From NCBI GenBank assembly GCA_037131245.1, contig JBAXRK010000005.1, forward strand, positions 5,475-69,474: a stretch of DNA of 64,000 nt, read 5' to 3'. Numbering within the stretch: position 1 is the stretch's first letter; each line of letters opens with the position of its first letter. This stretch comes from Candidatus Omnitrophota bacterium. Its GTDB lineage: Bacteria; Omnitrophota; Gorgyraeia; Zapsychrales; Fredricksoniimonadaceae. A program made the position numbers and the translations under genes. The notes beneath the pieces were generated by a model. That model made no database searches. It was not told the DNA's origin and saw only the letters and a program-made list of their open reading frames with translations. Shown piece by piece: positions 1 through 64,000 of the stretch.

Positions 1-1
1 C

Positions 2-271
2 GACCGCATGAAGGGCGAGCCTTATAATGTCGGCCTTTCGGATGCCAATTTAAGCAAGCACGAGCTATGTGTTGAGATCAAGAAGCATGTCCCGGATCTT
101 TATTTTGTTGAAGCGGCGGTCGGGGAGGACCCGGATAAGCGGGATTATATCGTCTCCAATGAAAAGATCGAGAAGGCCGGGTTTAAGCCTGATATGTCGC
201 TTTCGGCGGGTATCGCCGAGCTGGTCAAGGCGTACGGGATCATTAAACGTAACGATTACGCCAATATCTGA
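2..271 (+). CDS. NAD-dependent nucleotide-sugar epimerase/dehydratase (extended SDR) family, C-terminal fragment; gene continues beyond the 5' edge
   Basis: Frame open from base 2; track ORF 8..271; EPYNVG...DKRDYIVSNEKI...GFKP tail resembles C-termini of SDR sugar epimerases/reductases. Confidence 0.55.
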   Translation, partial: DRMKGEPYNVGLSDANLSKHELCVEIKKHVPDLYFVEAAVGEDPDKRDYIVSNEKIEKAGFKPDMSLSAGIAELVKAYGIIKRNDYANI

Positions 272-272
272 T

Positions 273-1493
273 ATGGTCAAACTGATGCTTGCCGTCGTTA
301 TCCTGGCGGGCGGCGTGTTCTGCGGCCTGAGGCTCGCGTCACAGAAACTGCTGTGGAATGATGAGCTTTTTACCCAGGTGGAGACGATCGACCGCTTGAG
401 CACCCGGACGATCCTTGAGGCCCGGTTCCCGGAGGGGAATTTGAGCCCTCTGTTCTATCTTGGCCAGAAATTCATTTGCCGCCTGGCGGATTATCGTTTG
501 CCGGTGGCCTGGCGCGGCGAATTCTGCGTTTATGAACCCCGCGGGCAGGTGTTGTTGCGGATCCTGCCGGTGGTGTGCATGTCGCTGGCGGTCGCCCTGA
601 TCTTTTTATATTTTTCTTGGCGTGAGTCGGTCGGGTTCGGGTTGCTGAGCGCGGCGGTGACCCTGTCGGGTTTCAGTATTTGGGCTTTTCTGCCGGAGGC
701 GCGGCCTTACGCGCTGTGGGTTTTGCTGTGCGCCCTTCAGGGCATGCTGTTCATGGAGATCCTCGGGCCCCAGAAGGAGAACAGCGCGCGGCGGATCTGG
801 GTATGGTTGGCCGTGGTCAACGGGCTGTTATCGCTGACGATCTTTTTTGCCGCGTTGCCGATCGTGGCGGTGTCGGCAGTCCTGCTCGTGAGGGACCGCA
901 CACGGTATTGGCGCTGGTGCGTACCGGTGACGGTGATCCCTCTGGCGGTGTGCGTTTTGTACTATGTTCTTTCCAAGCGGACATATCCGAACCTTTCCCA
1001 GGAACCTGCCAGCGTCCTGTTGATGCTCAAGGGCGGATTGACGATGGTTTTTTCCGGAGCGTTGTGGGCGCAGAGAGACCTGATCCTGACCAACGTGCCG
1101 CCGTTCTGGTTTTATTTTATCGCGGCCGGATCGCTGGCGTCCGCGGCCTGCCGCGTACCCGCGGGTACGGCGGGGATGGCGGGTTCCAAGGCGGTGGTTG
1201 ATGGTTTGCTGGCGGCTTTCCTGCTGATGCTGGGCATGGCGCTGGCGGTGATCGTCTGGTTCCTGGGTTGGAAAGCCAGCGGGAACTTCGGGGTGGCGGA
1301 ACGGTATTTTATTTTCCTGACGCCTGCGGCGCTTCTTTTGATCGTGGCGCTTATCAGGCACGGATGGTATCTGACGGAAAATGACCGCTGGGGCCGCTTG
1401 ATCGTGATCGTTGGGACGGGCTCCATGATCGCGCTTTCGTCATTATGGACGTATGTGCATCTGATGAAATGGGGGCCGTTTTGGTCGGTTTGA
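273..1493 (+). CDS. polytopic inner-membrane protein, GT-C-like glycosyltransferase candidate
   Basis: Track ORF 69..1493, but its first 68 codons overlap the upstream gene; ATG 273 lies 1 nt after that gene's TGA; many hydrophobic helices; acidic WNDELF motif after TM1 as in ArnT/PMT-type GT-C enzymes. Confidence 0.55.
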   Translation: MVKLMLAVVILAGGVFCGLRLASQKLLWNDELFTQVETIDRLSTRTILEARFPEGNLSPLFYLGQKFICRLADYRLPVAWRGEFCVYEPRGQVLLRILPVVCMSLAVALIFLYFSWRESVGFGLLSAAVTLSGFSIWAFLPEARPYALWVLLCALQGMLFMEILGPQKENSARRIWVWLAVVNGLLSLTIFFAALPIVAVSAVLLVRDRTRYWRWCVPVTVIPLAVCVLYYVLSKRTYPNLSQEPASVLLMLKGGLTMVFSGALWAQRDLILTNVPPFWFYFIAAGSLASAACRVPAGTAGMAGSKAVVDGLLAAFLLMLGMALAVIVWFLGWKASGNFGVAERYFIFLTPAALLLIVALIRHGWYLTENDRWGRLIVIVGTGSMIALSSLWTYVHLMKWGPFWSV

Positions 1494-2191
1494 AAGACGG
1501 TCTTGTTACCACTCGCCTGAAAGTGGCGGCCCTGATAGTGATCGCGGCGGGAACACTTTATGCCTGGCAGGGCCTTTGGCGTGAATACCCGAAAGCCCGG
1601 GAAGGTTTATATTCCCGGCGGATCGACAGTTACATGCCGGACTTGACGGCCTTGCGGCCGGAAACGTTACGTCATCCTCGCGAGGCGGCTCGTTATCTGG
1701 CGTATTATCAGCTGATCGGACGGGAGGCTTCGGGGACGTCCGGGGTCAGCGAGTTACTCGGGTATTGCTCTTATTACTCAGGGGATGCGGCTGGCGCGGC
1801 CGGATATTTCGGCCAGGCGCTGCGCTCGTCTTCGGACGCATTTGCCGCCCGGTATAATGCCGGGATCCTTTGTTTTTTGCGGAAGGATTACGCGCGGGCG
1901 GCGGAATATTTCCAGCAGGCGGTTGCCGTCCCGCAGGGGCGGGCGTTCGCGTATGTGATGGGGTCGAAGGTATTTTCTCAGTTCCGGGTGGCGAACAGGA
2001 TCGCGCCGAGCGAGACCTTGGTCCGGCTACAGCGGGCCTACGGTGATGCCGCGTTGTTCATCAAGGCCTGCCTGGAAGAACAGGGCCGGTCCGGCGAGCT
2101 GATGCTGCTGGCCGTCAGGTATAATGAATTGCGCAAGGCCTGGTCCGCGAACGGCGGTGGGGTGCCGGCGGCGGGTTTGCTGGTCTTTTAA
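1445..2191 (+). CDS. membrane-anchored TPR-like repeat protein
   Basis: Track ORF; one N-terminal hydrophobic helix (LKVAALIVIAAGTLYAW), then TPR-like repeats (YYSGDAAGAAGYFGQAL, LRKDYARAAEYFQQAV); start uncertain (ATG 1445, ATG 1469, or TTG 1490 in a TTGA overlap with the upstream stop). Confidence 0.55.
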   Translation: MDVCASDEMGAVLVGLKDGLVTTRLKVAALIVIAAGTLYAWQGLWREYPKAREGLYSRRIDSYMPDLTALRPETLRHPREAARYLAYYQLIGREASGTSGVSELLGYCSYYSGDAAGAAGYFGQALRSSSDAFAARYNAGILCFLRKDYARAAEYFQQAVAVPQGRAFAYVMGSKVFSQFRVANRIAPSETLVRLQRAYGDAALFIKACLEEQGRSGELMLLAVRYNELRKAWSANGGGVPAAGLLVF

Positions 2192-2205
2192 CGTTAAGAG
2201 GCAGA

Positions 2206-3204
2206 ATGATCATATCAAGAACGCCCTTTCGTATTTCCTTTTTTGGTGGCGGCACCGATTATCCGGCGTGGTTCCGGGATAATCCCGGCGCGGTCCTGGC
2301 GACGACCATCGACAAGTATTGTTATTTGACGGTGCGCCATTTGCCGCCGTTCTTTGAGTACCGCTCGCGGATCATTTATTCCAAGACCGAGCATGTGCAG
2401 GCGATCGACGAGATCGACCACCCTTCCGTGCGCGAGACTTTGCGTTTTCTTAACATCAATGACGGGATCGAGGTCCATCACGACGGGGACCTGCCCGCGC
2501 GCACGGGGCTTGGCTCCAGCTCTTCCTTTACGGTCGGCTTGCTCAATGTGCTTTACGCGCTTAAGGGCGAGATGATCACCAAGCAGCAGCTGGCGGAACA
2601 GGCGATCCATATCGAGCAGGACTTGATCAAGGAGAATGTGGGCTCACAGGACCAGGCCCTGGCCGCTTTCGGCGGGTTTAACCTAATCGAGTTCAGCGGC
2701 GACGGCCATTTTAATGTGCGGCGCTTGACGCTGCCGGCGGCCCGCATGCGGGACCTGCAGGACCACATGATGCTGTTTTTTACCGGGTTCTCACGGACGG
2801 CGTCCCAGATCGCCGCGCATCAGATCCAGAACATACCTAATCGCCGTAAAGAATTGACGACGATGTATGGTTTTGTGCAGGAGGGGCTTAAGTGCCTGAA
2901 TGCGGATGACCTCACAGGCTTCGGGCGTTTGCTTAATGAAAGCTGGAAGCTCAAGCGCACCTTGTCGGACAAGATCACGACGGATGTGATCGACGATATT
3001 TACAGCCGGGCGATGAAAGCCGGCGCGCTTGGCGGCAAATTGCTGGGGGCGGGTGGCGGCGGGTTCGTTCTGATCTACGCCGAACCGGACCGCAAGCCGG
3101 CCGTGCGCGATGCCTTGAGCGGTTTTCTGGAGATCCCTTTTAAATTCGAGGGGCTCGGCAGCCAGATCATTTTTTATCAGCCAAACAGCGGGGTGGTGGT
3201 ATGA
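2206..3204 (+). CDS. hddA: GHMP-family sugar kinase, D-glycero-alpha-D-manno-heptose 7-phosphate kinase-like
   Basis: N-terminus MIISRTPFRISFFGGGTDYP and GHMP motifs (PARTGLGSSSSF, GAGGGGF) typical of HddA-type heptose kinases. Confidence 0.7.
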   Translation: MIISRTPFRISFFGGGTDYPAWFRDNPGAVLATTIDKYCYLTVRHLPPFFEYRSRIIYSKTEHVQAIDEIDHPSVRETLRFLNINDGIEVHHDGDLPARTGLGSSSSFTVGLLNVLYALKGEMITKQQLAEQAIHIEQDLIKENVGSQDQALAAFGGFNLIEFSGDGHFNVRRLTLPAARMRDLQDHMMLFFTGFSRTASQIAAHQIQNIPNRRKELTTMYGFVQEGLKCLNADDLTGFGRLLNESWKLKRTLSDKITTDVIDDIYSRAMKAGALGGKLLGAGGGGFVLIYAEPDRKPAVRDALSGFLEIPFKFEGLGSQIIFYQPNSGVVV

Positions 3205-3902
3205 AAGCGGACTTTTTACTTTTATGCGGTGGGCTGGGGACGCGCCTGCGGTCGGTCACGGGGGACGCCCCCAAGGTCATGGCTGAGGTCCAGGGTGAGC
3301 CGTTCCTCGATTTTCTTATCCGCTATTTGATCAAGCAAGGCGCCGAACGGGTGATCTTATGCGCCGGGTATAAAGCCGAGTCATTGGCGGGCCATTACCG
3401 GGACAAGTTCCGCGAGATCGATGTGCAGATGTCGATCGAGCCTTCACCCCTGGGGACGGGCGGCGCGTTCAAGAATGCCCAGAAGTTGCTGAAGAATGAT
3501 GTTGTGTTCGGGCTTAACGGCGATTGCTTTACGCCGGTCTCTTACGGGCAGATGCTGGCCGAACATCAGAAGCGCGACGCCATGGTAACGCTGGTTGGCG
3601 TGAAGGTGGAAGGCAATAAGGATTTCGGCACGATCGTGATGAATGAACGGGATGAAGTGCTGGCGTTCAAGGAAAAGTTCGAAACGTCCGAGGTACAGCA
3701 CATCAGCGCCGGCATTTACAGTTTTCGCCGGGATGTTTTCGATCTGATGCCTGAGGGTAAATTTTCTATCGAATATGATTTCTTCCCCAAGATGATCGGC
3801 AAGGGTTTTTACGGTTTCAAAGTGGACGCGCCGTTCATTGATATCGGGACGCCGGAGCGCTTTGAATGGGCGAAGAAGCACCTCAAGGAGATGCTGCCGT
3901 GA
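3201..3902 (+). CDS. hddC: sugar-1-phosphate nucleotidyltransferase, D-glycero-alpha-D-manno-heptose 1-phosphate guanylyltransferase-like
   Basis: LCGGLGTRLR...PK nucleotidyltransferase signature, EPSPLGTGGA; ATGA overlap with hddA stop. Confidence 0.65.
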   Translation: MKADFLLLCGGLGTRLRSVTGDAPKVMAEVQGEPFLDFLIRYLIKQGAERVILCAGYKAESLAGHYRDKFREIDVQMSIEPSPLGTGGAFKNAQKLLKNDVVFGLNGDCFTPVSYGQMLAEHQKRDAMVTLVGVKVEGNKDFGTIVMNERDEVLAFKEKFETSEVQHISAGIYSFRRDVFDLMPEGKFSIEYDFFPKMIGKGFYGFKVDAPFIDIGTPERFEWAKKHLKEMLP

Positions 3903-5068
3903 AAATTCAGGTTGGCGAGGAATCAAAGAAGGCCGGATATAAAGTTCCCTTCGGGACGGTGTCGATCACGGATAAAGCGCGCCGGTTGATCGACGAGGCC
4001 CTAGAGACCAAGTGGGTCACCAAGGGGAAATACGTCAAGGAGTTCGAGGAGAAATTCGCTGCCTTGTTCGGCGTGAAATACGGCGTGGCGGTCTCCAGCG
4101 GGACGGATGCCGACGCGCTGGCTTGCGCGGCGCTTTATGATCTGGGGGCCAAACGCGGGGACGAGGTCATTGTGCCGGCTCTGTCGTTCGTGGCGACCGG
4201 TAACGCGGTCTTTCAGGCGGGATTAACGCCGGTTTTCGTTGACGTCAAGCGCGACACGCTCAATATCGATCCCGACAAGATCGAGGCGAAGATCACGGCC
4301 CGCACCAGGGCGATCATGCCGGTGCATCTGATGGGCAAGCCGGCCGAGATGGACCGGATCCTCGCGATCGCCCGTAAGCATAACCTGCGGGTCATTGAAG
4401 ATGCCGCTGAGGCGCATGGCGCTGAGTACCGGGGCCAGAAGATCGGCGCGATCGGCGACATGGCCTGCTTTAGCCTTTACGCGGCGCATATCGTGACCAC
4501 GATCGAAGGCGGGATCATCATTACCAATGACGAGAAGGCTGCCGAGGCGCTGCGCTCCTTGCGCAATCACGGGATGACCGGAAAATTCACTTTTTCGCGT
4601 ATAGGGTTTTCGGCTAAGATGAACGAGATCGAAGCGGCGGTGGGGCTGGGGAACATCGATATTTTCCAGAAGATCCTCGATACCCGCCGGCGCAATATGC
4701 TCTACCTGATCGATAAGTTCGCCCGCTTTGACAAGGTTTTTCTGACCCTCAAGGAGGAAGCGCACGAGAAGCTGGGGCCTCACGCGTTCTCGATCATCTT
4801 GCGCGAAGGCGCGGGTTTTTCCAAAGATGAGTTCGTGGCTTATATCGAGGCGCAGGGTATCGATTCGCGCAATCTCTTTTATTCCATGCCGACGCAGTGC
4901 CCCAGTTACGCGTTTTTAGGCTATCAGCTCGGGGATTTTCCGGAGGCTGAGTATTGTAGCGATCACGGGACGCATATCGGGATCCATCAGGATATCGACG
5001 TCAGCCAGCTTGACCATGTGGTTGCGGTGGTTGAGAAGTTCTTAAGTACAAAAGGAGTGCGTTATTAA
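3899..5068 (+). CDS. DegT/DnrJ/EryC1-fold PLP/PMP enzyme with His at the Schiff-base lysine position (ColD/E1-like sugar 3-dehydratase candidate)
   Basis: Track ORF 3866..5068; GTG 3899 forms a GTGA overlap with the hddC stop; fold motifs SSGTDA, DEVIVPALSF, IEDAAEAHG; active-site block reads CFSLYAAHIVTTIEGG (His codon 4487..4489). Confidence 0.75.
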   Translation: MKIQVGEESKKAGYKVPFGTVSITDKARRLIDEALETKWVTKGKYVKEFEEKFAALFGVKYGVAVSSGTDADALACAALYDLGAKRGDEVIVPALSFVATGNAVFQAGLTPVFVDVKRDTLNIDPDKIEAKITARTRAIMPVHLMGKPAEMDRILAIARKHNLRVIEDAAEAHGAEYRGQKIGAIGDMACFSLYAAHIVTTIEGGIIITNDEKAAEALRSLRNHGMTGKFTFSRIGFSAKMNEIEAAVGLGNIDIFQKILDTRRRNMLYLIDKFARFDKVFLTLKEEAHEKLGPHAFSIILREGAGFSKDEFVAYIEAQGIDSRNLFYSMPTQCPSYAFLGYQLGDFPEAEYCSDHGTHIGIHQDIDVSQLDHVVAVVEKFLSTKGVRY

Positions 5069-5081
5069 AGAATACCTGAAA

Positions 5082-6860
5082 ATGCTCTATCTTGCCCGGC
5101 GGAACTGGCAGTATCTGGTCGGGGGTATCCTGGCCATGATCGCTTGCGCGGGTTTCGAAGGCGCGCAATTCGGCGCGATCGTGCCGCTGGCGGACTGTAT
5201 TTTTAACGGTAAGCCCATTATCCTGCCGGTGGGGTTGCCGCCGTTCCTGGTGCATTACGCCGATGTGCTTAACGCGATGGATCGCTTCACGCTTTTTTAC
5301 GGCGTGATCTTTCTTATCCCGGCCTTTTATATTATCAAGGGAGGGTTTTCCTATCTGCGCGGGTTGTTTATGAACACGCTGGCCCAGCGGACAGTGATGG
5401 ATGTGCGCGGCGACCTGTTCCGCAAGTATCAGGACCTCTCGCTGGACTTCTACAGCCAGAAGCGCCAGGGCGAGTTGATGAGCCGTATCACGAATGATGC
5501 CGGGTTCATCGGCCATGCCATCTCATTCGGGTTAACTGATATCTTCTACCAGAGTATCCTAGCGGTCATGTTCGCCGGTATCGCGCTTACCATCAGCTGG
5601 AAAATGGTGATGATCATCCTGGTGGTTTTTCCGCTTAACGGCTGGCTGATCCACGTGATCGGTAAGACCATCAAAAAGCAGTCGATCCAGTCCCAGGAGT
5701 CGATGGCCGACCTTAATTCGATCCTGGCGGAGACCAATCAGGGGGTGTCTATCGTTAAGGCCTTCTCGCGTGAGAAGCACGAGATCAACCGCTTTGATGT
5801 GCTCAACAAGAAATTTTATCGGGCGATCATCAAGGGGGTCAGGCGCAGCCTTTGCCTTTCGCCGATCACCGAGATCCTGGCGGCCGTCGCGGTGGTGGTG
5901 GTTTTCTGGATCGGCGGTTTGCAGGTTATCAAGGGGCATATGTCGTTCGGTGTTTTCGCTTTGTTCCTCGGTTCGCTGATCAGCATTCAGCGCCCGATCA
6001 AGAAGCTGGCGGAAGTGTACAGCATTAATCAGCAGGCGCTGGCTTCCTCAAGGCGCGTGTACGATTTTCTAGACTGGATCCCGCTTATTGTTGACCTTCC
6101 CGAGGCCAAAGAATGCCGGCCGCCGGCGGAGGCTATTCGTTTCAAGGATGTTTCGTTCCGCTACGAAAAAGACCAGCCGAACCAGGTCATCAAGAATTTC
6201 ACCCATGATTTTGAGATCGGTAAAATGACCGCGTTGGTGGGCCCGACTGGTTGCGGGAAAACCACGATCATGAATTTGATCCTGCGTTTTTATGATATCG
6301 ACACGGGCGCGCTCAGTTTTGACGACCAGAATATCCGGGAGGTGACGGTGGCGTCCCTGCGCCGGCATGTGGGCCTGGTCACGCAGGACATGATCCTGTT
6401 CAATGAGTCTATTCGTGAGAATTTGCGTTACGGAAAACTTGACGCGACGGATGCCGAGGTGCTGGAGGCGGCCCGGCAGGCCATGGCACTCGAGTTCATC
6501 GAACGGATGCCCGAGGGGCTCGATACGGTCATTGGCGACCGGGGCATGAAGTTGTCTGGAGGGCAGAAGCAGCGCCTGTGCATCGCGCGCGCGATCCTTA
6601 AGAATCCGCGCATCCTGCTTTTGGATGAGGCCACTTCCGCCCTTGACCCGCAGTCGGAGCACATGGTGCAGTTGGCACTTGATAACCTGATGAAGGACCG
6701 CACGGTCATTGTGATCGCGCATCGCCTGTCCACCATTCGCCACGCGGATTGCATCCTGGTGATGGAGAATGGGCGGATCGTCCAAAAGGGCGGGCATGAG
6801 GAATTATTGACGACGTCGGCGTTGTACGCCAAATTGGCGAGTTATCATTTTAATCAGTGA
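5082..6860 (+). CDS. fused TMD-NBD ABC exporter, MsbA/PglK-like lipid or lipid-linked-glycan flippase
   Basis: Six N-terminal TM helices, Walker A GPTGCGKTT, signature LSGGQKQR, Walker B ILLLDEATSALD. Confidence 0.8.
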   Translation: MLYLARRNWQYLVGGILAMIACAGFEGAQFGAIVPLADCIFNGKPIILPVGLPPFLVHYADVLNAMDRFTLFYGVIFLIPAFYIIKGGFSYLRGLFMNTLAQRTVMDVRGDLFRKYQDLSLDFYSQKRQGELMSRITNDAGFIGHAISFGLTDIFYQSILAVMFAGIALTISWKMVMIILVVFPLNGWLIHVIGKTIKKQSIQSQESMADLNSILAETNQGVSIVKAFSREKHEINRFDVLNKKFYRAIIKGVRRSLCLSPITEILAAVAVVVVFWIGGLQVIKGHMSFGVFALFLGSLISIQRPIKKLAEVYSINQQALASSRRVYDFLDWIPLIVDLPEAKECRPPAEAIRFKDVSFRYEKDQPNQVIKNFTHDFEIGKMTALVGPTGCGKTTIMNLILRFYDIDTGALSFDDQNIREVTVASLRRHVGLVTQDMILFNESIRENLRYGKLDATDAEVLEAARQAMALEFIERMPEGLDTVIGDRGMKLSGGQKQRLCIARAILKNPRILLLDEATSALDPQSEHMVQLALDNLMKDRTVIVIAHRLSTIRHADCILVMENGRIVQKGGHEELLTTSALYAKLASYHFNQ

Positions 6861-6869
6861 GGGTTGTAA

Positions 6870-8075
6870 ATGAAGGCGCTGGGTGAATTCCTGAAAATGA
6901 TGGGCGTCTGGGCTTTGATCCTGCTTGGCGTATTGCTGTTCCTTGAGGTTGTTTTCCGCTTCTGGCGGCATGATGTTGAGCCGCTGGCGCAGATCACTCA
7001 AAAGCATGTAGATGTGCTTTTCACGCCGGATAGCGTGATGCGTAGCGTCTCGTCGATCCCGGGCGAGTTCGATTATACCGCTCATATTAATCATTTCGGG
7101 TACCGCGGGCGGGATTTCGTGGTGCCCAAGCTTCCGGGTGTTGCGCGGGTTTTCGCGGTAGGCGATTCCTTCACCTTCGGGGTCGGCTCGCCCGATGACC
7201 AGACCTTTGCGGCCTTGATCGAGAAACAGCTCAGGGATCGTGGCTTATCTGTCGAAGTGATCAATGCCGGGATCGGTTCCACCTCTCCGGCCACGCAGCT
7301 GCTGAATGTGAAGAACATCCATTTGAAGTACCAGCCCGATGCGGTGGTCTTCTTTTTTGACATGACCGACCTTTGGGACGATTGGTACGCCGAGCGGCAC
7401 GCGGTGCGGGACCGCGACGGGGATATCCTGCGGTTCGACCCGATGATCGTTGACGGCAAGCGGGACTGGTGGCTGACGCTGACAAACTATAGCTCGTTCT
7501 GCAAGTTCTTTCATAATAAGGTTGTGCGGTCCATCCGCAAGATGCGGGTGCTGGGCATGGGGCAGTATATGAAGACCGCTTTATCGGGTGCGCGGGCCAA
7601 GGCGGTGATCGCCGGTCTTGATGACGAGAAAGCGAAGAGTTCCCTGATGGAGTACGATGCGCTGCTCCTGATGCGCGGCCGCGAGCGGGAGGCTTTGATC
7701 CGCCAGCATTGGGCGCGGACAGCGGCCAACCTGGTCAAGATGCGCGATATGCTGGCGTCCAGGCATATCCCCCTGGTCATTGTGATGTACCCGCACGGCT
7801 TGTACGTCGGGGGCGACCAATGGACGGAAGGGCGCAAGACCTGGGGTTTTGAGGCCGGAAAGAAGTACACGGATTATCTGCCTTTTGAATTGATGAAAGA
7901 ACTGACGGATCGGGAGCATATCCCTTTTATTAACACACTTGACGCATTCCTGGCCGCGCCGCATGAAAAATATTTCTTTGATTGGGACGGCCATATGACG
8001 ACAGCCGGTAACAGGATCGTTGCGTCGATCGTGGCGCAGGCGCCCGAGCTGCTTGGCGCTATCGGGAAGAAATGA
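6870..8075 (+). CDS. membrane-anchored SGNH/GDSL hydrolase family protein (possible glycan O-acyl esterase/transferase)
   Basis: N-terminal TM helix; SGNH blocks FAVGDSFTFG, NAGIGS, DWDGHMT. Confidence 0.6.
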   Translation: MKALGEFLKMMGVWALILLGVLLFLEVVFRFWRHDVEPLAQITQKHVDVLFTPDSVMRSVSSIPGEFDYTAHINHFGYRGRDFVVPKLPGVARVFAVGDSFTFGVGSPDDQTFAALIEKQLRDRGLSVEVINAGIGSTSPATQLLNVKNIHLKYQPDAVVFFFDMTDLWDDWYAERHAVRDRDGDILRFDPMIVDGKRDWWLTLTNYSSFCKFFHNKVVRSIRKMRVLGMGQYMKTALSGARAKAVIAGLDDEKAKSSLMEYDALLLMRGREREALIRQHWARTAANLVKMRDMLASRHIPLVIVMYPHGLYVGGDQWTEGRKTWGFEAGKKYTDYLPFELMKELTDREHIPFINTLDAFLAAPHEKYFFDWDGHMTTAGNRIVASIVAQAPELLGAIGKK

Positions 8076-9037
8076 GCACGACCCCTTCGGCGCTGATGGG
8101 CCGGATCCTGCTGGTCAGAAATGACCGTTTTGGGGAGTTTTTGCTGAATATCCCGGCTTTTCGGGCGATAAAAGAGTCATATCCAGGGGCTCAGGTGACG
8201 GTCGCGGTTGCGCCCGGTGTGGAGGAGTTGGCACGAGCGGTGCCGTTCATTGATCGGGTCCTGGTTTTTCCGCCGGAGAATAGCGCCTGGTTCGAGTTGG
8301 TCCGGTTTGTTTTGTTTTTGCGCCGGGAGAAATATGACGCGGCGGTGGTCTTAAATCCGACAGCGCGGGCGCATCAAATATTGTTTTGGGCGGGTATCCC
8401 GCGGCGGGCCGGTTATGCCCGCAAGCACGCGTTCTTTTTAACAGATCGTATCGCGGATCGCAAGGGGCTCGGGCACAGGCATGAGGTCGAGAACAATCTT
8501 GACCTGGTTGCTTTGCTGGGTTGTGCGACCGCGGATAAGTCGCTGGTGTTAAATGTTCCGGTAGATATCCAGGACCATGTTGCCCGGAAGTGGGGGCTGG
8601 ATCCTTCCGAACGTTATGTGGCGGTCCATCCGTGGACCAGCGATTCCGTCAAGCAGTGGCCGCTGGAGAATTTCGAGCAGCTGGTGACAACGTTAGCGCA
8701 AGATAAGGCGCACCGGGTTGTTTTGATCGGACGGCCGGAAGCGTGGCACCGGCCGTTACGTGTGCCGCGGTCGGATCGGGTCATTGATCTGAGCGGGCGG
8801 ACGAGTTTACTCGAGGCCGCGGCGGTGTTGCGTTGCTGCTCGGTGCTGGTGTCCTGCGACAGCGGCCCGGTGCATTTGGCCGCGAGTGTCGGGACAAAAG
8901 TGGTGGCGCTCTTTCGGGATGATATGCCCGGCAAGAATCCGGAGCGCTGGGGGCCGTGGCCGGTATTCAACCATGCGGTTGTCGCGGCGGGCCGCTTGGA
9001 GCAGATCACGCTTGAACAGGTAATGGCACGGATCTAG
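8072..9037 (+). CDS. glycosyltransferase family 9 (heptosyltransferase family)
   Basis: RILLVRNDRFGEFLLNIPAFRAIK N-terminus and C-terminal CDSGPVHLAA motif typical of GT9; ATGA overlap upstream. Confidence 0.75.
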   Translation: MSTTPSALMGRILLVRNDRFGEFLLNIPAFRAIKESYPGAQVTVAVAPGVEELARAVPFIDRVLVFPPENSAWFELVRFVLFLRREKYDAAVVLNPTARAHQILFWAGIPRRAGYARKHAFFLTDRIADRKGLGHRHEVENNLDLVALLGCATADKSLVLNVPVDIQDHVARKWGLDPSERYVAVHPWTSDSVKQWPLENFEQLVTTLAQDKAHRVVLIGRPEAWHRPLRVPRSDRVIDLSGRTSLLEAAAVLRCCSVLVSCDSGPVHLAASVGTKVVALFRDDMPGKNPERWGPWPVFNHAVVAAGRLEQITLEQVMARI

Positions 9038-9083
9038 GTGTAGTTAACGTAACAAGGGAAAGTATCAACAGGTGGCGTCGTTT

Positions 9084-9806
9084 ATGGATGATGGTTTGAA
9101 GAAACATTTCATTAATAATCCTGTTTTCTTAAAAATAAAGCCCCGCTTTAATTGGCGGACTTTTAAGACGGAGAAATACGTTAAGCAGGTTTTTATCAAT
9201 GAGCGCGTTGTTGAGACGCCGTTCGTTATTTCCCGTCTTGGGCGATTGCCGAAAGGTTCGGCGGTATTGGACCTCGGATGCACAGAGAGCGTGCTTCCCC
9301 TGTATCTTGCCGCGCTCGGGTACGAAGTGACGGGCACGGATTTTCGCGTGTATCCTTATGAAGTCCCGCATTTTACTTTCCGGCAGGCGGATATCATGAA
9401 GTTGCCGTTCCCGGACGAGTCTTTTGACGCGGTCACTTGTATTTCGACACTGGAACATATTGGCATTGGCCATTACGCCGATCCGCGGCACGAGGGGTGG
9501 GGCGACCTTAAGGCTATTGAAGAGGCGGCGCGTGTTTTGCGGCGTGGCGGGCGCTTTCTGCTTTCGGTTCCTTTTGGTTGTCCCAGGGAGGACTCATTTC
9601 AGAGAGTGTATGATGGCGCGCGGCTTGACCGTTTGCTGGCCGGTTTTAAGGTCGATGAAGCTGTTTATTATGTGAACTGCCCGGCCGCCCCCGGGGCATT
9701 GAATAATGCCTGGGCAGAAGTTGATCGCGCGACAGCGGCAAAGTCTATTTCGGAAGAACGGACGAATGGGGTTTGTATTATTTCCGCCAGCAGGGGGCTA
9801 TCTTGA
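9084..9806 (+). CDS. class I SAM-dependent methyltransferase
   Basis: VLDLGCTES motif I, FDAVTCISTLEHIG; track start GTG 9072, but ATG 9084 has a better AGGTGG Shine-Dalgarno spacing. Confidence 0.7.
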   Translation: MDDGLKKHFINNPVFLKIKPRFNWRTFKTEKYVKQVFINERVVETPFVISRLGRLPKGSAVLDLGCTESVLPLYLAALGYEVTGTDFRVYPYEVPHFTFRQADIMKLPFPDESFDAVTCISTLEHIGIGHYADPRHEGWGDLKAIEEAARVLRRGGRFLLSVPFGCPREDSFQRVYDGARLDRLLAGFKVDEAVYYVNCPAAPGALNNAWAEVDRATAAKSISEERTNGVCIISASRGLS

Positions 9807-9835
9807 GTTGTGATCGTCAGGTAAAAGTTGTTTCG

Positions 9836-11053
9836 ATGGCTGATCGGGTGCTGATATTCTCACTCTACGCAACGGCATTTTGTCTTCCGCTTTCAATCGC
9901 GGCGGTCGAGACGTTTATTTTTCTAGCTGTGCTGGCGTTCATCGTTAAGAAGATGTTGCGGCCGGATTTTGGGTTCCTGAGGGATCGCGCGCATTTCTTC
10001 CTGCTGCTGTTTTTTGTTTTTTCCGCTTTTTCACTGGTTAATTCCGGTGTGAATATGCATAAGAGCCTCAATGCGCTTTTCTTTAAATGGGGGGAGTATA
10101 TCCTTCTATTTTTCGTAGTCCAGGATACCCTGTCCGATCCCCGACGGATAAGGAACACGGTATTCGTTCTCCTCGCCTCCGCGGCTCTGGTGGCCCTGGA
10201 TTGCGCGTCGCAATATTTTTTCAGTTGGGAGTTTGTGCGCGGCAAAGTTGTTTTTGCGATCGATGGCACGATGAAAGCGATCACCGGCCCGTTCAAACAT
10301 TACAACTCTCTTGCCGCTTATCTGGTGTGTACACTGACGCTGATATTGTCTATTCTCACGGTCGCCAGCGGGTCTTTCTTGAAGGATGCCTTAAGGGGAA
10401 AAAAGCGGCAAGGCGGGCTGATCCTTCTTGGCTTGGTGTTGGCGTGCGCTTTGTTGCTGACTTTTTCCCGCGGGGCCTGGACTGGCCTGACGGGAGCCCT
10501 GTTGCTGATGTTGTTGCTTTCCCGCCAGCTTAAATTGATGGTCTCTCAGGTGGTCATTTTTTCTTTTGTTCTGTTTAATCCCGTGATCCGGGACAGGGCT
10601 TTCTCCATATTTCACGACGGGGCTGATACCGGCAGGTTCGGCTTCTGGAGCGCGGCGGCGGGGATGATCCATGACCATCCTTGGCTGGGGACAGGCATCG
10701 GGACATTTATGTCGAATTTTGCCCAGTATGGGAAGGTTCCCGGCATTTGGTACGCGCACAATTGTTACTTGCAGATCTGGGCGGAAACGGGCATTTTTGC
10801 CCTGATCAGTTTCCTGGCGTTCCTTTTTCTGATCTTTCAGCGCGGTTTCGCGGCGTTCGGCAAGACCCGGGATGGTGTTGTGCTGGGCCTGGTTTGTGCC
10901 CTGTTTGGGTATGCGGTCCATGCTTTTTTTGACAATCACTTGTATAGCGTGCAGTTGGCTGTCTTGTTCTGGTTCATGGCCGGCCTGGTGGCGGCGGCAA
11001 GCCGGCTGGCGCTCCAGGAAGGGAAAGGGGCTGTTGATGCGGATAGGGTTTGA
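9836..11053 (+). CDS. O-antigen ligase (Wzy_C/WaaL) family polytopic membrane protein
   Basis: Track ORF 9773..11053; ATG 9836 avoids overlap with the upstream gene; multiple TM helices; LLTFSRGAW and periplasmic-loop H (AHNCYLQIWAETG) typical of the WaaL/PglL family. Confidence 0.7.
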   Translation: MADRVLIFSLYATAFCLPLSIAAVETFIFLAVLAFIVKKMLRPDFGFLRDRAHFFLLLFFVFSAFSLVNSGVNMHKSLNALFFKWGEYILLFFVVQDTLSDPRRIRNTVFVLLASAALVALDCASQYFFSWEFVRGKVVFAIDGTMKAITGPFKHYNSLAAYLVCTLTLILSILTVASGSFLKDALRGKKRQGGLILLGLVLACALLLTFSRGAWTGLTGALLLMLLLSRQLKLMVSQVVIFSFVLFNPVIRDRAFSIFHDGADTGRFGFWSAAAGMIHDHPWLGTGIGTFMSNFAQYGKVPGIWYAHNCYLQIWAETGIFALISFLAFLFLIFQRGFAAFGKTRDGVVLGLVCALFGYAVHAFFDNHLYSVQLAVLFWFMAGLVAAASRLALQEGKGAVDADRV

Positions 11054-12185
11054 CGCTAATGTCCTGACGAAAGAAAAGAGTGCCGGCGCGTATTACCTGG
11101 CGCAACTGGTCCGCGCCCTGGCGCTGCTCAATCCCAGGCTGGAAATATTCCTGTTTTCCGCGGATAAGGTCTGCGTGGATTACGATCATTACATACATTT
11201 CCCGTCTGTAACAAGGGTTACGCTCGACCTGCCACGCGAGGCGCGCAAGAGCTGGCCGGCCCGTTATATTCCCGGCATGCTTGCCGCGCACAAGATCGAT
11301 GTGTTCCATTCGCCTTGCCAGGACGGGGCCCCGTTATTCCGCCCTGGTTGTCCGACGGTTGTGACAGTCATGGGCATGGGTGACTGGATCATGGCCGGTT
11401 CTTTTACGGGTTGGTGGGAGAAAAAGAATTATCAATTCCGGCATTTAGCGTGGAGCCGCCTGGCCGCGCGGACCATTACGCTCTCAGAGACGACGAAGAA
11501 TGATCTGATGCGCTTTTGCCGCGTGGCGGCAGATAACATTGCCGTTACGTTGCCCGGGGCCGGCTCGGATGACCTCTTTTCGTTATCAGGGGCCGAGGTC
11601 GACAGGGTGGTTGAACAGTTCGGCTTGGCGGGAAAAGATTATATTGTTAATACGTCGGGCCTGAGTGACCGCCGGCATAACCTTAATTTTGTCCTGGAAG
11701 GGTTCGCGCAGTATGCCCGCCGGGCGGCCACGGAGGTCAAGCTGGTCGTGACCGGCAGCGTGAATTATGAAGGCACGTATGCCCGGGCCATCCGCAAGAT
11801 GGAGATCCTGGGGATCAGGGATAAGGTGATCCTGACGGGATTCATTCCGGACCGCTCTTTTTACGCGCTCTTGCGTAATGCCCGGGTGGCCATCGTTTCG
11901 TCGATGTACTCCGGGGTATCGTTCGCGCTCACCGAGTCTTTTGCGGCGGGTGTGCCTGTGATCGCTTCCGGCCGGGGCGCGTTCCCCGAGTTGGCGGGAG
12001 AAGCGGCGATCATGGTTGATCCTTACGATACGGAGAGCCTGGCGGAATCGCTGCGGCGCCTGCTGGAGAATCAGGTTGAGCATGACCTTTATGTTGAGAA
12101 AGGTGTTTCACGGGCGAAAGAGTTCAGTTGGGAGAAAATGGCCCAGGCGACTTTAAAAGTTTATCAGGAAATAGGGAGCAAATAG
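11037..12185 (+). CDS. glycosyltransferase family 4 (GT-B)
   Basis: Track ORF 10872..12185; conserved N-terminus starts at MRIGFDANVL (ATG 11037); C-terminal GT4-type fold. Confidence 0.75.
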   Translation: MRIGFDANVLTKEKSAGAYYLAQLVRALALLNPRLEIFLFSADKVCVDYDHYIHFPSVTRVTLDLPREARKSWPARYIPGMLAAHKIDVFHSPCQDGAPLFRPGCPTVVTVMGMGDWIMAGSFTGWWEKKNYQFRHLAWSRLAARTITLSETTKNDLMRFCRVAADNIAVTLPGAGSDDLFSLSGAEVDRVVEQFGLAGKDYIVNTSGLSDRRHNLNFVLEGFAQYARRAATEVKLVVTGSVNYEGTYARAIRKMEILGIRDKVILTGFIPDRSFYALLRNARVAIVSSMYSGVSFALTESFAAGVPVIASGRGAFPELAGEAAIMVDPYDTESLAESLRRLLENQVEHDLYVEKGVSRAKEFSWEKMAQATLKVYQEIGSK

Positions 12186-12186
12186 A

Positions 12187-14010
12187 ATGGCATCTGTTTA
12201 TATTCTGGGGATCTCGGGCTATTATCATGACAGCGCGGCAGCGCTGCTCAAGGACGGCGTTATTATCGCTGCCGCCCAGGAAGAGCGTTTCACCCGCAAG
12301 AAGCATGATGCCGCTTTTCCTTCAAAAGCGGTAGCGTATTGCCTTAAAGAAGCCGGGATCACGATCAAGGACGTGACGCATGTTGCTTTCTATGAGAAGC
12401 CGTTCTTGAAGTTCGAGCGCCTGTTGCTCACATATCTCAATTACGCGCCGTCCGGGCTTTTGTCTTTCCTTAAAGCTATGCCGGCCTGGCTTAAAGAAAA
12501 GATCTTCCTTAAGGATGCGCTGCAAAAGGAACTAGGGTGGGAGGGGGATATTGTTTTCCCGGAACATCACGAGTCGCACGCGGCGTCGGCTTTTTTCCCG
12601 TCGCCTTTTGAAGACGCGGCTATCCTCACCATGGACGGTGTCGGCGAATGGGCGACCACCAGCATTGGCATCGGGGAAGCGAATGCTATCCGGCTGCACA
12701 GTGAACTGCGCTTCCCGCACTCTCTCGGGCTGCTTTATTCCGCTTTTACTTATTATTGCGGTTTTCGCGTGAACTCCGGTGAGTATAAATTGATGGGCCT
12801 AGCGCCCTACGGCGAGCCGAAATACGCCGACCTTATCCGCCAGGAATTGATCGATATCAAGGACGACGGTTCTTTCCGGTTGAACATGCCGTATTTCAAT
12901 TATTGCGCCGGGCTCACCATGACCAGCGAGCGTTTCCATAAGTTGTTCGGCCGGGGCCCACGCAAGCCGGAGACAGCCCTGTCTCAATTTGATATGGACC
13001 TGGCCCGTTCGATCCAGGCGGTGACGGAAGAGGTGATGGTGAAGACCGCGCGGCATGTGCGCGCGCTGACCGGTAAAAAGAACCTGTGCCTGGCTGGCGG
13101 GGTGGCGCTTAATTGTGTGGGGAACGGGCGTATTGCCCGCGAGAATATTTTTGACCGGATCTGGATCCAGCCGGCGGCTGGCGATGCTGGTGGCGCATTA
13201 GGCGCGGCGCTTTTTGTCTGGTACCAGTACTTAGGGAATGCCCGGAAGGTCGATGGCAAGAACGATCTTCAGTCGGGCTCTTATCTGGGGCCGGGTTACG
13301 CGGATGATGAGGTGGAGGTGTTCCTGAAGGCGAAGAAGGCTCCGTATGAGCGCTATGATGATCCGGTGTTACATGAGCGGGTGGCGGATCTGATCGCCGG
13401 CGAGAAAGTGATCGGTTATGTACAGGGCCGTATGGAGTTCGGGCCGCGGGCGCTGGGGGCGCGCAGTATCATCGGGGACGCCCGGTCGCTGAAGATGCAG
13501 GAAGAGATGAACGTGCGCATCAAGTTCCGGGAGTCTTTCCGTCCTTTTGCGCCGAGCATCCTGGAAGATAAAGCGAAGGATTATGTCGCACTGCCTTATG
13601 AGAGCCCGTATATGCTGATGGTGGGGCCGGTGGTGGAAAGTCAGATCGATCCCGCATCGCGCGATACCTCGCTTACCGGCATTGCCAAGCTCAAGGTCAA
13701 ACGATCGACGGTGCCTGCTATCACGCACGTGGATTATTCCGCGCGCGTTCAGACGGTCAGCCCAGGGCGGAACGGTTTTTATTACCGGACGATCGAAGCC
13801 TTTTACAAGAAGACCGGCTGCCCGGTCATTATCAATACGTCGTTCAATATCCGCGGGGAACCGATCGTGTGCACGCTGGAGGATGCGTACCGGTGTTTTA
13901 TGTGCACGAACATGGATTTTCTGGTCCTGGGCCATTGCGTGCTGGACAAACAGCAGCAACCCGACCGCGACAAGTATAAAAAGGACGATATCTCACAGGT
14001 ATTGGATTGA
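12187..14010 (+). CDS. NodU/CmcH-family carbamoyltransferase
   Basis: MASVYILGISGYYHDSAAALLKDGVIIAAAQEERFTRKKHD N-terminus, length about 600 aa and C-terminal CmcH_NodU-type region. Confidence 0.85.
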   Translation: MASVYILGISGYYHDSAAALLKDGVIIAAAQEERFTRKKHDAAFPSKAVAYCLKEAGITIKDVTHVAFYEKPFLKFERLLLTYLNYAPSGLLSFLKAMPAWLKEKIFLKDALQKELGWEGDIVFPEHHESHAASAFFPSPFEDAAILTMDGVGEWATTSIGIGEANAIRLHSELRFPHSLGLLYSAFTYYCGFRVNSGEYKLMGLAPYGEPKYADLIRQELIDIKDDGSFRLNMPYFNYCAGLTMTSERFHKLFGRGPRKPETALSQFDMDLARSIQAVTEEVMVKTARHVRALTGKKNLCLAGGVALNCVGNGRIARENIFDRIWIQPAAGDAGGALGAALFVWYQYLGNARKVDGKNDLQSGSYLGPGYADDEVEVFLKAKKAPYERYDDPVLHERVADLIAGEKVIGYVQGRMEFGPRALGARSIIGDARSLKMQEEMNVRIKFRESFRPFAPSILEDKAKDYVALPYESPYMLMVGPVVESQIDPASRDTSLTGIAKLKVKRSTVPAITHVDYSARVQTVSPGRNGFYYRTIEAFYKKTGCPVIINTSFNIRGEPIVCTLEDAYRCFMCTNMDFLVLGHCVLDKQQQPDRDKYKKDDISQVLD

Positions 14011-14013
14011 GCC

Positions 14014-14412
14014 ATGGATAAAGAGAAGAAAGATCTTTTAGTTTTTGGTTATGGGTTAGCGGTTATTGCCGTTTTCTTCGCGGCCGGTGGCGCGCTTAAG
14101 CACGGCTTTGGTTTAGCGCAGCAGGTCCTGGTCGTTTGCGCTTTGGTCTTTGCCGGCGTGACGCTTTTAGATTGGCAGGCGCTGCGTCCGGGTTACAAGG
14201 GTTGGATGAAGGTCGCGCATGTGATCGGCGGCGTGGTGACCACCGCGATCCTGACCGTGGTGTTTGTGGTGCTGTTCGTACCCATCGGTTTGTTCCTTCG
14301 GCTGGTTGGCAAGGATCATCTGGAGCGCGGGCTCGACCGTTCGGCGGCCAGTTATTGGCATCGGCGCCCGGAGGGGGCGTTCGATCGGGAAAGTTATCGT
14401 CAGCAATTTTAA
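14014..14412 (+). CDS. SxtJ-family small membrane protein
   Basis: 132 aa, 3-4 TM helices, C-terminal ...SYWHRRP...; position immediately after the carbamoyltransferase as in sxtI-sxtJ-sxtK arrangements. Confidence 0.6.
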   Translation: MDKEKKDLLVFGYGLAVIAVFFAAGGALKHGFGLAQQVLVVCALVFAGVTLLDWQALRPGYKGWMKVAHVIGGVVTTAILTVVFVVLFVPIGLFLRLVGKDHLERGLDRSAASYWHRRPEGAFDRESYRQQF

Positions 14413-14425
14413 GGGAGATTGTTGT

Positions 14426-14584
14426 ATGGCAAAAGTGTCGATCATCAGTGAGTTGTGGCAGTTCTTAAAGACCCGTAAGCGTTTCTGGCTGGCGCCGATC
14501 ATCGTGATCCTGCTGCTCCTTAGCGTCCTGGTCATTTTCGCGCAAAGCTCGGCGGTCGCGCCGTTCATCTACACATTATTTTGA
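14426..14584 (+). CDS. DUF5989/SxtK-like small membrane protein (52 aa)
   Basis: ATG 14426 preceded by AAGGGAG; MAKVSIISELWQFLKTRKRFWLAPIIVILLLLSVLVIFAQSSAVAPFIYTLF matches the family pattern (KKFWL.PII...SAVAPFIYTLF); the track only shows it inside a longer ORF 14264..14584. Confidence 0.6.
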   Translation: MAKVSIISELWQFLKTRKRFWLAPIIVILLLLSVLVIFAQSSAVAPFIYTLF

Positions 14585-15651
14585 TGCCTGAAAGCGTGGC
14601 CCCGCAACGTATCCTGGTTGTCAATCCTTTTGGTATTGGGGATGTCCTTTTTACGACTCCGTTGATCGGCGCGCTTAAGCAACGGTATCCGGCGGCCTCG
14701 ATCAGTTATATCGGCAATGCCCGGACCGTGCCCTTTTTGAAGAATGATTCCCGCCTTGAGCGTGTTTTTTGTTATGAGCGGGATGATTTCGTTGCCATTT
14801 ACCGGAAGTCCCCGATCCGGTTTCTCCGCCGCTGGTTCGATTTTGCCCAGGAAATACGGGCGGGTGGTTTTGACACGGCTTTTGACCTTTCCCTTGGTTC
14901 ACCATTGGCGCTGGCGCTGGTTTGGGCGGGGATTCCCCGGCGGATCGGCTACGATCATAAGGGCCGCGGCCGCTGGCTAACGGACAAAGTTCCGCTCAAG
15001 GGGTATGAAGCGCGCCATGTGGCGGCCTATTATCTGGATCTTCTTGGTGGCACCCGGCCGGCCGGCCGGATGGAGATCTTTTCGTCGGACGCTGATAAAA
15101 CCCGGGCGGCTGCCTTCAGGCGGACCCATCAGTTAACGGAGCGTGGTTTTACGGTGATCCATCCCGGCGGAGGAGCCAGCTGGGGGAACAGCGCGGGCCT
15201 CAAGCGCTGGCCCGCCGTTAATTTTGCCGGATTAGCCGACAAAATGATTGAAAAAGGGGGGCTGCCCATTATACTGATGGGTGATAAAAATGAGGTTGCA
15301 TTGTGCGCGGAAGTCGCCGGCCTCATGAAGCATCGGCCTATTTTAGCGGCTGGGGCGTTGAGCCTGACCGAAGCGGCGGCGGTGATGGGTGCCGCGAAGC
15401 TGGTCGTAGCTAATGATGGCGGGCCGTTACATGTTGCCGTCGCGGCGGGTGCGGTAACAGCGTCGATCTTCGGTCCGGTCGATCCCGTGGTGTATGGCCC
15501 TTATCCGCCGGATACGCATCTGGTGGTCCAGAAAGGCCTGGCTTGCCAGCCTTGTTATCGTCGTTTTCGGATGTCTGATTGCCGGCATCAGGCTTGCCTT
15601 AAGTCTCTTTCGGTGGATGAAGTCTTTAATAAAATATCGAGGTTAATATGA
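14584..15651 (+). CDS. glycosyltransferase family 9 (heptosyltransferase family)
   Basis: ILVVNPFGIGDVLFTTPLIGALK N-terminus, NDGGPLHVA motif; TGATG junction with upstream stop. Confidence 0.75.
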   Translation: MPESVAPQRILVVNPFGIGDVLFTTPLIGALKQRYPAASISYIGNARTVPFLKNDSRLERVFCYERDDFVAIYRKSPIRFLRRWFDFAQEIRAGGFDTAFDLSLGSPLALALVWAGIPRRIGYDHKGRGRWLTDKVPLKGYEARHVAAYYLDLLGGTRPAGRMEIFSSDADKTRAAAFRRTHQLTERGFTVIHPGGGASWGNSAGLKRWPAVNFAGLADKMIEKGGLPIILMGDKNEVALCAEVAGLMKHRPILAAGALSLTEAAAVMGAAKLVVANDGGPLHVAVAAGAVTASIFGPVDPVVYGPYPPDTHLVVQKGLACQPCYRRFRMSDCRHQACLKSLSVDEVFNKISRLI

Positions 15652-16745
15652 GCGTGCCATTCATTGATTTTTCTAAACAGAACGCGGCGATCAAGGCTGA
15701 AGTGGATGCCGGCTGGTCGACGGTGATCGACAAGTCCGCGTTCATCATGGGCCCTCAGGTTAAAATGTTCGAGGAGGAATTTGCCCGCTTTTGCGGCGTT
15801 AAGTATGCCCTGGGTGTCAATTCAGGGACTGACGCGCTTTATCTGGCTTTATCCGCCCTGGATATCGGGCCTGGTGATGAGGTTATCCTGCCGACGCATA
15901 CGTTCATCGCGACGGCGCTTTGCGTGTCGTATACCGGCGCCACGGTCAAGTTCGTGGACGTTGAGGATGTAACGTACAATATCGATCCGGCCAGTTTGGC
16001 GAAAGCGGTGACCAACAAGACCAAGGCGGTCATCCCGGTCCATTTGTATGGCCAGATGGCGGATATGGACGGGATCCGGGCGGTGACCGATAAGCACGGC
16101 ATCGCGATCGTCGAGGACGCCTGCCAGGCACACGGGGCGCGGTACAAAGGCGTGCGCAGCGGCGCGGCGGGAAAGGCCGGCTGTTTCAGTTTCTATCCGA
16201 CCAAAGGGCTGGGTGGTTGGGGGGATGGCGGCGCGGTCATTACCAATGATGATAAAGTTAAATATATGGTCGAGATGCTGCGCGATTATGGCCGCACCGA
16301 CCGGTATAATCATAAAATGAAGGGCTTTAATTCCCGCCTTGATACGATGCAGGCGGTGGTGCTGTCGGCCAAGCTGAAGCATCTTGATCAATGGAACGGG
16401 ATGCGGCAGAAAGTAGCCGCGGTTTACGCGACTGAGTTGGGGCGCATCGGGGTGAAGGTTCCGCAAGCGGCACCCGACCGTGATCATATGTATCAGACGT
16501 ACGCGATCCGCGTGAAGGATCGCGAACGGGTGATGGAGAGCCTCAAGTCCCGCGGGATACCGTCGCTCATTCATTATCCTATTCCGGTCCATTTGCAGGA
16601 AGCTTATCGGGACGCCGGTTATAAGGCGGGGGACTTCCCGGTTTCCGAGAAGATCGCTTCCGAGATCCTGTCGCTGCCGCTGTTCCCTCATATGACCGCC
16701 GATCAGGTCAGGGAAGTCGTTAACGCTTTAAAGGAGAGCCTTTGA
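15648..16745 (+). CDS. DegT/DnrJ/EryC1/StrS family sugar aminotransferase
   Basis: NSGTDALYLA, DEVILPTHTF, VEDACQAHGA, lysine retained in FSFYPTKGLGGWGDGG; ATGA overlap upstream. Confidence 0.8.
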   Translation: MSVPFIDFSKQNAAIKAEVDAGWSTVIDKSAFIMGPQVKMFEEEFARFCGVKYALGVNSGTDALYLALSALDIGPGDEVILPTHTFIATALCVSYTGATVKFVDVEDVTYNIDPASLAKAVTNKTKAVIPVHLYGQMADMDGIRAVTDKHGIAIVEDACQAHGARYKGVRSGAAGKAGCFSFYPTKGLGGWGDGGAVITNDDKVKYMVEMLRDYGRTDRYNHKMKGFNSRLDTMQAVVLSAKLKHLDQWNGMRQKVAAVYATELGRIGVKVPQAAPDRDHMYQTYAIRVKDRERVMESLKSRGIPSLIHYPIPVHLQEAYRDAGYKAGDFPVSEKIASEILSLPLFPHMTADQVREVVNALKESL

Positions 16746-17515
16746 TGCCCAGTCCGGTCTCGGTTGTTATCATTGCGCGGAATGAAGAAGACAATATGGA
16801 CGCTTGCCTTTCCAGTGTCAAGGGGTGGGCGGACGAGATCGTGGTCGTCGACGACCGTTCCACTGACCGGACGGTTGAGATCGCTCAGAAGCTTGGCGCG
16901 ACGGTTTATCATCGCCAGATGGATAATGAGGGCATCCACCGCAATTGGGCCGCGGCTCAGGCCCGGAACGAATGGGTTCTTTATCTTGACGCTGATGAGC
17001 GGGTTACGCCCGAACTTCAGAAAGAGATCGACACAGTCCTGCCGGGCACTTCGCACGTGGCCTTCGCTATTCCCTTTCGCACTTTTATCGGGGCTTACTG
17101 GGTGAATCATTCCGGCTGGTACCCGGGCCACAAAACCCGCCTGGTGCGCAAAAGCAAATTCAAGTATGAAGAAGTGCCGGTGCATCCCCGGGTTTTTCAC
17201 GACGGGACCTGCGGCTTGATGACCAAAGATATCATTCATGACGGTTATCCCGACCTGGCGCACTTTCTTGCCAGCCTCAACCGCCAGACCACCCTGGAAG
17301 CACAGAAGTGGGTGACCGACAAGCGCCGCATGCCGATGTATATCGGTTTTTACCGCGCGATCGACCGGTTCTTTCGTTCTTACATCGGCAAGGGCGGATG
17401 GAGGGGCGGGTTCATGGGGTTTGTCATCGCCTATTTCGCGTCGTTATACCAGATCATGAGCTATATGAAATATTTCGAGATCACCAAAGGCATTACCGCC
17501 GGGACAAAGAAATGA
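16745..17515 (+). CDS. glycosyltransferase family 2, WaaE/KdtX-like LPS-core type
   Basis: VSVVIIARNEEDNMDACL...VVVDDRSTDRT, DADE motif, about 257 aa architecture with C-terminal GGWRGGFMGFVIA. Confidence 0.7.
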   Translation: MPSPVSVVIIARNEEDNMDACLSSVKGWADEIVVVDDRSTDRTVEIAQKLGATVYHRQMDNEGIHRNWAAAQARNEWVLYLDADERVTPELQKEIDTVLPGTSHVAFAIPFRTFIGAYWVNHSGWYPGHKTRLVRKSKFKYEEVPVHPRVFHDGTCGLMTKDIIHDGYPDLAHFLASLNRQTTLEAQKWVTDKRRMPMYIGFYRAIDRFFRSYIGKGGWRGGFMGFVIAYFASLYQIMSYMKYFEITKGITAGTKK

Positions 17516-18111
17516 AATTGGTTTTCCTTGATCGCGATGGCGTCATCAATGAATTTCCCGGTAACGGGCTTTACGTGACCAAGGTCAAGGATTTTCATTT
17601 CCTGCCCAGGACGTTGCGGGCGCTCAAGCGCCTGACGGACGGCGGCTACCATATTTTTGTGATCTCCAACCAGGCGGGCGTTGGCAAAGGGGTTTACTCT
17701 AAGGCCAAGCTCGGGCAGATCACCGCGCACATGCTTAAAGGGGTCAAAGCCGCCGGGGCCAGGATCGATGAGGTTTTTTATTGCACCTGCAAGTCTTCCG
17801 CTGGCTGCCATTGCCGCAAACCTCGGATCGGGAATATCCTCAAGGCGCTTAAGACGATCGACAAACCCATCGATGCCGCCCGTCACGCCTGGTTCGTCGG
17901 TGATACCGAAGGGGATATCAAGGCCGGGAAAAATGCCGGTTGCCGCACTATTTTCACCCTCTCGGGCCGCGAAAACCAGGAGTACATGAACCGTTGGGAT
18001 GTTCGTCCTGACCATATCGTGGAGGACCTTTATGACGCCGTCGACATCATCCTCAGCCAAGATCCTCATCCTGCACGCCAACGCGGGCGCGGGGCATCGC
18101 AAAGCCGCTGA
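17512..18111 (+). CDS. gmhB: HAD-IIIA D-glycero-D-manno-heptose 1,7-bisphosphate 7-phosphatase
   Basis: Track ORF 17308..18111; conserved start MKLVFLDRDGVIN (ATG 17512, ATGA overlap); SNQAGVGKG, C..CRKP Zn-loop, GDTEGDIKAG. Confidence 0.75.
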   Translation: MKLVFLDRDGVINEFPGNGLYVTKVKDFHFLPRTLRALKRLTDGGYHIFVISNQAGVGKGVYSKAKLGQITAHMLKGVKAAGARIDEVFYCTCKSSAGCHCRKPRIGNILKALKTIDKPIDAARHAWFVGDTEGDIKAGKNAGCRTIFTLSGRENQEYMNRWDVRPDHIVEDLYDAVDIILSQDPHPARQRGRGASQSR

Positions 18112-19153
18112 AGCCGTTTTTAACGGACTAAAAGCGCGCGGGTTCACGCAGGCGTCGATCGTGGACGCTCTCGACCACACCAACTCTTTCTTTAAAAAAG
18201 CGTATCCGGCCGGTTATGAGTATATGGTTGGGAAACTGCCGAAATTATGGGCGGCTTTCTTCGCCGTGACCGATAAGGATTGGGCGCAGCCGGTGTTCCA
18301 GGGGACGCGCCGGATCTATAATGGGCTTAACGCGGCCCCCCTGGTCAGGATGGTCAAAGAAGGAAAATTTGATGTTATTGTCACCGCGCATTTCCTGTCG
18401 ACGGAAGTGATCGGTGACCTGCGGGCGTCGGGGCAGTTGCCCGGGACGAAACTGGTCGCGATCGTCACGGATTATGATGTCCACAAGATATGGTATTCCA
18501 AAGGGGTGGATCTTTACCTGGTCGCATGTGACTATACTAAGAAACGGTTGGCGGCGATCGGCATTCCGCCGGAGCGGATCGCGGTGACCGGTATCCCGCT
18601 GGACGAAAAATTCATCGTGGCCCGCGACCGGGCTGCTTTGTGCCGGAAGATCGGGCTCAGAGAGAATACCTTCACGGTGCTGCTGTCAACGAGCTCTTTT
18701 GGGATGGGGCCGATCGAAGAACTGGCGGCACTGCTTCACGATCAGCAGATGATCATTATTACCGGCAATAATAAAGCCCTCTGCGGTCGCTTGACCGCGA
18801 AAGCGAACCCGCTGCACAAGGTGTTCGGGTTCGTTGATAACATGGAAGAACTGATGGCAGTGGCCGACGTGATGCTGACCAAGCCGGGTGGGCTGTCGGT
18901 CACGGAAGCGTTGGCTAACGCGCTGCCGTTGATCTTTTTTTCTGCCATCCCCGGCCAGGAAGCCGGTAATGTGAAGGTCCTGGCGCAGAGCGGTGTCGGT
19001 CTGAGCGATAAGTCGTTGCCCGAGATCGCTGCCGCCATCAAAGCCTTTGCCGCCGACCCCGCCAAGCTGGCGGCCGCGCGCGCCGCTTCCCGGGCGCTGG
19101 CACGTCCGAAGTCGGTCGAGGCCATCATTCAACACATTGTCACTGGCGTCTAG
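18032..19153 (+). CDS. GT28 / MGDG-synthase-like glycosyltransferase
   Basis: Track ORF 17999..19153; ATG 18032 has GGAGG 6 nt upstream; KILILHANAGAGHRKAAEAV N-terminus and C-terminal MLTKPGGLSVTEA motif. Confidence 0.7.
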   Translation: MTPSTSSSAKILILHANAGAGHRKAAEAVFNGLKARGFTQASIVDALDHTNSFFKKAYPAGYEYMVGKLPKLWAAFFAVTDKDWAQPVFQGTRRIYNGLNAAPLVRMVKEGKFDVIVTAHFLSTEVIGDLRASGQLPGTKLVAIVTDYDVHKIWYSKGVDLYLVACDYTKKRLAAIGIPPERIAVTGIPLDEKFIVARDRAALCRKIGLRENTFTVLLSTSSFGMGPIEELAALLHDQQMIIITGNNKALCGRLTAKANPLHKVFGFVDNMEELMAVADVMLTKPGGLSVTEALANALPLIFFSAIPGQEAGNVKVLAQSGVGLSDKSLPEIAAAIKAFAADPAKLAAARAASRALARPKSVEAIIQHIVTGV

Positions 19154-19159
19154 CTCCGC

Positions 19160-20812
19160 ATGATCGCGCATCTTGTTTTTCCCGTTCCGGTCGACAGTCA
19201 TTTTGATTATCTGATCCCGCCTGCTTTGGCCGGGAAGGTCGTGCCGGGTTGCCGCGTGCAGGCGGTTTTTGCCCGCAAGAAGAGCGTGGGGGTGGTCGTC
19301 GGCCTGGCCGAGCATTCTGACTATAAGGACCTGATCACCATCATCAAAGTGCTTGATGAAGTGCCGCTCTTTTCAGCGGCCATGCTGGCGTTCTGCCGGG
19401 ATTTCGCGACGCACAATGCCTGCTCATTCGGCGAGGCTTTATTCATGTGTTTACCGGCGGCGTTGCGCAAGGCCCGTCGCAAAGAGACCGGCGGTTGGGC
19501 ACAGGAGATCGCGGTATCAAAGCCGCAACCGCGACATGGCCTGATCTTCGACGCATCATTTGACAAGCGCTGGGAGATCCTGCTGCCACGCATGCGCGCT
19601 GAATTGGAGGCGGGGCGGAGCGTTCTGGTTCTTGTCCCGGAGAGCTCTTGCCTGGAAGAAGTTTTGCCCCATCTCGGGCCCTTGGTTGGACCGGAAGGGC
19701 GGGTCCTTTTACGTCACGATACCGAAAAAGAAGAATACGCGCGCTGGCTTAAGGTCCGCCGGGGAGAGGCGAAGCTGGTGGTCGGTTTCTTGTCGGCTGT
19801 ATTCGCCCCGGCGCAGTCGCTGGGATTGATTGTGGTGGTGGATGAGGAAAGCCGGTTTTATAAGAACGACCAGACCCCTTTTTACCACGCGCGCGAAGCC
19901 GCGTTCCTGCGCGCGCAAAAAGAAAAAGCTTCGCTTATATGTGTATCGAGCGCTCCTTCGGTTGAATTGTGGCGTGAGGTTGCGCAACAGCGCGTGGCCC
20001 TTGAGCGGGTGGAGGCACCGTTGCCGTCTGTCCGGTTCTTGGATGTTTCCAATTTCAAAATGAAGAAGGGCAGCTTACTTTCGCCTGGATTGCGCCTTCA
20101 TTTGGAAAAAGTGCTTAAAGAGCGCGGGAAAGCATTGCTTTATGTGCCGGCGGCAAAAGGGGTCGGGTATGTGCTCGAGGAGATCCGGAAGTATATGCCA
20201 AGCGCCAGGGCGGCCGGATATGAGAAGTCGTCTTCCGCCCGGCCCGACGTGGATATCCTGGTGGCCACGCAAGCTATTTTCCGCTTCCGTGGCCGGGTCA
20301 CCTATGATTTCGCGGCGGCGCTGGATATCGATTATGAATTTCATAAGGCCGATCATCGTGCGGCGCATGGGGCGTTCGCTCTGGTGCAGTATTTGCGCCA
20401 AATGTCGCGCAAGCCGGTCCTGGTGCAGACCCGCGATCCCAAAAGCCCTCAGTTGCATGCGATCGCGGATGATGGCCATGAAAAGTTTTATGCCCAGGAA
20501 ATACAGTTGCGCGAGGAGGTGGGGTTTCCGCCGTTCGGCGTTTTTGTCGCGCTGGTCGTCCGCTCGGCTGATCCTGAACTTGCTTGCGCGGAGTGTAAAA
20601 GGCTTTATGATATGTTGACCGCGGCCGCTTCTGAGGGGGTCAATGTGATGGAGCCCCAGCAGGACCGGGCGGCTATTGTGCGCGGCAAGTTCCGTTGGCG
20701 CGTGATCTTGCAGGGCATGGACAGGGCCGGGACCGTTGCCATGGCGCGCGGGGTGGCCCTTAAATTCCGCGGAAAAAAGGACACCGTTCTAACGGTGAAT
20801 ATCGACCCATGA
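19160..20812 (+). CDS. priA: primosomal protein N' (PriA)-like, short form with degenerate helicase motifs
   Basis: N-terminal 3' DNA-binding-type region (FPVPVDSHFDYLIP...GCRVQAVF...VGVVVGL), LVLVPE, VVVDEES, ILVATQ; sits directly upstream of fmt as priA often does. Confidence 0.65.
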   Translation: MIAHLVFPVPVDSHFDYLIPPALAGKVVPGCRVQAVFARKKSVGVVVGLAEHSDYKDLITIIKVLDEVPLFSAAMLAFCRDFATHNACSFGEALFMCLPAALRKARRKETGGWAQEIAVSKPQPRHGLIFDASFDKRWEILLPRMRAELEAGRSVLVLVPESSCLEEVLPHLGPLVGPEGRVLLRHDTEKEEYARWLKVRRGEAKLVVGFLSAVFAPAQSLGLIVVVDEESRFYKNDQTPFYHAREAAFLRAQKEKASLICVSSAPSVELWREVAQQRVALERVEAPLPSVRFLDVSNFKMKKGSLLSPGLRLHLEKVLKERGKALLYVPAAKGVGYVLEEIRKYMPSARAAGYEKSSSARPDVDILVATQAIFRFRGRVTYDFAAALDIDYEFHKADHRAAHGAFALVQYLRQMSRKPVLVQTRDPKSPQLHAIADDGHEKFYAQEIQLREEVGFPPFGVFVALVVRSADPELACAECKRLYDMLTAAASEGVNVMEPQQDRAAIVRGKFRWRVILQGMDRAGTVAMARGVALKFRGKKDTVLTVNIDP

Positions 20813-21753
20813 GGATCGTTTTCTTTGGCTGCGACGATTTTGCGGCGGTCAGCCTTCAGCGTTTGATCGACGAGGGGCATACGCTGGCCGCGCTGGTGAC
20901 CCAGCCCGACCGCCCCAGCGGGCGTGGATTGCAGGTCATCTCCGGCCCGACCAAAGAAATGGGGTTGCGCCACGCCATCGAGGTTTTGCAGCCGCAGGAC
21001 CTTAATGCCAGCGAGGTTATCAGCAAACTAAAAGAGTATGCCGCGGACGTTTTTGTGGTGGTGGCCTACGGGAAATTCCTGCCCGCGGCGGTGCTGGGTA
21101 TCCCAAAATATTTTTGCGTGAATGTTCATCCGTCCTTATTACCGAAATACCGGGGGGCCGCGCCTGTTAACTGGGCGGTGATCAATGGCGATACGCTAAC
21201 GGGGGTTACGCTCATCAGGATGGATCCTTCCATGGATGGCGGCGATATTCTTGCTCAAGAGCCTTATCCTGTTCCTGAAGAGATGACGGCGGCCGCGTTA
21301 AGGGATCGTTTGGCCGTCTTCGGTGCCGATATGCTGGCCGGCTTGTTGCCGCGGATACCGTCAGGGGCATTCACTTGCGTTAAACAGGACGGGGCGCTAG
21401 CGACCCGCGCGCCTAAACTCAGCAAGGAACTTGGCCACATCCATTGGCAGGACAGCGCGAAAAAGATCCATGACCTTGTTCGGGGAACGCAACCCTGGCC
21501 GGGGGCGTTTACATATTTCAATGGAAAGCTACTGAAGGTCTTAGAGGTTGGTGTGGCAGATGTCGCTGAGGCCTGCTCTACGGCAGCAACGAAGCCGGGG
21601 GAGATCCTTGAGCTACGTAAGGATGGTTTTTGCGTTCAGGCCGGCGATCGGGCGGTGCTGGTCAAGCGCGTGCATCCGGCTGGGGGCAAAGCCATGGATG
21701 CCCGCAGTTTTTGTGCCGGGCATAAGCTGTCTACGGGTGATAAGCTGGGTTGA
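20809..21753 (+). CDS. fmt: methionyl-tRNA formyltransferase
   Basis: MRIVFFG...VTQPDRPSGRG...NVHPSLLPKYRGAAP...DGGDIL plus C-terminal Fmt domain; ATGA overlap with priA. Confidence 0.9.
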   Translation: MRIVFFGCDDFAAVSLQRLIDEGHTLAALVTQPDRPSGRGLQVISGPTKEMGLRHAIEVLQPQDLNASEVISKLKEYAADVFVVVAYGKFLPAAVLGIPKYFCVNVHPSLLPKYRGAAPVNWAVINGDTLTGVTLIRMDPSMDGGDILAQEPYPVPEEMTAAALRDRLAVFGADMLAGLLPRIPSGAFTCVKQDGALATRAPKLSKELGHIHWQDSAKKIHDLVRGTQPWPGAFTYFNGKLLKVLEVGVADVAEACSTAATKPGEILELRKDGFCVQAGDRAVLVKRVHPAGGKAMDARSFCAGHKLSTGDKLG

Positions 21754-21759
21754 AAGGGG

Positions 21760-23298
21760 ATGGTTTCGATGAAAAAAGCGGTTGATATGTTGCAAGGGTT
21801 GTGCGGCTTTGCGTTGATCGTGATCGCGGCCCAGCTCTTGGCCTATCATTACGGTTTTATTGTTTATCCGTTTCCCAATGAATACCGTGAAGGGGCCATG
21901 CTGACCACCACGGCCGGCCTGGTCCGTGGGGTTAATCCTTTCGATCTGCAAAACCAGCCGCAGTACATGAATGACTATGGCATTTTTTATTCCCTGGTGA
22001 CGTATCCTTTTGCCAAAGTGTTCGGTGTCACGATGCTGGTCCATCGGTCGGTGACCGCGTTCTTTATTTTTGCCTGCGGCGGGGTGATGCTTTGGGTCAT
22101 GCGCAGGCTTAAGGCCGCGTGGCTTCCGACAGCCGCGGCTGTCGTGATCTTTTACGGATGCTGCCTGTTCCGGGCCACCACAACGCCGATGGCGAACCCG
22201 TCCTCGTTGGGGGTATTTCTCTTTTTGTCGGCTTTGCTTGTGCCCTGGTCCCGGGGTTTTTCCTACCGGACATTGTTACTGAGCGCCGCTCTCGGGATCC
22301 TGGGGTATTACACCAAACCGTATTTTCTTCTGAGCGTTCCGATGCTGGCGGCATATCTTTTTGTCTTTGTTTCGAAAAGAAAGGCGGCGGCCTATTTGCT
22401 GGCGTTCGCGGGGATGGCGTACGGCAGCATTTTGTTCGTCCATCATCAATGGAATTGTTATTTCGCGAATTGTTTCTTCTTGCATACTAATCCGGGCTGG
22501 ATGTCCTGGGGGCAGTCGGTGCGGCAGTTCAAGGAGTATGTTTCGATCAATAACATGGTGCTGTTGACGTCGTTTGTGGCGTTGGGGTATCAGGCTTTCC
22601 GGTCTCGCGAGGCATCTTGGAAAGCGATCAGGGGGTGCTGTTTCTTGAAGGGGCCCTGGTCGATGTCGTTCATTCTTTATTGTACGCTTTGCTGTCTTGT
22701 GGTCCTGGTTTTCTGGCTGGGCAAGCATGAAGAGGCGTATCTCTGGTATTATTTTCATCTGCTTTCGCCTTTCTTGCTTATTTGTATGGCCGTAACCCTC
22801 AGCCGGCAATGGTCCTGGGCAGTATTTCTGGCCCCTTTGTTGGTGTGGAATTGCTGGACGGTAAGCCGCAATCCGCTGGCCGTCAAGCTTGACCGTAATG
22901 ACCCGGACTGGAGCCATGCCGCGCAATTGATCGCCTCCCATAAGGACATCCTTAACACGCCGCTCATTGCGCCGCTGCTGGTGGAACGTGGCTTGCCGGT
23001 ATACGACAATGGCTTGTCGGAATATTTCAAGAAGGGGGCTTACCGGGATAGTGATCTGATCCGTCATTTTTCCAAAGGAGACCCCCGGATCATCATGCGA
23101 CATTATGCGTTCCTCAATGAGGTGAAAGAAAAGATCAAGGCCCGTGCTTTTGACCTGGTGATGATCGTTTATGATTACGCGCCTTTGGTGCCGGGTGAAT
23201 TGACCGGGTTTTATCACCCTGTCGGGCAGATAATGCTTCCGGTCCCGGCGTTGGGAACGTCCTGGCGGGTGATCGTGTGGGTGCCTAATGACCGGTGA
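21760..23298 (+). CDS. polytopic membrane protein, GT-C-like glycosyltransferase candidate
   Basis: About 12 hydrophobic segments plus C-terminal soluble region; ATG 21769 may be the true start (better spacing from GGGG). Confidence 0.55.
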   Translation: MVSMKKAVDMLQGLCGFALIVIAAQLLAYHYGFIVYPFPNEYREGAMLTTTAGLVRGVNPFDLQNQPQYMNDYGIFYSLVTYPFAKVFGVTMLVHRSVTAFFIFACGGVMLWVMRRLKAAWLPTAAAVVIFYGCCLFRATTTPMANPSSLGVFLFLSALLVPWSRGFSYRTLLLSAALGILGYYTKPYFLLSVPMLAAYLFVFVSKRKAAAYLLAFAGMAYGSILFVHHQWNCYFANCFFLHTNPGWMSWGQSVRQFKEYVSINNMVLLTSFVALGYQAFRSREASWKAIRGCCFLKGPWSMSFILYCTLCCLVVLVFWLGKHEEAYLWYYFHLLSPFLLICMAVTLSRQWSWAVFLAPLLVWNCWTVSRNPLAVKLDRNDPDWSHAAQLIASHKDILNTPLIAPLLVERGLPVYDNGLSEYFKKGAYRDSDLIRHFSKGDPRIIMRHYAFLNEVKEKIKARAFDLVMIVYDYAPLVPGELTGFYHPVGQIMLPVPALGTSWRVIVWVPNDR

Positions 23299-24013
23299 AC
23301 GGGCGGGGGCTTCTTTATCGGTCGTGATGCCGGTGTTCAACGAGGAAAAGAACATCGAGGCGGCATTGTCGCGGACCATGGCGTCGCTTGAGGCTTTGAA
23401 GATCGTTTGGGAGATCGTGGTGGTCAATGATGCCAGCCGGGATGGCACGTCGGCGTTGGCGCGTCAGCTGGCCGCCGGATCCAGTCGGGTGAAAGTGGTC
23501 GAACATCATGTTAATCAGGGCATAGGGAGGGCCTTTCGCACAGGCATAGAGAACGCGTCCCTTGATTATGTGATCCTGATACCGGCGGATAATCCGCCCG
23601 CGCCAGATGATCTCCGGCCTTTTCTGGGGCCCATGGGATCGTTCGATATTATCGCCGGCGTCAGGGAGCGGCGTGAAGGATATACGCCGATACTGGCATT
23701 CCTGTCGTATTGTTATAACCGGATCTTTATTCCGCTCCTATTTGGCCTGCGTCTTCGTGACGTTAACTGGATCCAGGCGTATCGCCGGTCTATTTTTACC
23801 GAGGGTGGAATAAGGATCGAACATCCCGGGATATTCTTTTTTGTGGAAGTCCTGGTGAAGGCCAAGCGCAAAGGTTTTTCGATCATTGAAGTTCCCTCGC
23901 GCATGCAAAAAAGGCTTTATGGCCGGCCGACCATATCGCGGTTGCCGGTCATCATGAGGATATTTCGTGACGCGGTCGGGTTCTTTTTTCAGGGTTTGGC
24001 GGCACGCCGGTGA
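23288..24013 (+). CDS. glycosyltransferase family 2, polyprenyl/dolichyl-phosphate sugar synthase-like
   Basis: LSVVMPVFNEEKNI...VVVNDASRDGT...IPADNP motif set. Confidence 0.7.
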   Translation: MTGERAGASLSVVMPVFNEEKNIEAALSRTMASLEALKIVWEIVVVNDASRDGTSALARQLAAGSSRVKVVEHHVNQGIGRAFRTGIENASLDYVILIPADNPPAPDDLRPFLGPMGSFDIIAGVRERREGYTPILAFLSYCYNRIFIPLLFGLRLRDVNWIQAYRRSIFTEGGIRIEHPGIFFFVEVLVKAKRKGFSIIEVPSRMQKRLYGRPTISRLPVIMRIFRDAVGFFFQGLAARR

Positions 24014-24034
24014 TCATTACTTGGAAGGGGAAAT

Positions 24035-24454
24035 ATGCTTAATTTACCTGTGGGTGACATCATGAACGACCATCCTATTAAGGTGAAGGCGGATACGTTG
24101 GTGAAGAACGTGGCGCATTTGCTGTTACGGATCCGCGTTAGCGGGGTCCTGGTGATGGATGTGCGCGATCCCGAAAAGCTGGTCGGGGTTTTCACGATCA
24201 GGGACCTGCTGCATTTGATGGGTGAATCGGTGTCCCGCCGGCGCCAGAAGATGCAGGCGTTAAGTTCGGTGGGGAATCAGCCGGTCGGGAATTTTATCAA
24301 GGACCCCCTGGTCACGCTTCAAGTCAATGACAGCGCCGCCAAAGCGGTCGGCCTGATGCATAAGAAAGACGCGGTCACGATCCCTGTTTATGACGGGGGC
24401 CGGCTGGTGGGTGTTGTCGGCCGGCATGATATCATTAATGTCGCATTTCAGTAA
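24035..24454 (+). CDS. CBS-domain pair protein
   Basis: Two CBS repeats (VGDIMNDHPIKV...SGVLVMD; FIKDPLVTLQ...TIPVYDGGRLVGVVGRHDI). Confidence 0.7.
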   Translation: MLNLPVGDIMNDHPIKVKADTLVKNVAHLLLRIRVSGVLVMDVRDPEKLVGVFTIRDLLHLMGESVSRRRQKMQALSSVGNQPVGNFIKDPLVTLQVNDSAAKAVGLMHKKDAVTIPVYDGGRLVGVVGRHDIINVAFQ

Positions 24455-24476
24455 AGAGCGCGGGTCTGTAAACTTT

Positions 24477-25973
24477 ATGTCTATTGTCCTGGTCAATCCG
24501 AATCTGGTGGTGCAGAAGGCCGATCCTTTGACGACGGGAGTCGTGTATATGCCTATAACGCTGGCGTATGTGGCGGCAGCTTTACGCGCGAGCGGGCTAT
24601 CGGTCGATGTTATTGACGCTTATGGTGAGGCCCCGCTGCAAGCAAGGTCGCCGTCGGGGGCCGGTGCTTTCTGGATGTTCGGGCTCTCGGAAGACGAGGT
24701 TATCGCCCGTGTTCCCCGGGAGCCGCGCCTGTTCATTGTTTATGCCATTAACTTAACTAATCATGTTTCCACCGTCGGGATCGTCCGGAGCCTGAAACGT
24801 CATTTCCCTGATGTGCCATTGCTCGTGCTGGAGAATCCTAACGCGGTCACCGCTTACGCGTTAAATGAGGTAAAAGGGGCATTTTTTGAAGCCGGTGCGG
24901 ATTTTATCCTGACAGGTTACGCCGAACGCTCGGCGGTCGCGTTGGCGAAGGCCGTCTGCGATGGGCTGGCTATTAATAAAGCCTGCGGGATCCTTGGCCT
25001 GGGGGGGCGGGATTTTAAGACAGCGCCGGCTTTGGAGCAGGACGTTGAGCTGCCGTATCCGGCCTGGGACCTGTTCCCGCTCAAGAATTACTGGAGTTTG
25101 CGTTTTGCCCATGGCCCTGTTACAGGCCGGAAATATTTGCCTATCCTCACTTCACGCGGTTGCCCTTATGGCTGCCGGTTCTGTGTTACCCCTGCGGTCT
25201 CAGGGCAGCATTGGCATGGCCGGGAACCCGGGGATGTGGTTGCCGAGATGGCTTTTTGGAAGAAGTCCCAGGGGGTTGAGGAATTTCATTTTGAAGACCT
25301 TAATCCGACGGTCTCCGAAGACCGGATCCGGCGGATCTGCGAGGATCTGCTGGCCCGGAAGCTTGAAGTGACGTGGAAATTGGTGTCCGGGACTAAAGCG
25401 GAAACCATTCGGGATATGGCTACGGTGGACTTGATGGCCAGAGCCGGATGCCGGTACGTATCGATCTCACCGGAAACCGGTTCGGCGCGTGTTTTGCAAT
25501 CGATGGGCAAGCCTTTTGATGTGCCTCACGGGATGCGCCTGCTGCGGGCTTTGGGGCAGGCGGGGATCTATTCGCAGGCCTGCTTTGTCCTCGGGTTCCC
25601 CGGCGAGGAAGACAGCGACCGTGTGCTGACCGAAAAACTGGTCCGCGAAGCGGTACAAAGCGGCGTGGATGAGATCGCGCTGTTCGTGATCACGCCGGTG
25701 CCGGGATCGGCCATTTTCCGGGAATTCAATGGCTATTCTTCTTTATCCGAGTTAAACTTTTCTCCGGTTTGGCGCAAGGATTACGTGAAACTCAGCGCCT
25801 TTCGCCGACGGCTTTACGCCAAATTCCTTTGGTGGAAGTTGCGCTATCGCCCGGGGGCGTTGCTGGCCCAGCCGTGGCGTTTTCTGACGAGGAAGTTTGA
25901 AACCAAGATGGAAATGGTCCCGTATCGGGCGGCGGTTTTATTCTTGGCCGGCAGCCGGAAAGGAAAAAAATGA
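24477..25973 (+). CDS. B12-binding-domain radical SAM protein
   Basis: Track ORF 24390..25973; ATG 24477 (MSIVLVNPN) starts the B12-binding-like domain; CxxxCxxC cluster in TSRGCPYGCRFC. Confidence 0.75.
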   Translation: MSIVLVNPNLVVQKADPLTTGVVYMPITLAYVAAALRASGLSVDVIDAYGEAPLQARSPSGAGAFWMFGLSEDEVIARVPREPRLFIVYAINLTNHVSTVGIVRSLKRHFPDVPLLVLENPNAVTAYALNEVKGAFFEAGADFILTGYAERSAVALAKAVCDGLAINKACGILGLGGRDFKTAPALEQDVELPYPAWDLFPLKNYWSLRFAHGPVTGRKYLPILTSRGCPYGCRFCVTPAVSGQHWHGREPGDVVAEMAFWKKSQGVEEFHFEDLNPTVSEDRIRRICEDLLARKLEVTWKLVSGTKAETIRDMATVDLMARAGCRYVSISPETGSARVLQSMGKPFDVPHGMRLLRALGQAGIYSQACFVLGFPGEEDSDRVLTEKLVREAVQSGVDEIALFVITPVPGSAIFREFNGYSSLSELNFSPVWRKDYVKLSAFRRRLYAKFLWWKLRYRPGALLAQPWRFLTRKFETKMEMVPYRAAVLFLAGSRKGKK

Positions 25974-26869
25974 AGGATCCCAGGATCGTGGTGGCGATCC
26001 CTTGTTATAACGAGGAAGCGTCTATTGCGGACGTTGTCCGCGATTTTCAGCGCCATTTACCCGAAGCGGAAGTCCATGTTTTCGACAATGCGTCCACTGA
26101 CCGGAGTGCCGCTTTAGCGGCGGAGGCGGGCGCGGTGGTCCACGCGGTCCTGCGCCGGGGCAAGGGCAATGTCATGCGGCGGGTATTGGGTTCTTTTCCG
26201 GTTGACGCGCTGATCATTATTGACGGTGACGGCACCTACCTGGCGGAGGACGCGCGCCGCCTGCTCGCGCCGGTCCTGGAAGGGCGGGCTGACATGACCG
26301 TCGGCGACCGGTTGGAGAAAGCCGACCGCCATGCGCTGGTCGAGATGCACCGTTTTGGTAATGAGGTCATCGTAGCGACCATCAACATGGCTTTTGGCAC
26401 GGCGTTCAAAGATGTCTTGTCGGGCTATCGTTGCCTGGGGAGGCGCTTCATCGAAGAAGTTCCGCTTCTTACACCCGGATTTGAGACTGAGGTGGAGCTT
26501 ACCCTGCAGGCCTTGGAAGATGAGATGGAGATCCTTGAGGTCCCGGTCGCATATCGGAGCCGGCCGGTAAACAGCTGCTCAAAGCTGAGGCCTTATTCTG
26601 ACGGGTGGCGGATCATCCTGACGATCGCGATGCTGCTCCGGGACCATTATCCGTTGCGCTTTCATTTCGCGGTCGGGAGTTTATTGTTTTTGACGTCCGC
26701 GGCCGTGCTTTTCTTACGGCATGGCTTTGTGGCCGCTTTTCTGGCCTTGCTGGCTTTTTTTGTGGTCGGCCAGGGTTTTCTTCTTAACACCATCGGGACG
26801 AGGTTCCGGGAGTTTAAACAGATCAGTTTGCGTTTGAGGAGATTTGATGATGAGCGCCGCGGGAAATGA
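25970..26869 (+). CDS. glycosyltransferase family 2 with C-terminal TM helices
   Basis: IVVAIPCYNEEASI...FDNASTDRS...IIIDGDGTY; two C-terminal hydrophobic helices; ATGA overlap upstream. Confidence 0.75.
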   Translation: MKDPRIVVAIPCYNEEASIADVVRDFQRHLPEAEVHVFDNASTDRSAALAAEAGAVVHAVLRRGKGNVMRRVLGSFPVDALIIIDGDGTYLAEDARRLLAPVLEGRADMTVGDRLEKADRHALVEMHRFGNEVIVATINMAFGTAFKDVLSGYRCLGRRFIEEVPLLTPGFETEVELTLQALEDEMEILEVPVAYRSRPVNSCSKLRPYSDGWRIILTIAMLLRDHYPLRFHFAVGSLLFLTSAAVLFLRHGFVAAFLALLAFFVVGQGFLLNTIGTRFREFKQISLRLRRFDDERRGK

Positions 26870-27767
26870 TTGTTTTGAGCAGGTGATGTGCAATGTGTGC
26901 GGGGCGGATGATCCTCAGGAGATCTATCCCGCGACGTATAAGGACGACCGCGCGGAGAATATTGTTGAGACATTCCGTTCTTCAGGGGACGAGACGCTCG
27001 TTGACCGCCTGGTTCGGTGCCGGCGCTGCGGCTTTCAGTATTTAAATCCGCGTTTAAAGGCTGAACTGGTCCTGCAGGGCTATTCTGGCGGCGAGGATCA
27101 GGTTTTTGTTTCTCAGGCTGAGTCGCGGGAGAAAACCTTTGATGAGGCGCTGGGGTCTATCGAAAAAATGCTTCCGGCCAAAGGCCGGGTCCTGGATGTC
27201 GGCACGGCAGGAGGATCGTTCCTGGCGGTCGCTCGCCGTCGGGGCTGGGAGACGGCCGGGTGCGAGCCGAACCGCTGGCTCTGCTCCTGGGCAGGAAGCC
27301 ATTACGGCCTGGCGGTGACGCCGGGCACGATCTTTGATATGCGTTTGGCGGACGCGTCCTTCGATCTGGTGACGCTCTGGGATGTGCTCGAGCATACGCC
27401 GGATCCCCGTCGCGTTCTACAGGAATGCCGGCGGGTCCTTAAGCCCGGCGGGATCCTGGTTGTCAATTATCCTGATATCGGTTCCTGGATCGCCCGGATG
27501 ATGGGGCGGCGCTGGGTGTTTTTGCTATCCGTGCATTTGTATTATTTCGACCGGGTGACGATCCGGCGTTTACTTAAAGAAACCGGGTTTGAGATGACTT
27601 ACAGCCGGCCGCATTGGCAGAAGCTGGAGCTCGATTATATTTTATTGCGGATGCAGGCTTATGTTCCAGCGGTCCCCGGCCTTTTTCGAAAAGTGTTTGC
27701 CGCCTTAGGGCTTAAGAATGCCAAGGTCGCGTACTGGATGGGCCAGACACTGGCCATCGCAAAATAA
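26847..27767 (+). CDS. class I SAM-dependent methyltransferase with N-terminal Cys4 zinc ribbon
   Basis: CNVCG...CRRCG ribbon; VLDVGTAGG motif I; FDLVTLWDVLEH; GAGGAG Shine-Dalgarno 5 nt upstream of ATG 26847. Confidence 0.7.
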   Translation: MMSAAGNDCFEQVMCNVCGADDPQEIYPATYKDDRAENIVETFRSSGDETLVDRLVRCRRCGFQYLNPRLKAELVLQGYSGGEDQVFVSQAESREKTFDEALGSIEKMLPAKGRVLDVGTAGGSFLAVARRRGWETAGCEPNRWLCSWAGSHYGLAVTPGTIFDMRLADASFDLVTLWDVLEHTPDPRRVLQECRRVLKPGGILVVNYPDIGSWIARMMGRRWVFLLSVHLYYFDRVTIRRLLKETGFEMTYSRPHWQKLELDYILLRMQAYVPAVPGLFRKVFAALGLKNAKVAYWMGQTLAIAK

Positions 27768-27774
27768 GGTGTTT

Positions 27775-29184
27775 ATGTCTGAGAAAAAGAAGATCGTTAT
27801 TTTAGGCGGCGGGGTGGCGGGGCTTTCGGCGGCGTATTATTTGGCGAAGGCCGGCCGTTTCCAGGTGACGGTGTTGGAGCGCGCGGCCGTGGTCGGCGGT
27901 GTTTGCGGCAGTTTTGATCATGATGGTTTTGTCCTTGATTATGGCGCCCATAAAATGTACTCGGTCATCCCGGGTGTAATGGAAGCCTTCCAGGAATTGA
28001 TGGGCGATCGTTTGCTCAAGGTGCGCAAGAAGAACAGGATCTTTTTACGCGGACGCCTGCTGGACTATCCACTCAAGCTGGGCAATGTTTTGCGGGTCCT
28101 GGGGGTGGTGGACTTTTTTCGCCTTGGTCTGGGTTACGCCTGGTCGTCACTCAAAGGCAGTTTTGATCGTTCTAAAGCCGGTTCTTACGAAGAGTACATG
28201 ATCCGGGTGTTCGGCCGCGGGGCTTACGATATGATCTTTCGCCCGCTGGCAGACAAGGTCTGGGGTGATCCCGCGACCTTGCATGAGGAGATGGGCCGGA
28301 CGCGGGTCCCTTCGTCCAACGCGCTGGACGTGGCGCTCAAACTCGCCGGGCTCAAGAAAGAGACTCAGGCGACGAACGCGGAATTCTTTTTTTATCCTGC
28401 TGGTGGTTTCCGCGGTTTTCCGGAAGCCCTCAAGGAGGCGGTGCTGCGTTTGGGGGGAGAAGTGCTCACGGGGGCCAACGTGACGTCGCTTGCGCTTGAC
28501 GGCGGCCAGGTGCGTTCGGTAACAGGGGAAGTGGCCGGGAAGGCGTGCGGCTGGCCGTGCGATACGCTGATCTCGACCATCCCGCTGAAAGCGCTTGATG
28601 GTTTGCTTAACCCGAACCGGCCTTCGCCGGTCGAAGGATTGCAACTGCGTCACGTGGTGCTGGTCTATCTTTTTATTAACAAGCCGAGGGTCCTCGATGA
28701 CCAGTGGCTTTTTTTCCCGGAAGAGCAGTTTATTTTCAGCCGTCTTTTTGAGCCCAAGCAAATGGACCCTTCCCTTGGTCCCGAGGGGCGTTCGGTTATT
28801 TGCTGCGATTTTACCTGTGACGCCAGCAGCTGGAAATGGACTTCTGACGACCAGGCCTTGTCCCGCCGCTGTATAGAAGATCTGGTTAAGGCGGGATTCG
28901 TTACGCCGCAGGAAGTGACGGGAAGTGTGGTCCGCCGGTTTAAGGATTTTTACCCAAGATATGACCTGCATTATCAGGAGACCCTTGAGCGGGTCTTCAA
29001 GCATTTTGATGGCGTGGGCAATCTGGTGCTGACCGGGCGTTTGGGCATGTACAATTATAACAATAGTGACCATTGCCTTGATATGGGCCGGCAGATCGCG
29101 CAGGGCCTCAGTGATGGCAAGTCTGCCGGGGATGTGGTGGCGTTGTTAAAAGAGAGAGCGGCTGGCTACCGGATCGTCGATTGA
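27775..29184 (+). CDS. FAD/NAD(P)-binding oxidoreductase (amine-oxidase / UDP-galactopyranose-mutase-like fold)
   Basis: Track ORF 27718..29184; conserved start MSEKKKIVILGGGVAGLSAAYYLA (GxGxxG), VLERAAVVGG, DYGAHKMY. Confidence 0.7.
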   Translation: MSEKKKIVILGGGVAGLSAAYYLAKAGRFQVTVLERAAVVGGVCGSFDHDGFVLDYGAHKMYSVIPGVMEAFQELMGDRLLKVRKKNRIFLRGRLLDYPLKLGNVLRVLGVVDFFRLGLGYAWSSLKGSFDRSKAGSYEEYMIRVFGRGAYDMIFRPLADKVWGDPATLHEEMGRTRVPSSNALDVALKLAGLKKETQATNAEFFFYPAGGFRGFPEALKEAVLRLGGEVLTGANVTSLALDGGQVRSVTGEVAGKACGWPCDTLISTIPLKALDGLLNPNRPSPVEGLQLRHVVLVYLFINKPRVLDDQWLFFPEEQFIFSRLFEPKQMDPSLGPEGRSVICCDFTCDASSWKWTSDDQALSRRCIEDLVKAGFVTPQEVTGSVVRRFKDFYPRYDLHYQETLERVFKHFDGVGNLVLTGRLGMYNYNNSDHCLDMGRQIAQGLSDGKSAGDVVALLKERAAGYRIVD

Positions 29185-29193
29185 AGGGTCGTG

Positions 29194-30363
29194 ATGAAAG
29201 ACATTAGGGGCTCTTTACAGAAATCTTCGGTCCATTTTCAGGTCGCGCTGCAAACGTTTCGCTTCAGTCCCAAGTCTTTATGGCGGGGGTTGGCGAGCGG
29301 TTGGAAAATGTACCGGGCGGGGCCGATCGCCGGCAAGCCGGTCTTTCTGCATCTTGAGCCGACGGGCGCCTGCAATCTCCGCTGCCAGATGTGCCCCCGG
29401 ACAACGTCCATGACCCGTGATCTGCGGGCAATGGATTTTGATCTTTTCACCCGGATATGCCGTGACGTTGATCCGCTGATGCTGGCTTTCGTCGGTTTTG
29501 GTGAACCCCTGTTGCATCCCCGTTTACCTGACATGATCCGTTACGCGGCTGGCCGGGGGATCTCGGTTCGGGTTTCGACCAATGCGACCCTGCTCGATGC
29601 CGGTAAAGCGAAAGAATTGCTAGCCGCCGGCCTCCACCAAATATGGTTCTCCGTTGACAGCCCTTTTAAAGAGTCTTTCGAGCGGGTGCGCGCCGGGGCT
29701 TCTTTTGAAAAAACGATCGCGAATATCAAGGGGTTCATGGCCCTGGCCGGGCAAGGGCGCGGAAAGATCGCGGCGACCGTCAATTGCACGTTGACCCGCT
29801 GGAATGTGGCGGAGGCCGCGGCGATGGTCCGCTTTTGCCATGATGACCTGGGGGTTAAACCGACGTTCGCCCGCGCCTACAGTTATGATCTTAAGGCCCA
29901 CGAACAGGATGCCCTGACGAACGCGCCGGAAGTGCGCCGCTCGCTGGAAGAGGCACTCGCACAGGCATTGTCTTATGGCTGGGACGATACCGCGCAGAAT
30001 GTGAGTACGATCCTCGTTGACCTGGCGCGGCCTCTTGACGGGAAAGGCCCGTGCTATTTTCCGTATTACGCGGTTGCCGTCTCCTGGGACGGCCGTTTGA
30101 GCCCATGTTGCCTTTATTATGATTACCAGTTCGGCGCCGGGCAATTGGGCGAGAAGGGCTTTATGTCTTTATGGAACGGCCCGGTCTTTGGGGTTTTTCG
30201 CCGGGCGCTGGCAGAGCGGCGCGGCACGCTGCCTATTTGCCGGACTTGTCCTCTTTGCGATGTTTCGATCCATAACATGATGCATTCACTTTCTCGGGTC
30301 CCTGTCCTGGGCCGGTTTGCCGGGAGGCCCTACGCCTATATTGACCGGAGCATAGGACAATGA
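29194..30363 (+). CDS. radical SAM protein with C-terminal SPASM-like Cys-rich domain
   Basis: EPTGACNLRCQMC cluster; C-terminal GPCYF...SPCC...LPICRTCPLC. Confidence 0.75.
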   Translation: MKDIRGSLQKSSVHFQVALQTFRFSPKSLWRGLASGWKMYRAGPIAGKPVFLHLEPTGACNLRCQMCPRTTSMTRDLRAMDFDLFTRICRDVDPLMLAFVGFGEPLLHPRLPDMIRYAAGRGISVRVSTNATLLDAGKAKELLAAGLHQIWFSVDSPFKESFERVRAGASFEKTIANIKGFMALAGQGRGKIAATVNCTLTRWNVAEAAAMVRFCHDDLGVKPTFARAYSYDLKAHEQDALTNAPEVRRSLEEALAQALSYGWDDTAQNVSTILVDLARPLDGKGPCYFPYYAVAVSWDGRLSPCCLYYDYQFGAGQLGEKGFMSLWNGPVFGVFRRALAERRGTLPICRTCPLCDVSIHNMMHSLSRVPVLGRFAGRPYAYIDRSIGQ

Positions 30364-32513
30364 ACGTGCTCCGTCCGTCAGCGTGGCGCTATCCTTATTT
30401 ACTTCTGGCCGCGGTCTTTATCCTCTGGAGCCTCCTTCATATTGATCTCTTTAACGGTAAAGCTTTTTTTCAAGGCGATACCGTTCAGTATTTTCGCTGG
30501 CTGACGTATCATGTTGACAATCTGGTCCACGGTGTTTATCCATTATGGAATCCCTATCATGCCTGGGGGTCGGTTGATAATTTCGACGTTCGGTTCCTTG
30601 GCGAGTTCAATCCCCTTTACTGGGTCGTTCCGCTGGCGGCCGCTTGCGGCGTTCCAGAATCGGCGGGGTTTCAGGCTTTTATCATCATGTACCTTTTCCT
30701 GGGTTGCCTGGGTTTCTTCGGGCTGGCCCGCAAGCTGATCAAAAACGAAGGCCTGGCAGTCGTGGCGTGCGCGCTGCTGTTATTTTCCGCTTTCGGAGAA
30801 CGGTCGTTTTCCCAGTTGGTGGTCCTGGTGACCTTTGTTCCCACCGTCTGGTTCTTTAATGAACTGACGGGCTTTTATTTGGCCGAAAATGACGCGTTGC
30901 GGGTGCGGCGCCTTTTAGGCCTATTTTTCTGGTGCATGATGCTGGCCGTCAGCTACATGCCATTTTATTTCTTGATGATCGCGCTGGTGGCGCTTTTGTT
31001 GACCGTCATTTTTTGCCGGAAGGCCTTGTGCGATCTTTTCCACCAGGCAGCTTCGGTCGGCCGGCGGTATCCGCTGATCATGGTGGCGGGTGTTATCAGT
31101 GTTTTCTGGGCACTGATGCCAGGCGCCCAGTGGTATCTTTCATCGAGGGATGCCCAGTATGTCCTGGATGTCGGCCGCGGAGACTTTTCTTCCGTTGATA
31201 AAGCGCGGGTGACCGTCGATGATATCAACGTCAGCGGTTTGAGCGTGGTCACGTCCTGGCCGGAAGTGGTGGATGACCTGGACATCACGGATCAAACCTT
31301 CTCGTATGTCTCGGTGTTCCTCCTCATGCTGTTCCTGCTGGCGGCCGCTACCCGGTGCTCGGCCGGGCAAAGGGTTATTTTCTTGACCGCCTTCCTGATG
31401 TTCCTTATCGGGCTGGCTGATGTTTTCCCTTTGCAGCGCTTCCTTTACGACCATGTGTATCTGTTCCGGCTGTGCCGGAATTATTATTTTCTTTGGCCGT
31501 TCATTATTGCGATCGCTATCCTCTTCGCCGTGGGCCAATTGAAAGTATTTTTAGATGAACAGCCGGCCGAGGGGCGCAACCGTTGGTTTTATGTTGCGTT
31601 CATTCTTCTGGCCCACGGGACTTTCGCGGTGCTTCTTACGCGCGGGGAGCACATCGTGGTCACGACTTACCTGGCGTTAGTGGTCAGCACGCTGGTTTTT
31701 TCCGGCTACGCACTGGGGTGGTATGGCAAGGGAGCGTTCCTTACGTTCGGCCTGTTGTTGGCGGCGGTGATCCAGCCTTGCGAGGTTCTGCCTGGATTCC
31801 GGATCCCGGGCGCGATGCCGAAAGATTATGGTATCCATGAGGCGCGTTTTTCTTATACTCGCCCTGATGGAGGGTCCGGCTTTAACGAGGAGCATGGTTT
31901 TCATTACCGGATCAAGATCATGCGCGATGAATCCGGATTCGCCAAGGCCGGTTATTTGGGCGTCAAATATTCGTATGACCTCATGAAACATCTTCCGCCC
32001 TCATCTATTCAGGCGTATATCAGGAATAAATTCATCGTGTATCAGGGCGTCAGTTATATGGATCCTGAGGCCCTGGATTGGGGGCATGTCGAGGGAACGC
32101 TTAAAGGTTTGAAGGGGCCGGCGCTGGTCCATGACCGCAAGGCATTGCGGCCGGGCGCGGTTTCAGATGCGGCGCGGGTTATATCCGGGCTTTCCCGGGA
32201 ATGCCGCGTGGTGGCCTTTGATGTTAACCGGATCACCATCGAGACTGATTTTCGTGAGCCGGTCTTCCTGGTTTATAATGACAGTTATCATCAGGGCTGG
32301 TCGGCCATGATCGATGGCCGCGCGGCGCCTTTCTTCCGGGCGAACGCGGCTTTCAAGGGAATATGGATCGAGCCGGGGCGGCATTTGGTGCGCTGGCAGT
32401 TCATGGCCGGGGCCTGGCAGTTCCTTTATCTCGGGCTGACGTGCCTTTTTACTGTTTGGGGTGTTCTTATGCTCGTCATCAGGGCGGGAAGGCGGCATGA
32501 AGAACATCCTTAA
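30360..32513 (+). CDS. YfhO-like / GT-C polytopic membrane glycosyltransferase candidate
   Basis: 717 aa; N-terminal GDTVQYFRW...PLWNPY motif region, more than 10 TM helices, extracytoplasmic C-terminal domain and final TM helix, the YfhO-type topology. Confidence 0.55.
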   Translation: MNVLRPSAWRYPYLLLAAVFILWSLLHIDLFNGKAFFQGDTVQYFRWLTYHVDNLVHGVYPLWNPYHAWGSVDNFDVRFLGEFNPLYWVVPLAAACGVPESAGFQAFIIMYLFLGCLGFFGLARKLIKNEGLAVVACALLLFSAFGERSFSQLVVLVTFVPTVWFFNELTGFYLAENDALRVRRLLGLFFWCMMLAVSYMPFYFLMIALVALLLTVIFCRKALCDLFHQAASVGRRYPLIMVAGVISVFWALMPGAQWYLSSRDAQYVLDVGRGDFSSVDKARVTVDDINVSGLSVVTSWPEVVDDLDITDQTFSYVSVFLLMLFLLAAATRCSAGQRVIFLTAFLMFLIGLADVFPLQRFLYDHVYLFRLCRNYYFLWPFIIAIAILFAVGQLKVFLDEQPAEGRNRWFYVAFILLAHGTFAVLLTRGEHIVVTTYLALVVSTLVFSGYALGWYGKGAFLTFGLLLAAVIQPCEVLPGFRIPGAMPKDYGIHEARFSYTRPDGGSGFNEEHGFHYRIKIMRDESGFAKAGYLGVKYSYDLMKHLPPSSIQAYIRNKFIVYQGVSYMDPEALDWGHVEGTLKGLKGPALVHDRKALRPGAVSDAARVISGLSRECRVVAFDVNRITIETDFREPVFLVYNDSYHQGWSAMIDGRAAPFFRANAAFKGIWIEPGRHLVRWQFMAGAWQFLYLGLTCLFTVWGVLMLVIRAGRRHEEHP

Positions 32514-33315
32514 AAAGCCTTTGGCCTGGTTCCCGGGCAGTGTTCTGGCTTTGTATCTGGTGGCCGCCGTTGTGTTGGGTTTTTGGGGCAACGGGCACAC
32601 GGCTTGGGTCCGGAGCCTGGTTCGCATGGGAGTGATGGAGTGGGACCGTTATCCTCTCAGCCTGGCCAGGGGTGACGTTGCTGTTGATAAGGCGGCACTG
32701 CGCAGGGCCTTGCGTTATTACAAGACGCTCGCCGGAGCTTTTCCGTCTTTGGGCCAGGCGTATGACATGATGGGGTTTTGTTATTTTTATCTGGATGATC
32801 TGCCACGCGCGGCCCGCGCTTACGAAAAAGCCGTGGCCCGCGCACCGCAGTTCTTCTGGCACGATTATCATTTGGGCCTGGCGTATTTTCGTCAGGGTTT
32901 TTTTGATAAAGCGCTGGCGGCTTTTGATAGGATCCTGGCCGTGCCTGTTGAGGAAGTTCCTCGATGGGGGATCTATGCTCCGCTGACGCGGATGGATCCT
33001 GACACGCGCCGCCGGTATTATCAGCAGGGCGAGCTTTTTGCGGTTTCGGTGCGCGAGGAGGCGTGGTCCATGGCGTTCCGGGCGTGCATTAAGATGAAGA
33101 AGTATGACCAAGCCGGAGACCTGGCGGTGCGCGCGTTGCGGGACCCGTTCGTCAGGAACAAAAAGGAATTCCTGGTTTACGCCCAGGCGTTGACAGGTGG
33201 GCGGCGGGATCTTTTTGATACCGTTCTTAAAGAAGATATGGCAGCGGCTGGCAAGCGTCCGTTATTGCATCCCTGGTTCTACGTTATTCCTGTCGGTAAA
33301 GAGATCTATTATTAA
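32497..33315 (+). CDS. membrane-anchored TPR repeat protein
   Basis: Track ORF 32461..33315; ATG 32497 (MKNILKKPLAWFPGSVLALYLVAAVVLGF TM helix); TPR repeats (GQAYDMMGFCYFYLDDLPRAARAYEKAV, HLGLAYFRQGFFDKALAAFDRIL). Confidence 0.6.
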   Translation: MKNILKKPLAWFPGSVLALYLVAAVVLGFWGNGHTAWVRSLVRMGVMEWDRYPLSLARGDVAVDKAALRRALRYYKTLAGAFPSLGQAYDMMGFCYFYLDDLPRAARAYEKAVARAPQFFWHDYHLGLAYFRQGFFDKALAAFDRILAVPVEEVPRWGIYAPLTRMDPDTRRRYYQQGELFAVSVREEAWSMAFRACIKMKKYDQAGDLAVRALRDPFVRNKKEFLVYAQALTGGRRDLFDTVLKEDMAAAGKRPLLHPWFYVIPVGKEIYY

Positions 33316-33333
33316 GCGGCGATCAAGAGGTGA

Positions 33334-34881
33334 ATGATGAAAAGATTCTTTTTTTTCTGGGGGGCCGCGATCGTCTTGTTCTATTTCTGTTATTCCTCTT
33401 TTATCATCATCCCGTTCGCCCACAACGATAATATTTACACTTTTCATAAATTCAGGAGTGTTCATCCTCAGACGCATAGCCTTCAGTACGACGATGTCAT
33501 GAAAGGCGGCCGGCCGGTGAGCGCCTGGATTGAACAGTGGAAGTTTTTGCAAGTTTATAACGTCGCGGACTATTCCTTTCTCAGGGCCTTCTTGCTTGTT
33601 TTTACTGCTGCCGTCCTGGCACTCCTGGCTTGTTTTCTGTGCCGTTATGGATATCCGGCCATGATCGCCTGGTGCCTGAGCGCGGTGATGTTCACGTTGC
33701 CGGGCATTATTGACCCGTTATTGATGTGCATGCCGCATATCATCCTGGCCATCGCCTGGTCCCTGGCGGCATATCTTGTCCTGGAAACGTCCTGGCCGCG
33801 TGCCGTACGGTGGCCTGTTGCCGCGGCGCTCGTGACATTAGGCTTGATGACCTACCAGGCCAATATCTGTTTTTTCTTTTTGTTGACGGGGGTGCATCTT
33901 TTCTCCCTGGAGTCGACCCGGAAGAGGTGGAAGGCGTTGGGGAGGAGCGTCCTTCTTTTTACAGCGGGCGCTATTGCTTACCTGGGGATCGTTCATTTTT
34001 TCATTATGCCGCTTTATCCGCCGGTGAAGGTAGCGGGCGGGGGGTACTCGGTGGTCATTTCCTGGGTGACGATCGTTCCCAAGGTTTGTACGTTGTTCGC
34101 GAAAGTCCTGCCGGTCATTTTCGATCCGGCTCCCTTCTTTACATTTAAGGCCTTCGGTTATTGCTTGTTCTCGTTTGTCCTGGCGACCTATTTGTTTGTG
34201 CTTGCGACAATAAAAGAAAAGAAGGCTGTGCTATCTTCCGGGGCCATGGGGGGCTTTCTTTTCTTGGCTGCCAGTGCGGCCTGGCTGCTGAGTTCTTTCG
34301 TGTTTACGATCTGCCCTCGGGTGTTCTTGCCCGCGAGCGGATTGGCGGTCCTTGGTATTTTCTGGGCTGTTAGTTTCTGGATGGATCGTTTGAAATGTCC
34401 GGCGAACGCGCTGGCTGGTGTGGCAGTGACCTTGTTGTTGCTTGGGGCCAGTCACGCGAATTATCTGGCGATCAATAATGCGTGGAACTACAACATGGAA
34501 CTTAATTTTGTCCGTGCCAAGCTCGCGGAATATCCTCAAGGGTCGGTGAAAAGGATCCATGTGGTCGAGAGTCAGGGGAACAGCGGGGGTTATGACGGCC
34601 TGGAGCAGCTGGGGGATAATCTTAATGCCAAGACGGTGCAATATTCTTTTACGATACCTTATCTGGTCGAGATGGCGCTGGTGGGGGTTTGGGATGACAC
34701 CACGCCTCTGTTCACGTGCGAGGCGCCTCAGCCGATCTGCGTCGCGGTAACGCCTCCCGGACAGATCCTGCTTTCCACGTCACGGCCCGGGGCCGAGGTT
34801 TACCGGTCAGAGGGGATGGTTTATATCGATATGAACGACCTGCCCCGCATCAGCAGCCGGCTTCACTGCGTTCGCCACTGA
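33334..34881 (+). CDS. polytopic membrane protein (GtrC/GtrII-like role inferred from context only)
   Basis: Track ORF; more than 10 hydrophobic segments plus about 130 aa C-terminal soluble domain. Confidence 0.5.
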   Translation: MMKRFFFFWGAAIVLFYFCYSSFIIIPFAHNDNIYTFHKFRSVHPQTHSLQYDDVMKGGRPVSAWIEQWKFLQVYNVADYSFLRAFLLVFTAAVLALLACFLCRYGYPAMIAWCLSAVMFTLPGIIDPLLMCMPHIILAIAWSLAAYLVLETSWPRAVRWPVAAALVTLGLMTYQANICFFFLLTGVHLFSLESTRKRWKALGRSVLLFTAGAIAYLGIVHFFIMPLYPPVKVAGGGYSVVISWVTIVPKVCTLFAKVLPVIFDPAPFFTFKAFGYCLFSFVLATYLFVLATIKEKKAVLSSGAMGGFLFLAASAAWLLSSFVFTICPRVFLPASGLAVLGIFWAVSFWMDRLKCPANALAGVAVTLLLLGASHANYLAINNAWNYNMELNFVRAKLAEYPQGSVKRIHVVESQGNSGGYDGLEQLGDNLNAKTVQYSFTIPYLVEMALVGVWDDTTPLFTCEAPQPICVAVTPPGQILLSTSRPGAEVYRSEGMVYIDMNDLPRISSRLHCVRH

Positions 34882-35799
34882 TCAGATCTTTTCTGAAATG
34901 CAGTACAGGGGCCGCGCCTTGACTTCTTTGAACACGCTCATCAGGTACTCGCCCAGGACCCCGATAAAGATCAGTTGAACGCCCCCAATGAAAAAGACGC
35001 CCACCAGGACCGAGGCGATGCCGACAGGGGCGCCGCGCGTCAGTTTATCGTAGATGATGGCCCCCGCGTAGAGGAGGCTCGCGATCGAAATGAAGAACCC
35101 CAGGGTGGAGCAAAGTTTAAGCGGGAAGCTGGAGAAGGACACGATCCCTGTGATCGCCAGCCGTATCATTTGCAGGGGGCCGTATTTTGATACGCCGTGC
35201 TGGCGCGGCGCTTCATCGTAGCGGTAGATGGCGCGGCGGAAGCCCATGTCGCCAATGATCCCCCGGAGGAAACGGTCGCGTTCGTGGTACAGCTTGAGAT
35301 GGTCGACGGCTTTCCGGTCGAGCAGCCGGAAGTCGGCGGCGCCCGGGATGAAATCGATCCGAGAGATCGCTTTAAGCAGCGCGTAGAACCAGCGGGAGGT
35401 CAGGCGTTTGAGCGGCGAAGCGGCACCATCGTCGCGCCTGACGGCGAAAACGATCTCAGCGCCGTCCCTCCAGAGCTGCAGCATGGCCGGAAGGCTTTCA
35501 GGTGGATGCTGCAGGTCGGCATCCATCGTGATGACGGCGCGCCCTTCGGCATGGTCGTAACCGGCGGAGAGAGCGATCTGATGGCCGTAATTCTTGGAAA
35601 AGAGAATAGCGCTGACATTTTTTTTATCCCGGCAGAGCGCCCGGATCTCCTCCCGGGAGCGGTCGGTAGAGCCATCATCGACGATCAGCAGCTGCCAGCT
35701 GAGATCCCGGGGCATAGCGAGGCTTATCTTGTCGAAAAGGACCTTGATATTGCCTTCCTCATTGCAAACGGGAACGATGATCGATACATCATAGGACAT
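34882..35799 (-). CDS. GT2 polyprenyl-phosphate glycosyltransferase (GtrB/ArnC-like)
   Basis: VSIIVPVCNEEGNI, LIVDDGSTDRS, SKNYGHQIALSAG, MDADLQHPPE, two C-terminal TM helices and GVLGEYL...ARPLY tail. Confidence 0.8.
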   Translation of the reverse strand: MSYDVSIIVPVCNEEGNIKVLFDKISLAMPRDLSWQLLIVDDGSTDRSREEIRALCRDKKNVSAILFSKNYGHQIALSAGYDHAEGRAVITMDADLQHPPESLPAMLQLWRDGAEIVFAVRRDDGAASPLKRLTSRWFYALLKAISRIDFIPGAADFRLLDRKAVDHLKLYHERDRFLRGIIGDMGFRRAIYRYDEAPRQHGVSKYGPLQMIRLAITGIVSFSSFPLKLCSTLGFFISIASLLYAGAIIYDKLTRGAPVGIASVLVGVFFIGGVQLIFIGVLGEYLMSVFKEVKARPLYCISEKI

Positions 35800-35826
35800 C
35801 GGAGTACCTCGCTAGAGCGTTTATCA

Positions 35827-36654
35827 TCAGCGTTTTCGGGCCGCGACATAGATATGGTCAAAGGTGTTAAGAAAGTATTCACCTTTGATCCATGATCTTT
35901 GTTTCAGGGCTTCGTATAATTTTGATTTATGCCAGTGTAAGACCAGCAGGGTGTAGAACGTGTTGTCCCAGGAGCGGTATTCGCCGAAATATCGGGTGGT
36001 GAGCACGTCGAATCCGGACGTGTCCAACAGGATATTCAGGGCTTTCCTGGAAAAATAACTGACATGGGTCGGTGGATGGATCTGCCGCCAGTGCGCGCCT
36101 TGAAATGTTGCCAGCCAGCTGGTGATATCAAGTGTGGCGAAGAACAGCGTGCCGCCTGGTTTGAGCAGGGACTGCGCTCGGGCGACGAATTCGCGCGGGT
36201 TGGGCAGATGTTCCAGGACATCCCACATGACAATGGCATCGTAGGAGGCTAGCTCCAGCGGCATGGTCAGCAGGTCGCCGGTCAAGGCATTGACGTTGAA
36301 GTGCTCGCGGGCGTAGGCGCAGCCTTCCGCGTGGATATCGACGCCAGTGACGGTATAGTTCCGCTGCGCTTCGTCCAGAAAGAAGCCGTAGGCACAGCCG
36401 ATCTCCAGCAGTTTCCCCGAAGGGCAGAAGCGGGACATGAAGGCAAGATTGCGCCGAAAATTGCGCCGCAGGGGAGCCTCTTCGCTCAAGTAATCGGCGT
36501 ATTCTTCACCGAAGAAGTATTTGGTTGTGTAGAGGTTTTGCCATTGCGCCGGGGTCAGGCTCAGGTCGGCCTGAGCGAAACGGCAGGCGGGGCATGACCT
36601 GATCCCCCGAAAGAGGTCTTCAAGTTGTGGGTGCTGGCAGATCAAGCAACTCAT
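35827..36654 (-). CDS. class I SAM-dependent methyltransferase with N-terminal zinc ribbon
   Basis: CLICQ...CPACRF ribbon; LLEIGCAYG motif I; YDAIVMWDVLEH. Confidence 0.7.
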   Translation of the reverse strand: MSCLICQHPQLEDLFRGIRSCPACRFAQADLSLTPAQWQNLYTTKYFFGEEYADYLSEEAPLRRNFRRNLAFMSRFCPSGKLLEIGCAYGFFLDEAQRNYTVTGVDIHAEGCAYAREHFNVNALTGDLLTMPLELASYDAIVMWDVLEHLPNPREFVARAQSLLKPGGTLFFATLDITSWLATFQGAHWRQIHPPTHVSYFSRKALNILLDTSGFDVLTTRYFGEYRSWDNTFYTLLVLHWHKSKLYEALKQRSWIKGEYFLNTFDHIYVAARKR

Positions 36655-36729
36655 TAGCGGTGTCCCTGATTTTTGAATGAATTACGGACAATATACTATA
36701 ATCCGCTTATCCGGACGAAATAATTCTTA

Positions 36730-37128
36730 TCAACCTTTTCGTGCGGGGTGGAATCCGAATGGCAGTTTGGGCTTTGGTGGTGGTGTTGGCGGCTGAAGAA
36801 GTTTACGGATGGCGTCAAAGATGATCCTAAATTGCCTGTCGTATTTTGTTTCCAGTGTGTCGAGCCTTTGTTGAAGGTCTTTGTGGGTCAGCAGCAATTC
36901 CCGCAGTCTGGTAAATACCCTCATGATGTGAATGTTGACGGCAATGGCACGATCGCTGTTGAGAACGCTGGATAGCATGGCAACTCCTTGTTCAGTGAAA
37001 GCATAAGGCAAGGAATGGGAAAACTTAAGATCGTGAAGGTGGTCGCAATTTGCGACCACCTCGTTGACTTCCCGTCGTTTAAGTCGGAACATGAAATCTT
37101 CCGGGAAGCGAGAAGGATTCCTTTGATG
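36730..37128 (-). pseudogene. 5'-truncated ORF6N-domain (KilA-N-like) gene remnant
   Basis: Track ORF 36730..37092 matches the C-terminal two thirds of ORF6N proteins (LPYAFTEQGVAMLSSVLNSDRAIAVNIHIMRVF). Similarity (RNPSRFPEDFMF) continues upstream of the ATG to the comM stop codon. The N-terminal part of the domain is missing. GC looks lower than in the flanks. Confidence 0.55.
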
Positions 37129-38655
37129 TTAACCGTTAATCTTATCTAAGCATCTGTATCCGATAGCTTCCGCCAGATGTTCGGGTTTAATGTCGTTGGA
37201 GCCAGCCAGGTCGGCGATGGTCCGGGATATCTTTAATAATTTATCGTGGACTCTGGCCGATAGCCCGAGCGCGTCGACCGCTTCGTGCAGTAATTTCTTT
37301 CCTTCCTGGTCCAGCGGGCAGTGTGCCTTGATCTGTCGGGAAGACATTTGCGCGTTGGCGAAGATGCCGCTTCCCTTGAAGCGTTCGCTTTGCCTGGCGC
37401 GGGCTTTGGTGGTGCGTTCGCGGACGTCAACTGATGGCTCGCCGTCCGGTGCGCTTCCTAATTCACGCGCGGTGAGGGCGGGCACTTCCAGGTGGAGGTC
37501 GATGCGTTCCAGCAAGGGACCGGAGACTCTTCCTTTGTAGCGCGCCACATCGGCCGCGGCGCAGCGGCATTTACGCCTGGCGTCCATCAGGTGGCCACAT
37601 GGGCACGGATTCATTGCAGCGATCAGAAGAAAGCGGGCCGGGTAGCGCAGGGTGCGTGAGGCACGGGCGATCGTGACGCATTGGTCTTCCATGGGCTGGC
37701 GCAGGCCCTCGAGCGTGCCGCGCGCGAATTCGGGCAGTTCATCAAGGAACAGGATGCCGTTATGCGCGAGAGTGACTTCTCCTGGGCGTGGATCGGCACC
37801 TCCTCCGACAAGTGAAATATGCGAAGCACTATGGTGGGGTGTCCGCAGGGGCCGCTCGTGCATTAAGGTTTCGGCCGCGCGGCCGCCGGAGCGCGCGACA
37901 GAATAAATGCGGGTCACCTCCAGCGATTCTTCCATGGTCATGGGTGGCAGGATACCCGGCATGCGCCGGGCCAGCATGGTTTTTCCTCCTCCGGGCGGGC
38001 CGACCAAAAGGATATTATGCCCCCCGGCCGCTGCAACTTCCAACCCGCGTTTGGCGTGGGTTTGTCCTTTAACGTCGATGAGGTCCAGGGTTTCCGCGAG
38101 CCGCGTCGTCCCCATGTTATCGGCAATGAAAGCGGCCGTTTCAGCCGGCTTGGCCAGAAAAGCAATGACGTCAGGAAGGCCGGCGAACGGGAAGACGGGA
38201 ACGGTCCCGGCCAGCGCGCTTTCCCGGGAGTTGTTCGGCGGGACAATGAGCCCCCGCAGGCCCCGTCCGCCGCAGGCGATCGCGCAGGGCAGCGCGCCGG
38301 ACGCTCGCAGGAGGTTGCCGCTCAGCGACAGTTCACCCAGAAAGGCGAAGGCTTCCTGCCCGGTGGCGTCGATCTTTTCCGAGGCCGCCAGGATCCCGAT
38401 GGCGATAGGCAGGTCGAAGGCCGGTCCTTCCTTTTTCATGTCGGCCGGTGATAGATTGATGGTGATGCGGCCGCCCGGAAAATCGAAGCCGGCGTTCTTG
38501 ATGGCCGAGCGCACCCGTTCCTTGCTTTCCCTGACGGCACTATCGGGAAGGCCGACGATCTGCATGGACGGCAAACCGCGGGCCACGTCGACCTCGATGG
38601 TGACCGGGTAAGCGTCAATACCGTTGATACCGAAACTATGGACTTTGGCGAGCAC
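37129..38655 (-). CDS. comM: YifB/ComM-family Mg-chelatase-like AAA+ ATPase
   Basis: Track ORF 37129..38739; GTG 38655 preceded by AGGAGG; VLAKVHSFGINGIDAYPVTIEVDV N-terminus, Walker A GPPGGGKT, FLDELPEF, C-terminal ChlI-like domain. Confidence 0.85.
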   Translation of the reverse strand: MLAKVHSFGINGIDAYPVTIEVDVARGLPSMQIVGLPDSAVRESKERVRSAIKNAGFDFPGGRITINLSPADMKKEGPAFDLPIAIGILAASEKIDATGQEAFAFLGELSLSGNLLRASGALPCAIACGGRGLRGLIVPPNNSRESALAGTVPVFPFAGLPDVIAFLAKPAETAAFIADNMGTTRLAETLDLIDVKGQTHAKRGLEVAAAGGHNILLVGPPGGGKTMLARRMPGILPPMTMEESLEVTRIYSVARSGGRAAETLMHERPLRTPHHSASHISLVGGGADPRPGEVTLAHNGILFLDELPEFARGTLEGLRQPMEDQCVTIARASRTLRYPARFLLIAAMNPCPCGHLMDARRKCRCAAADVARYKGRVSGPLLERIDLHLEVPALTARELGSAPDGEPSVDVRERTTKARARQSERFKGSGIFANAQMSSRQIKAHCPLDQEGKKLLHEAVDALGLSARVHDKLLKISRTIADLAGSNDIKPEHLAEAIGYRCLDKING

Positions 38656-38779
38656 ACGAACCTCCTGGGTTTCTCGGAAACACAGGGGGCGTGTTTGGTG
38701 GAATGCTTTAAAACTATCACAGGCCCTAAAATAAAACAATGGCTTTTTTCATCGTCCTAAATATAATAGAGGCACTTTT

Positions 38780-39241
38780 ATGCATGACATCGACATTTCA
38801 GGGATTTTGTTCCAGTTTTCCCGCAATCGCATCCTGTGGGTGACCATTATTGTCTGGATCACCGGCCAGGGGATCAAAATCACGACCAATTTGTTGCGCG
38901 GCCGGCGGTTTAACTTTCGTTGGGTCATACGGACCGGCGGGATGCCATCGAGCCACGCGGCCGGCGTGACCGCGCTGGCGGTCTGCTGCGGGATGGAATA
39001 CGGGTTCCAATCGGGAATGTTCGCCCTTTCATCGGTTTTTGCCATGGTGACCATGTTCGATGCCCAGGGCGTGCGCCGTTCGGCGGGTGAGCAGGCCGAA
39101 GTTCTTAATAAGGTCATCGATGATATGTACTGGCATAAGAAAGTGGACGTGGGCCGTATCCGTGAGTTTGTCGGCCATTCGCCAATGCAGGTTTTGGCCG
39201 GGCTGGTCCTGGGTATGGGCATGGCGATCCTGTTGTTCTAA
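38780..39241 (+). CDS. divergent PAP2 (DUF212) family membrane protein
   Basis: GGMPSSHAAGVTAL and MFDAQGVRRSAGEQA motifs. Confidence 0.7.
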   Translation: MHDIDISGILFQFSRNRILWVTIIVWITGQGIKITTNLLRGRRFNFRWVIRTGGMPSSHAAGVTALAVCCGMEYGFQSGMFALSSVFAMVTMFDAQGVRRSAGEQAEVLNKVIDDMYWHKKVDVGRIREFVGHSPMQVLAGLVLGMGMAILLF

Positions 39242-39263
39242 CACGATAGTTATCGAGGGATAT

Positions 39264-40049
39264 ATGAAGAAAATGATCATGGTCCTGGCCTTGGCGGTAG
39301 CGCTGGCCGGTTGCAGTAAGGTCGACAAGGTGTTCAAGGCCCCGGCAACCCCGGTGGACGATAATTACAAGCAGGCTCAGTCGCTTCTGGCGGAGGGCAA
39401 GGTGCTTGAGGCCAAGGCGGCTTATGAGCAGCTGACCAACGAGCATCCGGACTTCAAGGATATCGAGCAGGCGCAAAAGGAGCTTTATGACCTTAACATG
39501 AAGCTTATTTTTTCTGATATCCCGACCCCGCAAGCTGTTATTCATGAGGTCAAGTCCGGCGATACGCTGGGCAAGATCTGCAAGCAGTACAATGTGACCA
39601 TGGAGCTGGTCAAAGAGTCTAACGGGATGAAGAGCGAAGTCGTCCGCCTGGGTCAGAAGCTCCGGATCTGGACGGGGAAGTTCAATGTTTATGTCGACAA
39701 GTCGCAGAATGTCCTGATGCTTAAAAGCGGCGAAGATGTGATCAAGGTTTATAACGTGTCAACGGGCGCGAACAATTCCACGCCGGTGGGGACGTTTAAG
39801 ATCACCACCAAGCTGGAGAACCCGGTGTGGTTCAAGGCCGGCGCGGTGATCCCGCCCGAAAGCCCCGAGAACGTCCTGGGTACCCGCTGGATGGGGTTCG
39901 ATAAAGAAGGTTACGGGATTCACGGTACGGTTGCGCCCGACAAGATCGGCCAGCAGGTGACGGCCGGTTGTATCCGCATGCGCAATGAGGAAGTGGAAGA
40001 GCTTTACAAGGTCCTGCCTCGCGGCACGGAAGTCACGATCGTCGATTGA
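39264..40049 (+). CDS. lipoprotein with LysM domain and YkuD-type L,D-transpeptidase domain
   Basis: Track ORF 39060..40049; ATG 39264 gives lipobox LALAGC; LysM (HEVKSGDTLGKICKQYNV); catalytic HGT...TAGCIRM. Confidence 0.8.
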   Translation: MKKMIMVLALAVALAGCSKVDKVFKAPATPVDDNYKQAQSLLAEGKVLEAKAAYEQLTNEHPDFKDIEQAQKELYDLNMKLIFSDIPTPQAVIHEVKSGDTLGKICKQYNVTMELVKESNGMKSEVVRLGQKLRIWTGKFNVYVDKSQNVLMLKSGEDVIKVYNVSTGANNSTPVGTFKITTKLENPVWFKAGAVIPPESPENVLGTRWMGFDKEGYGIHGTVAPDKIGQQVTAGCIRMRNEEVEELYKVLPRGTEVTIVD

Positions 40050-40080
40050 AGGGCCTTTTAACATCAGACCGAGGTTGAAT

Positions 40081-41043
40081 ATGAGTTCCATGCAGTTTGA
40101 GAAACCTATAGATGATATTCAGAACAAGATCGCGGAATTGCGCAAGCTGTCCAACGGGCACGCGGATTTTACCGCTGAGATCCAGAAACTGGAGCAGAAG
40201 ATGGGTTCTGTGCGTGAAAAAGTTTACAGTTCGCTTTCCTCCTGGCAGCGTATTCAGATCGCGCGCCATCCCAAGCGCCCCTATACGCTGGATTATATCA
40301 GCATGATGACGACCGACTTTGTGGAGATCCATGGCGATCGTTTGTTCGCCGATGATTTTGCGATGATCACCGGTTTCGCCAAGATCGATGACGAGATGGT
40401 GGTTGTCATCGGCCATCAGAAAGGGCGCGATACCTCCGAGAACGTGAAACGTAATTTTGGCTGTGCTCATCCGGAAGGCTACCGTAAGGCCATGCGCGCG
40501 ATGCGCCTGGCCGAGAAATTCGGCCTGCCGGTGGTTGTTTTTATTGATACGCCCGGCGCCTATCCAGGCATCGGCGCCGAGGAGCGCGGGCAGGCCCAGG
40601 CTATTGCCGAGAACTTGCGCGATATGGCGGGGCTTAAGACGCCGATCGTCGCGACGGTCATCGGTGAGGGTGGCAGTGGCGGTGCTTTGGGTGTCGGTGT
40701 GGCCGATTATGTGATGATCCTGCAGAACGCGTATTATTCCGTTATTTCTCCCGAGGGTTGCGCGTCCATTCTTTGGCGCAGCGCCACCAAGGCCCCGGAA
40801 GCGTCCGAAGCGTTGAAACTTACCGGCGAGCATTTGATCAAGTTCGGTATTGTTGATGAGATCATTCCCGAGCCGCTGGGCGGGGCGCATCATGACCCGC
40901 AGGCGGTGGTGAGCACGCTCAAGAGCGCGATCCTCAAGCAGCTCAAGCGCCTGGGCGGCCTTAAGGAAAAGGACCTGCTGGAAGCGCGCTATGATAAATT
41001 CCGCGCGATCGGCCAGTTTACGACCGTTGGTGCAAAAGCCTAG
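40081..41043 (+). CDS. accA: acetyl-CoA carboxylase carboxyltransferase alpha subunit
   Basis: Track ORF 39985..41043; ATG 40081; RHPKRPYTLDYI, IDTPGAYPG, GEGGSGGAL. Confidence 0.9.
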   Translation: MSSMQFEKPIDDIQNKIAELRKLSNGHADFTAEIQKLEQKMGSVREKVYSSLSSWQRIQIARHPKRPYTLDYISMMTTDFVEIHGDRLFADDFAMITGFAKIDDEMVVVIGHQKGRDTSENVKRNFGCAHPEGYRKAMRAMRLAEKFGLPVVVFIDTPGAYPGIGAEERGQAQAIAENLRDMAGLKTPIVATVIGEGGSGGALGVGVADYVMILQNAYYSVISPEGCASILWRSATKAPEASEALKLTGEHLIKFGIVDEIIPEPLGGAHHDPQAVVSTLKSAILKQLKRLGGLKEKDLLEARYDKFRAIGQFTTVGAKA

Positions 41044-42075
41044 ATGGCGGATATCTATTCCCTGTCCTTAACCGAGCTTACCGCCCGTTTTGCCGCCATG
41101 GGGGAGCCGGTTTTCCGTGCCAAACAGCTTTTCGACTGGCTTTACGTCAAGAAAGCCTCTTCTTTTGATATCATGTCCTCTTTTTCCCGTCCGTTACGGG
41201 AGAAACTCGCGGCCATGTTCCCTTTTCCGGTTTTAAAAGAGCACGCGCGCCATGTGGCACTTGATGGCACGGTCAAATTCCTTTTCGAGATGGCTGACGG
41301 CCAGCGGGTGGAGACGGTTTATATCCCGACGGCCAAAAGGGGCACGTTGTGCGTGTCTTCCCAGGCGGGTTGCAAGTTCAGCTGTGGTTTTTGCGCGAGC
41401 GGACTCGGCGGTTTCGCGCGTAACCTGACGACCGGCGAGATCATGGGCGAAGTGCTTGGCGCGATGCGGGCGGTCCATCCGAAGAAAGTGACCCATATCG
41501 TTTTTATGGGTACCGGCGAGCCTTTTGATAATTACGATCATGTGCTCAAGGCGGTGCGTTTGCTTAACGCGAAGGAAGGGATCAATATCGCGGCCCGGCG
41601 CATCACCATCTCGACGTGCGGGGTTATTCCCGGCATCGAGCGCTTCGCGACGGAAAAGATCCAGGTGGAGCTGTGTGTCTCATTGCACGCCTCCAACGAC
41701 CTGATGCGCGCGAAGATCATGCCGGTTAATGCGAAGTACCCGCTCAAGGATTTGATGGCGGTATGCCGCCGTTACGCGAAAGTGACTGGCAGACAGGTCA
41801 CTTTTGAGTATATACTTATAAAGGATTTGACCTGTACGGCGGACGCGGCGCGCGAGCTGATAGCCCTGATGAAGGGGTGGCTCAGCAAGGTTAATCTGAT
41901 ACCGTACAATCCGGTCAAGGAATTCGTTCACCGGCCGCCGACAGCGGCCGAAGCGCAAAAGTTCAAGGATGCGGTCGAGCGCGGCGGGGTGGTGTGCACC
42001 CTGCGGTCTCCCCGCGGTGATGATGTATCGGCGGCTTGCGGACAGCTTCGTAATTCAACCAGGGGGGCGGCATGA
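41044..42075 (+). CDS. rlmN: 23S rRNA/tRNA adenine-C2 methyltransferase RlmN (radical SAM)
   Basis: FRAKQLFDWLY N-terminus, CVSSQAGCKFSCGFCASG cluster, conserved C-terminal GDDVSAACGQL. Confidence 0.9.
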   Translation: MADIYSLSLTELTARFAAMGEPVFRAKQLFDWLYVKKASSFDIMSSFSRPLREKLAAMFPFPVLKEHARHVALDGTVKFLFEMADGQRVETVYIPTAKRGTLCVSSQAGCKFSCGFCASGLGGFARNLTTGEIMGEVLGAMRAVHPKKVTHIVFMGTGEPFDNYDHVLKAVRLLNAKEGINIAARRITISTCGVIPGIERFATEKIQVELCVSLHASNDLMRAKIMPVNAKYPLKDLMAVCRRYAKVTGRQVTFEYILIKDLTCTADAARELIALMKGWLSKVNLIPYNPVKEFVHRPPTAAEAQKFKDAVERGGVVCTLRSPRGDDVSAACGQLRNSTRGAA

Positions 42076-42578
42076 GAACATTTTTTTTCAGTATCCTGAT
42101 GGTGGCGTTGGCAACGGCGTCGGCTTCGGCCGCTACGCTTGACCGGGTCCTTAAATTGAAAGACGGATCGACGGTCCAGGGCCGGGTTATCGGACTGGAT
42201 AAAGGGGTCTTCACGATCCAAACGACAGCGTTGGGAGAATTGCGTATCAAGGAAGATGATGTGGTTTCCCTGACCGCCCCGAAGGCGCCGCCGGCCGAAG
42301 GGTTGGGGGATGTTGAGGAAATGCGCAAACAAGGCGACGCCGGGATGGAGGCGATGCAAGCCAAGATCATGGCCGATCCGGATATCATGGCCCAGGTCCA
42401 GGAAATTGCCAGCGACCCGGAAATTGCCGGGATCATGTCGGACCCTCTTTTTATGAAGGCGGCTCAGAATAAGGATTCCGTGGCGTTGCAGGCTAATCCG
42501 CGCACGCTTCAGTTGATGCAGAATCCCAAGGTAAAGGCCCTGCTGGAGAAACTTCAGGCTGCTAATGCCGCCAAATAA
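42072..42578 (+). CDS. secreted protein with C-terminal STI1/DP-like helical domain
   Basis: Signal peptide MRTFFFSILMVALATASASA/A; C-terminal DPEIAGIMSDPLFMKA...LMQNPKVKALLEKLQ resembles Hop/Sti1 DP (STI1) repeats; ATGA overlap with rlmN. Confidence 0.5.
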   Translation: MRTFFFSILMVALATASASAATLDRVLKLKDGSTVQGRVIGLDKGVFTIQTTALGELRIKEDDVVSLTAPKAPPAEGLGDVEEMRKQGDAGMEAMQAKIMADPDIMAQVQEIASDPEIAGIMSDPLFMKAAQNKDSVALQANPRTLQLMQNPKVKALLEKLQAANAAK

Positions 42579-42597
42579 GCGGTATTTTTAAAAAAGT

Positions 42598-42625
42598 TGC
42601 CCCTTTCTCAATTTTTGTTATAATC
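42598..42625 (+). promoter_or_regulatory. sigma70-type promoter candidate for gap (TTGCCC, 16 nt spacer, TGtTATAAT)
   Basis: -35 TTGCCC 42598..42603, extended -10 TGT+TATAAT 42617..42625, about 80 nt upstream of the gap ATG, which has an AAGGAGAG Shine-Dalgarno. Confidence 0.5.
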
Positions 42626-42639
42626 CATCCCGAACTTAA

Positions 42640-43770
<1,131 letters not shown>

Positions 43771-43794
43771 CGGTTCTTAATGTTTTGTCCAAAT

Positions 43795-43827
43795 AAAGAA
43801 GGGCGGCCACAGTGGTCGTCCTTCTTT
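43795..43827 (+). terminator. stem-loop downstream of gap (intrinsic-terminator candidate)
   Basis: aaagaagggcggcca-cag-tggtcgtccttcttt: 15-bp stem (13 Watson-Crick plus 2 G-U), 3-nt loop; T-run forms the 3' arm. Confidence 0.5.
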
Positions 43828-43828
43828 A

Positions 43829-43837
43829 TGGTATAAT
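43829..43837 (+). promoter_or_regulatory. extended -10 promoter candidate (TGgTATAAT) for metF
   Basis: TATAAT 43832..43837 with TG at 43829..43830; only 8 nt separate it from the metF ATG (43846); no Shine-Dalgarno in between. Confidence 0.35.
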
Positions 43838-43845
43838 TCCCTAAT

Positions 43846-44718
43846 ATGCGCAAACTAACTGAAATTTTTGAGAACAAATCGCGGACTTTTTCTTTCGAGA
43901 TCTTCCCCCCCAAGACGGATAAGGGCCTGGAGTCGCTTAAGGCGTCCCTGGTCGAATTGGCGCGCTTGCCGTTCGATTTTGTCTCCGTGACCTATGGCGC
44001 CGGCGGGTCGAGCCGCGATACGACCTCTGCGCTTGTCCGTTCGGTTCAGAAAGAGTTCGGTTTGCCGGCGGTTCATCATTTTACGTGCGTTCTTCATACC
44101 CGCGCGCAGGTCAAGGCGATCCTCGATGATCTCAAAGCCTCGGATATCCATAACCTCCTCGCGCTGCGCGGCGATCCGCCCAAAGACGCACCTGACTGGG
44201 TGGCCGGCCCCGAAAATTTCAAATACAGTTCGGAACTGGTGGCCTTCATCCGTCAGCATTACGGCGATCATTTCGCGGTGGGCGTGGCCGGTTTCCCTGA
44301 GGGGCATCTGTTGGCGCCCGACCGGGATTTTGACGCGCAGATTCTCAGGAAAAAGATCGAGGCTGGCGGTGACTTTGTGATGACCCAGCTTTTTTTTGAT
44401 AATGCCCTTTATTTTGATTATGTAAAGCGTCTGCGCGCTCTGGATGTTAACGCGCGGGTGATCCCCGGTATCCTGCCGATCACGAATTACGAGGGGGCGG
44501 TTAATTTTTGTAAGGGCTGCGGCGCGTCCGTTCCGCAAAAGGTCCATGATATTTTCGCTCCCATCGCCGGGGATAAAGATAAGACGTTGGCCGCGGGGAC
44601 GCAGTTCGCTATTGACCAGTGTCGCGAACTGCTGGCAGGGGGCGCGCCGGGAATTCATTTTTACACACTCAACAAGGTTGAGCCGGTGCGCGGGATATTG
44701 ACGGCTTTATTGTCTTAA
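43846..44718 (+). CDS. metF: 5,10-methylenetetrahydrofolate reductase
   Basis: FSFEIFPPKT, VTYGAGGS, LALRGDPP, FFD motif series. Confidence 0.88.
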   Translation: MRKLTEIFENKSRTFSFEIFPPKTDKGLESLKASLVELARLPFDFVSVTYGAGGSSRDTTSALVRSVQKEFGLPAVHHFTCVLHTRAQVKAILDDLKASDIHNLLALRGDPPKDAPDWVAGPENFKYSSELVAFIRQHYGDHFAVGVAGFPEGHLLAPDRDFDAQILRKKIEAGGDFVMTQLFFDNALYFDYVKRLRALDVNARVIPGILPITNYEGAVNFCKGCGASVPQKVHDIFAPIAGDKDKTLAAGTQFAIDQCRELLAGGAPGIHFYTLNKVEPVRGILTALLS

Positions 44719-44750
44719 GGGTTCGTTTGGAACGCTAAAGGGGAATATTA

Positions 44751-45671
44751 ATGGCTGTGATATCGATCGTGGTTCCGGTTTACAGGGCCGAGGATTGTTT
44801 GCCTGAACTTTATCGGCGCCTGAAAGAATCCCTTCACACGATCTCGGATGATTTCGAGATCGTTTTGGTCGAGGATGCCAGTCCCGACCATTCGTGGGAC
44901 GTTATTGCCGGCTTGGCACGCGCCGATAAGCGGGTGAAAGGCGTGCGCCTCAGCCGGAACTTTGGCCAGCACTATGCCATCACGGCCGGGCTCGATCATT
45001 GCGACGGAGACTGGATCGTGGTCATGGATTGCGACCTTCAGGACCGGCCCGAAGAGATCCCTCGCTTGTACCGCAAGGCGCTGGAAGGTTACGATGTCGT
45101 CCTGGCGGTCAGGACCGGGCGGCGTGATAGCCCGATGAAGTGTTTGACCTCCTGGCTTTTTTATAAATTCTTCAGTTACCTTTCTGATATTGATTATGAT
45201 CCGCGCGTGGGCAATTTTCGTATCATTTCCCGTCGTGTCCGGCAGAATCTTCTGCTGATCCGTGAGCGGTTGCGCTTTTTTGGCGGGATGGTCAAATGGG
45301 TGGGGTTTAGCACGGCCAGCATTGAGGTCGACCACGCGTCGCGCTTCAAGGGGGAAACCACCTATACCTTCAGGAAGCTTCTGACCCTTACCATGGATAT
45401 CATTATCGCTTATTCCGACAAGCCGCTGCGGATCACCATTGGATTTGGTTTTATGATGGCGTTGTTCTCTTTTATTATGGGGTGTCACATCATGTTGCGG
45501 GCGCTGATCCACGCCTCGCCGGTGGCAGGTTGGAGCAGCCTGATCGTGTCCCTGTATTTTATCGGCGGGATCATCATTTTCATCCTGGGCATTATCGGGA
45601 TCTATCTTGGTAAAACGTTCGATGAGGCCAAGAAACGGCCTCTGTATATCGTCATGGATGTAACGTTTTAA
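44751..45671 (+). CDS. GT2 polyprenyl-phosphate glycosyltransferase (ArnC/GtrB-like)
   Basis: ISIVVPVYRAE, LVEDASPD, SRNFGQHYAITAG, MDCDLQDRPEE, two C-terminal TM helices, IIGIYLGKTFDEAKKRPLY tail. Confidence 0.8.
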   Translation: MAVISIVVPVYRAEDCLPELYRRLKESLHTISDDFEIVLVEDASPDHSWDVIAGLARADKRVKGVRLSRNFGQHYAITAGLDHCDGDWIVVMDCDLQDRPEEIPRLYRKALEGYDVVLAVRTGRRDSPMKCLTSWLFYKFFSYLSDIDYDPRVGNFRIISRRVRQNLLLIRERLRFFGGMVKWVGFSTASIEVDHASRFKGETTYTFRKLLTLTMDIIIAYSDKPLRITIGFGFMMALFSFIMGCHIMLRALIHASPVAGWSSLIVSLYFIGGIIIFILGIIGIYLGKTFDEAKKRPLYIVMDVTF

Positions 45672-45700
45672 CAGTCGCTTGCGCGGCGGGAGCACCAACG

Positions 45701-46264
45701 ATGGCTTATTACGATGAGACACAATTGAAAGCTCTGGGGTTCAAGCGCCTGGGCAAGAATGTAAAGATAAGCACCCACGCGAGCATTTATAATGCTGAGA
45801 TGATCGAGGTCGGCGATCATTCCCGGGTGGACGATTTCTGTTTGTTGTCAGGAAAGATCACGATCGGGAAGTTTGTGCATGTGGCGCCCTACTGCAATAT
45901 GGCGGGTGGTGAAAAAGGGATCGTCATGGAAGATTTTTCCGGACTGGCTTATGGCGTGCAGGTCTTTACCCAGTCGGATGATTACAGCGGCAAGACCCTC
46001 ACAAATCCTACCGTCCCGGACCGTTTCAAGAATGAAACCAAGAAAGAGATCCTGATCCGGCGGCATTCTATTGTAGGCACCGGCTCGGTTATTCTGCCCG
46101 GGGTCACGTTGGAGGAAGGCACGTCGGTCGGGGCGATGTCACTGGTCAGGAAATCAACCCAGGCCTGGGGCATTTACATGGGGAATCCGGCGAAGCGGAT
46201 CATGGAAAGGCACCGCGACCTGCTGGCTCTTGAAGAGGAATTCTTGAAAGGCCCCGCGTGTTGA
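45701..46264 (+). CDS. left-handed beta-helix (hexapeptide) acyltransferase, amino-sugar N-acyltransferase-like (VioB-type)
   Basis: Hexapeptide repeats (IGDHSRVDDFCLLSGKITIGKFVHVA; IVGTGSVILPGVTLEEGTSVGAMSLV); located next to the wecE-like gene. Confidence 0.65.
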   Translation: MAYYDETQLKALGFKRLGKNVKISTHASIYNAEMIEVGDHSRVDDFCLLSGKITIGKFVHVAPYCNMAGGEKGIVMEDFSGLAYGVQVFTQSDDYSGKTLTNPTVPDRFKNETKKEILIRRHSIVGTGSVILPGVTLEEGTSVGAMSLVRKSTQAWGIYMGNPAKRIMERHRDLLALEEEFLKGPAC

Positions 46265-47388
46265 TCCCCTTCAACAAGCCTTACGTTGCCGGAAAAGAGT
46301 TCTCCTACATTAAGCAGGCGATCCAAAAGGGCCAGCTGGCGGGCAATGGTTTCTTCACCAAGCAATGCGAAGCCTGGCTGGAGAACCGTTTCGGTTGCGC
46401 CAAAGCTCTGTTGACTCACTCATGCACCGCGTCCCTCGAAATGGCAGCTATTTTGTCCGGGGTGAAGCCAGGTGATGACGTGATCATGCCTTCCTATACG
46501 TTTGTTTCCACGGCCAATGCTTTCGCTCTGCGAGGGGCCAGGATCGTCTTTGTGGATATCCGTCCTGATACCATGAACATCGATGAGACAAAGATCGCGG
46601 CGGCCATAACACCCCGCACCAGGGCCATTGTGCCGGTTCATTACGGCGGGGTGGCTTGCGATATGGATACGATCATGGCGCTGGCCCGGAAGCACCGGCT
46701 ATGCGTGGTCGAAGACGCGGCGCAAGGCGTGATGGCGCGCTATAAGGGAAAATACCTGGGGGCTATCGGGCATATCGGCTGTTACAGTTTCCATGAAACA
46801 AAAAATTATACGTGCGGCGAGGGTGGTGCGATCGCGCTGAATGACCGCCGCTTTATTGAGCGGGCCGAGATCATCAGGGAAAAAGGGACCGACCGTTCCC
46901 GCTTCCTCAGGGGTCAGGTGGATAAATATACGTGGGTCGATATAGGGTCTTCTTATGTCCCGGCCGAACTCAATGCGGCTTTCTTGTCTGCTCAATTGGA
47001 GAGCGCCGATGAGATCGCCGCTAAAAGGATAGGCCTGTGGGACCTGTACTATAAGAGTTTGCTGCCTCTGTCTGATCGCGGCGTGATCAGCCTGCCGCAT
47101 ATTCCAAAGGACTGCGCCCATAGCGCGCATATGTTCTATATCAAGGTTAAGGATCTCAAAACCAGGGGCCGGCTGATCGATCATCTTAAAGCCGCTGGCA
47201 TCCTGAGTGTTTTTCATTATATCCCTCTTCATTCCTCCAAAGCGGGGAAACGCTTCGGCCGGTTTTCCGGGAAGGATGAATGGACGACCAAAGAAAGCCT
47301 GCGGCTGCTGCGGCTGCCGCTTTTCGGCGACCTGACGCCGGGGAATGTCCGCTTGATCGTCAACACGATAAAAAAATTCTATGTTTAG
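46258..47388 (+). CDS. wecE: dTDP-4-amino-4,6-dideoxy-hexose transaminase (WecE/RffA-like)
   Basis: Collinear similarity to my memory of E. coli WecE: IPFNKP, LLTHSCTASLEMAA, VIMPSYTFVSTANAF, FVDIRPDTMNIDET, VPVHYGGVACDMD, VVEDAAQGV, GCYSFHETKNYT, IIREKGTDRS, VDKYTWVDIGSSY, HMFYIKV, LRLPLF. Confidence 0.8.
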   Translation: MLIPFNKPYVAGKEFSYIKQAIQKGQLAGNGFFTKQCEAWLENRFGCAKALLTHSCTASLEMAAILSGVKPGDDVIMPSYTFVSTANAFALRGARIVFVDIRPDTMNIDETKIAAAITPRTRAIVPVHYGGVACDMDTIMALARKHRLCVVEDAAQGVMARYKGKYLGAIGHIGCYSFHETKNYTCGEGGAIALNDRRFIERAEIIREKGTDRSRFLRGQVDKYTWVDIGSSYVPAELNAAFLSAQLESADEIAAKRIGLWDLYYKSLLPLSDRGVISLPHIPKDCAHSAHMFYIKVKDLKTRGRLIDHLKAAGILSVFHYIPLHSSKAGKRFGRFSGKDEWTTKESLRLLRLPLFGDLTPGNVRLIVNTIKKFYV

Positions 47389-49048
47389 GGTGAAAGAGGA
47401 TGGTGTTTATCTTCTGTTGATCCTGGCGGCTGCCGCGCTGATGGCCTGGCCTTTGTTGAGCCGGGGGCTCATTTACGGCCATGATGCGATCACCTATTTC
47501 ATCAAGGCGGTCACCGTCCATCAGTCCTGGCGCGAGGGCGACTTTTTATCGCGCTGGTCCCCGCATATCAATCACGGGTACGGTTATCCCAGCCTGAACT
47601 TTTATTCCCCACTCTTCTCCTACATCGCGGCTTTTTTCATGTTCTTCTTTTCGCTGGCGGCGGGTTTTCATGCCGCGATTTTTCTTTGTTTGTTCTTGTC
47701 GGGCGTCACCATGTATTTCTTCGCCCGGGAAGTGTGGGGCAATGAGGGCGGGCTAGTAGCGTCGATCGCTTATCTTTTCGCGCCGTATCATATCCTTGAT
47801 ATTTACGTACGCGGCGCGGTGGGCGAGGCGGCGTCTTTTATTTTCTTTCCCATGATCCTGTTAGCTTTTTTCCGGCTTTCACGGACGATCTCGGTTCGGG
47901 ATGTACTCATCGGGATAGTCGGGGTGGCCGGCCTTATTCTGGCCCATCCTTTGGCGACGTTTATTTTTCTGCCGGCTGCCTTCGTTTATGCTTTGGTCCT
48001 GGCGCTTTTTGAAGGGCGCTTTGCCTGGCGCAATTTGCTCGCGATGGGGTTCGTTTTCGCCGGTGCTTTTCTTTTGTCGGCGTATTTTTTGTTGCCGGCC
48101 ATGCTTGAGCAGAAATTCGTGCATGTTGAGAAATTCCTCGGGTTTGATTACCGGCAGCATTTCATTTATCTTGATCAGATATTTTACTCGCCCTGGGGTT
48201 TCGGGGATTCGGCGGGGCGGCAGTCCGGGATGTCTTTTATGGCCGGGATGGTCCAGCTAGCCTTGTCCTTGCTCGTGATTGTGTTGGGGTGGCGGATCAT
48301 TCCGGTGGTCAAGCGCTCCGGGCTTCAGGTGCTGTTCTTTGGGGTGCTTTTGATCGTGGCGGCTTTTTTTACTACGGGGGCATCGTCATTTTACTGGGAG
48401 CATATCCCCAAGTTGCCCTACGTCCAGTTCCCATGGCGATTTTTGCTGTTGATCACGCTGGCCCTTTCTTTTCTGTCCGGCGGCGTGGTCTGGCTGTTCA
48501 CCGGAATATCCCGTCGGATAGCTTTAGTCTGCGTTTGCGCTTTGCTCATCGGGTTTAATATGGCCTATTGCCGGCCTTCGCGCTTCATTCCTGTTGACCA
48601 GGCGCGTTCGTCGGCCGCGTTCGTGGAGCAATTAACGCCGCGGGAAACGACGGGGTTCCTGCCGATGTGGGTCCGTAATGAAGCGATTGCGCCTTATGCC
48701 CAAAAGCTTCAGGTGATTCAAGGTGAGGCTCAGGTGACAGATCAGGGGGGGCGCTCGCTTGACAGGCTTTTCCATGTGAGTGCCGCCCAGCCTGCCGCCT
48801 TGTGTTTTTATTCCTATTATTTCCCCGGTTGGGAGGTTTTCGTTAACGGTGTAGCGACGGAGATCCATCCCGAGAATCCTTTCGGCCTTATCATTTTTGC
48901 CGTGCCGGCCGGAGACCTTTCCGTGCGGGTGCGTTTTGGCACGACCCCGGTCAGGCAATGGGGGGAAGGCATATCTTTAGTGATGCTGGGGTTTATCATC
49001 TTTCTCCTGTTTTTCCGAAAAAAGATCGATCGTTCCCTTCGCACATAA
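47381..49048 (+). CDS. polytopic membrane protein, GT-C/YfhO-like glycosyltransferase candidate
   Basis: 555 aa; GHDAITYF...SRWSPHINHGYGYP N-terminal motif region, more than 10 TM helices, C-terminal beta-rich domain plus terminal TM helix. Confidence 0.55.
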   Translation: MFRVKEDGVYLLLILAAAALMAWPLLSRGLIYGHDAITYFIKAVTVHQSWREGDFLSRWSPHINHGYGYPSLNFYSPLFSYIAAFFMFFFSLAAGFHAAIFLCLFLSGVTMYFFAREVWGNEGGLVASIAYLFAPYHILDIYVRGAVGEAASFIFFPMILLAFFRLSRTISVRDVLIGIVGVAGLILAHPLATFIFLPAAFVYALVLALFEGRFAWRNLLAMGFVFAGAFLLSAYFLLPAMLEQKFVHVEKFLGFDYRQHFIYLDQIFYSPWGFGDSAGRQSGMSFMAGMVQLALSLLVIVLGWRIIPVVKRSGLQVLFFGVLLIVAAFFTTGASSFYWEHIPKLPYVQFPWRFLLLITLALSFLSGGVVWLFTGISRRIALVCVCALLIGFNMAYCRPSRFIPVDQARSSAAFVEQLTPRETTGFLPMWVRNEAIAPYAQKLQVIQGEAQVTDQGGRSLDRLFHVSAAQPAALCFYSYYFPGWEVFVNGVATEIHPENPFGLIIFAVPAGDLSVRVRFGTTPVRQWGEGISLVMLGFIIFLLFFRKKIDRSLRT

Positions 49049-49061
49049 CACATCTCCTTTC

Positions 49062-49089
49062 TTGACAAAAACATCCTGCCTATTATAAT
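49062..49089 (+). promoter_or_regulatory. near-consensus sigma70 promoter (TTGACA, 16 nt spacer, TATAAT)
   Basis: TTGACA 49062..49067, TATAAT 49084..49089, in the only intergenic gap near 100 nt in the second cluster, 57 nt upstream of the MarR-like gene. Confidence 0.6.
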
Positions 49090-49106
49090 TGTTCAACTAA
49101 TGAACA
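49090..49106. promoter_or_regulatory. palindromic operator candidate TGTTCA-N5-TGAACA
   Basis: Perfect 6-bp inverted repeat directly abutting the -10 hexamer and covering the expected transcription start. Confidence 0.4.
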
Positions 49107-49146
49107 TTCGTTTATTTTCGTTTTAATTGAATGATACGAGCGATTT

Positions 49147-49689
49147 ATGGATGAGCGAGAATTTGAGTTGATCAATATTATTGGAGGTGATCTGGGTTCC
49201 AATCAAAGGGACCTTTCCCGCCAGATGAACCTGTCTTTGGGCATGACCAATATGCTCATCCGCCGGCTTATTACCAAAGGGTATATCCGCATCCAGCAGC
49301 TTAATAAGAAGAAAGTTGATTACCTTTTGACCCCCAAGGGTTTCTCGGAGAAAATGCGTAAATCGGTCCGTTATACCATGAAGACGATCGGGTCTATCGG
49401 GCTGATCCGGCAGAGTATTTCGCGTTTACTTCAGGACCTGTATGGCCAGGGGGCGCGTAAGTTTTATGTTTTGGGCGGTTCCGACCTGGCGGTGCTTATT
49501 GAGATGGCGATCCGCGAGGAATCCTTTGTTGATTGTGTTTTGGTGAGGGTGGATGACGCGGCCCAGGCCAAAGCCGATGGTGTTTTGCTGGTTTGCCGGG
49601 AGCAGGTCGGGGAAAAACAGGCTGAGGGTGTTCGGGTGGTCAATGTTATCGAGGAGCTAGCCAAGGATGAGCTGGTCATTGGGCAATAA
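49147..49689 (+). CDS. winged-helix MarR-like regulator (EPS-associated MarR type)
   Basis: N-terminal wHTH (NQRDLSRQMNLSLGMTNMLIRRLITKGYI...LTPKG) plus about 90 aa C-terminal domain. Confidence 0.6.
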   Translation: MDEREFELINIIGGDLGSNQRDLSRQMNLSLGMTNMLIRRLITKGYIRIQQLNKKKVDYLLTPKGFSEKMRKSVRYTMKTIGSIGLIRQSISRLLQDLYGQGARKFYVLGGSDLAVLIEMAIREESFVDCVLVRVDDAAQAKADGVLLVCREQVGEKQAEGVRVVNVIEELAKDELVIGQ

Positions 49690-50419
49690 ATTTCATTACG
49701 GCTGGGTACCGGATATCCCGGACAGCCGCGACTTGTTTTATAGTGCGATCCGTTCAAGGTTGAAGGTCGCGCCTTTGGTGGATTTGCGAAATGCCTGCTC
49801 GGTGGTGGAAGACCAGGGGCGCCTGGGTAGTTGCACGGCGAACGCGCTGGCGGGCAATCTTGAGTTCCTTGATAAGAAAGCCGATGGGGCATACGCGGAT
49901 GTTAGCCGGTTGTTCATTTATTACAATGAACGGATGCTTCAGGGGAATGTCGACGCTGATGCCGGGGCGTCGCTCCGTAACGGGATCAAGACCTTGGCCA
50001 AGTCCGGAGCTTGCGCGGAGACACTGTGGCCGTACGATATCGCGAAATTTGCCGATAAACCGGTAGTGCGCTGTTATGCCGAGGCGAAGAAGCATCGGAT
50101 ATTGTCGTATCACCGGATCATGAACCTCAATGAAATGCTATCTTGCCTGTCGGAGGGCTTTCCTTTCGTATTCGGGTTCGCGGTCTATGAAAGTTTGCAG
50201 ACGCCGCTGGTGGCGAAGTCCGGCAAGGTGCCGATGCCGAAGAAGACCGAGCGGATGCTCGGCGGCCACGCGGTCCTGGCCGTGGGCTATGATCTGAAGG
50301 CAAAACGGTTCCTGGTGCGTAATTCCTGGGGCGAAGGTTGGGGCATGGGCGGGTATTTCACCATGCCGTTCGCCTATTTAGAAACCCTGGCGGCGGATTT
50401 CTGGACGATAAGAAAATGA
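49667..50419 (+). CDS. papain-like cysteine peptidase (MEROPS C1 family)
   Basis: Catalytic set present: Q..GSCTANA (Gln, Cys), GGHAVLAVGYD (His), VRNSWGEGWG (Asn-Ser-Trp). Confidence 0.75.
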   Translation: MSWSLGNKFHYGWVPDIPDSRDLFYSAIRSRLKVAPLVDLRNACSVVEDQGRLGSCTANALAGNLEFLDKKADGAYADVSRLFIYYNERMLQGNVDADAGASLRNGIKTLAKSGACAETLWPYDIAKFADKPVVRCYAEAKKHRILSYHRIMNLNEMLSCLSEGFPFVFGFAVYESLQTPLVAKSGKVPMPKKTERMLGGHAVLAVGYDLKAKRFLVRNSWGEGWGMGGYFTMPFAYLETLAADFWTIRK

Positions 50420-51441
50420 CAAATAAACGCATTCTGGTCACGGGCGGCGCGGGGTATATCGGTTCGCATACGGTAATTGAATTGATCGCGGCGGGATATG
50501 AGCCGGTCATTCTGGATAATCTGTCGAATTCCGACCGCAAGATCCTCAAGAATATTAATAAGCTGGCCGGGTATCAGGTTCCGTTCGTGTTCGGTGATTG
50601 CGCCGACCCTGTTATCGTAGGGAAAGTGTATAAAAAGTACGGACCGTTCAAAGGGATCGTTCATTTCGCGGCGCTCAAAGCGGTGCAGGAATCTATCCAT
50701 CAGCCGCTGCGGTATTATCGTAATAATCTTGACGGTTTAATGTCGCTGCTTGAAGCGGCGGGTCAGCACGGCACCGGAGCGTTTGTTTTTTCTTCGTCAT
50801 GTACTGTTTATGGTCAGCCGGACAAGCTTCCGGTGCGGGAGACGACACCGCTCAAAGATGCCGAGTGCCCTTACGGGGACACCAAAGAAATGGCCGAGCG
50901 TATTCTGCACGCGGTGGTGCGTGGCGGCGCGGCGCTGCGGATCGTGGCCCTGCGCTATTTTAATCCCATCGGCGCGCATGCGTCGGGACTGATCGGGGAA
51001 TTGCCGATCGGGGCGCCCAAGAACCTAGTGCCTTTGGTGACCCAGGCGGCGGCTGGCAATCGCGGCCAGTTAACCGTTTACGGTGATGATTACAATACGC
51101 CGGATGGCACATGTATCCGTGATTATATCCATGTGGTCGATCTGGCCAAAGCGCATGTGCGGGCGCTGGCGTATTTACAAAAACAGAAAGAGCCGTCTTT
51201 TTACGATATTTTTAACGTGGGCACGGGCCGCGGCGTGAGCGTCATGGAGCTGCTGCGTACCTTTGAGAAGGAAACTGGCGTGAAGGTGCCTTACAAGGTT
51301 GGCCCTCGCCGTGCCGGGGATATTGAAAAGATCTATGCCAGCGTTGATAAGGCCACGAAGGTCCTGGGGTGGAAGGCCGAGTTGACGGTCAAGGACGCGC
51401 TCAAGAGCGCCTGGGCGTGGGAGACCGGATACTGTGCTTAG
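50416..51441 (+). CDS. galE: UDP-glucose 4-epimerase
   Basis: Track ORF 50338..51441; ATG 50416 (ATGA overlap); ILVTGGAGYIGSH, SSSCTVYG, YGDTK, RYFNPIGAH. Confidence 0.85.
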   Translation: MTNKRILVTGGAGYIGSHTVIELIAAGYEPVILDNLSNSDRKILKNINKLAGYQVPFVFGDCADPVIVGKVYKKYGPFKGIVHFAALKAVQESIHQPLRYYRNNLDGLMSLLEAAGQHGTGAFVFSSSCTVYGQPDKLPVRETTPLKDAECPYGDTKEMAERILHAVVRGGAALRIVALRYFNPIGAHASGLIGELPIGAPKNLVPLVTQAAAGNRGQLTVYGDDYNTPDGTCIRDYIHVVDLAKAHVRALAYLQKQKEPSFYDIFNVGTGRGVSVMELLRTFEKETGVKVPYKVGPRRAGDIEKIYASVDKATKVLGWKAELTVKDALKSAWAWETGYCA

Positions 51442-53230
51442 TTTGATCTCCAGGCTGATGCAGATCTTCGACCGGAAAGACATGCCTAGTTTTATTTGCC
51501 TGGGTTTGGCGAACCTGCTCAATTCTTTTCTGGAGATCCTGGGGATCGGTTTGTTGTTACCGCTGGTCGCGTTCCTGGGCAAGCCCGAGCTGGTGCATTC
51601 GAATCCGATCGTGGCCCGGGTGTATGACGGGTTCCATTTTCAGTCTTTCCCGCAGTTCATTATTGTGATCGCGTCCGGCGTGATCGCTGTTTTTGTTGCC
51701 AAGGCCTTGCTCCTGACGGTCATTTCTTTCTGGCAGGCGAAGTTTGTCCTGGAAAAGAAGACGTTCCTGAAAGCACGCTTGTTCCGCGGGTATCTCATGA
51801 GCCCGTACACGTTCCATTTAAAGAGCGACCTGGCGCGCATGCAGCGCAATCTGGAGCTGGTGGATTCCGTGATGAGCAATAGCGTCCTGCAGCTCTTTTA
51901 TATATTTACCGAGCTGGTTTTGGTGCTGTGTTTGTTCCTGGTCCTGCTGGTAACGTATCCGTTGCTGACTTTGCTGGCCGCGGGTTCTCTGGGCGGAGCG
52001 TTTGGCGTTTTTGTGGCTTGTACCAAGGGGCGTTTACGGACCTGGGGTGAGATCGCCGGCCGGCATAAGGTGCGGATGCTGCAGCAGGTCAATCAGGGGC
52101 TTGGCAGTATCAAAGAGGTCAAGATCTTCGGTAAAGAAGACTTTTTTGCCGGACACTATCGGCATCATGTCGCGCAGTATTCCTGGCAGGAGACAAAAGC
52201 CGAGCTGGTCAGCAAGGCACCCCGGTTATTTATTGAAGTGCTTGTGGTCGGCCTGGTGATGCTGGGAGTGATCTACTGCATGTGGACCGGCAAGGCTTCG
52301 GAGAAGATCTTTGTGACGATATCGCTTTTTGTTGTCGTCGCGGTCAGGTTGATGCCGAGCATGAACCGCATTAGTGCCGGTTGGGCCAGCATCCGTAACA
52401 GTTCTGCTTATTTTGATCAGATCTACGGCGATCTTGTTGCATCGGCCGGTGTGATCGATGAACGGCTGGCGGTGGATCGTATCCTGCTCCCGTTTCAACG
52501 GGAGTTACGGCTGGAGGCGATCGATTTTTCTTATGAGGGGGCGGAATGTCGGGCACTCGATGGGGTCAGTTTGACCGTCCCCAAGAACGCGACGGTTGGT
52601 TTTGTTGGCCCCTCAGGTGCCGGGAAGACGACGGTGATCGATATTATTATCGGCGTCCTTAAGCCCGCGCAGGGGCGGGTGCTGGTGGATGGCGTGGATG
52701 TTCAGGGCCGGATCCGTGCCTGGCAGGATCAGATCGGGTATATTCCGCAGGCTATTTATTTGTGCAACGAGTCGATCCGCCAGAATGTCGCTTTCGGGAT
52801 CGAGCCGGAGAAGATCGACGATACAAAAGTATGGCGGGCGCTTGAATTGGCCCAGTTGGACGTTTTTGTTAAGGGCCTGCCTTCCGGTCTTCTGACTGAG
52901 ATCGGAGAGCGAGGCGTGCGCCTTTCCGGCGGGCAGCGGCAGCGTATCGGCATCGCCCGGGCTCTGTACAATGACCCTGCCGTCCTGGTGATGGACGAGG
53001 CGACCGCGGCGTTGGACAATGAGACCGAGCGTGATTTCATGGATTCATTAACCAGCCTGAGCGGCTCGAAAACGATCCTGATCATTGCGCATCGGCTCAC
53101 CACGGTGCAGGCTTGCGATGTGATCTTCTTTATGAAGGATGGAAAATTGGTGTCATCCGGGCGTTACGATCAGTTAACAGCCCAATGCCAGGAATTTCGC
53201 GATATGGCCGGGGCAGGGATAACGGCTTGA
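51434..53230 (+). CDS. fused TMD-NBD ABC exporter (PglK/MsbA-like)
   Basis: Six TM helices, Walker A GPSGAGKTT, LSGGQRQR, VLVMDEATAALD; GTG 51434 or ATG 51458 start. Confidence 0.8.
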   Translation: MLSLISRLMQIFDRKDMPSFICLGLANLLNSFLEILGIGLLLPLVAFLGKPELVHSNPIVARVYDGFHFQSFPQFIIVIASGVIAVFVAKALLLTVISFWQAKFVLEKKTFLKARLFRGYLMSPYTFHLKSDLARMQRNLELVDSVMSNSVLQLFYIFTELVLVLCLFLVLLVTYPLLTLLAAGSLGGAFGVFVACTKGRLRTWGEIAGRHKVRMLQQVNQGLGSIKEVKIFGKEDFFAGHYRHHVAQYSWQETKAELVSKAPRLFIEVLVVGLVMLGVIYCMWTGKASEKIFVTISLFVVVAVRLMPSMNRISAGWASIRNSSAYFDQIYGDLVASAGVIDERLAVDRILLPFQRELRLEAIDFSYEGAECRALDGVSLTVPKNATVGFVGPSGAGKTTVIDIIIGVLKPAQGRVLVDGVDVQGRIRAWQDQIGYIPQAIYLCNESIRQNVAFGIEPEKIDDTKVWRALELAQLDVFVKGLPSGLLTEIGERGVRLSGGQRQRIGIARALYNDPAVLVMDEATAALDNETERDFMDSLTSLSGSKTILIIAHRLTTVQACDVIFFMKDGKLVSSGRYDQLTAQCQEFRDMAGAGITA

Positions 53231-53243
53231 GGAGAGATTAACA

Positions 53244-53882
53244 GTGTCCAGTTTTGTCAGTGCTACGCGTTATTATTTGGATCGTTACTTGCAGGGTATC
53301 CCTTTTTCCGGCCGCGTCATCGACATGGGTGGCCGCCGGGGAAATACCCGGGGCTCTTTCCGTCCGCCGCTTGACCGTGTGGCCTGCTGGGAATTTGTCA
53401 ATAAGGACCCGTCGGCGAAACCGGATTATTTGTGCGGTGTTGAGGCGGTTCCGGTCAAGGATGGCGGCTATGATTGGGTGGTTTTTACCGAAGTGCTTGA
53501 GTATGTTGACGATCCGCGGGCGGCTTTGAAAGAATGCGCGCGAGTGCTAAAGCCCGGAGGGGAGATTGTCGCGTCGATCCCTTTTTTGTACCCGGTGCAT
53601 CCGGATCCCTTTGACCTCCAGCGGTGGACGCCGGAGAAGCTTCGTCGCGAATTTGAAGGTGCCGGCTTGCGGATAAAGGAACTATTGCCGCGCGGCGGGA
53701 TCGTGGCGGTCATTTTGGACCTGATCAATTTTTATCATGACGCTCCGCGGTTGACCTTCGGGATGAAATTGTTCCGGGTGATCTTTGTGCGGGTGGCACC
53801 GTTCTTTCTCTGGTTTGACCGCGGGACGCGGTATAAGGAGTCATTAACGACCGGTTATCTGATCAGGGCGGTGAAGCCATGA
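53244..53882 (+). CDS. class I SAM-dependent methyltransferase
   Basis: VIDMGG motif I, VVFTEVLEYVDDP, LKPGG; GAGGAG upstream of GTG 53244. Confidence 0.6.
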   Translation: MSSFVSATRYYLDRYLQGIPFSGRVIDMGGRRGNTRGSFRPPLDRVACWEFVNKDPSAKPDYLCGVEAVPVKDGGYDWVVFTEVLEYVDDPRAALKECARVLKPGGEIVASIPFLYPVHPDPFDLQRWTPEKLRREFEGAGLRIKELLPRGGIVAVILDLINFYHDAPRLTFGMKLFRVIFVRVAPFFLWFDRGTRYKESLTTGYLIRAVKP

Positions 53883-55915
53883 GCCGGCCGAAAGTGCATC
53901 TGATAGGCCAGGATAAAGCTGGCTGGGCGATCGACGAAGAGTTCCGCCTGACGCGTCAGGCGCTGGAACCTTTTGTGGAGTTCACCGAACTGGCCGGCTG
54001 TGATGTGGTTCACGCGATCTGGTGGGACCGCCTGGCGGATATTTCGCCGGCGAAATTGGCAGGCAAAAAAGTTATATGCCAGTTGGAGAATCCTCCCTTC
54101 TTCTGGATCCGGCAACCGAATTTTCGAACGGCATTTAAGACTGTTGGCATGTGGGTGGCGCAGTCGAAGGAATCTTGTGATCAGTTGGCGCAGTTGGGTG
54201 TCAGGCATGCTTATTGCCCTTACAAGATCGATACGCAGGTATTCCGTCCGTTGGGTCATTCAGCCGAAGGGCGGATCGGCGCGCGGCGGGAGCTGGGGAT
54301 CCCGGACGGTGTTTATTTGATCGGCAATTTTAATCGTGATACCGAGGGGCGAGACCTGCAGAGCCCCAAGGCGCAGAAAGGGCCCGATCTGTTCGCGGAG
54401 ATCGTCAGGGGCCTGGCCGCCCAGGGACTCCCGGTCCATGTGTTGCTCGCCGGGCCACGGCGTTTCTGGATCCGGCGAAAATTACAGGAGTATGGTATCC
54501 CGTTTTCATTTATCGGTAAGGAGTCGGCCGGGGACGATTATCCCCAGAATATCCTGCCGCGGGCCAGGCTTAATGAGCTTTATAATATCCTGGATCTGTA
54601 TTTGATCACCAGCCGCTGGGAAGGCGGCCCGCATGCCATCATGGAAGCGGCGGCGGCGCAATGCAAAGTGGTGAGTACCCGGGTGGGTTTGGCGAATGAT
54701 ATTTTGAGCCCGGAGTGCATATTTGATGATGTTCCGGGCGGTGTGACCCTCCTTGCGTTGGATATTGCCGGCGGGTCATTGGGGCCTTCTGTTGAGGCTC
54801 AGTATCAGCGGGTTACAGGTTCACATCAGGTTAGGATCGTGACAGGGGCTTTCAGGGAATTGTACGCGGCGCTGGAGAGTGTTCCCCTGTTCTTGCTCGA
54901 GCAGAAACCGGATGCCACCGTTGTGAGACCCGGGCCTAATTTGCTGGAAAAAGCCTTAAAGAAATTTAATATTGTAAGCGCCCGTTCTTTGGGGGGTGGG
55001 TTGACCTTGGGCCTTTGGCATAAGTTTTTCCGTCCGCCTTATGGCGGGGGGAACCAGTTCATGATGGCACTTAAAAAAGAGCTGATGAACCAGAAGGTGC
55101 GCGTGGTCGAAAATACGCTCGCCGAGAATATTGATGTTTATATTTGTAACGCGACCTGGTTCGATAAGGACAAGTTCATCGCGCATTCCCGCCGGCATAA
55201 GATCCGGATGATCCAGCGCATTGACGGGCCAACGTCGGTTTACCGCGGGTCCGACCGGACGCTGGATAACGAGGTGTTCGAGCTTAATGCGCGCTTCGCT
55301 TCAGCCACGGTCATTCAGGGGGTGTGGGCGCTTAAGAAGTTGACCGAACTGGGATACCATCCGGTCGATCCAGTGGTGATCGGCAACGCGCCTGATCCTG
55401 AACTTTTTCACCGGCAGGGGCGGCGGGAGTTTTCGTCTGGCCGTAAGGTAAGGCTTATTTCAACGTCCTGGTCGGATAATCCGCGCAAGGGCGGCCCGAT
55501 CTATAAGTGGATCGAAGACCATCTGGATTGGGACCGTTTCGACTATACGTTCGTGGGCCGGGCGTCCGAGAAATTCTCCCGGATCAGGCAGATCCCGCCT
55601 GTGCCGTCCCGGGAACTGGGGAATATTTTAAGGGATCATGATATTTATATCATGGCGTCCGAGAATGAAACCTGTTCCAATGCCTTGATCGAAGCGCAGT
55701 GTTGCGGTTTGCCGTCTTTGTACCTCGATAGCGGTGGTAATGGCGAAATTGTCGGTTATGGCGGCTTACCCTTCCTGAAAAAGGAAGAGACCTTGGCCGG
55801 GTTGGACAGGTTGGTAAAGGATTATTCGATGTTCCAGAATGTGATCAGTGTGCCGTCGATCGCGTCGATCACGGAAAAATACGTGGCGGTCGCGCGCGCG
55901 GTGGCGGGAAAATAG
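53879..55915 (+). CDS. tandem two-module GT4-type glycosyltransferase
   Basis: Two EX7E motifs (SRWEGGPHAIMEAAA near residue 255; SENETCSNALIEAQC near residue 600) in one 678-aa ORF. Confidence 0.7.
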   Translation: MSRPKVHLIGQDKAGWAIDEEFRLTRQALEPFVEFTELAGCDVVHAIWWDRLADISPAKLAGKKVICQLENPPFFWIRQPNFRTAFKTVGMWVAQSKESCDQLAQLGVRHAYCPYKIDTQVFRPLGHSAEGRIGARRELGIPDGVYLIGNFNRDTEGRDLQSPKAQKGPDLFAEIVRGLAAQGLPVHVLLAGPRRFWIRRKLQEYGIPFSFIGKESAGDDYPQNILPRARLNELYNILDLYLITSRWEGGPHAIMEAAAAQCKVVSTRVGLANDILSPECIFDDVPGGVTLLALDIAGGSLGPSVEAQYQRVTGSHQVRIVTGAFRELYAALESVPLFLLEQKPDATVVRPGPNLLEKALKKFNIVSARSLGGGLTLGLWHKFFRPPYGGGNQFMMALKKELMNQKVRVVENTLAENIDVYICNATWFDKDKFIAHSRRHKIRMIQRIDGPTSVYRGSDRTLDNEVFELNARFASATVIQGVWALKKLTELGYHPVDPVVIGNAPDPELFHRQGRREFSSGRKVRLISTSWSDNPRKGGPIYKWIEDHLDWDRFDYTFVGRASEKFSRIRQIPPVPSRELGNILRDHDIYIMASENETCSNALIEAQCCGLPSLYLDSGGNGEIVGYGGLPFLKKEETLAGLDRLVKDYSMFQNVISVPSIASITEKYVAVARAVAGK

Positions 55916-55947
55916 CGGCTTAAGAAACCAAAACAAAGGCGGGTTAA

Positions 55948-56949
55948 ATGCTGGACAACAAAAAGATCTTAGTAACCGGAGGCACAGGGTCCTTCGGGCA
56001 TAAATTCACCGAGACGGTCCTTAAGCGGTACAGTCCCAAGAAACTGGTCATTTTCAGCCGTGACGAGTACAAACAGTACGAGATGGCCAAGCTTTTTCCG
56101 GAGAGCCGGCATCCGGCAATACGGTATTTTATCGGCGATGTGCGTGATAAAAGCCGCTTGTTCCGGGCCTTTGAGGGGATCGATTATGTGGTGCATGCGG
56201 CGGCGCTCAAGCAGGTTCCGGCCCTGGAATATAATCCGACTGAAGCGGTGAAGACCAATGTGGATGGGGCGAATAATTTGGTCGATGCGGCGATCGATGC
56301 CGGCATCAAAAAAGTGATCGCGCTTTCAACCGACAAAGCGGTCAGCCCGGCGAATCTTTACGGGGCAACTAAACTCGTGGCCGAGAAATTGTTCATCGCG
56401 GCCAATGCTTATGGCGGCGGGCGCGTGCGTTTCGCGGCGGTGCGCTATGGCAATGTGGTCGGCTCGCGCGGCAGTGTTGTGCCTTTTTTCATGGACCTGA
56501 AGAAAAAGGGCGTTAAGGAATTCCCTATTACGGATGAGCGGATGACCCGGTTTTGGATCACGCTGGAGCAGGGCGTCGAGCTGGTCCTTAAGGCGCTGGA
56601 CGAAGCGGTGGGCGGCGAGATCTTTATTCCCAAGATCCCCTCCATGCGTGTGACGGACCTGGCGAAAGCGATGGAACCTGCCTGCACGTTCAAACATATC
56701 GGCATCCGTCCGGGTGAGAAGATCCATGAATCATTGATCTCCGAGGATGAAGCCCGCAAAGCGGTGGAACTGCCGCGGCATTACATTATCCTGCCGCAGT
56801 TTGTCGGACCGGCGGAAGCTGAAGGCAAATTTCCCAAGGGGCCGGCCCTGCCCGACGGGTTCTTTTACCGTAGCGACTTGAATAAGGAGTGGCTCAATGT
56901 CGCGCAGCTCAAGGATATGGTGCAGAGCCTGGAGCGTAACGATGCCTAA
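55948..56949 (+). CDS. pseB: UDP-N-acetylglucosamine 4,6-dehydratase (inverting)
   Basis: ILVTGGTGSFGHKF, FIGDVRD, VVHAAALKQVPALEYNP, LSTDKAVSPANLYGATK, VRYGNVVGSRGSVVPFF, MTRFWITL. Confidence 0.85.
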   Translation: MLDNKKILVTGGTGSFGHKFTETVLKRYSPKKLVIFSRDEYKQYEMAKLFPESRHPAIRYFIGDVRDKSRLFRAFEGIDYVVHAAALKQVPALEYNPTEAVKTNVDGANNLVDAAIDAGIKKVIALSTDKAVSPANLYGATKLVAEKLFIAANAYGGGRVRFAAVRYGNVVGSRGSVVPFFMDLKKKGVKEFPITDERMTRFWITLEQGVELVLKALDEAVGGEIFIPKIPSMRVTDLAKAMEPACTFKHIGIRPGEKIHESLISEDEARKAVELPRHYIILPQFVGPAEAEGKFPKGPALPDGFFYRSDLNKEWLNVAQLKDMVQSLERNDA

Positions 56950-58105
56950 GGCGCGTTCACGTCAACAGCCGCTATCTTATGGGCGCCAGACGATCGGAGC
57001 GGATGATGTTGCCGCCGTGGTCAGGGCGCTTAAAAGCCCTTTTTTAACCCAGGGGCCCGAGGTGGAGGCGTTTGAACGGGCTTTATGCGCCTATACCGGA
57101 GCTAAATATGGCGTGGTCGTTTCTAATGGCACCGCGGCGCTGCATTTAGCGGTGGCGGCATTGGGTATCAAAGAAGGCCGTTCGGGTGTTACGTCGCCGA
57201 TAACGTTTTTGGCTTCGGCCAATGCGATGGTATATGCCGGCCTTCAACCTTTGTTCGCCGATATCGATCCTTTAACGGTGAATATGTCGCCTAAAGCGCT
57301 GGCGGCGGTGATGCGTCAGGATACGAAGCTTGTTATCCCGGTCCATTTTGCCGGCCGGCCGGCGCCGATGAAAGAGATCGCGCGGCTGGCCCGTTCCCGG
57401 AAATGTTACGTGATCGAAGACGCAGCCCACGCGATCGGCAGTTGTTATCCCGACGGGGGCAGGGTTGGCAGCGGGAAGTATTCGGATATGACGATCTTTT
57501 CCTTCCATCCGGTCAAGACCATCACTACCGGGGAGGGCGGCGCGATCATGACCAACGATGCTGTCCTTTATGAACGGCTCAAACGTTTGCGCGCGCACGG
57601 GGTCATGCGTGATCCGGCGCAGTTGGAGCAGAACCCAGGGCCGTGGTATTACGAGATGCAGGAGTTGGGATTTAATTACCGTTTGACGGATATGCAGGCA
57701 GCGCTGGGCACAAGTCAGCTAAAGAAGATCGACCGCTGGCTGGCGCGGCGCGCGAGGATCGTGGCGGCGTATAACCGTGCCTTCCGCGGCCTACCGTGGT
57801 TAACGTCCGTGTGCGGCGATGACAAGGCCGTCGGGTATCATCTTTACGTGGTGCGGATCCGCTTCGACCAGATTGGCCTGGACCGCGCGGCGCTGATGGC
57901 CCGCCTGGCAAAGGACGGCATTGGCAGCCAGGTCCATTACATCCCTGTTTATCAGCATCCTTTTTACCGGAAGAATTTTCCCGTTGGGGCGCCTTGCCCG
58001 GCGGCGGAAGAATATTATGAACAGTGTTTGTCATTGCCGCTGTTCCCCGGGATGTCCGCGGGGGACGTTGCGCGCGTGATCAAGGCTGTCAGAAAGCTTT
58101 GTTAA
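56942..58105 (+). CDS. pseC: UDP-4-amino-4,6-dideoxy-N-acetyl-beta-L-altrosamine transaminase
   Basis: Track ORF 56897..58105; ATG 56942; LSYGRQTIGADD, FLTQGPEVEAFE, lysine block FSFHPVKTITTGEGG. Confidence 0.8.
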   Translation: MPKARSRQQPLSYGRQTIGADDVAAVVRALKSPFLTQGPEVEAFERALCAYTGAKYGVVVSNGTAALHLAVAALGIKEGRSGVTSPITFLASANAMVYAGLQPLFADIDPLTVNMSPKALAAVMRQDTKLVIPVHFAGRPAPMKEIARLARSRKCYVIEDAAHAIGSCYPDGGRVGSGKYSDMTIFSFHPVKTITTGEGGAIMTNDAVLYERLKRLRAHGVMRDPAQLEQNPGPWYYEMQELGFNYRLTDMQAALGTSQLKKIDRWLARRARIVAAYNRAFRGLPWLTSVCGDDKAVGYHLYVVRIRFDQIGLDRAALMARLAKDGIGSQVHYIPVYQHPFYRKNFPVGAPCPAAEEYYEQCLSLPLFPGMSAGDVARVIKAVRKLC

Positions 58106-58140
58106 GGATCGTTAAACGCATTACCCGGAGGTTTTTTAAG

Positions 58141-58788
58141 ATGACGAACAAACAGGCAAAAATGTGGCAGGGCGATTTCGGGACGGAGTATATCGAGCGG
58201 AACTATTACTCACCTGCTGAGCTCGATGGGTTCTATAAACGGAATTTTGGTAGCACGCGCACGCAGTTCAATACGGCTTTTCTCGGGAAGCTGAACCGGG
58301 ATATCCGCATCCTGGAGGTTGGGTGTAATGTCGGCAATCAGTTGCTTTTGCTGCAAAAGATGGGGTTCCGCAATCTGTACGGGATCGAGATCAATAAGGT
58401 CGCGATCGAAAAGGCCAAAACCCGCGGCCAGGGTCTTAATGTTGTTTATGGCGAGGCCCAGGATATCCCGTTCAAGGACGGTTTCTTCGATCTGGTCTTT
58501 ACGGCCGGGGTGCTGATCCATATTCCACCGAAGGATATCAAGCGGGTGATGGGTGAGATCGCCCGCTGCTCAGCAAAATATGTTTGGGGTTGCGAGTCTT
58601 ACGCCAAGGAATATCAGCCGGTGGTCTACCGGGGGAACAAGAACCTGTACTGGAAGACAGATTTCTGTTCGCTTTATGAGCAGTATTGCCCGTCACTGCG
58701 TCGCAGCAAGGTGCAGATGATGAAGTATCTCTCGCAGGATCTCTACGATTATATGTACCTGTTGAAAAAGAAGGGCTCAAATGCTTAA
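58141..58788 (+). CDS. pseudaminic-acid-biosynthesis-associated methylase family protein
   Basis: Track ORF 58024..58788; ATG 58141; WQGDFGTEYIERN, ILEVGCNVGNQL, GIEINKVAIEKAK, GVLIHIPP, family pattern as I recall it for the Pse-associated methylase. Confidence 0.65.
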   Translation: MTNKQAKMWQGDFGTEYIERNYYSPAELDGFYKRNFGSTRTQFNTAFLGKLNRDIRILEVGCNVGNQLLLLQKMGFRNLYGIEINKVAIEKAKTRGQGLNVVYGEAQDIPFKDGFFDLVFTAGVLIHIPPKDIKRVMGEIARCSAKYVWGCESYAKEYQPVVYRGNKNLYWKTDFCSLYEQYCPSLRRSKVQMMKYLSQDLYDYMYLLKKKGSNA

Positions 58789-59479
58789 GGCATTGGCGAT
58801 CATTCCGGCCCGGGGCGGCAGCAAGAGGCTTCCCGGCAAGAACATCCGTTCGTTCTACGGGCGCCCGGTGATCGAATATTCGATCAGGGCCGCTCAACAG
58901 GCTGGTTGTTTCGAGGAGATCATGGTGTCGACGGATGATCCGGCCATTGCCGCGGTCGCCACCAGTTGCGGTGCCGCCGTTCCGTTCTTGCGCTCGGCAC
59001 AGAACGCCTCGGATACCAGTTCGACGGCCGACGCGCTCCTGGAGGTTCTCGCTGGGTACCGGCAAATGGGGCGGGAGTTCCCGCTATGCTGCTGTATTTA
59101 TCCGGCTGCTCCGCTTGTGTCGTTCAAGCGGCTGCGGCAGGCTTATGAATTGTTGTTGTCTTCATCGGTGGACAGCGTTTTTCCGGTTTTATCTTTCGGT
59201 TATCCTATCTGGCGGGCACTGAAGCTTGAGGGCGGGAAAGCCCGGATGATCTGGCCGGAGCATGCTGGCGCCCGTTCGCAGGACCTGCCGCCGGCCTTTC
59301 ATGACGCCGGGCAGTTCTATTTTCTGCGGACCGCGCGTTTTCTGCTGGAGCAGAAGCTTTTTATGGCCGACTCGCGCGTCCTGGAGATCCCTTCTTCTGA
59401 GGGGCAGGATATCGACACCGAAGAGGACTGGAAGATCGCCGAGGCCAAGTTTGGCATTTTGAGTAAAGGGGGCCTTTAA
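58781..59479 (+). CDS. pseF: pseudaminic acid cytidylyltransferase
   Basis: AIIPARGGSKRLPGKNI, IMVSTDD, RSQDLPPAFHDAGQFYF, QDIDTEEDW. Confidence 0.75.
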   Translation: MLKALAIIPARGGSKRLPGKNIRSFYGRPVIEYSIRAAQQAGCFEEIMVSTDDPAIAAVATSCGAAVPFLRSAQNASDTSSTADALLEVLAGYRQMGREFPLCCCIYPAAPLVSFKRLRQAYELLLSSSVDSVFPVLSFGYPIWRALKLEGGKARMIWPEHAGARSQDLPPAFHDAGQFYFLRTARFLLEQKLFMADSRVLEIPSSEGQDIDTEEDWKIAEAKFGILSKGGL

Positions 59480-59481
59480 GC

Positions 59482-60255
59482 ATGCGGCTTGGCTTAAAAC
59501 TCTGGTCGACCAATCTCAACTACATTTTGCCGGCGCGAGAGCTTTTCGCCCGGAAAGTTTTTGATTATGTTGAACTTTTTGTTGTCCCGGGCTCTTTGGG
59601 ATTATTGCCGCAATGGCAGGGGTTGCCGTTTCCGTATGTGCTGCATGCGCCGCATAGTTACGCGGGTCTAAACCCGGCGGATCCGTTACGCCGTCAGGAA
59701 AACCTGGCACTGACAGGGGAAGTTGACGCCTATACCAGTGCCTTGTCACCGGACTGGGTTATTTTTCATCCTGGCGTGAGTGGTGAGGCCGCGGAATCGA
59801 TCGCTCAATTCCGGGCTTTGGCCGCGCGCTTCCCGGACATGTTCCGTAAAGCGCTATTGGAAAATAAGCCGCAGATCGGCATGAAGGGCGAGACGTGCCT
59901 TGGTGCGTCGCCCGATGAGCTGCGCGCGATCAAGGACGGCGCCGACCTGCGTTTCTGCCTGGATTTCGGGCACGCGATCTGTTACGCGGTAGCGGCGGGA
60001 AAACCCTGGAAGAAGGTGCTCACGGATTTTCTGGCCTGTGAGCCGGCCATGTTCCACTTGAGCGACGGGTTCTTTACGGTCAAGGATGCCCATGAGCATT
60101 TTGGGTCAGGAGAGTATGACCTGCCTTTTCTGGCGGGATGTATCCCGACGGATGGCTGGGTTTCCATTGAAACAAAAAAGGACTCTGCCGATGATCTTGA
60201 TGATTTCGCGGTCGATGCTGAAAAGTTGAGGGGATATGCCCGAATTTCAAGTTAA
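59482..60255 (+). CDS. xylose-isomerase-like TIM-barrel protein (AP endonuclease 2 fold), function unknown
   Basis: Metal/active-site-type pattern HAPH...FHPG...ENK...DFGHA...HLSD...IETK along a 257-aa ORF. Confidence 0.55.
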   Translation: MRLGLKLWSTNLNYILPARELFARKVFDYVELFVVPGSLGLLPQWQGLPFPYVLHAPHSYAGLNPADPLRRQENLALTGEVDAYTSALSPDWVIFHPGVSGEAAESIAQFRALAARFPDMFRKALLENKPQIGMKGETCLGASPDELRAIKDGADLRFCLDFGHAICYAVAAGKPWKKVLTDFLACEPAMFHLSDGFFTVKDAHEHFGSGEYDLPFLAGCIPTDGWVSIETKKDSADDLDDFAVDAEKLRGYARISS

Positions 60256-61285
60256 TGGCCGCGCGATCGGCCCCGGTCATCCTTGTTATGTGATCGCGGA
60301 AATGTCGGCGAATCATGCCGGGTCTTTTGATAAGGCGTTGGCCATCGTTCGTGCGGCAAAGGAGTCCGGGGCGGACGCGATCAAGCTTCAGACCTATACG
60401 CCGGATACCATGACGATCGATTGCGACAATGAGTATTTTCAGCTGCATCATCCTTTGTGGAAAGACAAGACGCTTTATCAGCTTTATAAAGAAGCGCAGA
60501 CGCCCTGGGCGTGGCATCGCCCGCTCAAGGAAGAGGCCGACCGGTTGGGGCTGGATTTTTTTTCAACGCCTTTTGATGAGACGGCGGTAGACCTGCTTGA
60601 GGGGCTGGGGGTTGGGGTGTATAAGATCGCGTCGTTCGAGCTGGTTGACGACCTGTTGCTTAAGCGCGTGGCCCAAACCCGGAAACCGGTCATCATGTCG
60701 GCGGGGATGTCGACCCTGGAGGAAGTACGGCGTGCCGTTGAGATCCTGAGGGCTAACGGGACGGAACAACTGGCTTTGCTGCGTTGTGTGAGCGCGTACC
60801 CGGCTCGGGCTGAGGAGATGGATCTTGCGTTGATCCGAGATATGGCCGTTCGCTTTAACGTGGTTACAGGGCTTTCGGATCATACGACCGACAGTTTGTC
60901 GTCGATCGCTGGGGTAGCGGCGGGGGCGAGCATTATAGAAAAACATTTTAAGCTGTCTGGGGATGACACTTCGCCCGATGCAGCGTTTTCGCTGACGCCA
61001 CCGCAGTTCCACGCGTTGGTGTCCGATGTGCGCCGTACCGAAGCGGCGCTGGGGCGCGCGGTTTATGGCCCGGTGACGTCCGAGAAAGGCAGCCTCAAGT
61101 TCCGTCGCTCGCTCTTTTTTGTGATGGACCTGGCAGCGGGGGCTGTGGTAACGGCGCCATCCATTCGGGTGATCCGCCCGGGGGACGGGTTAGCCCCTCG
61201 GGAGCGTGAAAAAATATTAGGCCGGCGCTTGAAAAAGGCTGTGGGGCGCGGTCAGCCGGTATCCTGGGAAGATCTCGATGCGTAA
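60236..61285 (+). CDS. pseI: pseudaminic acid synthase (NeuB family)
   Basis: YVIAEMSANHAGS, GADAIKLQTYTPDT, YKIASFELVD, GLSDHT, IIEKHF, SAF-like C-terminal domain IRVIRPGDGL. Confidence 0.85.
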   Translation: MPEFQVNGRAIGPGHPCYVIAEMSANHAGSFDKALAIVRAAKESGADAIKLQTYTPDTMTIDCDNEYFQLHHPLWKDKTLYQLYKEAQTPWAWHRPLKEEADRLGLDFFSTPFDETAVDLLEGLGVGVYKIASFELVDDLLLKRVAQTRKPVIMSAGMSTLEEVRRAVEILRANGTEQLALLRCVSAYPARAEEMDLALIRDMAVRFNVVTGLSDHTTDSLSSIAGVAAGASIIEKHFKLSGDDTSPDAAFSLTPPQFHALVSDVRRTEAALGRAVYGPVTSEKGSLKFRRSLFFVMDLAAGAVVTAPSIRVIRPGDGLAPREREKILGRRLKKAVGRGQPVSWEDLDA

Positions 61286-62111
61286 ACTGAGCGTTATTTT
61301 TTGTTGTTCCGGCGGGTTGGGAGAGACCGCGCTCAGGGCGGCGTTGCGCCTTCCTCAGGTGCGCATCAAGCGCGTGCTGACCGATCAAGGCTCCACGGGG
61401 ATCCTGGGGCTGGCCGCCAAGCAGGCATTGCCGGTTACCATTGGCAATCCCCGGCGCAAGGCCGCGGCTTTCGACGGGACGTGCGATGTCCTGGCCTCGG
61501 TCAATTATTTATTCGTCCTGCCTGAAGCCATCCTGAAGAAAGCCGGAGTCCTGGCCTTTAATATCCATGGCTCCCTGCTTCCGAAATACATGGGCCGGGC
61601 GCCGGCCACCTGGGTCATTATTAACGATGAGATCGAGACCGGGATCACGGTCCACGAAATGGCGCCGGACGTGGACGCGGGGGATATCCTTTACCAGGAA
61701 AAGATCGCGATCGGCAATGATGATACCGGCGGTTTTTTGCTCAAGAAAATGGCCCGGCGGTATCCGGTGATCTTGCGCCGTATTTTTGCGCAGATCGGCC
61801 AGGGGCGGATCAAGCGTCTGCCGCAGGACCTGTCCAGGAAAAGTTATTTCGGTAAAAGAGAACCCTCGGACGGCCTGATCGACTGGCGCTGGAGTTCGAG
61901 AAAAGTTTACAACTGGGTGCGCGCGCAGACTAAGCCTTATCCGGGGGCTTTTGGCCCCATCGAGGGCGAAACCCGTCGTATTTGGAAGGTTCGGGATGTG
62001 CCGGGTTTTACCGAAGCTGTTGAGCCGGGGCGCCTGGTCACGCGGCGCGGCCGCCGTTTGGTGGTTTGTGGTCAGGGTGCCGTGGAATTGGTGGAGATTT
62101 CGGCTCTATGA
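61278..62111 (+). CDS. formyltransferase-family protein (sugar N-formyltransferase candidate)
   Basis: FNIHGSLLPKYMGRAP and DAGDIL (Asn/His/Asp catalytic pattern of N10-formyl-THF transferases) plus Fmt-like C-terminal domain. Confidence 0.7.
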   Translation: MRKLSVIFCCSGGLGETALRAALRLPQVRIKRVLTDQGSTGILGLAAKQALPVTIGNPRRKAAAFDGTCDVLASVNYLFVLPEAILKKAGVLAFNIHGSLLPKYMGRAPATWVIINDEIETGITVHEMAPDVDAGDILYQEKIAIGNDDTGGFLLKKMARRYPVILRRIFAQIGQGRIKRLPQDLSRKSYFGKREPSDGLIDWRWSSRKVYNWVRAQTKPYPGAFGPIEGETRRIWKVRDVPGFTEAVEPGRLVTRRGRRLVVCGQGAVELVEISAL

Positions 62112-64000
62112 GCAAAGATATTCTTTTTACCGGGCATTTTTGCCTTTATGGGGGGTCCTCGGGGTGGCCGGCGAAAGTCAATCGCCTGGCTCTGGCGGGG
62201 CTGGCCGCTTTGCTCAAGAATTCATCGCTTGGCCAGGTTGACGCGCTGTGCAGTTGGGACGATTTTTTGCAGCAGAAGGACGTTGCCGGCCCGCGTCAGT
62301 ATAGTTATGACCGGGAGAGTATTTACCAATTTAATCATGTCGATTTTGCAGCGATGCACTCTTTCCTTGATGAGCTTTATGCCATCTCGAAGGAGCTAGG
62401 GCCTGAGTTCGGCCTTGTCCATGCCGGGATCCCATTGCTGAGCCCTATCGAGATCCGCTGGGTCGACCCGTTCTTGCGTCAGCGCCTGGCGCCGATCAAT
62501 GTCGTCCAGAAGATCCTTCGCTCCGAACAGCCCGCGCGGGTTTTGGGCCTGGGGCGCGGATCGATGATGGATATTGTCAGAGAAGCGTCCGCGCAGGCGG
62601 GCGTTGATTTTGAACGTCAGCAGGGGCCGGCTGCCTGGCCATTCGACCTGGCATCCCGAACAAGGGTGCGGATCCCGTTTCGTTCGATGGACGACACCTT
62701 ACTTAAATGGCTGCCGCCTGAAGCAGATACCCGGGCTTTTGCGCAGCCGAAAGGCCGGCCGCGCGTTCTTTTTATTGGTTGGCTCGACCGGACGGTCGAG
62801 CGGTTGGTGGCTGCGCTGCCGCAGTTGCGTGAAAATCTGGATGCGGATCTTTTTTGTCTGGCTCCCCGTAGGGTGTCATTGATCGGGGAATTACAGAGTC
62901 AGGGGGTTCATTACAGCGATATGCACCACTGGATATCCCAACAAGAAGGCCGCCGGCTTATCGGTGATGCCCGGAAAGCGGCCGCCCGTGGTTGGCAAGA
63001 GATACAGAGCCTTTCCGTAAAACGGATGGGTCAGCGCTGGTATGGCTTGCCTATTTTTCCGTACGCCGAGCCTTTTCTTAAACAGGCGTGCCTGGAGGGA
63101 GTTCCTTTTTCTTTCCATTTTGTTGAGTCCGCCCGCCGGGCGATCGACCGTTGCCGGCCCGACCTGGTCGTTTGTTTTGAGGAATGGGAATTGCCGCGGG
63201 CCGTTTCGCTGCTTTGCCGTGAGCGGCAGATCCCTACGGTCGCTTATTACGCGATTTCCAATAGTAATTATCCCGGGCTTATCCGTCGCTCACAGGATTG
63301 GCTGGCGGCGTCAGGCGAAGTCCTGGCGACGGCCTTCAAGCAGCAATTTCCTGAGGGGCAGCACAGGATCGTTGGCGATACGCTGGTTGACAAGGCGCTT
63401 GAAAGTTCCGTGCCGGATGTCAGGAGCAAGGTGTGTGCCGAGCTGGGGTTAGCGCCAGACAAGCCGGTGGTCTTGTTACTGTCTACTTATGTGGTGGGGG
63501 TGGTGACTTTCAAAGATCTGGAGGAAATGTTCAAGCGAACGTTCCAGGGCGTGGCGGGGGTCAAGGACGCGCAGCTTATTATCAAAGCACATCCCCTGCA
63601 GCCGATCGAGGACATTAAGAAGTGGCTGAAGATGTGGGGTTGCCGAGGCGTGGTGGTGCGCGACTACAATCTTCTGTCGTTATGCCTTGCGGCCGATCTT
63701 GTTTCTGTCCCGGTCACGACCGCGGCCTGGCAGCCGATGCTGGCCCGGGTCCCGGTCGTGTGCTTGCTGCGTCGGGAAGTGGTGGAGCAGTTTCAGGACA
63801 TGAGGTATGATTTCCTGGAAAATAAGGGGGTTGTTCATATTGCGTTGGAGGCCGATCCGGCCGTGGTGTTTAACCGGCTGATCACGGATCCCGTTGCCCG
63901 CCAGGAACAGATCGAGCGCGGGGTGCGCCATGCCGAGGAGCATGTGGGCCCGGCAGACGGGAAAGCGGGCGCGCGGCTCACCGGGCTTTTGCGGGAGATC
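62108..64000 (+). CDS. large uncharacterised protein, GT-B-like glycosyltransferase candidate; 3' end beyond window
   Basis: Not in supplied track (no stop in window). My manual translation from ATG 62108 (ATGA overlap with the formyltransferase stop) gives 631 sense codons to base 64000: MSKDILFTGHFCLYGG...KPVVLLLSTYVVG...LIIKAHPLQP... Confidence 0.6.
   Translation, partial: MSKDILFTGHFCLYGGSSGWPAKVNRLALAGLAALLKNSSLGQVDALCSWDDFLQQKDVAGPRQYSYDRESIYQFNHVDFAAMHSFLDELYAISKELGPEFGLVHAGIPLLSPIEIRWVDPFLRQRLAPINVVQKILRSEQPARVLGLGRGSMMDIVREASAQAGVDFERQQGPAAWPFDLASRTRVRIPFRSMDDTLLKWLPPEADTRAFAQPKGRPRVLFIGWLDRTVERLVAALPQLRENLDADLFCLAPRRVSLIGELQSQGVHYSDMHHWISQQEGRRLIGDARKAAARGWQEIQSLSVKRMGQRWYGLPIFPYAEPFLKQACLEGVPFSFHFVESARRAIDRCRPDLVVCFEEWELPRAVSLLCRERQIPTVAYYAISNSNYPGLIRRSQDWLAASGEVLATAFKQQFPEGQHRIVGDTLVDKALESSVPDVRSKVCAELGLAPDKPVVLLLSTYVVGVVTFKDLEEMFKRTFQGVAGVKDAQLIIKAHPLQPIEDIKKWLKMWGCRGVVVRDYNLLSLCLAADLVSVPVTTAAWQPMLARVPVVCLLRREVVEQFQDMRYDFLENKGVVHIALEADPAVVFNRLITDPVARQEQIERGVRHAEEHVGPADGKAGARLTGLLREI

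Follow-up and report, generated by a model that had tools for sequence, protein, structure and literature searches.

A 64,000-nucleotide stretch of an Omnitrophota genome (the window) encodes a DegT-fold protein, here termed DegT-His, in which a histidine occupies the position of the Schiff-base lysine. On balance DegT-His is probably, though far from certainly, a ColD-type, PMP-dependent 3-dehydratase that works without an Fe-S cluster and converts a GDP-4-keto-heptose into a 3-deoxy, and not a 3,6-dideoxy, sugar. The most likely product of the surrounding operon is a 3-deoxy GDP-heptose destined for the cell envelope. The relevant features are collected in Table 1.

Table 1. Coordinates of the window features considered in this study.
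Feature	Position	Strand	Remarks
SDR, 3' end, Cj1427-like	1–271	+	entire 310-aa gene is L001 4813–5745
GHMP sugar kinase, heptose-7-phosphate-kinase-like (HddA/WcbL-like)	2206–3204	+	
Sugar-1-phosphate nucleotidyltransferase (HddC-like, ManC-like)	3201–3902	+	best models are guanylyltransferases
DegT-His gene	3899–5068	+	DegT-fold, His197-type putative PMP-dependent NDP-4-keto-sugar 3-dehydratase, 389 aa
His197 codon, CAT	4487–4489	+	occupies Schiff-base Lys position (alignments)
DegT gene	15648–16745		Lys motif FSFYPTKGLGGWGDG
GmhB-like heptose-bisphosphate phosphatase (HAD-IIIA)	17308–18111	+	match covers residues 68–251
DegT gene	46258–47388		Lys motif YSFHETKNYTCGEG; WecE model passed
DegT gene	56897–58105		Lys motif FSFHPVKTITTGEG; PseC model passed

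Histidine 197, the cofactor scaffold and the His clade

An earlier, sequence-only reading of the window had placed a histidine at the Schiff-base position of this gene, which the alignments bear out. Specifically, His197 of the translation, which includes CFSLYAAHIVTTIEGG, aligns with K186 of the Caulobacter GDP-perosamine synthase PerA (3bn1) and with the Ala of the K186A mutant 3dr4 in pairwise HMMER alignments, with H188 of ColD by BLASTP and, in the multiple alignment, with H220 of E1. The remaining three DegT genes of the window keep the lysine motifs that the same reading had described. An identical DegT-His protein is found in two independent assemblies, and the motif FSLYAAH[IV][IV]T, with its invariant His, occurs in 120/120 of the closest 90%-identity orthologue clusters; His197 is therefore neither a sequence error nor a chance change. 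The GTG start (3899–3901) overlaps the TGA (3900–3902) of the nucleotidyltransferase gene by 4 nt, and the identical overlap of these two genes is present in the related locus L005. An alternative in-frame ATG start lies at 3866, while public gene calls give the 389-aa form.

The AF2 model of DegT-His (pLDDT 87) gives Foldseek TM scores of 0.85–0.91 to 3bn1, 0.87/0.81 to E1 (3bb8) and 0.82 to ColD (2gms), and the predicted structure belongs to the type-I aminotransferase / DegT fold. Pfam PF01041 scores 352 bits, and no NCBIfam equivalog is reached, the top model RfbH (250 bits, cut-off 423) being tied with PseC (250 bits, cut-off 423.5). The cofactor scaffold is kept, comprising G68/T69, F97, D168, E171, S192, E203, S238/K240 and R324, of which K240 aligns with ColD R250 and E1 K290 in the partner-subunit loop. 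The [2Fe-2S] cysteines of E1 (C193/C251/C253/C261) were not found in DegT-His in the multiple alignment: A170 sits at C193, and the other three fall within an insertion that DegT-His lacks. An E1/SpnQ-type Fe-S mechanism was ruled out for this reason.

The NJ tree, built from 120 sequences with ColD and E1 included, gathers 64/64 His-bearing proteins, among them ColD, E1 and DegT-His, into one clade and 56/56 Lys-bearing proteins into the other. When the His/Lys column is left out of the alignment, the split recurs in 62/100 bootstraps, a moderate support for the His clade, and at most three K↔H changes are needed throughout. By this tree DegT-His groups with the characterised dehydratases and outside the true aminotransferases, in agreement with the sequence-only reading; the label "ColD/E1-type" given there stands as clade membership and fails as orthology, since DegT-His is only 30–32% identical to either enzyme. 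Additionally, a 3-residue insertion (query 80–82) is present in 64/64 His-bearing sequences and in 0/56 of those with Lys, and other markers co-vary with it, namely the loss of a conserved His at position 73 of the query, Ala/Ser in place of Asn/Thr before the catalytic His, and Gly361 instead of Pro. ColD itself occupies a basal branch of its own. P0131, a more distant member of the His clade (locus L088), has generic SDRs only as neighbours.

All characterised DegT enzymes with His in place of Lys are 3-dehydratases (reviewed in PMC8987622). His-bearing and Lys-bearing DegT proteins are equally numerous among the 150 nearest cluster representatives. Many His-bearing subfamilies have, to our knowledge, no characterised member. 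Given these numbers and the many subfamilies, what counts as a "rare" class of 3-dehydratases may be a large and unexplored family of enzymes, and other chemistries may exist within the His clade, a very large group in which almost no member has been characterised.

Operon conservation and the proposed pathway

The operon comparison covers the best 80 related loci, all from Omnitrophota or Omnitrophota-like MAGs, across which DegT-His identity is 71–89%; in 47 of the 80 the sequence extends 8 kb or more upstream of the DegT-His gene, and in these the operon is kept and co-oriented. It consists of the Cj1427-like SDR, the GHMP kinase, the HddC-like nucleotidyltransferase, a two-subunit ThDP enzyme and DegT-His in dozens of Omnitrophota genomes; in most of these the operon additionally encodes a B12 radical-SAM enzyme and a fucose-synthase-like (Fcl-like) reductase (333–365 bits). 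Beside the nearest outgroup homologue (52–54% identity; locus L087) the core recurs, comprising the Cj1427-like SDR, E1dh, TKpyr, B12-rSAM and DegT-His.

The nucleotidyltransferase adjoins DegT-His in 75/80 loci. It scores 157 bits with NCBIfam man1P_GTase (ManC-like; cut-off 440) and 152 bits with HddC (cut-off 300). The GHMP kinase, found in 66/80 loci, has heptose kinases as all four of its best PDB matches (3k85, 4usk and 4n3o, E 1e-32 to 1e-34) and scores 137 bits with NCBIfam HddA (cut-off 600). Since both proteins stay far under the HddA/HddC equivalog cut-offs, "hddC" should be read only as a family-level label: the coupling to hddC claimed in the sequence-only reading is confirmed as a GTG/TGA overlap with an HddC-like gene, and the equivalog assignment is not. 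The GmhB-like gene scores 141 bits with NF006506 (cut-off 178) and passes the HAD-IIIA and histidinol-phosphatase domain models; its real start is probably further downstream, given the partial extent of the GmhB match (Table 1). In 31 related loci a GmhB homologue follows DegT-His downstream at a distance of 2–10 kb. A tblastn search of the window, L001 and the 80 related loci with an E. coli GmhA query found no GmhA, which may be encoded elsewhere.

The SDR at the 5' edge, complete in L001, is 57% identical to PDB 6vo6 over 308 aa without gaps (E 1e-135), while its next best PDB match has an E-value of 1e-23. The 6vo6 sequence matches a 313-aa C. jejuni protein, which we take to be Cj1427, the GDP-heptose C4-dehydrogenase. 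As a C4-dehydrogenase, Cj1427 creates a 4-keto group and retains the 6-OH, and enzymes of this type re-oxidise their bound NADH with 2-oxoglutarate. The edge SDR, which occurs in 57/80 related loci and in L087, is thus likely, by homology, a GDP-heptose C4-dehydrogenase and the source of the 4-keto substrate, and DegT-His has in it a co-oriented partner that would supply an NDP-4-keto sugar. A second upstream SDR, the top scorer with dTDP-glucose dehydratase models, was considered as the 4-keto donor; it matches human UXS1 at E 1e-102, is a UDP-glucuronate decarboxylase, and was rejected in this role because it is missing from L087. In L025 a nucleotide-sugar dehydrogenase precedes it. The GDP-linked 4-keto heptose proposed in the sequence-only reading thereby gains support as the best guess for the substrate from the HddC-like, heptose-kinase-like and Cj1427-like neighbours. 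Two further proposals find no support: the truncated SDR or an upstream gene as 4,6-dehydratase, the SDRs being Cj1427-like and a UDP-glucuronate decarboxylase, and the 3,6-dideoxy product, since a C4-dehydrogenase would keep the 6-OH.

In the pathway that we infer, in every catalytic step as in the identity of the sugar, the Cj1427-like SDR would oxidise C4 to yield GDP-4-keto-heptose, with which PMP on DegT-His would form a ketimine at C4. His197 would then abstract the C4' proton, the 3-OH would be expelled, and hydrolysis of the enamine would release GDP-3-deoxy-4-keto-heptose, ammonia and PLP. PMP would be regenerated from L-glutamate, yielding 2-oxoglutarate, the co-substrate for Cj1427-type NADH re-oxidation. 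The 4-keto-3-deoxy product would be processed by the two-subunit ThDP enzyme and, in most Omnitrophota, also by the GDP-fucose-synthase-like epimerase/reductase and the B12 radical-SAM enzyme, before the final product enters an envelope glycan. In vitro, a ColD-type C3-dehydratase turns the Cj1427 product into GDP-D-glycero-3-deoxy-4-keto-heptose (PMC10680097). The ThDP enzyme of the operon is a minimal, PDH-E1-like protein whose two subunits have about 200 and 180 aa (E 5e-8 to PDH E1 alpha). B12 radical-SAM and Fcl-like orthologues were not found in the window's own contig, which counts against the proposed pathway, as this does not account for the 4-keto group there. A radical-SAM gene at 24390–25973 was discarded as the operon orthologue, with just 24% identity over half its length. 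Proteins of 451, 454 and 406 aa encoded among the operon genes of this genome were likewise set aside as pathway enzymes and are regarded as insertions, because they are polytopic membrane proteins without family matches.

We know of few sugar 3-dehydratases, and every characterised one known to us follows a 4,6-dehydratase. Across an uncultivated phylum, the partner of this deeply diverged His-type enzyme is instead a C4-dehydrogenase known from the heptose pathway of Campylobacter. This pairing predicts natural GDP-3-deoxy-heptoses, which as far as we know have been made in vitro only, and the prediction is directly testable, since every component is a soluble enzyme whose substrates are available. 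The linkage to ThDP and B12 radical-SAM enzymes suggests further carbon-skeleton chemistry on the Omnitrophota envelope sugar. More tentatively, and with doubt prevailing, the module across Omnitrophota and at least one distant lineage might build for the envelope an undescribed 3-deoxy-heptose that retains its 6-OH and is modified by the ThDP enzyme (branching at C4), by the radical-SAM enzyme (C-methylation or chain extension) or by both. The module meant comprises the Cj1427-like C4-dehydrogenase, DegT-His, the two-subunit ThDP enzyme, the B12 radical-SAM enzyme and often the Fcl-like reductase. If true, C3-deoxygenation would here, for the first time in a natural pathway, come after C4-oxidation and not after 4,6-dehydration.

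Alternative functions for DegT-His

DegT-His could instead perform a different PMP/PLP chemistry, such as transamination, epimerisation or elimination elsewhere, acting with the ThDP and B12 radical-SAM enzymes on a heptose-derived intermediate outside the ColD scheme. From all characterised 3-dehydratases the family diverges by 68% or more, and it is tightly linked to minimal ThDP and B12 radical-SAM enzymes that known 3-dehydratase pathways lack. However, the catalytic His, the Ala preceding it (as in E1) and the entire cofactor scaffold match ColD/E1, and the constant partner would generate a 4-keto group, as a 3-dehydratase requires. We therefore hold such a chemistry to be unlikely, if worth keeping in mind.

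Less probable still is a ColD-like 3-dehydratase whose substrate would be a GDP-6-deoxy-4-keto sugar, either heptose or mannose, and whose product would lead to a 3,6-dideoxy sugar, with the 4,6-dehydratase encoded elsewhere. The substrates of known 3-dehydratases are 4-keto-6-deoxy sugars (PMC8987622, PMC10440746), the His-clade evidence applies equally to this route, and the GDP-fucose-synthase-like gene of most related operons recalls ColC in the colitose pathway. Against it, the operon conserved among the related loci has no Gmd/DmhA-type 4,6-dehydratase; its SDRs are the UDP-glucuronate decarboxylase and the Cj1427-like C4-dehydrogenase, and the latter accompanies DegT-His even in the distant L087.

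It is very improbable that DegT-His is an ordinary sugar aminotransferase with a Schiff base formed through another lysine. Its best single PDB match, in sequence and in fold, is indeed an aminotransferase, the GDP-perosamine synthase 3bn1 (38–39% identity), and K11, K147, K229 and K240 are invariant among the orthologues. All four lie outside the active-site position, so that the substitute lysine which the sequence-only reading had named as a possible objection is not seen, while the His is invariant in at least 120 clusters and the protein falls within the His clade and has the insertion and co-varying residues that mark it. That DegT-His is a catalytically dead, structural or regulatory paralogue, as loss of the canonical lysine might suggest, is hardly credible in view of its strong conservation (71–89% in the best 80 loci), intact cofactor scaffold and translational coupling inside a biosynthetic operon.

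Comparison with known sugar-nucleotide systems

ColD (WbdK; GDP-4-keto-6-deoxy-D-mannose 3-dehydratase, 2gms) shares with DegT-His the DegT fold, the His at the Lys position, the lack of an Fe-S cluster, the D/E/S/F scaffold and the 3-residue His-clade insertion, and probably also a GDP-linked substrate. As in the ColD pathway, a ColC/Fcl-like reductase is present in most of the related operons. The identity to ColD of 30% (BLASTP) or 31.8% (MSA) is not at orthologue level, whereas the C. jejuni heptose C3-dehydratases are 62–67% identical to ColD (PMC10440746); these ColD orthologues, from HS:5/HS:11, use GDP-6-deoxy-4-keto-heptose. DegT-His further differs from ColD in having Ala and not Ser before the His, in lacking the insert of about 20 residues after ColD residue 225, in its partner, which is a C4-dehydrogenase and not a 4,6-dehydratase, and in its linkage to ThDP and B12 radical-SAM enzymes.

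E1 (AscC/DdhC/RfbH; CDP-6-deoxy-L-threo-D-glycero-4-hexulose 3-dehydrase, 3bcx) has the same A-H at the Lys position and belongs to the same clade. DegT-His is 31% identical to it, has neither the [2Fe-2S] cysteines nor the insertion bearing three of them, and its operon has no evident E3-type reductase. PerA is the closest solved protein in sequence and structure and acts on a GDP-4-keto sugar, but it is a true aminotransferase of the Lys clade, with Lys186 in an N-K motif and no His-clade insertion.

[quoted passage not shown] In C. jejuni, Cj1427 naturally has no C3-dehydratase partner, and the pairing was made in vitro only (PMC10680097). The Omnitrophota operon also differs in lacking a cupin epimerase and in including the ThDP and B12 radical-SAM enzymes. 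In the biosynthesis of yersiniose-type branched 3,6-dideoxy sugars, a 3-dehydratase is followed by ThDP-dependent addition of two carbons at C4 and then by a reductase. The Omnitrophota operon resembles these pathways in bringing together a 3-dehydratase-like enzyme, a ThDP enzyme and SDRs for sugar-nucleotide conversion. Here the ThDP enzyme is of the two-subunit PDH-E1-like kind and not an acetolactate-synthase-type YerE, and the substrate is probably a GDP-heptose, as opposed to the CDP-hexose of the yersiniose-type pathways.

Catalytic position and active site

PF01041 (DegT/DnrJ/EryC1) spans the full length of DegT-His, the DegT-fold protein under study, with 352 bits. Its best solved relative is the Caulobacter GDP-perosamine synthase PerA (3bn1; HMMER, E 6e-73). 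In this HMMER alignment His197 lies opposite the catalytic lysine of 3bn1, where the K186A mutant 3dr4 carries Ala. Additionally, BLASTP places A196-H197 opposite S187-H188 of the known His-type 3-dehydratase ColD (the sequence used is 100% identical to PDB 2gms), and in a multiple alignment His197 shares its column with H220 of the second such enzyme, E1, as confirmed by the H220K mutant 3bb8. These alignments bear out the sequence-only reading, which had placed His at the Schiff-base position here and Lys in the other three DegT genes of the window. Since the identical protein occurs in two independent assemblies and FSLYAAH[IV][IV]T is present in 120/120 of the nearest 90%-identity clusters, His197 is genuine and not noise. 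The GTG start overlaps the TGA (3900–3902) of the nucleotidyltransferase gene by 4 nt, an overlap found identically in the related locus L005; starting instead from the ATG at 3866, which is in frame, would lengthen the protein by 11 residues, but public gene calls give the 389-residue form.

The cofactor scaffold of DegT-His is intact, comprising G68/T69, F97, D168, E171, S192, E203, S238/K240, and R324, which align with G56/S57, W88, D159, E162, S183, E194, N248/R250, and R331 of ColD. In the alignment DegT-His has none of the four [2Fe-2S] cysteines of E1, which separates it from the Fe-S subtype of E1/SpnQ. The AlphaFold model (pLDDT 87) superposes on PerA with TM 0.85–0.91, and also on E1 and ColD (TM about 0.82).

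Placement within the DegT family

DegT-His reaches none of the NCBIfam equivalog models, scoring 250 bits with both RfbH and PseC against cut-offs of about 423. Among the best 150 representatives of 50%-identity clusters, the Schiff-base column holds His in 75 and Lys in 72, and the top-scoring ones are nearly all His. We built a neighbour-joining tree from 120 full-length sequences, to which ColD, E1, PerA, and the three DegT paralogues of the window were added. Its two clades follow this column: one holds every His sequence (64, ColD and E1 among them), the other every Lys sequence (56). With that column removed, the split was recovered in 62 of 100 bootstraps, a moderate support from neighbour joining only, and every replicate needed at most three Lys–His changes. 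Independent characters point to the same split. A three-residue insertion (query 80–82) occurs in 64/64 His and 0/56 Lys sequences. The His clade has also lost the conserved aminotransferase His at query position 73, carries Ala/Ser rather than Asn/Thr before the catalytic position, and has Gly361 where the Lys clade has Pro. Overall identity is 30–32% to ColD and E1 versus 38–39% to PerA, and the closest relatives beyond the Omnitrophota orthologue group are about 53% identical.

With His at the Schiff-base position and no nesting among true aminotransferases, the sequence-only reading passes both of these checks, and DegT-His is a putative ColD-like, His-type PMP-dependent sugar 3-dehydratase. 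Hardly any member of the large His clade has been characterised; a chemistry other than the ColD type is therefore possible, and we consider it unlikely. Orthology to the Campylobacter jejuni GDP-6-deoxy-4-keto-heptose C3-dehydratases was rejected, because these are 62–67% identical to ColD (PMC10440746) and DegT-His only 30–32%; DegT-His thus shares with ColD the His and a putative mechanism, but not orthology.

The His-bearing proteins among the relatives P0121–P0270 include large subfamilies with altered motifs (e.g. AHLLVTGVGG, AHVVFSGQF, TSHF..AH). We know of no characterised member of these.

Operon and proposed pathway

A scan of species-representative genomes gave 320 relatives of DegT-His, the best 80 of which all come from Omnitrophota or Omnitrophota-like MAGs (71–89% identical). 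Neighbours were mapped by tblastn and blastp, and gene order was read from the 47 loci whose sequence reaches 8 kb or more upstream of the gene. The co-oriented operon runs UDP-glucuronate decarboxylase, (carbamoyltransferase), E1_dh-like ThDP subunit (~200 aa), Transket_pyr-like subunit (~180 aa), Fcl-like SDR, SDR2, B12 radical-SAM enzyme, GHMP kinase, nucleotidyltransferase, DegT-His, and a GT4 or MsbA-like ABC transporter. The four best solved relatives of the kinase are all heptose kinases, and the nucleotidyltransferase scores best with guanylyltransferase models; both lie far below the NCBIfam equivalog cut-offs. The Fcl-like SDR (333–365 bits, cut-off 500) resembles Cj1428, which is a C4-reductase, and ColC, the colitose synthase. 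The two subunits of this minimal ThDP enzyme (167–194 aa for the Transket_pyr-like one) are roughly half as large as PDH E1 alpha/beta; the enzyme retains a GD-X26-DN ThDP motif and is distant from every solved structure (E 5e-8), and its link to the DegT-His gene is constant. Neither the window nor the available flanks of related loci yielded a GmhA.

The key assignment is that of SDR2, which is 57% identical to PDB 6vo6/6vo8 over 308 residues with zero gaps (next PDB match E 1e-23); the 6vo6 sequence is a 313-aa C. jejuni protein, probably Cj1427. Cj1427 oxidises its substrate to GDP-D-glycero-4-keto-heptose, using 2-oxoglutarate and retaining the 6-OH (PMC10680097). The truncated SDR at the 5' edge, suggested earlier as a candidate 4,6-dehydratase, therefore keeps its part as the likely 4-keto source, by C4-oxidation. 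With E 1e-102 to human UXS1, the other upstream SDR is a UDP-xylose synthase and was rejected as a 4,6-dehydratase.

The analysis establishes the fold, the catalytic His, the clade, the cofactor scaffold, and the operon; the chemistry that follows is inferred from them. We propose a ColD route (reviewed in PMC8987622) because DegT-His has no Fe-S cluster and no reductase partner. The Cj1427-like SDR would oxidise GDP-heptose at C4, and PMP on DegT-His would form the C4 ketimine; His197 would take the C4' proton as the 3-OH departs, and enamine hydrolysis would yield GDP-3-deoxy-4-keto-heptose, ammonia, and PLP. [quoted passage not shown] Because Cj1427-type oxidation keeps the 6-OH, we expect a 3-deoxy heptose. 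The sequence-only reading is thus partly supported: its 3,6-dideoxy heptose is not, while its putative 3-dehydratase stands. More speculatively, the Fcl-like enzyme may take the 4-keto-3-deoxy product through epimerisation and reduction in a ColC-like manner; alternatively, the ThDP enzyme might attack it at C4, as in yersiniose-type branching, and the radical-SAM enzyme could C-methylate it. The new pathway logic would couple C3-deoxygenation to C4-oxidation instead of 4,6-dehydration, in a phylum-conserved module that also holds ThDP and B12 radical-SAM enzymes.

Around P0121, the closest outgroup homologue (52–54% identity), lie a Cj1427-like SDR (45%), both ThDP subunits (56%, 46%), and a B12 radical-SAM enzyme (56%), with neither kinase nor nucleotidyltransferase among its flanking genes. 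This leaves C4-dehydrogenase, DegT-His, ThDP enzyme, and radical-SAM enzyme as the functional core. The operon of the window genome is trimmed: it lacks the Fcl-like reductase gene and the B12 radical-SAM gene, and three polytopic membrane proteins occupy the positions that these two have in most Omnitrophota. Two are paralogous (451 and 454 aa; 57% identical) and the third has 406 aa; none has a family match, and they could be glycosyltransferase-C or polymerase-like.

Compared with the genes beside it, the nucleotidyltransferase (equivalents in L007–L086) evolves at a much higher rate: clustering the 75 copies at 60% identity gives about 30 groups, with the adjacent DegT-His, kinase, and SDR 70–90% identical. 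The cause may be relaxed constraint, replacement of the gene, or a change in nucleotide specificity.

Other genes of the window

Positions of the features (window coordinates unless marked; L001, parent contig ERZ4200879 NODE_18 of a Candidatus Omnitrophota MAG, whose positions become window positions by subtracting 5474; L005, related locus; L087, outgroup locus)
Feature	Position	Strand	Remark
Two-subunit ThDP enzyme	L001 856-2006; L005 3711-4909; L087 2421-3545		
Three membrane proteins	L001 2008-4727; 273-1493		
SDR2	1-271; full gene L001 4813-5745		cut by 5' edge
Nucleotidyltransferase	3201-3902		
DegT-His	3899-5068	+	389 aa; contains CFSLYAAHIVTTIEGG
His197 codon CAT	4487-4489	+	from translation
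Carbamoyltransferase, then SxtJ-like and DUF5989 proteins	12187-14412 and small ORF after		Carbam_trans_N/C, 607 aa
DegT paralogue	15648-16745		Lys kept; unassigned
GmhB-like HAD phosphatase	17308-18111	+	also in 31 related loci
priA and fmt	19160-21753		
Radical-SAM protein (about 500 aa), methyltransferase, FAD-dependent amine-oxidase-like protein, radical-SAM/SPASM protein	24390-30363		
WecE-type aminotransferase	46258-47388		Lys kept; passes WecE model
Same, with hexapeptide acyltransferase	45701-47388		
PseC	56897-58105		Lys kept; passes PseC model; adjoins PseB
PseB/PseC pair	55948-58105		start of pseudaminic acid synthesis

The WecE-type and PseB/PseC loci bring the 64-kb window to at least four different amino-/deoxy-sugar pathways. 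The GmhB-like ORF is uncalled in the public ENA record, which has a 184-aa minus-strand ORF in its place (L004 1492–2046; no Pfam match). The glycan biosynthesis locus is interrupted midway by two housekeeping genes, priA and the methionyl-tRNA formyltransferase gene fmt, and a second unusual enzyme group with two radical-SAM members lies amid GT2 glycosyltransferases. The carbamoyltransferase/SxtJ-like/DUF5989 trio, familiar from saxitoxin-type clusters, is here within an envelope-glycan locus; 12 of the related Omnitrophota loci also have the carbamoyltransferase, in most cases upstream of the two ThDP subunits.

Follow-up and report, generated by a model that had tools for sequence, protein, structure and literature searches.

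A pseudaminic acid operon of an Omnitrophota bacterium with putative non-orthologous substitutes for PseG and PseH

A cluster of tightly coupled genes in the window (the whole 64,000-nt stretch of Omnitrophota DNA analyzed) is confirmed by sequence comparison as a genuine pseudaminic acid (Pse) cluster. On balance, we read it as a Pse operon featuring two non-orthologous substitutions. A TIM-barrel protein probably performs the PseG step, the hydrolysis of the UDP-sugar, and a two-domain formyltransferase would, with somewhat less assurance, perform the PseH step, giving a 7-N-formyl sugar. The likely product of the operon is CMP-Pse5Ac7Fo.

Gene content of the cluster

Seven genes, all on the + strand and located where the earlier note had placed them, span positions 55948-62111. 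Adjacent genes overlap by 4-20 nt or are separated by gaps of 2 nt, the start of the formyltransferase overlapping the pseI stop by 8 nt. PseB, PseC, the Pse methyltransferase, PseF and PseI were called by NCBIfam equivalog models, and all five exceed the curated cut-offs (Table 1), which bears out the claim that these genes are recognizable and closely linked. The alignment to TIGR03588 begins at residue 26 of PseC, the true start of which is probably the ATG at 56942; that to TIGR03587 begins at residue 41 of the methyltransferase, possibly starting at the ATG at 58141. Methyltransferases of the TIGR03587 family were also found in 10 related clusters.

Table 1. Genes of the Pse cluster and the adjoining reading frame
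Feature	Coordinates	Strand	Evidence
pseB, UDP-GlcNAc 4,6-dehydratase (inverting)	55948..56949	+	TIGR03589 503.8 bits, cut-off 407.75; Pfam Polysacc_synt_2
pseC, UDP-4-amino-4,6-dideoxy-beta-L-AltNAc transaminase	56897..58105	+	TIGR03588 485.4 bits, cut-off 423.5
Pse-associated SAM methyltransferase	58024..58788	+	TIGR03587 (Pse_Me-ase) 169.4 bits, cut-off 112.05
pseF, CMP-pseudaminic acid synthetase	58781..59479	+	TIGR03584 270.5 bits, cut-off 205.7
TIM-barrel protein, putative PseG analogue	59482..60255	+	Pfam PF01261 (AP_endonuc_2)
pseI, pseudaminic acid synthase	60236..61285	+	TIGR03586 436.9 bits, cut-off 340.25; Pfam NeuB + SAF
Two-domain Fmt/ArnA-type N-formyltransferase, putative PseH replacement	61278..62111	+	Formyl_trans_N + Formyl_trans_C
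639-aa GT-B protein, putative CMP-Pse glycosyltransferase	62108..64000, ends L004:8502	+	AF2 fold

The source is an Omnitrophota MAG, 74% complete, with an assembly of 1.69 Mb. The HMM search for PseG and PseH that had been proposed as a check was run across contig and genome, and neither was found in this assembly, in agreement with the earlier remark that both are unrecognizable. The top match to TIGR03590 (PseG) in the whole assembly scores 27 bits (cut-off 153.55), and matches at this level fall in MurG-like C-terminal halves. No match to the PseH model TIGR03585 was obtained at E <= 0.01, and none when all six frames of the genome were scanned with a custom HMM built on PseH-like GNATs from related clusters. 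Both pseG and pseH are missing from the 35 kb located downstream on the same contig.

Distribution and context of the TIM-barrel protein

Homologues of the barrel protein adjoin Pse genes in 72 of the 80 species-level genomes holding one; dozens of species, drawn from over 10 phyla, have the gene at the pseG position of their Pse clusters. The usual order is pseB-pseC-pseF-barrel-GNAT-pseI. Many clusters are made up by just these six genes; since the barrel is the lone unassigned gene, it would fill the remaining step of the pathway. Among 50 barrel-bearing genomes tested, PseG is over the cut-off in one and scores 101 bits in one more, and in both exceptions it belongs to a distinct second NulO cluster, carried by a different contig.

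The same relationship was monitored in 301 genomes of the same phylum, chosen regardless of PseG or barrel content, 51 of which, besides the genome under study, are PseI-positive over the cut-off. A PseG-like gene is found in 45 of them, beside pseI in about 42, and none of the 45 carries the barrel. The barrel is adjacent to pseI in four of the six PseG-less genomes, which span four genera in three families. PseG and barrel are both absent in the remaining two, an indication that a third solution exists.

These figures bear on the view that the quarter of the genome missing from the assembly holds canonical pseG and pseH, barrel and formyltransferase being accessory tailoring enzymes. The incompleteness of the MAG leaves room for such genes, and Pse genes are scattered in Caulobacter and some others (PMC7591256). 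Yet pseG stays beside pseI in most PseG-type genomes, is missing from 48 of the 50 barrel-bearing genomes, which belong to many phyla, and within the phylum, at a genome completeness of 91-97%, the barrel is confined to genomes without PseG, the two never being found together. We regard this explanation as highly improbable.

Roughly one third of the best 150 cluster representatives are barrel-GNAT fusions (~400-430 aa), found in both domain orders. PseH is the top NCBIfam match of the GNAT half in seven of the eight fusions scanned, and ranks second, after RimI, in the eighth. PseG-PseH fusions, 477-530 aa long, are common in the same phylum.

Fold and metal site of the TIM-barrel protein

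The sole Pfam match of the barrel protein is AP_endonuc_2, or 'xylose isomerase-like TIM barrel' (42.7 bits, cut-off 31.1); scores are below the cut-offs of the nfo and CbiR models. The AF2 model (pLDDT 97.4) is as close to EndoIV (Z 22.7) as to ketose 3-epimerases (Z 22.6), hence the fold alone does not discriminate, and the best fold matches are MJ1311 and TTHB071, both proteins of no assigned function. Matches of the family profile to the PDB are limited to EndoIV chains and MJ1311. All nine EndoIV metal-ligand motifs align in the profile, and each ligand position is unchanged in 80-81 of the 81 homologues. The full tri-metal ligand set indicates a phosphoesterase rather than an isomerase. 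The protein had been described as xylose isomerase-like: the TIM barrel holds true, but the label is too loose for a protein that keeps the complete EndoIV ligand set. A precedent within PF01261 is CbiR, the cobamide phosphodiesterase of Akkermansia, which hydrolyses a small-molecule phosphodiester (PMC7733943). No description of a barrel-for-PseG swap was found in the literature searched.

The formyltransferase

The formyltransferase carries the FNIHGSLLPKYMG and DAGDIL motifs, as well as N-x-H and D motifs, and no other gene of the cluster is a candidate N-acyl-transferase. Among solved structures the ArnA formyltransferase domain is nearest (140 bits), PseJ scoring only 38.9 bits. The enzyme forms a clade with its two closest relatives, the enzymes of the L007 (55% identity) and L016 clusters. 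Like the cluster of the window, both of these lack a GNAT, which is present in 39 of 58 barrel+PseI clusters. A PseH-like match is likewise missing genome-wide from three more genomes of the phylum (completeness 90-94%). Their formyltransferase gene occupies the pseH slot, with pseG and pseI on either side, in G134 and G080, and lies just past pseI in G144. The earlier proposal that this enzyme replaces PseH remains the best reading in the light of the GNAT-less relatives, of these three genomes, and of the lack of a second acyl candidate.

The enzyme might alternatively act at N5 or transiently, any acyl group at N7 being added by an enzyme unrecognized here. At N5, a deacetylase would strip the acetyl derived from GlcNAc and formyl would replace it; a transient formyl would be a temporary protection, later removed by the product of a downstream CE4 gene, as in the ArnA/ArnD pair for aminoarabinose. 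In many related clusters a clade of short formyltransferases is almost always accompanied by an LmbE/PIG-L deacetylase, and usually by a PseH-like GNAT as well, a pairing which suggests N5 re-acylation and not PseH replacement. For a Kuenenia NulO cluster, a deacetylase and formyltransferase pair and CMP-nonulosonates bearing a free amine or formyl group have been described (SugarBase preprint, 10.64898/2026.04.20.719630). The proximity to ArnA, and a CE4 polysaccharide-deacetylase-family gene two genes downstream of the formyltransferase (L004 8504-9553), point the same way. The enzyme of the window, however, falls outside the deacetylase-paired clade, no LmbE-type deacetylase was found in the 74% complete genome, and the CE4 protein has no specific similarity to ArnD. 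Moreover, if PseH is missing, N4 still needs acylation before PseI, and other candidates were not found. Action at N5 or transient formylation is thus unlikely.

The 639-aa GT-B protein

The ATG of a 639-aa ORF, which extends 27 nt beyond the window edge, overlaps the formyltransferase stop. The protein has no match in Pfam and NCBIfam searches, and six homologues in all were found. The AF2 model (pLDDT 80.6) shows a GT-B fold over residues 215-636, similar to UDP-GlcNAc 2-epimerases, MurG and TagF (Z ~17). Neighbours in the ESM Atlas carry Glyphos_transf, Capsule_synth or LIC12162 domains. K493-x-H495-P496 is invariant in the family, and HP motifs are typical of CMP-ulosonate transferases. 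The protein is probably a CMP-Pse-dependent glycosyltransferase.

Either this protein or a downstream HAD-domain protein could in principle be the UDP-sugar hydrolase. In that case the barrel would be a sugar epimerase or isomerase, changing the configuration of either the hexose or the nonulosonate. In favour of this view, a GT-B fold is shared by PseG and by NeuC and LegG, the hydrolysing epimerases; the GT-B part of the 639-aa protein is closest to UDP-GlcNAc 2-epimerases (NeuC included, Z 16.5); and the barrel fold is equally near to epimerases, as noted above. Neither PseG nor barrel is present in G280, where pseI is followed by a distantly related homologue of the 639-aa protein, with a Pfam Epimerase_2 match. 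But homologues are found in none of the 80 other barrel clusters, 48 of the 50 tested among these genomes have no PseG, and the six-gene clusters have no unassigned gene other than the barrel. The barrel also keeps five extra EndoIV-specific ligands, needless in two-metal isomerases and epimerases, while HP motif and Atlas neighbours fit a transferase. This assignment is accordingly improbable. Of the two hydrolase candidates named in the earlier note, the large ORF is disfavoured as glycosyltransferase-like, and the barrel gains from slot, fusions and exclusion of PseG.

Proposed pathway

The operon would supply pseudaminic acid, activated as the CMP-sugar, for a polysaccharide of the cell surface. 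PseB and PseC would convert UDP-GlcNAc to UDP-4-amino-4,6-dideoxy-beta-L-AltNAc, a step assigned because the equivalog models pass their cut-offs. The formyltransferase, in place of the GNAT PseH, would transfer a formyl group from N10-formyl-tetrahydrofolate to the 4-amino nitrogen. The barrel, in place of the GT-B hydrolase PseG, would free 2-acetamido-4-formamido-2,4,6-trideoxy-L-altrose from UDP, a metal-activated water likely attacking the beta-phosphorus and the sugar O1 leaving. PseI would condense the sugar with PEP, and PseF yield CMP-Pse5Ac7Fo; PseF is known to accept Pse5Ac7Fo (PMC11040635). The 639-aa protein would probably transfer the sugar.

Comparison with known systems

PseB, PseC, PseI and PseF, encoded in one co-directional operon, are shared with the canonical PseB-PseC-PseH-PseG-PseI-PseF pathway of Campylobacter jejuni and Helicobacter pylori (psaA-F in Acinetobacter), and the genes are arranged in an order similar to pseB-pseC-pseF-[G]-[H]-pseI. 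In contrast, the operon lacks PseG and PseH, has an EndoIV-like barrel in the G slot, and contains no GNAT but a formyltransferase after pseI. The barrel is like PseG in proposed step, operon place, and tendency to fuse with PseH-type GNATs, but is a (beta/alpha)8 protein with no sequence similarity to the GT-B enzyme. A tri-metal centre is expected to cleave the P-O bond, as opposed to the C1-O bond cleaved by PseG. The barrel has the TIM-barrel fold (Z 21-23) and all nine metal ligands of EndoIV (Nfo), but is shorter (257 vs. ~285 aa). The proposed attack by metal-activated water on a phosphodiester is the chemistry of EndoIV and CbiR, while PseG attacks C1; the contexts also differ, nonulosonic acid synthesis for the barrel, DNA repair or cobamide genes for EndoIV and CbiR.

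PseJ, the characterized Pse5Ac7Fo formyltransferase (PDB 6ci2, 6ci4; PMC11040635), takes the place of PseH in a Pse cluster, as proposed here, and shares the catalytic N-x-H...D motif. Yet PseJ is a distant relative and a single-domain protein (~190-217 aa), whereas the enzyme of the window has an extra Formyl_trans_C domain and is far nearer to ArnA/Fmt, which looks like independent recruitment. The two-domain architecture is that of the N-terminal part of ArnA, whose substrate, a UDP-linked L-sugar, is formylated on its 4-amino group; a UDP-linked 4-amino L-sugar is likewise the proposed substrate here. Differences from ArnA are the absence of the dehydrogenase domain, scores that fall short of the cut-offs for ArnA and PRK06988, and location in a Pse rather than an arn operon. 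The 639-aa protein differs from GT-B transferases of the KpsS1/TagF type in reaching no Pfam model and in an extra N-terminal region of ~210 aa. It shares with them the GT-B fold, and their Pfam domains (Capsule_synth, Glyphos_transf) are those of its language-model neighbours; the invariant HP motif and the proximity to CMP-Pse genes fit the same type, to which KpsS1, a Pse-specific transferase, belongs (PMC11040635).

Operon content and genomic setting

Seven co-directional ORFs, joined by overlaps of 4-20 nt or by gaps of 2 nt, are found at 55948-62111 (+ strand), and the ORFs and the Pfam and NCBIfam models bear out in every detail the gene inventory drawn from the sequence in the earlier note. 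The assembly (18 contigs, 1.69 Mb) is 74% complete, and the nearest relatives of the window genes reside in Candidatus Omnitrophota MAGs.

Genes of the pseudaminic acid operon and the ORF that follows it (bits, score vs. cut-off)
Feature	Position in window	Family models
PseB		TIGR03589, 503.8 vs. 407.75
PseC		TIGR03588, 485.4 vs. 423.5
Pse-associated methylase	58024-58788	TIGR03587, above curated cut-off
PseF		TIGR03584, 270.5 vs. 205.7
Barrel	59482-60255	Pfam PF01261 only, plus weak CbiR match
PseI		TIGR03586, 436.9 vs. 340.25
Formyltransferase	61278-62111	Formyl_trans_N, 70.4 vs. 26.1; Formyl_trans_C, 58.8 vs. 21.1 (Pfam cut-offs)
639-aa ORF	ATG at 62108, overlapping the formyltransferase stop; ends 27 nt past the window	

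The operon is set in a large surface-polysaccharide locus. An ABC exporter, a double GT4, a GalE-like epimerase and a separate aminosugar module lie upstream; the 35 kb downstream on the contig encode the 639-aa ORF, a CE4 deacetylase-family protein, a HAD-domain protein, methyltransferases, GT2/GT4 transferases, an MBOAT/SGNH O-acylation pair and a WcaF-like O-acetyltransferase. Just past the right edge of the window, two proteins follow the 639-aa ORF (L004:8504-10688), one of 349 aa carrying a CE4 polysaccharide-deacetylase domain, the other of 381 aa, HAD-like in its last 100 residues; both have long N-terminal regions matching no family. The TIGR03587 methyltransferase family recurs, at varying positions, in 10 related clusters. 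The sole same-genus genome sampled (G269) has a NeuB-family gene scoring under the PseI cut-off (E 1e-83); close relatives appear to differ in their Pse cluster, a common trait of surface-glycan loci.

PseG and PseH

The earlier note had seen neither PseG, the canonical GT-B UDP-sugar hydrolase, nor PseH, the canonical GNAT N-acetyltransferase, and had proposed an HMM check; neither was detected in the 74%-complete assembly. The best TIGR03590 (PseG) matches, at most 27 bits vs. a cut-off of 153.55, are to MurG-like C-terminal halves. TIGR03585 (PseH) has no match at E <= 0.01, and a custom HMM, trained on 36 PseH-like GNATs encoded in related clusters, found none in the six-frame ORFs. Neither gene is present in the 35 kb downstream on the contig. 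Candidate substitutes for PseH were discarded: the hexapeptide protein at window 45701-46264 forms part of a separate aminotransferase/GT module, that at C5:87104-87652 is WcaF-like, of the O-acetyltransferase type, and the downstream MBOAT/SGNH pair is an O-acylation system.

A TIM-barrel protein in the PseG slot

Relatives of the barrel, the PF01261 protein encoded between pseF and pseI, were monitored in one genome per prokaryote species; 249 genomes carry one, and 80 loci were kept. Searches by tblastn with the window proteins located pseI in 60 of these 80, mostly flanked by pseB and pseC; short contigs account for many of the others. At least one Pse-family gene is present in 72 loci, and the other eight are scattered within Pse-context clades. 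The order pseB-pseC-pseF-barrel-GNAT-pseI is recurrent, many clusters consisting of exactly those six genes (ORF families from our own clustering). Phyla are intermingled in the barrel tree (Alphaproteobacteria with Akkermansia, for instance), a pattern suggestive of horizontal spread of the cassette.

PseG exceeds the cut-off in one of 50 barrel-bearing genomes (G006), and scores 101 bits in one more (G017). In both it adjoins a second NeuB-family gene on a separate contig, and these genomes therefore hold two self-contained clusters.

The pattern was also followed in 301 genomes drawn evenly from the phylum of the window, independently of barrel and PseG. PseI exceeds the cut-off in 52, the window's genome included. 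A full-length PseG-like gene is found in 45 of the 51 others, on the pseI contig in about 42 (coordinates read by eye), and none of the 45 has the barrel. Six lack PseG (G189, G300, G315, G071, G073, G280); in four of these, representing four genera and three families, the barrel is directly beside pseI, the G071 copy being fused to a GNAT. The probability of finding all four barrel genomes within these six is 15/249,900, a figure inflated by relatedness. PseG-type clusters of the phylum often encode PseG-PseH fusions of 477-530 aa, with the same architecture as the barrel-GNAT fusions.

The barrel is thus probably, as judged from sequence and gene distribution, a non-orthologous replacement of PseG. 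The earlier note had assigned the missing hydrolase step either to the TIM-barrel protein or to the large downstream ORF; occupancy of the PseG slot favours the first. The 80 other barrel clusters contain no homologue of the large ORF, which hence is not a general PseG substitute.

Barrel-type clusters vary in composition. In L005 (10701-12293), L017, L060, L066, L083 and L084 PseI carries a C-terminal PseH-like GNAT domain (484-530 aa). Many, especially in Omnitrophota, feature between pseC and the barrel a class-III (GSA-aminomutase-like) aminotransferase, an aldo/keto reductase and a second cytidylyltransferase (L005-L008, e.g. L005:7032-9232; L017, L022, L046 and others), a module absent in the window's cluster. 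A further type, common to Bacteroidota, Geobacteraceae and a Pseudomonadota MAG, has the barrel followed, in this order, by a NeuB-family synthase under the PseI cut-off, a hexapeptide acetyltransferase, a 232-aa protein, a methyltransferase and an LmbE deacetylase (L022, L023, L028, L032, L052; e.g. L022:11818-16237), and suggests a horizontally spread variant nonulosonate.

Family, metal ligands and fold of the barrel

A protein search retrieved 368 homologues, several being fusions of about 400-430 aa with GNAT domains; exhaustive HMMER over 1.84 billion representatives yielded 370 clusters at E <= 1e-30. About one third of the best 150 clusters have the fused length, the barrel being C-terminal in four of those. 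PseH is the top NCBIfam match of the GNAT half in seven of eight scanned fusions, and second to RimI in the eighth (P0078); domain order is reversed in one of the eight.

Residues E31, H55, H96, E127, D161, H164, H192, D195, D202, H204 and E230 are invariant in an alignment of 40 barrel sequences. A PDB search with the single sequence returned noise only and the family profile was required; this matches only endonuclease IV (EndoIV) chains and M. jannaschii MJ1311. All EndoIV ligand motifs (HAP, HPG, E(N), CxDxxH, H..D, DxH, E(T)) are aligned in the comparison with 5zhz and 8edd. The nine EndoIV ligands (three His, one Glu, Asp, His, His, Asp-x-His, Glu) are retained in the barrel; of 81 homologues compared, which span more than 10 phyla, 80-81 have the same residues at these positions.

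The AF2 model (pLDDT 97.4) is closest to MJ1311 and TTHB071 (Z 24-25), EndoIV being tied with ketose 3-epimerases (Z about 22.6); fold searches fail to separate EndoIV from ketose 3-epimerases or MbnB. Because of this tie the fold alone leaves the chemistry undecided, and it is the ligand set that prompts the phosphoesterase reading. A role in DNA repair, as in EndoIV itself, is argued against by genomic context. The nfo models (TIGR00587, PRK01060) have no match at E <= 0.001 anywhere in the genome, barrel included; that no housekeeping nfo was detected says nothing at 74% completeness. Fused homologues reach just 27-30 bits vs. a cut-off of 244. Acting on a UDP-sugar, the barrel would attack at phosphorus and cleave the P-O bond, releasing free hexose and UDP, the products of PseG.

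The formyltransferase and the fate of the formyl group

The formyltransferase is under the equivalog cut-offs of ArnA (172/777), PRK06988 (191/316) and Fmt (113/201.5). Among solved structures it scores highest with the formyltransferase domain of ArnA (140 bits, residues 45-273) and with Fmt (98 bits), and its FNIHGSLLP and DAGD motifs line up with the catalytic region of ArnA. The genome has a separate Fmt (C5:26238-27224) and a PurN-like gene, and the cluster gene is therefore an extra copy.

Formyltransferases are already known in NulO clusters. The tree of cluster-borne members has at least four lineages: a long two-domain clade formed by the window protein, L007 (55% identity) and L016; a 250-256-aa type, located between pseG and pseI in G134 and G080; a short type directly after the barrel; and a short type paired with an LmbE/PIG-L deacetylase. 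A PseH-like GNAT is absent in all three clusters of the window's clade, and present in 39 of 58 barrel plus PseI clusters. In G134, G144 and G080 (90-94% complete) the Pse cluster contains or adjoins a formyltransferase gene, and no PseH-like match turned up anywhere in the genome. By established pathway chemistry the hexose C4 ends up as C7 of the nonulosonate, and formylation at C4 would therefore lead to CMP-Pse5Ac7Fo, which is, on sequence grounds, the somewhat likely product of the operon. PseF tolerates Pse5Ac7Fo (PMC11040635).

The main alternative places the formyl at N5, following deacetylation, or regards it as transient and removed by the downstream CE4 enzyme. In its favour, deacetylase and formyltransferase pairs are common in related clusters, and both free-amine and formylated CMP-nonulosonates have been detected (SugarBase preprint). 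An extended version would be an Arn-like protect/deprotect cycle on a nonulosonic acid, with an EndoIV-like metallo-phosphoesterase acting besides as a nucleotide-sugar hydrolase of a new class. The ArnA-like formyltransferase would mask the 7-amino group while the barrel hydrolase, PseI, PseF and the GT-B transferase act on the intermediate; the CE4 enzyme, whose gene lies two positions downstream, would then deformylate the polymer, leaving the surface glycan with free, positively charged 7-amino pseudaminic acid. Such a cycle is very improbable. Identification of the CE4 protein as ArnD-like was considered and is unsupported.

A short formyltransferase (about 226 aa) plus LmbE/PIG-L deacetylase recurs in Pse clusters, usually besides a PseH-like GNAT (L010:12291-13669, L040, L045, L055, L063, L072, L075, L007:13438-14861), and suggests that the N5 acetyl is exchanged for formyl. 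L007 has both the deacetylase pair and the long formyltransferase.

The 639-aa ORF

The 639-aa ORF has six homologues, in which K-x-H-P is invariant. It has no match in Pfam at E <= 0.01, NCBIfam or PDB sequences, and sub-threshold GT-B matches at E <= 1. The model displays a GT-B two-Rossmann fold over residues 215-636 (Z 15-17.7); PseG is not among the structural matches listed, which bears neither way. Its neighbours in the ESM-Atlas are proteins with Glyphos_transf, Capsule_synth, Epimerase_2 or LIC12162 domains. Judging from all these features, the chances that the protein is a Pse transferase are about even.

The ORF might nevertheless act as a hydrolase, since a distant homologue follows pseI in G280, which has neither PseG nor barrel. 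G280 and G073, likewise devoid of both, may have a third way of carrying out the PseG step. The order in G073 (L091, G073:C3:108000-127000) is PseB-PseC-AKR-PseF-class III aminotransferase-GNAT-PseI; in G280 (L092, G280:C26:40000-59000) a HAD hydrolase precedes pseI and the distant homologue of the 639-aa ORF, a 618-aa Epimerase_2/Capsule_synth-like protein, follows it.

Significance and comparison with known systems

Pseudaminic acid is a bacterial sialic-acid mimic found on flagella, capsules and O antigens, and its six-enzyme pathway serves as a genomic marker, is an anti-virulence target and is exploited in chemo-enzymatic synthesis. If the barrel carries out the PseG step, surveys requiring PseG under-count Pse producers; the 249 species-level genomes with a barrel include gut Akkermansia, Elusimicrobia, Melainabacteria, anammox Planctomycetota and Omnitrophota. 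The barrel would also define a new class of nucleotide-sugar-releasing enzymes, a tri-metal phosphoesterase cleaving P-O as opposed to a GT-B hydrolase cleaving C-O. Among open-access papers and bioRxiv, none was found that connects Pse synthesis with a PF01261/EndoIV-like enzyme or describes a barrel-for-PseG swap.

In both EndoIV and CbiR a metal cluster cleaves a P-O bond with release of an alcohol (PMC7733943). The barrel differs from CbiR in score (NF041277, 25.6 vs. a cut-off of 105) and in having Pse genes as neighbours; if the barrel carries out the PseG step, PF01261 would gain with it a second small-molecule phosphoesterase function, CbiR being the first.

The likeness of the 639-aa ORF to KpsS-type and TagF-type proteins (Capsule_synth/Glyphos_transf) is in language-model and structure neighbours, below the Pfam gathering score; KpsS1, a Pse-specific transferase, is of the Capsule_synth kind (PMC11040635).

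PseJ is the characterised Pse5Ac7Fo enzyme (PMC11040635). The window formyltransferase matches it (6ci2) at 38.9 bits only, and shares with it the catalytic motif and the location in a Pse cluster devoid of PseH. It belongs to an ArnA-like lineage distinct from PseJ, which could serve the enzymatic synthesis of CMP-Pse5Ac7Fo.
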